Origin: Candidatus Colwellbacteria bacterium
GTDB taxonomy: Bacteria; Patescibacteriota; Minisyncoccia; UBA6257; Colwellbacteraceae
Length of the DNA stretch: 24,000 bases
Direction of reading: 5' to 3'
Assembly: GCA_016178255.1 (NCBI GenBank)
Contig: JACOTQ010000022.1
Location: 1,961 to 25,960 of the forward strand
Numbering within the stretch: position 1 is the first letter of the stretch; each line of letters begins with the position of its first letter. This document shows, in pieces, positions 1 to 24,000 of the stretch. The notes under the pieces were generated by a model. That model worked only from the letters and a program-made list of their open reading frames with translations, searched no databases and was not told where the DNA came from. Both the position numbers and the translations under genes were made by a program.

Positions 1-669
1 CGTCAATTCCTCTGGCTTCCGCGTCTTTGGCAATCTTCACGATATAATCCCAATATTCTTTGCTACCCGGGTCTATCCAGCCCAGGCCCTTACGGTCAGT
101 CCAAATTTTACCCGTTGTCTTATTTTTAATTGCCAAATCGGGCCTGGCCGCGGCCAAAATCGGGTCCTGGAAAACCGTTACTCTGCCTATAACATAAATA
201 TTATCTTCGTGGAGCTTCTTAATCAAAGAATTGATTCTGGGGATTCTTATTTCTCTCGCGCCATATTTTTTAACTTCTTCCACTTCGGTGTTATAAGTAA
301 CATTCCCGGAATAGTCTTTTATATCAATCACTATCGCGTTAAGTTCTGTCGTTTTAATAAGGTCGGTCAGATAATTTATCCTGCTTGGGGTTCCCGCCGA
401 CCAACTGGTAGCGTAAACGGCTTTTATGACCTGCGGCGGCTCAGCCAACTTTTTTTGAGGTTCAGCATCAGAATTTTTCTTCGTCTCCGGTCTCACAACT
501 TCCGTATCCTCCTTGGGCGGGTTGCTTCCGGAATCCCGGGAAGCTCAAATACCGTCTTATCATAGCCAACATTCACGGCAGCCAGTTCAAAACTTCTATC
601 CTTATTTAACAAAAAAACCGCGCCGGACGAGGCAACGATAAACATCAGAATAACGAGAAAGCGGCGCAT
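1..669 (-). CDS. DUF4015-like putative glycoside hydrolase (TIM-barrel) with N-terminal membrane anchor; C-terminus lies beyond the window start; apparent frameshift between anchor and body
   Basis: Minus-strand ATG at 669 reads MRRFLVILMFIVASSGAVFLLNKD... (hydrophobic anchor) and stops at 493. A second minus frame is open from 544 to the window edge and reads ...PQVIKAVYATSWSAGTPSRINYLTDLIKTTELNAIVIDIKDYSGNVTYNTEVEEVKKYGAREIRIPRINSLIKKLHEDNIYVIGRVTVFQDPILAAARPDLAIKNKTTGKIWTDRKGLGWIDPGSKEYWDYIVKIAKDAEARGID. This matches my memory of the PF13200/DUF4015 family. It is absent from the supplied ORF track because it is open-ended. Confidence 0.6.
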
Positions 670-720
670 TTACAACAAGAGTATACAGCATAAGAGAATG
701 CAACGGGAGGGCTGAATTGC

Positions 721-748
721 TATATACTATATACTGTATACTATATAC
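721..748. repeat. Four tandem 7-bp units (TATATAC TATATAC TGTATAC TATATAC) in the divergent promoter region upstream of dnaX
   Basis: Read directly at 721-748. The last unit supplies a TATACT -10-like hexamer at 744-749, 7 nt before the dnaX ATG at 757. Confidence 0.8.
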
Positions 749-756
749 TTTAAACC

Positions 757-1765
757 ATGTCACTCGCCATTTACCGCAAATACCGACCCAAATCATTGAA
801 AGACCTCATAGGCCAGGAAGTTATTGTGGAAGTTATAAGAAACGCTGCCAAATTAGACTTGTTAAGCCACGCTTACTTGTTTTACGGCCCGCGCGGAACC
901 GGCAAAACCACGGCCGCGAGGATACTCGCCAAAATTGCCAACTGTGAATTGAGGGCCAAAGACGCTAAATTCCGCGCCAAGGGCGAACCGTGCAATGAAT
1001 GCCGGCCCTGCAAAGAGATTGACGAAGGCCGCGCGCTTGATGTCGTTGAAATTGACGCCGCTTCCAACCGCGGAATAGACGAAATGAGAAACCTACCACG
1101 CCATTTTCGTTCTCGCCACAACCGAGTACGAAAAACTTCCGGCAACCATAACCTCCCGAACCCAGCGCTTTCATTTTCACAGACTGCCGATACAAATAAT
1201 TCTAAAAAAATTGAACAAAATTGCGATAGAAGAAAAGTTGAAAGTAGACGGCGATGCCCTCGAACTTGTCGCGACCGCCTCCGATGGCAGCTTCAGGGAC
1301 GCGGAGTCTCTTCTTGAACAAGTTATCTCACTGGGAGACGGAGGCACGCTGGAAAATGTTGAAAAACTATTAGGCAAAGTCGGCCTCGTTAGAACCGCGA
1401 CCTTGGGAGGATTTCTCTTAGATAAAGATTTACAGGCTTCGCTTGATTACCTCGCCGAAATAAACGAGGCCGGCTTCAATCTCATCCAGCTGAATAAAGA
1501 TTTGATTCATTACCTAAGGAGAGTTTTGTCTTTGAAATTCGACCCAGCCCTTGAGGAAGTTTTTAAAAGAGAATTAACAACAGAAGAAATTTCTTGGCTC
1601 AAAAAACACGGTTCGGCCATTAAGGATGACCAGTATGCCATCAATCTCGTTAAATCCCTAATCAGAGCCTACAGCGAAATGCGCTACAGCCCCTTCGCCA
1701 TTGTCCCTTTGGAAATCGCTATAATAGAAAACCTGAGAACTCAAAGCGAGGAAGGAAAAGCCTAA
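757..1765 (+). pseudogene. dnaX: DNA polymerase III gamma/tau subunit (DnaX), disrupted by an internal deletion of about 40 codons plus a frame change
   Basis: Frame 1 from ATG 757 gives MSLAIYRKYRPKSLKDLIGQE...LFYGPRGTGKTT (Walker A), CNECRPC (zinc module) and EIDAASNRGIDEMRNL, then becomes nonsense. Frame 2 from about 1097 gives HAIFVLATTEYEKLPATITSRTQRFHF (sensor-1/SRC box) and ...DGSFRDAESLLEQ, ending at TAA 1763-1765. About 1 nt separates the two conserved blocks, so the segment that normally carries Walker B (DExH) and the EEPP box is missing. Confidence 0.85.
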
Positions 1766-1766
1766 C

Positions 1767-1796
1767 ATACTACATCACCGATCGGTGATGTAGTAT
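1767..1796. repeat. 30-bp perfect palindrome ATACTACATCACCGATCGGTGATGTAGTAT (copy 1), between the convergent dnaX and 1808-2263 genes
   Basis: Base-by-base check: positions 1767-1781 pair perfectly with 1796-1782. Near-identical to the element at 8286-8317. Confidence 0.9.
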
Positions 1797-1807
1797 ACTT
1801 GACGAGC

Positions 1808-2263
1808 TTACTGAATTCTTGTGTAGTTTAGGATAATTTGCTGCTTGTCTTTTAAGATGAAACCATGGTCAGTAACCTCAACACCGTCAACAGTCATCTT
1901 GAGATTGTAGCCATCTCTATTGATACTTCTGCCCCAAGCATTGAAGATGTCGCCTAATGTGTATTCTCTCGTATCCTGCGCTTCAACGTGTATTTCGCCG
2001 GTATCATCGTGAGTATGAATCGCTTTCTCGCAAGCTCCTAAACCGATATTTACCGGCAAAGCTTCATCTTTTCCGTCAACCTCTATCGTAAGGTGCGGAT
2101 GTATATGCTGCTGCAACGGCATACTGGCAATCAAACAAGGAACACCTGCGTTATTAGAAGTTTCTCCGGAAGTTGGCTCACCGCTGAAATTGAGGACTAT
2201 AGCCAAACCGGCAACCAAAACCACACCGCCAATAACAATCAAAAGAAATTTGTCTTTTAACAT
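1808..2263 (-). CDS. Conserved hypothetical membrane-anchored protein with His-rich motifs (HIHPH, IHTHDDTGEIH)
   Basis: 151-aa ORF with an N-terminal hydrophobic helix (LLIVIGGVVLVAGLAIVL). The HxHPH and HTHD motifs suggest metal binding. A TATACT box lies 10 nt upstream of the ATG. No family name assigned. Confidence 0.65.
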   Translation of the reverse strand: MLKDKFLLIVIGGVVLVAGLAIVLNFSGEPTSGETSNNAGVPCLIASMPLQQHIHPHLTIEVDGKDEALPVNIGLGACEKAIHTHDDTGEIHVEAQDTREYTLGDIFNAWGRSINRDGYNLKMTVDGVEVTDHGFILKDKQQIILNYTRIQ

Positions 2264-2288
2264 AAGTTTTAATAGTATAGAACAAGAT

Positions 2289-2359
2289 TGCCGGGTCGTC
2301 TAATGGTAGGACAGTGGCCTTTGAAGCCATTAATCGGGGTTCGAGCCCCTGCCCGGCAG
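2289..2359 (+). tRNA. tRNA-Gln (anticodon UUG)
   Basis: Hand-folded cloverleaf. Acceptor TGCCGGG/CCCGGCA (U1-A72). D arm GTCT-AATGGTA-GGAC. Anticodon arm GTGGC-CTTTGAA-GCCAT (anticodon TTG). Variable loop TAAT. T arm CGGGG-TTCGAGC-CCCTG. Discriminator G. CCA is not encoded. Confidence 0.85.
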
Positions 2360-2447
2360 CTGATTAGGAATTCATCCCGAGCGCATCGGCGTGAGAGATA
2401 GAATTTCAATCATCCCGAGGAGGCAAAGCCGACGAGGGAATATAACC

Positions 2448-2705
2448 ATGTACTATGTCTATATCCTCGAATGCGCTGATAGCTCCTTATATGTTGGTTG
2501 TACAAATGATTTAGATAAACGGATAAAACAGCATAATGAATCAGAATTGGGTGCGCATTACACTAAAATCAGAAGGCCGGTTAAGTTAAAATATTTTGAA
2601 CAATTCAATACACTTATAAAAGCTAGACGGCGCGAGTCCGAAATCAAGGGCTGGCGTAGAGAAAAGAAATTAAATTTAATAAAGTTCGGCAAGCCTGTTG
2701 TATAA
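2448..2705 (+). CDS. GIY-YIG nuclease superfamily protein (UPF0213/YhbQ-like, about 85 aa)
   Basis: MYYVYILECADSSLYVGCTNDLDKRIKQHN...ARRRESEIKGWRREKK shows the YVYIL / YVG / R..H / E..K GIY-YIG pattern. I prefer ATG 2448 over the GTG 2391 used by the ORF track. Confidence 0.8.
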   Translation: MYYVYILECADSSLYVGCTNDLDKRIKQHNESELGAHYTKIRRPVKLKYFEQFNTLIKARRRESEIKGWRREKKLNLIKFGKPVV

Positions 2706-2828
2706 TTCACTGGGAGCAGTATAGAAGCGACCACAAATTTATTATTAACACGGATAACTTTGCTAAACTGATAGAATCATTACCGACAAAAAATATATTT
2801 ACAACACAAAATAAATTAAAAAGAAACG

Positions 2829-3281
2829 ATGAGTAAAACTAAAGAAATACTTTTTATAGAGACAGATTATAGTTGTGCTTATTGTGGGCAAAAAGGGCGG
2901 GAAAATCTTAGCATTGATCATATTGACGGTCGTCATATACAACATTCCAAAAAATACGATAACTTGATAGTTCTTTGCCATAACTGCCATCATAGAAAAA
3001 CAAAAGCAAAAGATATAACTCTTGAGGATATAAAGAGATTAAAAAAGATGCTTATTATTAAAACTCTAACTCAATTCGGTGTAAATGCATTAAAACTCGC
3101 CCACAGAAATAACTTTGGTATAGTGATAAATCCACTATTTATGTATCATTTAGTAGACTTAGGATTATTTGAACAGAAGGATGTCATATCGAGTCTTGCT
3201 GAAGACGGAAAAGAAGTTACAACGGAAGTTTTGTTTATTATAACACCCGAAGGAAAAAGAATATGTGAGAAATGGTTTTAA
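2829..3281 (+). CDS. HNH endonuclease with an uncharacterised C-terminal domain
   Basis: CAYCG...LSIDHIDG...NLIVLCHNCHHRK is a classical HNH/zinc-finger core. It lies in the most AT-rich stretch of the window. Confidence 0.8.
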   Translation: MSKTKEILFIETDYSCAYCGQKGRENLSIDHIDGRHIQHSKKYDNLIVLCHNCHHRKTKAKDITLEDIKRLKKMLIIKTLTQFGVNALKLAHRNNFGIVINPLFMYHLVDLGLFEQKDVISSLAEDGKEVTTEVLFIITPEGKRICEKWF

Positions 3282-3486
3282 TAAAACGATCAAAAGAAAT
3301 TCTTAGCAAAAAACCCAATAGTGAATGCCTTTGATTCTTATTTAAATGATTTGGATGTAGTTATAGACAGAATTAGCGATTTCCATGAAGGTAAATTTCT
3401 TTTGAAATTAAAAGAGTTATTAGACAAGAAAAAGATGAGGATAGTTAATATTTATTAAAACTGAATTTTTGCTATAGTTGAACAAT

Positions 3487-3639
3487 ATGAACATCGAATG
3501 GAATAAAGTAACTTGGTACTCAAAACTGCTCGCGGTTGTGATCTTCGTGGCAACTTTCTTTTTAGGTTTCTACTTTGGCGCGTTCTATGAGAAAAAACAA
3601 GAATTATCTTCCATTAACTTCCAAGCTCAACCTTTCTAA
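3487..3639 (+). CDS. Small single-pass membrane protein (50 aa)
   Basis: MNIEWNKVTWYSKLLAVVIFVATFFLGFYFGAFYEKKQELSSINFQAQPF. A TATAGT box lies 8 nt upstream of the ATG. Below the ORF-track size cutoff. The N-terminal WNKVTWYS motif resembles small proteins I recall from CPR genomes. Confidence 0.5.
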   Translation: MNIEWNKVTWYSKLLAVVIFVATFFLGFYFGAFYEKKQELSSINFQAQPF

Positions 3640-3653
3640 AATTTATAGGAGTT

Positions 3654-5075
3654 ATGAATAATAGAAAATTTGGTCTTGGTTTTTCCTCGCTCGATAAAAT
3701 AGTTTCAATAGAGCAGTTACCTGTCACGGGAACCGTTCCGGCGTGGCTTTCCGGAACTCTCGTGAGAAACGGCCCCGCCAAGTTTGAGGTTGGCAAGAAA
3801 AAATTGCGGCACTGGTTCGATGGTTTCGCGATGCTTCATAAATTTTCTTTCGAGCATGGAAAGGTTTCCTATGCCAACAAATTTTTAGAGAGCAGGGCAT
3901 ATACCTACGCTCAAGAAAAAGAAACGGTTGGCTACTCCGAATTTGCGACCGACCCGTGCCGTTCTATCTTCAAGCGTTTTACGCAAATGTTTTCTCCGCA
4001 ACCAACTGATAACGCCAATGTTAATGTTTCAAAAACCGCAAGCGAGTTTGTGGCCATTACAGAAACTCCTTTACCTATTGAATTTGATCCAAAAACGCTT
4101 GAGACCGCCGGTGTATTGAAATACAACGATACATTAAAAGGAAATCTCACAACCGCCCATCCGCATTATGATTTCGAGAAGAAAGAAGGAATAAATTATC
4201 TGACTTATTTTTCTGCCAAGAGCACTTATAATATTTATTGCATTCCCCACGGCTCAAAAACGAGAGAAATTATCGGCACTATTCCTGCAAAAGAACCAGC
4301 CTATATGCATAGTTTTGGAATGACACAGAACTATGTCGTGTTGGCCGAATATCCTTTTGTTGTGAATCCATTAATTTTGTTATTAAGCGGCAAGCCGTTT
4401 ATAGAAAATTTTAAGTGGAAACCGAACAGGGGAACTAACTTTCTCTTGTTAGACAGAAAAACTGGAAAGCTGCGAGGCAGGTACACCACAGAATCGTTTT
4501 TCGCTTTCCATCACATCAACGCTTTTGAAGAAGAGGGCAGGGTAATTATTGACATTGTCGCGTACCCAAATACGGACATCATCCAATCTCTCTATCTTGA
4601 TGTTTTACGAGGCGACACAAATAAAAATATGGTTTCGGCTGGCGAGTTCAGGCGTTATCAAATATCTCTTTCGGATTCATCCGTAAAGTATCAAGTGATT
4701 TCGGATAGCCCAATTGAACTCTCTCGAATTAACTACGAATTATCGAACACAAGAAATTATCGTTTTGTGTATGGAGTTGGTTCAAATAAAAACAACCCCG
4801 ACAATTTCCTTGATAGATTAGTCAAGATTGACATTCAAGCGCGGACTTCCAAAACTTGGCAAGAGGAGGAATGTTATCCCGGTGAGCCGGTTTTCATACC
4901 TTCGCCCAATGCGATAAAAGAAGACGAGGGCGTTATCGTTTCAGTGGTTTTGAACGCGAAAAAAGAAAATTCATTTCTCCTGATTTTGGACACTGCCTCA
5001 TTTAATGAAATAGCGAGAGCCGAAGTTCCGCACCACATCCCTTTCGGTTTTCACGGAAATTTTTATCGAGGATAA
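3654..5075 (+). CDS. Carotenoid (apocarotenoid/stilbene) cleavage oxygenase, RPE65/CCO family
   Basis: 473 aa with all four iron-ligand His contexts in order: TAHPHYD, YMHSFGMT, FFAFHHINAFEE, IPFGFHGNFY. An AGGAG Shine-Dalgarno sequence lies upstream of the ATG. Confidence 0.85.
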   Translation: MNNRKFGLGFSSLDKIVSIEQLPVTGTVPAWLSGTLVRNGPAKFEVGKKKLRHWFDGFAMLHKFSFEHGKVSYANKFLESRAYTYAQEKETVGYSEFATDPCRSIFKRFTQMFSPQPTDNANVNVSKTASEFVAITETPLPIEFDPKTLETAGVLKYNDTLKGNLTTAHPHYDFEKKEGINYLTYFSAKSTYNIYCIPHGSKTREIIGTIPAKEPAYMHSFGMTQNYVVLAEYPFVVNPLILLLSGKPFIENFKWKPNRGTNFLLLDRKTGKLRGRYTTESFFAFHHINAFEEEGRVIIDIVAYPNTDIIQSLYLDVLRGDTNKNMVSAGEFRRYQISLSDSSVKYQVISDSPIELSRINYELSNTRNYRFVYGVGSNKNNPDNFLDRLVKIDIQARTSKTWQEEECYPGEPVFIPSPNAIKEDEGVIVSVVLNAKKENSFLLILDTASFNEIARAEVPHHIPFGFHGNFYRG

Positions 5076-5168
5076 ATGAAACCATTTTCATTTTCCCCTC
5101 GGCCATACGGCCTCGAGTTTTAATTATTTTATTCGCCCCCACGCCAATCACATAGCATAGCTTGAAAA

Positions 5169-5206
5169 GGGCGGAGCCGAAGCCCAGCAGGGCTGAGGCG
5201 ACGCCT
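5169..5206. other. GC-rich symmetric stem-loop inside a 348-nt noncoding gap
   Basis: GGCG-GA-GCC-GAA-GCCC-AGCA-GGGC-UGA-GGC-GA-CGCC. Hand pairing gives three Watson-Crick helices separated by a tandem G.A/A.G step and a 3x3 internal loop. Confidence 0.5.
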
Positions 5207-5423
5207 TCCTTCCGTTAAAGACAGAAAACAGGGTGTTGTCGGGAGTGTGCCGTTCTCAAAAGAGGCAGATGGAATCAGGCCTTTATGGACATTTGCACGT
5301 TCACTTCTATGAATGAAGGGGTAATTGAAGAAGCGAATGAATAACTTTTGCCGTATCCAAAACTATGAATTTTTGGTAAAGTAGGTTCGTATTGGGTCAT
5401 AGAGAGTAGCCATATTGTGACAG

Positions 5424-6140
5424 ATGGCACTCTATCGATACACAACAATTAGTGGATACATGAAACAGGAATTAAGGTTATTAGAAGATTATAATGATAA
5501 GCTCTCAGAAATTTATGACAAAGAGATTACTAACCCTGATCATTTTTGGTATGTTCCTCCCAAAGTCAAAGAATTTTTAAGCCCGTATATCAAGTCTAAT
5601 TGCAAAGTTTTAGATATTGGAATTGGAACCGGAAAAACAGCGGAATATTTTTCCGAAAAAAAATGCGTAATAACCGGAGTAGATATATCTCAAAAGATGT
5701 TAGATGCGGCTAAATCCCAACATCCTGATTGGGAATTATTCAAAGCGGATATCCAAAGTGGATTTGATTTTCTGGAGGGTCAAAAATTCGATATTATTAT
5801 CGCCGCGGGGATATTTGAATTCGTTGAAAATATAGAAACAGTATTGGAACATCTTTATTCTCTATCAAACACTTCTGGAAAAATTTGTTTCACTTATGAA
5901 GAATACATACCCGATAGTCGGCTTCAGCAATGGAAAATATCAGAATTAGGCAAGGGAATTACCGATCCAATACCGGGGAATTTATCATTCCTAGTTTATA
6001 GAAGAACGGCAGAAGAGGTTGAAAATATCTTAACTCCTATTTTTCAAATTCTAAAATCTGAAAGAATAATCGCTTATTATAAAACTCCTGATAAGATTCC
6101 GGTACAATACAATATCCTTCTAATTCAGAAAAATGCGTAA
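5424..6140 (+). CDS. Class I SAM-dependent methyltransferase
   Basis: Motif I is VLDIGIGTGKTAEYF, followed by the acidic GVDIS and IIIAAGIFEFV blocks. The start could instead be ATG 5460 (MKQELRLL). Confidence 0.75.
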   Translation: MALYRYTTISGYMKQELRLLEDYNDKLSEIYDKEITNPDHFWYVPPKVKEFLSPYIKSNCKVLDIGIGTGKTAEYFSEKKCVITGVDISQKMLDAAKSQHPDWELFKADIQSGFDFLEGQKFDIIIAAGIFEFVENIETVLEHLYSLSNTSGKICFTYEEYIPDSRLQQWKISELGKGITDPIPGNLSFLVYRRTAEEVENILTPIFQILKSERIIAYYKTPDKIPVQYNILLIQKNA

Positions 6141-6169
6141 TAATATTGTGCCCCGATAGGATTAAATCT

Positions 6170-6763
6170 ATGAAATTATTAATTGCCACATTCAATAAAG
6201 GAAAACTGGGCGACTACCAGCATTTCTGCAAAGACCTGCCGCTCGAAGTTATCAGTTTAAACGACCTCGGTATCACAGAAGAATTCGATGAGGCTTATAA
6301 CACATTTGAAGAAAACTCCAAGGAAAAGGCAAAATTTTATTCCAAACTAAGCAACCTTCCCACTATTGCTGACGACAGCGGCATTGAAATACCTTTTTAT
6401 AATATGGAGCCGGGCGTCAAAACAAAACGCTGGGGCGGTGATTTAAATGACGAAGAATATTTTGCGTTTATTTTGACCAAGATTAAACAAATCCCCCAAT
6501 CGCGTGAACAAGCTCAAATGCGAGCAGTACTCACGCTATGCGTCAACGAAAATTGTTACCAAGCTGAAGGAAAAATCTTAGGAACGCTCACGGATAAGGT
6601 CTATGAACATAGCGAGACACACGGATACCCGTGGGATAGAGTTTTTATTCTAAAAGACAACGGCAAATACTACGAAGAATTAAATGACGAAGAGAACTAT
6701 CAATTCAATCACCGTAGAATCGCGCTCGATAAATTGAAGACACACTTACAAACCATCCGATAG
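6170..6763 (+). CDS. rdgB: Non-canonical purine NTP pyrophosphatase (RdgB/HAM1/ITPase family)
   Basis: MKLLIATFNKGKLGDY..., ADDSGIEI, HGYPWDRVF and NHRRIALDKL follow the ATxNxGK / DDSG / (F/Y)GYDP / SHR pattern. I prefer ATG 6170 over the TTG 6146 used by the ORF track. Confidence 0.75.
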   Translation: MKLLIATFNKGKLGDYQHFCKDLPLEVISLNDLGITEEFDEAYNTFEENSKEKAKFYSKLSNLPTIADDSGIEIPFYNMEPGVKTKRWGGDLNDEEYFAFILTKIKQIPQSREQAQMRAVLTLCVNENCYQAEGKILGTLTDKVYEHSETHGYPWDRVFILKDNGKYYEELNDEENYQFNHRRIALDKLKTHLQTIR

Positions 6764-6806
6764 TCCCTTTACACAGTTTATACACTTTTATGGTGCATAG
6801 CACTTG

Positions 6807-6822
6807 AAGTTTATATAAACTT
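6807..6822. promoter_or_regulatory. 16-bp perfect palindrome AAGTTTATATAAACTT, 19 nt upstream of lexA; candidate autoregulatory operator
   Basis: The palindrome was verified by hand. Its position relative to lexA is the only functional argument, and AT-rich palindromes can arise by chance. Confidence 0.25.
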
Positions 6823-6840
6823 ATGAGATGATAAAAGTAT

Positions 6841-7518
6841 ATGAAAAATTTGAAGCCTCTCACGGAAGACCAGCAAAAAGTTTTTAACTTTATAGCCAGT
6901 CATATAGACGACACAGGCAAGTCCCCTACCATAGCAGAAATCAAAGAGAAATTTAATTTTGTTTCTTCAAGGTCGGTGACACAATACCTGGAAGCTTTAA
7001 CTAAAAAGGACCTGATTAGACGCGAGCGATACAAAAGCCGGGGCATAATGTTAATGAACCGAAACAATAACGACATTGTTCAACTACCAGTCTTTGCTTC
7101 AGCCGGTTGTGGCAGTCCGGCAATTATCGCTCAACGAACTTTTGATGATTTCATTTCAGTCGCCGCCAGTTTGATTCATGGTAGAAAAAAGGAAGACCTC
7201 TATGTAATAAAGGCCATCGGAACATCAATGAATGAAGCTGGTATTAACGACGGTGATTACCTGCTGGTTGAAAGAACCGAAGGGCAAGATATTAATATTG
7301 GTGATAAGGTCGTGGCTATAATTGATGACAGCGCGGTAGTTAAAAGATATGTGCGCTCGGATGACCTTATAATTCTCCAGCCCGTTTCTTCTGACAAATC
7401 CCATAAACCAATTATTTTAGACGCGAACTCAACATATAAAATCTTTGGGAAAGTCTTGAAAACTATCCGTATGCCAAAAACCAATGGCATGCGATATATA
7501 GAAGGAACTAATTATTAG
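6841..7518 (+). CDS. lexA: LexA-type transcriptional repressor (winged-helix N-domain plus S24 peptidase)
   Basis: The N-terminal PTIAEIKEKFNFVSSRSVTQYLEALTKKDLI is a wHTH. SAGCG is a candidate Ala-Gly cleavage site. GTSMNEAG carries the catalytic Ser and AVVKRY the catalytic Lys. Confidence 0.85.
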   Translation: MKNLKPLTEDQQKVFNFIASHIDDTGKSPTIAEIKEKFNFVSSRSVTQYLEALTKKDLIRRERYKSRGIMLMNRNNNDIVQLPVFASAGCGSPAIIAQRTFDDFISVAASLIHGRKKEDLYVIKAIGTSMNEAGINDGDYLLVERTEGQDINIGDKVVAIIDDSAVVKRYVRSDDLIILQPVSSDKSHKPIILDANSTYKIFGKVLKTIRMPKTNGMRYIEGTNY

Positions 7519-7601
7519 AGGCTGACAATAACAAAAGTTCTCACATCTCCAAAAACTCCCCTATTTTGACTTCTCAATAAGCCGTATAATACTAATAACT
7601 A

Positions 7602-8204
7602 ATGACACAGGGCTTAAAAAAGCTTTTCGAGATAATCTTTCCTCACACAAGGCTGAACCGAAGTTTACGAATTCTCATCCTTACCAATTCGGTCATGGTT
7701 TTTATCCTGGGTTTATTTGCGCCCTTCTATGCCATCTTTGTACGAAATATTGGTGGTTCCATAGCCTTTGCCGGACTTTCTTGGGGAATTCTTTCCATAG
7801 TAGCGGGGGTTCTTATATTCCTTTTCTCTAACTGGGAACTAAAAGTAAAGGAGCCGGAACTTCTTATAGCTTTCGCTCACATCATCAGGGGTATGGTTTT
7901 CATAAGTTACGCCTTTATGGGCAGTATGACCCAGCTTATTATCACTCAAGTTCTCTGGGGCATTGCCATAGCTTTAAGCGCGCCATCATTTGATTCAGTT
8001 TACGCGGCCCACACCAACAAAAATGATTCTATTAGTGAATGGAGTGGCTGGGAAGGATTAGCCGCAATTTCGAGCGGTGTGGCAGCGCTAATCGGAGGAT
8101 TGATTATAGAAAGTTTCGGCTATCAATCCATATTTCTTGGCATGGCGGCAATCTCCATCGGTTTGGGCATATATATTTGGAGCTTACCCAGAGAAACTTT
8201 ATAA
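7602..8204 (+). CDS. Half-size MFS-like membrane protein (about six TM helices)
   Basis: 200 aa, almost entirely hydrophobic helices (ILILTNSVMVFILGLFAPFYAIF, LSWGILSIVAGVLIFLF, ...). The family call rests on topology and memory only. Confidence 0.6.
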   Translation: MTQGLKKLFEIIFPHTRLNRSLRILILTNSVMVFILGLFAPFYAIFVRNIGGSIAFAGLSWGILSIVAGVLIFLFSNWELKVKEPELLIAFAHIIRGMVFISYAFMGSMTQLIITQVLWGIAIALSAPSFDSVYAAHTNKNDSISEWSGWEGLAAISSGVAALIGGLIIESFGYQSIFLGMAAISIGLGIYIWSLPRETL

Positions 8205-8285
8205 AATAGTAACTAATACAAGTCAAATAATTTTTCTGTTGAAACGTCACATAAAACTCTATCTCAAGTCTGTAAAGTTGGGCGA

Positions 8286-8317
8286 TATACTATATCACCG
8301 ATCGGTGATATAGTATA
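8286..8317. repeat. 32-bp perfect palindrome TATACTATATCACCGATCGGTGATATAGTATA (copy 2), 25 nt upstream of the 8342 gene
   Basis: Positions 8286-8301 pair perfectly with 8317-8302. It differs from copy 1 at one arm position (T 8293 versus C 1773), and the partner base also differs (A 8310 versus G 1790). Confidence 0.9.
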
Positions 8318-8341
8318 CTTTAACATCAATTAACAAATGGG

Positions 8342-8680
8342 ATGGAAGTAACTCTTCAAAAACAATGTCCGAAGTGCAAAACCGAAGTTTCCGAAACGGC
8401 TTATTTTTGTTCTAATTGCGGACAACCTTTAAAATCCAGGCCGGAAAGCACTTCCATTCCAAAACAGATTCTTATCTACTTCGTGAGCTTTTTTCTCGCG
8501 CCCCTTGGCTTAGTCTATACTTTTAAATACCTGCGGCAACCGGATAAAAAATCAAAAACAATCGGCGCTGTCTCTTTAGCCTTAACCATTGTAGCTATAA
8601 CGGCAACCGTTTATTTAGGGATAGCATACACCAAACAACAATACAGCGAAATTAATTCACTTCTTAACGGCGGACTATAA
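8342..8680 (+). CDS. Zinc-ribbon domain membrane protein
   Basis: CPKCKTEVSETAYFCSNCG (CxxC...CxxC) is followed by two hydrophobic helices. Confidence 0.7.
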   Translation: MEVTLQKQCPKCKTEVSETAYFCSNCGQPLKSRPESTSIPKQILIYFVSFFLAPLGLVYTFKYLRQPDKKSKTIGAVSLALTIVAITATVYLGIAYTKQQYSEINSLLNGGL

Positions 8681-8746
8681 ACACCAACCCGAGAAACTAA
8701 AATAGCCACCTGCTTCTAGGTGTGGCTATATTGGCTACTAATTTGG

Positions 8747-8779
8747 AAAAACAAAAGGCCAGTCGAAATGACTGGTCCT
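8747..8779 (-). terminator. Rho-independent terminator downstream of the SPFH gene
   Basis: On the minus strand, AGGACCAGUC-AUUUC-GACUGGCCU (9 bp with one bulge) is followed by UUUUGUUUUU. Confidence 0.7.
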
Positions 8780-8870
8780 TTGCCATTAGGCTAACCCTAT
8801 TGGCACACTTATTTATATTAGCGAAAGGCATAGCCCAATGATATCATCTACGGCTTATCTCCCACCACCC

Positions 8871-9652
8871 TTATTTAGTGGCAGGGTTGACGTTGAAGAA
8901 CGTCATGAACGCTGGAAGACCAGATGCCGATCCCGTATTCTGACTCTGCCCGTTGACAATGTATGTTTCGGGCACATCACCGGTCCACTTCTCCGCAAGC
9001 TTCAAGAAAGCTTCAGCATAAATCTTTGAGATAAGTTTTTCTCCTTGCTGTGATGCAAGGGCTTGAGACTCAAGACGAGTCTTTTCGGCAAGAGCCTCAG
9101 CTTTCTTGATTTCCTGCTGCTTCTTTTGCTCCTGGCTGGCCGTGATGTTGGCTTCTGCGAGCGCATTCTGTGCTTCAACCTGCTTCCTCTTCACCGCTGC
9201 CTCATATTGTCAACGAGGTCATTCGCCGTGAATGCAGACAATGAACTTTCAAGAACATCAGGCATGTTAGGCGAGATGAGCTTTGCTTCGTAGTTCAGTT
9301 GTGTCTCACGATAGGCCTGTTCGACCTGTCCTGGGTCAACCTTATAGTTGACAGTAACAGTTGTGTCGACGATCTGTGAGTCTTTTGAATAGACCGGCGC
9401 AGTCATCTTGAAAGTCTGAATTGTGAGGTCGGCTTTCACAACCTGGTCGATCAGAGGAACTCGTAGTGCTAAGCCCGTGTCCGGTGGAAGGGTATGGTGG
9501 ATCGCCTTATTCCTAAGGACGATGCCAGCCTCAGTTCCGCCAATCATCGTGATCGGCCACAGAATGAATAACAGGACGATGCCCACTGCAGCGATTATAC
9601 CCCAGGCGACCAACTTTGCGCCTGTCGGAATTCCTTCAATTGGATTTGCCAT
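8871..9652 (-). pseudogene. SPFH/band-7 (prohibitin/stomatin-like) membrane protein, disrupted by an internal deletion plus a frame change near 9203-9209
   Basis: The N-part from ATG 9652 gives MANPIEGIPTGAKLVAWGIIAAVGIVLLFILWPI (TM) ...GIVLRNKAI...VPLIDQVVKADLTIQTF...FTANDLVDN, then stops at 9191. The C-part, in another frame open from 9209, gives EAAVKRKQVEAQNALAEANITASQEQKKQQ...IYAEAFLKLAEKWTG. The roughly 40 residues that normally lie between the ..ELI..R block and the AIE.K..A.Q coiled coil are absent. Confidence 0.75.
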
Positions 9653-9653
9653 A

Positions 9654-9749
9654 TTATTTCTTTTTGCTGTTAAGGATTTTCGTTTTGATGAACCACGCAA
9701 CCGCGCAGATGATCGCAAGGAAGAATCCAGCTTCGATTAAAAGTCTCAT
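9654..9749 (-). CDS. Tiny membrane ORF (31 aa) abutting the SPFH start codon
   Basis: MRLLIEAGFFLAIICAVAWFIKTKILNSKKK. Its TAA stop is 1 nt from the SPFH ATG (TAA-T-ATG). There is no homology evidence. Confidence 0.35.
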   Translation of the reverse strand: MRLLIEAGFFLAIICAVAWFIKTKILNSKKK

Positions 9750-10191
9750 ATACTGTTTTGATTAATACCAGTTGTAACGTTAAACGTGTACAAGCGGTAT
9801 AGTTAATGACTCAAAACGCATTATTAACAATTCTCGACCCGCAAAAAGGTTTTATTAAGCTATACCTTAATATGCAATTGTTAACGATCGTTCTTAGGCA
9901 AGACATTACTATATTTATATAATATTGTCAAGTTAGCCCTAGGTACCTTCAACCCTCAAGCACAACGCCTGTTAACTCATATAATACCTCAAAGGTTGTT
10001 CAAACTCTCACTTCCTTGCTGATGTACTTAAGGATATCAGCGAGGAAAGAAGTAAATTGGATGCGCTCTCGTTCCTCAATCGAAAAATGATTGTATTTCA
10101 TACACTCTGATTACATAAGAGGGGCGCACTTACTTGTTGAAGTTAGTGCATAGATTAGGCTACTAACACTTTTAACGGTATAATCCAACCA

Positions 10192-10752
10192 ATGAATATC
10201 AAAAAAGAATTTACAATCCTATCCAATATGCCCAAAGAGCTTCGATGGATAGGCGACCCCGTTCTTAGAGCTAAGACAAAAGATATAAAACCTCTGGATA
10301 TCCCCAAAGCGGAAACCAAAAGAATCATCAGCAAAATGAATCTCGCACTCGACAAAATACAAAAGTATTCGAGAGGCGTCGCGATTGCCGCTCCGCAGAT
10401 TGGAATTTCCAAATCGGTAACTGTCGTAGATTTCGCGGGAAAACGCGCCACGTTTATAAATCCTAAAATTTTAAAATACTCTAAAACGCGCAATGTTTAT
10501 ACGGAGGGTTGCTTAAGTTCATCGCCTCTCTTTGCGGATGTCATAAGACCAAAGACCATCAGAGTTTCCTATTACGACTCATCTGGCAAACGTCACATAG
10601 AAAACATTTATGGCGGACTTGCCAGAATTCTACAGCATGAAATCGACCACCTTTACGGAATTCTATGCGTTGATAGATGTTCCTTAAAATCCGCTCAATA
10701 TGTTTTTGATGTTGAGAAATTCAAAAAAGGGTTAAAATTCCGGCGGGTTTAA
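10192..10752 (+). CDS. def: Peptide deformylase
   Basis: All three signature motifs are present: GVAIAAPQIG, EGCLS, HEIDHL. TATAAT at 10179-10184 ends 7 nt before the ATG. Confidence 0.9.
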   Translation: MNIKKEFTILSNMPKELRWIGDPVLRAKTKDIKPLDIPKAETKRIISKMNLALDKIQKYSRGVAIAAPQIGISKSVTVVDFAGKRATFINPKILKYSKTRNVYTEGCLSSSPLFADVIRPKTIRVSYYDSSGKRHIENIYGGLARILQHEIDHLYGILCVDRCSLKSAQYVFDVEKFKKGLKFRRV

Positions 10753-10777
10753 CAATAAGCCTCCTATTCCATCGCCC

Positions 10778-11578
10778 TCAAAACTTTGAGATACATATCC
10801 TCAACGATTTTACGTCCAACGCGTCGCCCCCAGAGGAAAGATTGGCATTATCCAAAAGATATATTCTCTGTTTCGCCTGGAGAACGGAACGCGTACTCAA
10901 GCCTTGTCTCTTAAGAACTTGCCCGATACGCGGGTCATCCGCCTTAATCGCGGTATCGCGGCCGCGAGCAATAAATTGATTTTGTTTTTTTATAAGCAAC
11001 TGGTGAATTGTGGAACGACCATCGCCCATCAAATTAAGAGGCAGCCTTTGATAAGTGGAAATTACTTTATTATCTAAAACCACAATCCTGTAATCCTTAC
11101 CAGCAATATATGGCTGAACCAAAGCGGCCCTGTCATTTTTAAAAATAAATTTCAGCGAGCGATAGAAATCGCTTTTGGTATAAACCTTAGCCATTCCTAC
11201 GCCTTGACTGCCGCTGTTGGGCTTTACAACAACCGGAAAGCCGATTCTCATAGCGTATCTATAAGCGGAGTCAATATTCCTCCTGGAACCGATGGCACGG
11301 CAGAACTCGCTTGAAAAAAACGTCTTGCCGGGTACGGTTGGATATCCCATCCGCTTCATAAAAAAAGCGGCATAGTCCTTGTCTTTGGCTATATCGGAAG
11401 CGCCGACCGGATTCAAATCTATAGTTGAGCCCCTAAAATAACGCCTGCGGCCATTCTTAAATGTTATTTGCCCCACAAAATTCCACTCCGGCTCCATTAC
11501 GACAGTCGCCCCAATCTTCGAAGCAAGTTTCCGAAAAACTTCCCCTAAAAAGGGTCTGCTTGGTTGCTTACGTTTCAT
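10778..11578 (-). CDS. ATP-grasp enzyme (cyanophycin-synthetase-N-terminal-like/RimK-type), apparently C-terminally truncated by a deletion and frame change near 10812-10816
   Basis: The blocks GFPVVVKPNSGSQGVGM, LVQPYIAGKDYRIVVLD and LLDNANLSSGGDALDV match the ATP-grasp core. The ORF then ends after 10 unrelated residues without the usual E-x-N Mg/ATP loop. A different frame reads ...GRKIVEDMYLKVLRAME and stops at 10764, which looks like the natural C-terminus. Confidence 0.7.
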   Translation of the reverse strand: MKRKQPSRPFLGEVFRKLASKIGATVVMEPEWNFVGQITFKNGRRRYFRGSTIDLNPVGASDIAKDKDYAAFFMKRMGYPTVPGKTFFSSEFCRAIGSRRNIDSAYRYAMRIGFPVVVKPNSGSQGVGMAKVYTKSDFYRSLKFIFKNDRAALVQPYIAGKDYRIVVLDNKVISTYQRLPLNLMGDGRSTIHQLLIKKQNQFIARGRDTAIKADDPRIGQVLKRQGLSTRSVLQAKQRIYLLDNANLSSGGDALDVKSLRICISKF

Positions 11579-11597
11579 AACGATAATAATCTACCTG

Positions 11598-11626
11598 TTG
11601 ACACATATTTTCAATTCAGCTAAAAT
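11598..11626 (+). promoter_or_regulatory. Near-consensus sigma-70 promoter (TTGACA, 17-nt spacer, TAAAAT)
   Basis: TTGACA at 11598-11603, a 17-nt spacer, and TAAAAT at 11621-11626, read directly. It drives the short unit that ends at the 11767-11801 terminator. Confidence 0.6.
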
Positions 11627-11640
11627 TCAAATCAGAACAT

Positions 11641-11739
11641 ATGAAATCAGTCGCATCGGTAAAACAAATAAGTTTGGTCGTCCTTAACTTAGGGCTACTA
11701 ACTCTTCTTTACCGGAAGGCTGGTTTGTGTATGTCGTAA
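11641..11739 (+). CDS. Hypothetical 32-aa hydrophobic peptide, or a noncoding sRNA body
   Basis: MKSVASVKQISLVVLNLGLLTLLYRKAGLCMS. No Shine-Dalgarno sequence. It lies between a strong promoter and a strong terminator, so the transcription unit is better supported than the coding call. Confidence 0.3.
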   Translation: MKSVASVKQISLVVLNLGLLTLLYRKAGLCMS

Positions 11740-11766
11740 ATTTATATAGTTGCAGTAGTAAGAAAT

Positions 11767-11801
11767 AAAACCCGCCTTCCAAAAGAAGGCGGGTTTTATT
11801 T
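11767..11801. terminator. Bidirectional rho-independent terminator
   Basis: AAAACCCGCCTTC-CAAAA-GAAGGCGGGTTTT has a 13-bp perfect stem, an A-tract before and a T-tract after, so both strands see a hairpin followed by a U-run. Confidence 0.85.
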
Positions 11802-12110
11802 CCTGTTCTTTCAGGCAGTTCCTTGTTCCAGTGTCCGCAAATCTTCAGAAAGGGGGTTTCGAATGAAACCGAAAAGGTATTTTGGGGAATTTGGACACTA
11901 CTCTACCGACCATCCTATGGGCGGCTGGGGGTTCGGTTCGGAAGAACTGCGCCCCCTTGTCCGTAAGACGCAAGGAGAGCAACGCTTTCTCCTCCAGGCG
12001 CCGGAAAAACCCGGCACAGAGGAAAAGCAAGCCAGCGACAAATAGCCGCCGGCAATCCACCGCAACGAGGACTCTTCAGGAACACTCCCGAGGAGTCCTC
12101 TTCACTTAAA
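11802..12110 (-). ncRNA. Candidate structured ncRNA of unknown class (GC-rich, multi-hairpin, no credible ORF)
   Basis: The region is visibly more GC-rich than its flanks, and all three listed ORFs here overlap in different frames. Hand-found helices: 12067-12100 (13 bp, one mismatch); GCGCCGG/CCGGCAC at 11998-12017; AAGGAGA/TCTCCTC at 11972-11994; GGGGG/CCCCC at 11927-11956 enclosing GTTC/GAAC; GGACA/TGTCC at 11884-11962, which closes a three-way junction. The minus strand is preferred only because the element runs into the bidirectional terminator. The strand is uncertain. Confidence 0.35.
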
Positions 12111-12160
12111 ACATCTCTTGATTATTGGGTAAAAAATAATTTTGACTGTACAATCATATT

Positions 12161-12847
12161 ATGAAAAAGCGAACTTTCGCGGCTAAAGCTCTAAATTTCT
12201 ATAACGCCTTGGAATTTACTAATAAACTCCCTCATGGAGTCAAAATAATGAACCCGTACAAGGAGCCGGAAACACAAGGATATTTGAAGGAGTTCCTAGG
12301 AAAGTTTTTCGCGGATAATGTTGGCCGCGTCGCGGTTTTCGGCATAAATCCGGGAAGGTTCGGTTCCGGCATTACTGGGATAACTTTCACCGACCCGGTG
12401 GCGCTCGCGCAATTTTGCGGGATTCCAAACAATCTGCCACAAGTTCGTGAACGCTCGTCGGAATTCATATACGAATTTATCAATCATTGGGGCGGTCCGG
12501 AGAAGTTTTATCGCGACTTCTTTCTCACGGCCGCCTCGCCTCTTGGTTTCACGCGTAACGGAATCAACTTTAATTACTATGATGACCGACTCCTTTTCAA
12601 ACTCGTCAAACCTTTTATAATTGAGTCAATCAAAGCCCACTTTGATTTCAGTATCCGTCCCGAAACGGCCATCATCTTGGGCACCGGAAAAAACCAAAAG
12701 GCGCTCACCAAAATTAATCAGGAGTTCGGATTCTTCAAAAAAGTTTACGCCGTCGAACATCCCCGTTTCATAATGCAGTATCGAAGGAAAAAGCTAAAAG
12801 AATATATCAAAAGATACCGGGATGTCTTTAGCCAAGCTATGAAATGA
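12161..12847 (+). CDS. Uracil-DNA glycosylase superfamily protein, SMUG2/DUF4918-like
   Basis: FGINPGRFGSGITGITFTDP, SPLGFTR..NFNYYD and EHPRFIMQYRRK match my memory of DUF4918 proteins. TACAAT ends 6 nt before the ATG. Confidence 0.7.
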   Translation: MKKRTFAAKALNFYNALEFTNKLPHGVKIMNPYKEPETQGYLKEFLGKFFADNVGRVAVFGINPGRFGSGITGITFTDPVALAQFCGIPNNLPQVRERSSEFIYEFINHWGGPEKFYRDFFLTAASPLGFTRNGINFNYYDDRLLFKLVKPFIIESIKAHFDFSIRPETAIILGTGKNQKALTKINQEFGFFKKVYAVEHPRFIMQYRRKKLKEYIKRYRDVFSQAMK

Positions 12848-12875
12848 GACATTAATTAACTATTATAATATTTAT

Positions 12876-13613
12876 ATGAATCAAACCAAATTAAAATATC
12901 TTCAGGATTTCACGCTTCTCGAATCAGTTTCGCGAGTTGTCGAAACTTCCCAGGAAAACGAACGAAATGTTGTCATACTGGACGAAACCATTTTTTACCC
13001 GCAGGGCGGCGGTCAGCCTTACGATAGGGGCATCATTGAGGGGCTCTCTGGGAAGTTCGCAGTTGAGGAAGTGCGTTTTATTGACGGCGTTGTAAAACAC
13101 ATCGGCAAATTTGAGAATGGCGTCCTTAATACTGGCGATGAAGTAAAATGCTTGGTTGATAGCCAGCGCCGGAAACTGCACAGCCGTATCCATTCCGCGG
13201 GTCATGTCGTTGACATGGCCGTTACTTCCTTGAACCTCAATTGGGTGCCCGGAAAGGGATATCACTTTCCTGATGGCCCCTATGTTGAATACGCCGGAAA
13301 CCTCGGCGAAACAGACAAAGAGAGGTTGAAAACCGACATTGAAAATTTGTGCAATAAATTTGTCGACGAAAATCGGGAAACCAAGCTTCTTCTTATAGAT
13401 AAAGAAAAAATGAAAGAGGTTTGTCATTTTGTACCCGACTATATTCCCGAAGATAAACCCGCGCGAGTTGTCATGTACGGCGATTTCGGAGTTCCGTGCG
13501 GCGGTACCCATGTCGGTCACCTTGGCGATATTGGCCATATGACTATTAGAAAAATAAAATCCGAGGGTGAAAACGTTCGCGTTGGTTATGACGTGGATAG
13601 AATTATTGATTAA
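12876..13613 (+). CDS. alaX: Alanyl-tRNA editing protein AlaX (tRNA synthetase second additional domain)
   Basis: FYPQGGGQPYDRG, the HSAGH zinc motif (HxxxH) and VPCGGTHV (CxxxH). TATAAT ends 6 nt before the ATG. Confidence 0.8.
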   Translation: MNQTKLKYLQDFTLLESVSRVVETSQENERNVVILDETIFYPQGGGQPYDRGIIEGLSGKFAVEEVRFIDGVVKHIGKFENGVLNTGDEVKCLVDSQRRKLHSRIHSAGHVVDMAVTSLNLNWVPGKGYHFPDGPYVEYAGNLGETDKERLKTDIENLCNKFVDENRETKLLLIDKEKMKEVCHFVPDYIPEDKPARVVMYGDFGVPCGGTHVGHLGDIGHMTIRKIKSEGENVRVGYDVDRIID

Positions 13614-13680
13614 TGATGGCCAATGATGTTGGGACGGTCTGCCGCGGAGCTTACTGCTTAGAAGTGGAAATCGCAGACAA

Positions 13681-13698
13681 TTTTTTTTTTTTTTTTTT
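13681..13698. repeat. T18 homopolymer tract
   Basis: Eighteen consecutive T counted directly. It is preceded by the GTCTGC...GCAGAC inverted repeat and followed 4 nt later by the -35 box of the pepN promoter. Confidence 0.95.
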
Positions 13699-13702
13699 GT
13701 CC

Positions 13703-13731
13703 TTGAAGTTAACGCCGGAGTTTCGGATAAT
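13703..13731 (+). promoter_or_regulatory. Predicted pepN promoter (TTGAAG, 17-nt spacer, GATAAT)
   Basis: The hexamers and the 17-nt spacer were read directly. The T18 tract sits where an UP element would. Confidence 0.5.
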
Positions 13732-13766
13732 TTCGAAACAGGCCAAGAGTTAACCTTTTATAGCCA

Positions 13767-16334
13767 ATGAAATCATCCGCAAAACAAGGGGTTCGCCTCC
13801 CCGCTCACATCAAACCTTTACGATATAAAATAAGCTTGAAACCAGACCTTGAAGCTTTTACTTTCGAGGGGGTTGAAACCATCAACCTGGCGCTAGGGAA
13901 AAGCTCCAACCAAGTCACCCTTCACTCCAAAGAACTGGATATTGAATCCGCCGAAGTCACAAGTGGCAAGGAGAAAACCTTTGCTTTGAAAATAGACTAC
14001 GATGAAAGGGCAGAAACCGCCACATTCACTTTTCCCAATAAAATCCGCAAGGGAAACATTCAGTTGAAGATAGTCTTTAGAGGAGTACTGAACGACAAAA
14101 TGAATGGCTTTTACAAAAGCCATTACAAGGTTGGCGATAAGACCCATTACATAGCCACCACGCAGTTTGAAGCGACTGACGCGCGGCGCGCTTTCCCGTG
14201 TTTTGACGAACCCGCGGCGAAAGCGGTATTTGATATTAGTCTCATTGTCCCCCAAAAAAGTACCGCTATTTCGAATACGATGCCAACGGAGATTCTGGAA
14301 CATGGAATGGGCTACAAAATAGTTAACTTCGCCCCGACTCCTAAAATGTCCACTTATCTTCTGGCTTTCATAGTTGGCGATTTCGAACATATCGAAAAAA
14401 GAACTAAAGACGGTGTATTGGTTAGAGTATTTGTGACGCCCGGTAAAATTCATCAAGCTCAATTCGCCCTTGAATGCGCCACGAAAATCATTTCTTTCTT
14501 TAACAAATACTTCGATATCCCCTATCCTCTGCCGGTAATGGACTTAATCGCGATTCCCGATTTTTCCGTCGGCGCGATGGAAAACTGGGGAGCAATAACT
14601 TACAGGGAATCGGCGATACTCCTCGACCCCGAACACTCTTCAACAACAAGCAAACAATGGATAGCTTTAGTTATCGCCCACGAGCTCTCACATCAATGGT
14701 TCGGCAATTTGGTAACTATGGAATGGTGGACGCATATATGGCTGAACGAAGGCTTTGCCTCTTATATAGAATATCTGGCCGTTGACCATCTCTTCCCTAA
14801 ATGGGATATATGGACTCAATTTATCCACAACGATTTGGGAACAGCGTTAGAATTTGACGCGCTTCAAAACACTCACCCGGTTGAGATTGACGTTCATCAC
14901 CCGGAAGAAATAAGCGAGATTTTCGACGCGGTCAGTTACTCAAAAGGCGCGAGCATTATTCGCATGCTTGCGGAATATTTAGGTGAAACCGACTTCCGTA
15001 ACGGCCTTCGATATTATCTCAAAAAACACAGCTATTCCAATACTTCAACTATTCACCTCTGGAAGGCGTTAGAGAAAGTATCGGGGAAACCTGTAGAAAA
15101 AATGATGAGCGGCTGGACAAGGAAAAGCGGCTACCCTCTCATTACGGTATCGGAAAATAAAGGCAGGCTTATGATAGAACAGAAAAGATTCTTCTCAAGC
15201 CCCATTTCTGAATCTAAAACCAAGGACGCCGCGCTTTGGCGTGTGCCCGTAAGCTACAAAACCAATGATACAAAACTGAAAAAACAGTTTCTTCTCACAA
15301 AGCAAAAGGTTGAAATCACAAAACCAACCGGTGAATGGATTAAATTCAACATCAATGAATCGGGATTTTTTAGAACAAATTACTCGGATAACCTTAGGAA
15401 AGCTCTCGAGGATTCTGTAAAAACAAAGCGACTGGGGGCCGGTGACCGGCTCGGCCTCATTCGTGATATCATGGCATTAACTGAATCAGGTAAAATTCCG
15501 ACGGTAAAGGCGCTGGAATTCGCCAAGCACTACAAAAACGAAACAGATTATACCGTCTGGCTGGAATTAGCCTCCGACCTTAATAAAATTCATTTTCTAA
15601 TCGCGCATGAACCGTTTGTAAAAGAATATGAGTCTTTTGCCGCTAAAATATTCGCCCCCATTGCCGAAAAAGCCGGCTGGACAAAAAAACCAAATGAAAA
15701 TCATACCCAAACCCTCTTGAGAAGCCTGGCTCTTTCAAGCTTCGGAACATATGGAGACTTGGAAACAATCAACCAAGCTAAAGAATTATTTGGGAAATTG
15801 AAGGATGGCAAAAATTCCATTCACGCTGACCTAAGAAGTGTCGTCTACAATTTAACTACTAAGAACGGTGGGGTGAAAGAATACGAGAAACTGGCAAAGA
15901 TGTACAAAGCAGTGTCGCTTCATGAAGAAAAAAACAGAATCGGAAGAGCTTTGGGTAATTTCAGAAACAAAAACTTGCTAAAGAAAACTTTGGCGTTCTC
16001 TTTATCGAAACATGTGCGTCCGCAAGACACCATTGGAATAATCGCTGGCGTTTGGTTTAACCCTGATGGTCATGACTTGGCCTGGAATTTCGTAAAAGCA
16101 AACTGGGAAGATTTTCTGAAACGCTACGGCGGCGGTCATAGCCTTTCGCGGCTTTTGGCTTGCGCCGGTTCTTCGGCCTCGGCAGCTCAAGCAAAAAATT
16201 TCAAAGACTTTTTCAAGAAAAACGCCGCCCCGGGCGCTAAGAGGACCATTGAACAAGCTTTAGAGAGTATAAATTCCAACGTAGCTTGGCTCATGCGAGA
16301 GAAAATAAGACTGGCAAAGTATTTCCTTAAATGA
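13767..16334 (+). CDS. pepN: Aminopeptidase N (M1 family zinc metallopeptidase)
   Basis: 855 aa with the GAMENWG exopeptidase motif and HELSHQWFGNLVTMEWW...WLNEGFA (HExxH-18-E). Confidence 0.9.
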   Translation: MKSSAKQGVRLPAHIKPLRYKISLKPDLEAFTFEGVETINLALGKSSNQVTLHSKELDIESAEVTSGKEKTFALKIDYDERAETATFTFPNKIRKGNIQLKIVFRGVLNDKMNGFYKSHYKVGDKTHYIATTQFEATDARRAFPCFDEPAAKAVFDISLIVPQKSTAISNTMPTEILEHGMGYKIVNFAPTPKMSTYLLAFIVGDFEHIEKRTKDGVLVRVFVTPGKIHQAQFALECATKIISFFNKYFDIPYPLPVMDLIAIPDFSVGAMENWGAITYRESAILLDPEHSSTTSKQWIALVIAHELSHQWFGNLVTMEWWTHIWLNEGFASYIEYLAVDHLFPKWDIWTQFIHNDLGTALEFDALQNTHPVEIDVHHPEEISEIFDAVSYSKGASIIRMLAEYLGETDFRNGLRYYLKKHSYSNTSTIHLWKALEKVSGKPVEKMMSGWTRKSGYPLITVSENKGRLMIEQKRFFSSPISESKTKDAALWRVPVSYKTNDTKLKKQFLLTKQKVEITKPTGEWIKFNINESGFFRTNYSDNLRKALEDSVKTKRLGAGDRLGLIRDIMALTESGKIPTVKALEFAKHYKNETDYTVWLELASDLNKIHFLIAHEPFVKEYESFAAKIFAPIAEKAGWTKKPNENHTQTLLRSLALSSFGTYGDLETINQAKELFGKLKDGKNSIHADLRSVVYNLTTKNGGVKEYEKLAKMYKAVSLHEEKNRIGRALGNFRNKNLLKKTLAFSLSKHVRPQDTIGIIAGVWFNPDGHDLAWNFVKANWEDFLKRYGGGHSLSRLLACAGSSASAAQAKNFKDFFKKNAAPGAKRTIEQALESINSNVAWLMREKIRLAKYFLK

Positions 16335-16394
16335 CAGCGGAAAAGAAGTAAGATCTTTTGACCAGCCAGCTTTGGCAAATACGAAAATAAAAAC

Positions 16395-16416
16395 CGCCCC
16401 GCAAAATTGCGGGGCG
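16395..16416. terminator. Hairpin terminator shared by the convergent pepN and csp genes
   Basis: CGCCCCGC-AAAATT-GCGGGGCG. On the minus strand it is followed by GUUUUUAUUUU (strong). On the plus strand it is followed by AUCUUUCC (weaker). Confidence 0.75.
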
Positions 16417-16433
16417 ATCTTTCCATCTAAAAC

Positions 16434-16631
16434 TTAGGCTCGCGCCACGTTCTTGGCGCTTGGACCCTTCTCCGTGTCAACAACCTCAAAAGTGACCGCA
16501 TCGCCTACTTTGAGTTCGTCGAACATCACGCCGCTTAAATCCTTAGAGTGGAAGAAAAGGTCCTTGTCTTCGCCCTCGCGAGCGATAAACCCAAAACCTT
16601 TATCTGTAAGCTTCTTGATAGTTCCTGTCAT
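16434..16631 (-). CDS. cspA: Cold-shock protein (CspA family)
   Basis: MTGTIKKLTDKGFGFIAREGEDKDLFFHSKDL... carries the RNP1 KGFGFI and RNP2 LFFH motifs; 65 aa. Confidence 0.9.
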   Translation of the reverse strand: MTGTIKKLTDKGFGFIAREGEDKDLFFHSKDLSGVMFDELKVGDAVTFEVVDTEKGPSAKNVARA

Positions 16632-16726
16632 ATGATTTTTAGTTTTTCTTCTTAGAAACCCGACCTAGTCTCTCTGTGCCTATATAGGCTGGCACAAACC
16701 AAATTATACAACTAATTAGAATTATA

Positions 16727-19700
16727 TCAACCCCAATGGTCCTTTAGAAGGTCATCCTCAAAAGCCATTATGCCATTCATATCTTTTGGATATTTGGCGA
16801 TATCAGGGAAATCTAGAGATTTTATTTTGTCATACACGACGCTAATCAAAGCCTTCATCCGTTCAAGCTCTTTCTTTTCTATATGGGCAGGTAAATCTAT
16901 AATCTGTCCGCGGGAAGGTTCTACAAACTGAATAATACCGTCATTAACCGAATACTTCCCTCCAAAATCTCGTGAATTCTCAATAAGTAGCTTATAAAAA
17001 ACAAGTTGTTCGCGGTATCGCCAAGCTTTTATTTTTTCGTATGAATCGCTTGGCGACCAATCTCTAATCGCTTTACCAGTCTTAAAATCGCAAACTGTCA
17101 TCTCGCCATTCGAAATTGTTATTTTATCAATTTTGCCAGTAATATGCGCGTCTCCTACAACCACGCCCTGACTTCTAAAATTAAATTCAATTTTATCTTG
17201 CAATGAGAAACTGCTTTTCTTTTCAGTATAGAATGCCTCAAGCGCCCTCTGGCCCCTCTTTAACATCAGCCTGAACTCTTTCTCATTCAGACGTTCATTT
17301 TTGAGCATTTCTTCAAACCAAAAAATGACTTCTCTTACTAAGGGCAATTTCCTCCGGCTCTTGAAATGGGTATATATAAATTGAATCGTGTTATGAATGG
17401 CTGAACCGTACGCTCCGCTTGGGCTCTTAGGTTCAGGAAATCTCAATAAATTTTTCTCGAAAAAAGCGAGAGGCCCGCCGCCGGCAACATTCAAGAAATT
17501 CTGCAAATGCGTCACACTCAAATGATAATCCTGAAGAAGTGGTTTAAGTAACGCCTTTTCATCAGAGACAAAAGGTCCGCCGCGTGTTGGGTTCCAAAGT
17601 CTGATTGCCAATTCTTCGGAACCAAATCCGGCGCCCTCCATGCTCACAAACTCCGATTTAAACAGTTCGCTCTCCCCGTGAGACGGAGATAAAAATCCAA
17701 GCCGGGCGGAATCTTTGCCTCTATGGTCAGCGTTATAAGAAGTAAGATACAGTAACCGCTTAGCCCTCGTCATGGCCACATAGAATAGTCTTAACTTGTC
17801 ATCGAGGTTATCCCCAGCCGGCTTTATGGATAAATTCATTGGCAACGGCACACTCCTTCCGCTACGCCTCTCTCCCCAGATATCTTCTTGGCAATTAATT
17901 ACAAAGACTGCTTCAAACTCAAGCCCCTTTGCTTTGTGGGCACTCATAAACTGTACTGCGTCATTAGCATTAACGAATTGGCTCACATTATTAATAGCCA
18001 AGTTATTTTTGAGATGCATATCAATAAAATTAAGCATGTCCGCCGTTAGCACCGGCCTGCCACGGTGATATTCGCGAAGCGCTGCCACGAAGGATTGCAA
18101 GGACGATAAGAAGCGCATATATTCGGCAGGCTCTTTGGCAACGCGGTCTTTGCTAAAATAATACGACCTAAACGGGCTGAACATTTCATGCCTTACGATT
18201 GTTTCGTCTTCGCTATCTTCGTCTGGCAATATTTGCTGAGGCCCGCCTACTAATTCATGGAAAATCTCCTCGGCTGTTCCGTAAGTGGCTCGCGCGCCGA
18301 GGTCAATAAAAAAATCGGCTATCTCCTTGAACTTTCCACCGCGTTCTCGCATAACCGTGAGCCACTGTTTTCTTTCCCTGCGAGCTTTAATTGAAAGCTC
18401 CCAGACCATCGAACGCTCAATGCTCCAAAAGGGATAACTTAATATTTCAGGCAGAAGATTATCGGCTTCTCCGGACTTTTTCATTATTGAATCAACGAAT
18501 CTCACCATCGTGAAAAGCTCGCGGATGTGCGGCTGAAGAAGCACATTATCCTGACGTTCGTAAGAAACCGGCACTTTAGCGGCGTGGAAATATGGAACCA
18601 AGTCTTCGAGTTCCTTATGTTCCCGTGCTATGATGGCAACTTCATTCCCGAGAACGCCCTTTTTGATAAGTTTCTTAACTTCCTCCGCAATCCAGCGATA
18701 CTGAACATCTCGTGACACAAACTCTCGGCCGTAAACAGCTCCGTCTTTAAGGACTCTATTTGCCGAGACAAGTTCTTTTTTCACGTCAGGCAAGATATTC
18801 TGAAGCTGGCCCATACCTTTCTTGATAATATGGCGCGCCGCGTCAAGTATATCTTGCGTCGAACGATAATTTCTCGTGAGGACAATCAATGACGGGTCAC
18901 GATACGTTTTTCGAAAATCGATGATATTTGAAATCTCCGCGCCTTGAAACTTGTAAATCGCCTGGTCGTCATCACCCACAACCATCACGTTCGGCCGGCC
19001 TTCATGGATTTCATGGCCCGTTAAAAGGCGCAGCAAGCGCATTTGAGCGTTATTGGTGTCTTGAAACTCATCCACGAGGATATATTGATATTGTTCCTGC
19101 AAATCAAGCTTCACGCCGACATTGCGTTCAAGCATCGCTATTGTATCAAGTATCATGTCGTTATAATCATAATAGCCCTCCTCCCGCATGCGCGCCGCGT
19201 ATTCTACATATATCTCCGAGAGAGCCTCGATTCTTTCAGCCTTAAATAAATCTGCCAAATGAGTGAGCTTATCGTCGCCTCTCTCGGTCCAATTCTTTTT
19301 CCATTGTGTTATCGGTCCAGTACTATTGTTTTCTTGCGCATCCCTCACGGCGACGGAAAGCGTGCTGGCAATAAATTCAGAGAGAGGTTCAAAGAATCCT
19401 GGCAGAGGAACGGATTTACATTTTCTGATTTTCGAGACCGCTTTTAACACAACTGGAAGCGTTTTTGGGGAAATTCTGTCCTTGAACACAGCTTGAACTA
19501 TTGGGTCAGCATAGGCTATGGCTTTTTCATTTTCAGCAAGAATATTTTTGAACTCGGCGGGAGTTAATCCGGCCTTTTTGATGTACTCAATTGCCTGTCT
19601 TGCTTTCTGTAAATAAACGAACTGACTATTGTGTTCGGAGCGCAATGGATTTCCGTAATCAAGCCCGCTAAAAATTTCTTCCAAAATCTCCGTCTGTGTA

Positions 19701-20062
19701 AAGTCATCAGCCGGAAGAAATGACACGCCTCCATAGAAATGCTCCGGATAACGATTAATTATCTCCACGCCAAAACTATGAAAAGTGTGGATTGCCACGC
19801 GGTAAGCTTCCTGCCCGAGCAAACCAGTCAAACGCTGTCTCATATTGAAAGCGGCGGCTTCAGTAAAAGTTAAGCAAAGTATATTCCCCGGCGTAACATC
19901 CACATTCCGTAAAATATTCATAACACGCAGACTTAATAACTCTGTTTTACCAGACCCAGGTCCAGCAATCACCATTACCGGGCCCTCAATCGTATCCACC
20001 GCTTTTTTTTGTTCAGGATTAAGGCGTTTATAAGCCGCCTCGAACTTTGATGACATTTTCAT
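16727..20062 (-). CDS. UvrD/PcrA-type superfamily-1 helicase fused to a C-terminal PD-(D/E)XK nuclease domain (AddA-like)
   Basis: The helicase motifs are in order: AGPGSGKT, TFTEAAA, VDEFQDTN, VVGDDDQAIYKFQGA, LTRNYRS, MSAHKAKGLEFEAVFV, FYVAMTRAKRLLYLT. The C-terminus, GKIDKI...VCDFKTGK...REQLVFYKLL, is the nuclease D...(D/E)xK...QxxxY pattern. Confidence 0.85.
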   Translation of the reverse strand: MKMSSKFEAAYKRLNPEQKKAVDTIEGPVMVIAGPGSGKTELLSLRVMNILRNVDVTPGNILCLTFTEAAAFNMRQRLTGLLGQEAYRVAIHTFHSFGVEIINRYPEHFYGGVSFLPADDFTQTEILEEIFSGLDYGNPLRSEHNSQFVYLQKARQAIEYIKKAGLTPAEFKNILAENEKAIAYADPIVQAVFKDRISPKTLPVVLKAVSKIRKCKSVPLPGFFEPLSEFIASTLSVAVRDAQENNSTGPITQWKKNWTERGDDKLTHLADLFKAERIEALSEIYVEYAARMREEGYYDYNDMILDTIAMLERNVGVKLDLQEQYQYILVDEFQDTNNAQMRLLRLLTGHEIHEGRPNVMVVGDDDQAIYKFQGAEISNIIDFRKTYRDPSLIVLTRNYRSTQDILDAARHIIKKGMGQLQNILPDVKKELVSANRVLKDGAVYGREFVSRDVQYRWIAEEVKKLIKKGVLGNEVAIIAREHKELEDLVPYFHAAKVPVSYERQDNVLLQPHIRELFTMVRFVDSIMKKSGEADNLLPEILSYPFWSIERSMVWELSIKARRERKQWLTVMRERGGKFKEIADFFIDLGARATYGTAEEIFHELVGGPQQILPDEDSEDETIVRHEMFSPFRSYYFSKDRVAKEPAEYMRFLSSLQSFVAALREYHRGRPVLTADMLNFIDMHLKNNLAINNVSQFVNANDAVQFMSAHKAKGLEFEAVFVINCQEDIWGERRSGRSVPLPMNLSIKPAGDNLDDKLRLFYVAMTRAKRLLYLTSYNADHRGKDSARLGFLSPSHGESELFKSEFVSMEGAGFGSEELAIRLWNPTRGGPFVSDEKALLKPLLQDYHLSVTHLQNFLNVAGGGPLAFFEKNLLRFPEPKSPSGAYGSAIHNTIQFIYTHFKSRRKLPLVREVIFWFEEMLKNERLNEKEFRLMLKRGQRALEAFYTEKKSSFSLQDKIEFNFRSQGVVVGDAHITGKIDKITISNGEMTVCDFKTGKAIRDWSPSDSYEKIKAWRYREQLVFYKLLIENSRDFGGKYSVNDGIIQFVEPSRGQIIDLPAHIEKKELERMKALISVVYDKIKSLDFPDIAKYPKDMNGIMAFEDDLLKDHWG

Positions 20063-20166
20063 GTAATTACTTAAAGCATATATTAATTTGTTTTATTATC
20101 CAGATGTGTGGTATATCCTAAATTAGGAATGTCTCCAGATCTTTAAGTCTTCAATAAGGAGCTGAT

Positions 20167-21485
20167 ATGCAGCCATATGTACGGACGAGAGTGAATGGAA
20201 TCGAGATACGGAATACGCGACCGGCGAATGCCATGGAGCGCGGGAAGCTTCGCTCCACAGCAAGGCAGGCGATAAAATTATGGCAGGAATCTTCAGCGTA
20301 CCGAGAGATAACGGCTCCTGCCTGGTTTTAATCAAAAACAACCTTGCTCACAACCTCGAGGATAGTAATCCGCTCGCGTCTTTCGGAGCGCATGAGAATA
20401 TCCAAGTTTTCGATATTCCCATGGGCGACCAAAGCGTGAATGACGCCCTCATCCCTTTTTTGATGAGCCGACAAATCATTGGCGGCGCGGGATGCGTTTT
20501 ATCCTCCGGAGAATACTGTTATTCCCAGCGCGGACTGATGATGGAATACGGGTGGGGCAACAACACAACCCACAACCGCTCCATGATTAGCGGGCACAGG
20601 GAATCCCACACCGGTTCTTACACCCAATCGAGAAGGCTCCATATCATCACGGGCGATTCCAACATGCTCGAGTACCAGACTTGGCTGAAACTCGCCATCA
20701 CAAACATCATCGTTGCGATGATGGAGACGAGCGCCTCAGTTCAGTTTGGCTATTCGTTAAAGCGCGTTGCTCTTCCCGATGATAAGATTCGTGAGCAGAT
20801 AGCGATTGAGATGGCTGACGTAAGCCGTGATTTTATAAATCATGGCCGGACGCCTCTCATTACGCTGGGAGACGGGAGTTTGGTAAGCGCCTATGATTTA
20901 CAGGCGCGTTATTGGGAAGCCGCGGATAAATTTGTCCGTAAAGCACGGTTTGAATCAGAACGGTGGGAACAAGAGACAAAAGAAGCGATGTCAGCTTGGC
21001 AGTCAATTCTGCACGCAATATACAGGAATGACACCGACTATCTGGAAGGACGTCTGGACCATACGACGAAATATGTTGTTATACGCGAATATCTAAAACG
21101 TACGGGCAAGGATTTGTTTCAATACCCGTCGCTTCTCGCGGAAAAACACACATTCGACGTTATGTATCATCGCCTTCCAATTTCAGGTTCGAACGCGCCA
21201 ACACTTTTCGAACGCATTCGCAACCATTATAAGTCGCGAATGCTATTCAGTGACGCGGAAATAGACCAAGCGGTGGAAAATCCACCGCAGAAAACACGAG
21301 CCTTTATGCGAGGCAAGTGCGCCGCGACGCTTCATGGGCTCAAAAAACAAGGGAGGCTCGACGGCAGCTCCATCCTGAATTGGGACAGCCTTAGTTATCA
21401 AGGCGCCCGATTTGAAATCGCGGACCCGCTTATGTACAAAAAAGACGGGTTTGAAACGTTCTTACACAAAATAGAAGTATCGTGA
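20167..21485 (+). pseudogene. Pup ligase/deamidase (PafA/Dop) family protein, with an N-terminal internal deletion plus a frame change at about 20206-20208
   Basis: AAGGAG, 5 nt, then ATG 20167 gives MQPYVRTRVNGIE (the GIETE(Y/F)G start), and the frame then breaks. The frame of ORF 20280-21485 is open from 20166 and resumes at TEYATGEC. It continues through KNN..SFGAHENIQV, LIPFLMSRQIIGGAG, YSQRG, RRLHIITGDSNMLEYQTWLKL and EIDQAVENPPQKTRAFMRGK, all blocks I recognise from PafA/Dop. Confidence 0.8.
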
Positions 21486-21524
21486 TGAGTCGCCATTATA
21501 ATGCCGACTCGCAACAATTTAGCC

Positions 21525-21559
21525 GCAGCAGATGCCAGAAACATCTGCTGCTCTTTTTT
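21525..21559 (+). terminator. Rho-independent terminator after the PafA-like gene
   Basis: GCAGCAGATG-CCAGAAA-CATCTGCTGC (10-bp perfect stem) followed by TCTTTTTT. Confidence 0.85.
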
Positions 21560-21604
21560 AAAAGGTTGATTTAAAACAGAATATCATCCAAGATAGAGAG
21601 CGTC

Positions 21605-23059
21605 ATGCCGAACGACAACGTAATTTTAAGATTCAATAAAGTCTCATTTGAATATGGACACAATAAACCAATCCTCAACGAGGTTGATTTCTCAATCCGC
21701 CGAGGGTCAAAAATCACGCTTATGGGGCAAAACGGCGCAGGCAAGAGCACTATTTTCCAGTTAATCACGGGGGCGCTAAAACCGATAACGGGAACCATTG
21801 CCATCACGGACGGCGCCACAATGGCCATAAGCAGACAAGTAATCCCTCGCGATGAGATGGATATGACGGTGAAAGCTTTCTTCGAAAACGCTTTTCCCGA
21901 AAAAGTTTATGACATTAAACCGCGTATCGACAAAATCCTTGGAGTCGTTCATCTCACTACGCCTCATAATAAAAAACTCAAGGAATTCTCCGGAGGCCAG
22001 CAAGCCAGACTCCTCTTAGCCCAAGCCCTAATCCAAAATCCCGACATCCTGCTTTTAGATGAACCGACTAATAATTTAGACAAGGCCGGCATAGCTCATC
22101 TAACTCAATGCCTCATTGATTACCCAAAAACATGTATTGTTATTTCTCACGACGCCGAATTTTTAAATGAGGTCACTGACGGAGTTTTATATCTCGAGGT
22201 TTTCAATCGCACGATTGAGCAATATTCCGGCAATTACTTCTCCGTGGTAGAAGAAATCAAAAACAGGCTGGAACGGGAGCGAATGAAAAATGCCCGGCTT
22301 GAGAAAGATATCCGGCATCGAAAAGAACAAGCTGGCTTCTTTGCTCAAAAAGGCGGTCATATGCGCGATGTCGCCAGAAAAATGCGCGAAAAAATAGAAG
22401 AGCTGGAAGACGAAACTGTGGAAGTTAGACGCGAAGACAAAACTATCCGCAGATTCGTCATTCCGTGCCAAGAAAACATCGGCGCCGCGATTGTAACTTT
22501 GAAATCAGTTTCAATTATAAAAGGCGGTAAGCCCAAAAGTTTCCCTGTAAACATTACGCTCCGAAAGAAGGAGCGACTGCTTATAGCCGGACCTAATGGC
22601 ATTGGAAAGACCACCCTTTTGGAAAAACTCGCTTCAGGCACGGCTGTTGGTGAAAGTGTTCAGAAGGGAATACGAATCGGCTATTACCGGCAAGATTTTT
22701 CCGCCCTGAATTTCGATGACACCGTGTACGCAACACTCTCGAAAGCGATAGAGAACGGCACCGAACAGGAACTTCGTTCTCACGCCGCCGGATTTCTTTT
22801 CGACGCCGAAATGCTAAAAACCAGGATTAGCTCTCTTTCCGAAGGCCAAAAAGGACTTCTTGCCTTCGCGCAAATCGCGCTCCAACGTCCTGGCCTTTTG
22901 ATTCTTGATGAACCAACAAACCATATTAATTTCCGGCATATTCCAATAATCGCGCAAGCAATTGACGCCTACGAAGGCGCGATGATTCTCGTAAGCCATG
23001 TCCCGGATTTTGTTAAACTGATTCGAATTGACCAAATTATTGACCTCGAAGAACTTTAA
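21605..23059 (+). CDS. ABC-F family ATPase (two tandem ABC domains, no TM domain)
   Basis: Domain 1: GQNGAGKST, FSGGQQARL, ILLLDEPTNNLD, ISHD. A charged linker follows (RLERERMKNARLEKDIRHRKEQ...). Domain 2: GPNGIGKTT, LSEGQKGLL, LLILDEPTNHIN, VSHV. Confidence 0.85.
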   Translation: MPNDNVILRFNKVSFEYGHNKPILNEVDFSIRRGSKITLMGQNGAGKSTIFQLITGALKPITGTIAITDGATMAISRQVIPRDEMDMTVKAFFENAFPEKVYDIKPRIDKILGVVHLTTPHNKKLKEFSGGQQARLLLAQALIQNPDILLLDEPTNNLDKAGIAHLTQCLIDYPKTCIVISHDAEFLNEVTDGVLYLEVFNRTIEQYSGNYFSVVEEIKNRLERERMKNARLEKDIRHRKEQAGFFAQKGGHMRDVARKMREKIEELEDETVEVRREDKTIRRFVIPCQENIGAAIVTLKSVSIIKGGKPKSFPVNITLRKKERLLIAGPNGIGKTTLLEKLASGTAVGESVQKGIRIGYYRQDFSALNFDDTVYATLSKAIENGTEQELRSHAAGFLFDAEMLKTRISSLSEGQKGLLAFAQIALQRPGLLILDEPTNHINFRHIPIIAQAIDAYEGAMILVSHVPDFVKLIRIDQIIDLEEL

Positions 23060-23286
23060 AGTTATTGTGTTTTTGTCGTTCCTTCATGCTCCGAGTAAGG
23101 AGCTGGCGTTACTCTCACGGAAAGGGACTTATGAGCCACAAGCCTACCAAGGAACAGTGGAAGACAGTCGGTCTTATTAAAAGATTCGGCTGTCAGGCTC
23201 ATAGGCCGCAGAATAGAGCCAAGGTAGTCTCTTACTGCCTACCTCAAAACTGCGCCCTTCTCAAGCTTACCTGGAAGGAGGTAAAG

Positions 23287-23478
23287 ATGGGAATTGTAGT
23301 GTGCCCTAACTGTTTCCGCATTAAAAATGGGAACAGGTGGCTCGACGAAAACCATCGGGACATTCTTGCCCTAAAGATAGACAAGGAAAACCTTGACCCT
23401 ATCTGGACGGCTTGCCCCGAATGCATCGTTGAGCTCGACTCCGCTCCCGTGAGAGCATCGCTTACAGTCGTTTGGTGA
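23287..23478 (+). CDS. Small zinc-ribbon protein (63 aa)
   Basis: The strong Shine-Dalgarno GGAAGGAGG lies upstream of ATG 23287. The product is MGIVVCPNCFRIKNGNRWLDE...WTACPECIVELD (CxxC...CxxC). The ORF track extends the frame back to 23065. An ATG at 23132 is an alternative start. Confidence 0.55.
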   Translation: MGIVVCPNCFRIKNGNRWLDENHRDILALKIDKENLDPIWTACPECIVELDSAPVRASLTVVW

Positions 23479-23502
23479 TAACGCCAATCACCAAACCTAA
23501 CC

Positions 23503-23531
23503 AAGGGCAGCGCCTCAAAAACGTTGCCCTT
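23503..23531 (+). terminator. Stem-loop after the small zinc-ribbon gene (weak U-tract)
   Basis: AAGGGCAGCG-CCTCAAAAA-CGTTGCCCTT forms 10 bp including one G.U pair. The trailing sequence CGTCCTTCT is only moderately T-rich. Confidence 0.4.
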
Positions 23532-23553
23532 CGTCCTTCTAAATTATTTACAC

Positions 23554-24000
23554 ATGAAAAAGCAAAGGCCGAAACCATACAAACGCGTAATAGTTTTTGG
23601 AGTATTTGACGGCTTTCATGAAGGACATCATTCTTTTTTATCGCAAGCGATAAGTTATGGCACCAAACTAATTATTGTGGTCGCGCGCGACCAATCTGTT
23701 AAGGACTTGAAGAATAAATCGCCGCGCCAAAGCGAAACCGATAGGCTAAAATCTGTTAGAGCATTTAGTATATTCGCGAAGCCGGTTTTGGGCGATCTTG
23801 CGCCAAGTTCTTACAAAGTGATAAAGATGAATAAGCCTGATGCGATATGCTTAGGATACGATCAAAACTTTCTGAAAATTGATTTACAAAGAAGTATGCG
23901 TCAGGGCACCATACCTGAAACTCCTATCATACAACTGAAAGCGTATAGGCCCAGAAGGCTTCATACGTCATTGATTCCCGTAAACAGAAAAGGCAAGTAA
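23554..24000 (+). CDS. Cytidylyltransferase-like nucleotidyltransferase (HxGH family; FMN-adenylyltransferase/glycerol-3-phosphate cytidylyltransferase-like)
   Basis: VIVFGVFDGFHEGHHSFL is the GxFDxxHxGH nucleotide-binding signature. I prefer ATG 23554 over the upstream alternative start. The stop TAA is at 23998-24000. Confidence 0.7.
   Translation: MKKQRPKPYKRVIVFGVFDGFHEGHHSFLSQAISYGTKLIIVVARDQSVKDLKNKSPRQSETDRLKSVRAFSIFAKPVLGDLAPSSYKVIKMNKPDAICLGYDQNFLKIDLQRSMRQGTIPETPIIQLKAYRPRRLHTSLIPVNRKGK

Follow-up and report, generated by a model that had tools for sequence, protein, structure and literature searches.

The stretch of DNA analysed here (24,000 nucleotides; hereafter designated the window) contains, in the reading that we slightly favour, a genuine divergent PafA-type gene of a Parcubacteria-type (CPR) genome, which would act as a Glu-Pup ligase when intact and whose loss of 160 nt near the N-terminus is most likely a fault of the assembly. 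Judged by its profile scores, the gene is a real, divergent PafA-type member of the Pup_ligase family and no equivalog of the actinobacterial PafA or of Dop. It adds a new, divergent protein to an enzyme family that is already known, in line with the NCBI label: the protein is deposited as MBI1838874.1 ('MAG: proteasome accessory factor PafA2 family protein [Candidatus Colwellbacteria bacterium]', 436 aa), with a start at an ATA codon, and is annotated as a protein, not as a pseudogene. The elements of the gene are arranged in the window as follows.

20156..20161, plus strand: Shine-Dalgarno-like AAGGAG, read from the sequence, 5 nt 5' of the ancestral ATG
20167..20205, plus strand: MQPYVRTRVNGIE, the ancestral codons 1-13, which now head a dead-end ORF of 54 aa
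20206..20217, plus strand: deletion junction ATACGGAATACG, where two blastn alignments overlap at 20211-20217
20208..21485, plus strand: remaining 425 codons and stop of the PafA-like Pup_ligase-family gene, in another frame than the start codon
20280..21485, plus strand: longest ORF with a standard start, 401 aa, ATG 20280 being the first ATG/GTG/TTG in frame
21525..21560, plus strand: terminator-like hairpin (21525-21551) with a 10-bp stem, followed by TCTTTTTT, 40 nt past the stop, from a consensus scan only

The ATG at 20167 opens a dead-end ORF of 54 aa (20167-20331), which runs out of frame with the gene body to a stop at 20331 and gave no match in Pfam and NCBIfam scans. Its leading segment, MQPYVRTRVNGIE, is the counterpart of MQPYIRVRANGIE in an intact ortholog, which a scan of species-representative genomes located on a contig of 9.6 kb that bears the label of an uncultured Saccharibacteria MAG (hereafter designated L005), and of the family N-terminal G-I-E-x-E motif; the same TAAGGAGCTG...ATG arrangement lies upstream of that ortholog. 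As for the G-x-E-x-E strand, GIE is encoded at 20197-20205, but out of frame with the gene body. The main frame is open from 20167, reads TEYATGEC... from 20208, and ends at the stop codon 21483-21485, and the 401-aa ORF from 20280 is without the N-terminal Glu pair and without the catalytic Asp loop. Because of the terminator-like hairpin past the stop, the PafA-like gene looks like a single-gene transcription unit.

The conceptually joined protein matched the Pfam Pup_ligase profile (PF03136) with 223.5 bits and an E of 6.7e-66, exceeding the curated gathering threshold of 25 bits, although the match spans only profile positions 81-429 of 441. This bears out the PafA/Dop family call of the initial annotation, and the sequence blocks on which that call was based are all present in the ORF, namely KNN, FGAHEN, IPFLMSRQIIGGAG, SQR, RRLHIITGDSNM, and PPQKTRAFMRG. 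Among the NCBIfam models, PafA (TIGR03686) gave 184.8 bits versus 162.4 bits for Dop (TIGR03688), both far below the respective equivalog cut-offs (551.3 and 492.3 bits), and the relatives in the same clade (see below) reached 171–250 bits on the PafA model. The PafA score exceeded the Dop score by 10–66 bits in the window gene, in its relatives P0002-P0004, and in the solitary genes of L005 and of another locus, L006; in the related loci L007 and L008, it was the Dop model that the first Pup_ligase gene favoured over PafA. BLAST identity to PafA- and Dop-like matches in other phyla was only 28–30%.

Structural comparison pointed in the same direction as the profile scores. The best solved match of the L005 ortholog was C. 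glutamicum PafA (4b0t), whose alignment begins at residue 7 with the spacing of PafA. Since Dop structures aligned with the ortholog only from residue 53, the Dop-type N-terminal insertion is, by these alignments, absent from it. An alignment with PafA and Dop had been proposed earlier for scoring the Dop-specific loop; as the corresponding region is deleted in the window, the score refers only to the 90%-identical L005 ortholog, which is PafA-spaced. Compared with the PafA of Actinobacteria (TIGR03686; 4B0T/4BJR), the window gene belongs to the same Pfam family, and its intact ortholog has nearly all of the conserved residues and an N-terminus of PafA length, whereas the window gene itself has no adjoining pup, dop, mpa, or prcBA, is out of frame, and is missing the segment with the catalytic Asp. 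With Dop (deamidase/depupylase; TIGR03688; 4B0R, 5LRT), it has the fold family and conserved active-site residues in common, but it scores lower on the Dop model than on that of PafA, and the ortholog is without the Dop-specific N-terminal insertion.

The lesion was delimited by comparison with the L005 ortholog, which is intact, shows 90% protein and 86% DNA identity, and has a complete N-terminus (MQPYIRVRANGIEIEYGVV...GYVDTGNHPEYATGEC). Relative to it, the window shows a net loss of 160 nt, that is, 53 codons plus 1 nt, and hence a change of frame. By blastn, L005 5711-8220 aligned with window 17736-20217, and L005 8376-9597 with window 20211-21432; the heptamer GAATACG at window 20211-20217 aligns to both L005 8214-8220 and L005 8376-8382, at the two ends of the missing stretch. 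The loss allows two readings: a single 160-nt deletion accompanied by 2 substitutions, or a deletion of 162 nt flanked by 7-nt direct repeats and accompanied by 2 extra nt. A programmed frameshift or an internal start was ruled out as an explanation of the break, the approximately 53 codons with their invariant residues being physically absent.

In an alignment of 157 family members, 52 columns were conserved at 85% or more. The deleted stretch carries six family-invariant residues (N56, G57, Y61, D63, H67, and E69 in L005 numbering); outside it, both the window gene and L005 retain every such column except for Y132I and G230A, which are common to the two. In the alignment, the counterpart of L005 D63 (in YVDTG) is the YLDVG Asp of C. 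glutamicum PafA (4b0t), a position at which the PafA-Pup crystal construct (4bjr) has Asn. This conserved Asp, whose loop lies between two strands of the β-sheet cradle, is the residue put forward as catalytic base or nucleophile (PMC3511204); it is present in the L005 ortholog and is absent from the window gene along with the deleted segment. Given the frame break and the loss of the strand-loop with the catalytic Asp, the window gene as written cannot, on the alignment evidence, encode an active enzyme.

Two other genes of the window are broken in a similar manner.

757..1765, plus strand: dnaX divided between two frames, 757-1317 and 1211-1765, with a loss of about 36 residues that takes in the Walker B region
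8871..9718, minus strand: SPFH/Band-7 gene in two frames (9718-9191 and 9194-8871), about 32 residues missing

When compared with E. coli gamma (1xxi), dnaX left residues 107-142 unmatched, which should include the Walker B box, and the SPFH gene left residues ~158-189 of prohibitin-2 (8rrh) unmatched. A stretch of L005 (1326-2117) considered as an SPFH ortholog was rejected, as its sequence looks like TrpA; it provides no reference for the SPFH lesion. The 24 kb accordingly hold three frame-breaking internal losses of about 100–160 nt, one of them in dnaX, and since dnaX is essential, it is very unlikely to have truly lost its ATPase core through a break of frame. The three lesions fit a shared technical cause, with sequence dropped at contig joins. 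In a groundwater project with a similar accession series, MEGAHIT contigs were joined by the IDBA-UD scaffolder (PMC7906910), and the present MAG would have been built likewise if the resemblance of the accession series, the only link between them, means that it comes from that project. Runs of N stripped from a scaffold were ruled out for the PafA-like junction, as the NCBI protein reads straight across it.

The remainder of the PafA-like gene is, in contrast to its N-terminus, undamaged. The 425 remaining codons contain no other stop or frameshift and, compared with L005, gave a dN of 0.05, a dS of 0.73, and a dN/dS of 0.07, a constraint equal to that of the nearby LexA gene (dN/dS 0.078); the helicase gene, with a dN of 0.24, is much less conserved. 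Purifying selection on what remains of the ORF is strong. These undamaged codons, the like lesions in dnaX and the SPFH gene, and the existence of an intact, near-identical ortholog lead us to regard an assembly or scaffolding artefact, rather than a very recent pseudogene, as the somewhat more probable cause of the 160-nt loss. The N-terminal lesion was correctly placed and approximately sized in the initial annotation (160 nt, ~53 codons versus L005), whereas its description as a property of the gene gives way to the likelier artefact. As a caution, such a lesion should not be taken for gene decay before the assembly has been checked, an essential neighbour being equally broken.

A biological origin of the lesion is a less probable, though conceivable, alternative, in which the gene would be a very recent pseudogene, or the deletion would have been fixed in the sampled population, the lineage being in the course of losing an unneeded PafA-like ligase. 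The window contains no N, the NCBI protein runs through the junction, and the deposited record is contiguous there, all of which speak against an artefact; the junction also lies at the short direct repeat GAATACG, a signature of replication slippage. Moreover, the PafA-like gene is without visible partners in the window, which also holds an apparent half of an MFS transporter in a stretch that L005 does not have. Inactivation would, however, have to be extremely recent for the remaining 1.27 kb to be otherwise undamaged at a dN/dS of 0.07, and the occurrence of the same damage in dnaX, which the cell cannot dispense with, argues for a common technical cause. Still another alternative, that a truncated product starting at ATG 20280 or at the ATA of NCBI is made and has a non-catalytic role, such as binding of a Pup-like tag, seems very improbable to us. 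The ORF of 401–436 aa is indeed open and was annotated by NCBI as a protein and not as a pseudogene, but no Shine-Dalgarno-like site lies 5' of 20280, the strong site serves the out-of-frame ATG 20167, and the product would come without the initial central-sheet strands, which carry eight invariant residues. Furthermore, no other clade member starts at that point, the other full-length matches beginning at profile position 1–6.

The two flanks of the gene are as follows.

16727..20062, minus strand: UvrD-type helicase fused to a PD-(D/E)XK nuclease, 1111 aa, divergent neighbour conserved in L005
21605..23059, plus strand: ABC-F type double-ATPase, downstream neighbour

Both are those named in the initial annotation, a divergent UvrD/PD-(D/E)XK helicase-nuclease and an ABC-F protein, and are confirmed here. 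The synteny comparison proposed at the same time showed that the helicase-nuclease is conserved in L005, where its equivalent (4663-8040, minus strand) lies divergently upstream of the ortholog, and that the subclade is always solitary in the available DNA. The ABC-F ATPase is a partner of no known pupylation system. The other families recognized in the larger ORFs of the window are two dnaX fragments, HNH nuclease, RPE65-type dioxygenase, methyltransferase, Ham1 pyrophosphatase, LexA, half an MFS transporter, SPFH, peptide deformylase, ATP-grasp enzyme, uracil-DNA glycosylase, AlaX-like editing protein, and M1 aminopeptidase; no Mpa/ARC ATPase, Dop, 20S subunit (prcBA), or Lon protease was found among these larger ORFs by the family scan, in which they matched either unrelated families or no family at all. 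The small ORFs were screened by Pup-like C-terminal endings, and none of the reading frames of the 24-kb window was Pup-like except for a chance '...RGGE' in a stretch (5129-5362, minus strand) with no usable start codon. The earlier statement that pup, mpa, and proteasome genes are absent from the window is upheld by both the family scans and the C-terminus screen; its characterization as AT-rich holds in a relative sense only, the G+C content of the window being 36–48%.

An exhaustive profile search gave 4,992 family members at E ≤0.001, and about 50 representatives scored at about 300–540 bits on the profile of the closest relatives of the window gene. In a rough neighbour-joining tree, the window gene, L005, P0002, and P0026 (from a Candidatus Sungbacteria MAG) formed a small subclade inside a clade of ~56 sequences. 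A metagenome scan with the intact ortholog yielded one distant relative only. The solitary genes in the clade are those of the window, L005, L001 (P0002), L085/L086 (P0026), and L006, with FtsH upstream and RecG downstream in L085/L086, and with an ornithine carbamoyltransferase gene and a SurA-like gene on the two sides in L006. No Pup-like ORF was found near the genes of L005, L006, L001, and L085/L086 in the examined DNA, which comprised only 10–24 kb per genome. A 79-aa ORF after the P0026 gene was considered as a tag and rejected, being Cys-rich, ending in Asn, and not Pup-like. In a related lineage (L088/L089), four tandem Pup_ligase paralogs are flanked by uvrC on one side and by dnaJ-dnaK-grpE on the other, and neither pup nor mpa is present.

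Full modules were found in other relatives within the clade, at L007 (Parcubacteria group), L008 (Candidatus Niyogibacteria), L091, and L093. They consist of an AAA ATPase, a Dop-like gene of 533–569 aa, one or two PafA-like genes, an ORF of 57–77 aa, and a LonB-like protease of 820–850 aa. The best NCBIfam model of the AAA ATPase was the proteasome ATPase pup_AAA (318 bits in L007 and 261 bits in L008), and the Dop-like gene is the first Pup_ligase gene of L007, L008, and L091. The small ORFs end in ...FIRNYRQKGGQ (L093), ...KYRHKGGE (L091), ...KYRQKKAE (L007), and ...NKQTNAE (L008). When the small ORFs of the related loci were scanned with NCBIfam and Pfam, the only match was that of the L093 ORF, which passed Pfam Pup with 29.7 bits (cut-off, 27); the 60-aa small ORF of L008, used as a query, retrieved near-identical copies only, which were insufficient for a CPR Pup profile. 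No 20S genes were seen in the L007, L008, L091, and L093 loci. Since Pup is encoded in the modules of these relatives together with the Mpa-like, Dop-like, and LonB-like proteins, and 20S genes are absent from them, the wider clade does carry out pupylation, probably without a proteasome. This bears on the two options raised in the initial annotation, namely that the partners lie elsewhere or that the role is independent of the proteasome. The PafA-like genes of this Parcubacteria-type module (L007, L008, L091, and L093) and the window gene fall together in the one clade of ~56 members; they differ in that identity between them is ~30–33%, and in that the window gene and its three closest relatives have no other module genes nearby.

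The intact enzyme, as represented by the L005 form, is predicted to be an ATP-dependent carboxylate-amine ligase. PafA uses ATP to activate Pup at its C-terminal Glu, which it ligates to lysines (PMC3511204), and by analogy the intact enzyme would use ATP to activate the side-chain (γ-)carboxylate of the Glu that ends a Pup-like tag and would join it to lysine. The genes of the tag, and probably also of an unfoldase and a protease, would lie at other places in the genome; in related lineages, such genes are found beside that of the ligase. For the solitary subclade, a Pup-like substrate is what we infer from the resemblance to PafA.

An unlikely alternative is that the intact gene of the solitary subclade is not a Pup ligase and acts on another substrate, a peptide tail or a small molecule, in genomes without pup, mpa, and dop. 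The genes of the window, L005, L001, and L085/L086 are all solitary with no Pup-like ORF nearby, their scores are one third of the PafA equivalog cut-off, and the four tandem paralogs without pup or mpa in the related lineage suggest functional diversification. Nevertheless, L005 retains all but 2 (Y132I and G230A) of the 52 columns conserved at 85% or more in the PafA/Dop relatives, and in the neighbour-joining tree the subclade nests in a clade whose operon members adjoin a bona fide Pup; besides, a distant pup gene is compatible with the 10–24 kb covered per genome. Ligation of a Pup-like tag therefore remains the reading that we prefer for the intact gene. More tentatively, and with doubt, it may be proposed that a small CPR group has a strongly conserved PafA-like ligase that is split from all other pupylation genes, and that either feeds a Lon-type instead of a 20S protease by way of a distantly encoded tag or has acquired a new substrate. 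If this is true, ultra-small symbionts would be using the Pup-ligase fold independently of the proteasome, and the break in the window copy would be a technical blemish.

To our knowledge, pupylation is known and has been studied almost entirely in Actinobacteria. UBact is a Pup-like tagging system of some Gram-negative and candidate phyla, and the present genes likewise point to Pup-like tagging outside Actinobacteria. Here, Parcubacteria-type genomes carry the Pup-ligase family and a recognisable Pup next to a Lon-like protease and not to a proteasome, and one subgroup retains the ligase alone under strong selection, which opens the question of whether organisms with minimal genomes can use Pup tagging to supply a protease other than the proteasome, or for some different purpose. 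We found no description of a Pup system with a Lon-like protease in CPR-type genomes in the literature searched, the UBact paper lying outside its coverage. The proteasome-free pupylation of corynebacteria likewise has Pup-ligase genes without 20S subunit genes in the region, and the enzymes of proteasome-free pupylating organisms are more divergent; in corynebacteria, however, the ATPase, dop, pup, and pafA lie together in a fixed order (PMC3511204), whereas the ligase stands alone in the window. The coupling of Pup with a Lon-like protease in the relatives is a more interesting result than the window gene itself.

In Parcubacteria-type genomes carrying relatives of the PafA-like gene of the window, we found a recurrent module composed of an Mpa-like AAA ATPase, a Dop-like gene, one or two PafA-like genes, a small Pup, and a LonB-like protease, at the following loci.

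L007, 6119-14275: Mpa-like/Dop-like/PafA-like/Pup/LonB-like module
L008, 4854-14282: the same module
L091, 2669-11936: the same module
L093, 1-8698: the same module

The small Pup of these modules ends in GGQ, in GGE, or, in degenerate form, in ..AE; no 20S subunit genes were seen in any of the four loci. Thus, the combination of Pup genes with a LonB-like protease, without 20S genes, suggests that Pup tagging is coupled to a Lon-type protease in Parcubacteria-type genomes. Such a module was not found described in the searchable literature.

Pup_ligase-family genes also occur as an array of four tandem paralogs (484, 477, 551, and 471 aa), flanked by uvrC and dnaJ-dnaK-grpE, at L088 (10001-16331) and in the same layout at L089; neither a pup-like ORF nor an Mpa-like ATPase was present in the 21 kb around these paralogs. 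DNA-repair genes repeatedly adjoin the solitary or expanded Pup_ligase genes of the clade, as listed below, an adjacency that may be coincidental in small genomes.

Window, 16727-20062, minus strand: UvrD-nuclease fusion
L002/L088, 8289-9665: UvrC
L085 (solitary gene P0026), 8706-10850: RecG

The NCBI protein of the PafA-like gene in the window (P0001, 436 aa) begins MCTDESEW..., its start being an ATA codon in the 20167 region. The gene model is extended upstream over the deletion junction, and the disruption is not flagged. Two further genes of the window are broken between frames.

757-1765, plus strand: dnaX, two overlapping ORFs in different frames, ~36 residues missing
8871-9718, minus strand: SPFH/Band-7 (prohibitin-like) gene, split into two frames, ~32 residues missing where the frames join

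The residues missing from dnaX take in the expected Walker B region; since this gene is essential, yet carries a frame-breaking internal loss, its lesion points to an assembly fault. The SPFH/Band-7 lesion is the third of one style within 24 kb.

L005, the contig with the intact ortholog, is otherwise collinear with the window but lacks window 7537-8342, the region containing the following ORF.

7602-8204, plus strand: 200-aa ORF, its MFS transporter match confined to profile positions 2-174 of 347, the first half

This half-MFS ORF may represent what is left of a gene, or else another assembly problem. Between two common blocks, the window has ~8 kb (8681-16740; SPFH, def, ATP-grasp, UDG, AlaX-like, and M1 aminopeptidase genes) versus ~3.4 kb in L005 (1304-4715), including a PALP-domain gene (Pfam) and an adjacent gene that appears TrpA-like on inspection of its sequence. 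The genomes of the window and L005 are related, with rearrangements between them. Their labels conflict, the window protein being assigned to Candidatus Colwellbacteria (NCBI) and the 86%-identical L005 contig to Candidatus Saccharibacteria; at least one must be wrong.

The window, from a genome labelled CPR, also contains a carotenoid-oxygenase gene, which may have been horizontally acquired, with two ORFs just upstream.

2391-2705: ORF, apparently GIY-YIG-like in sequence
2829-3281: HNH endonuclease
3654-5075, plus strand: RPE65/carotenoid-oxygenase family gene, full-length (E 8.8e-128)
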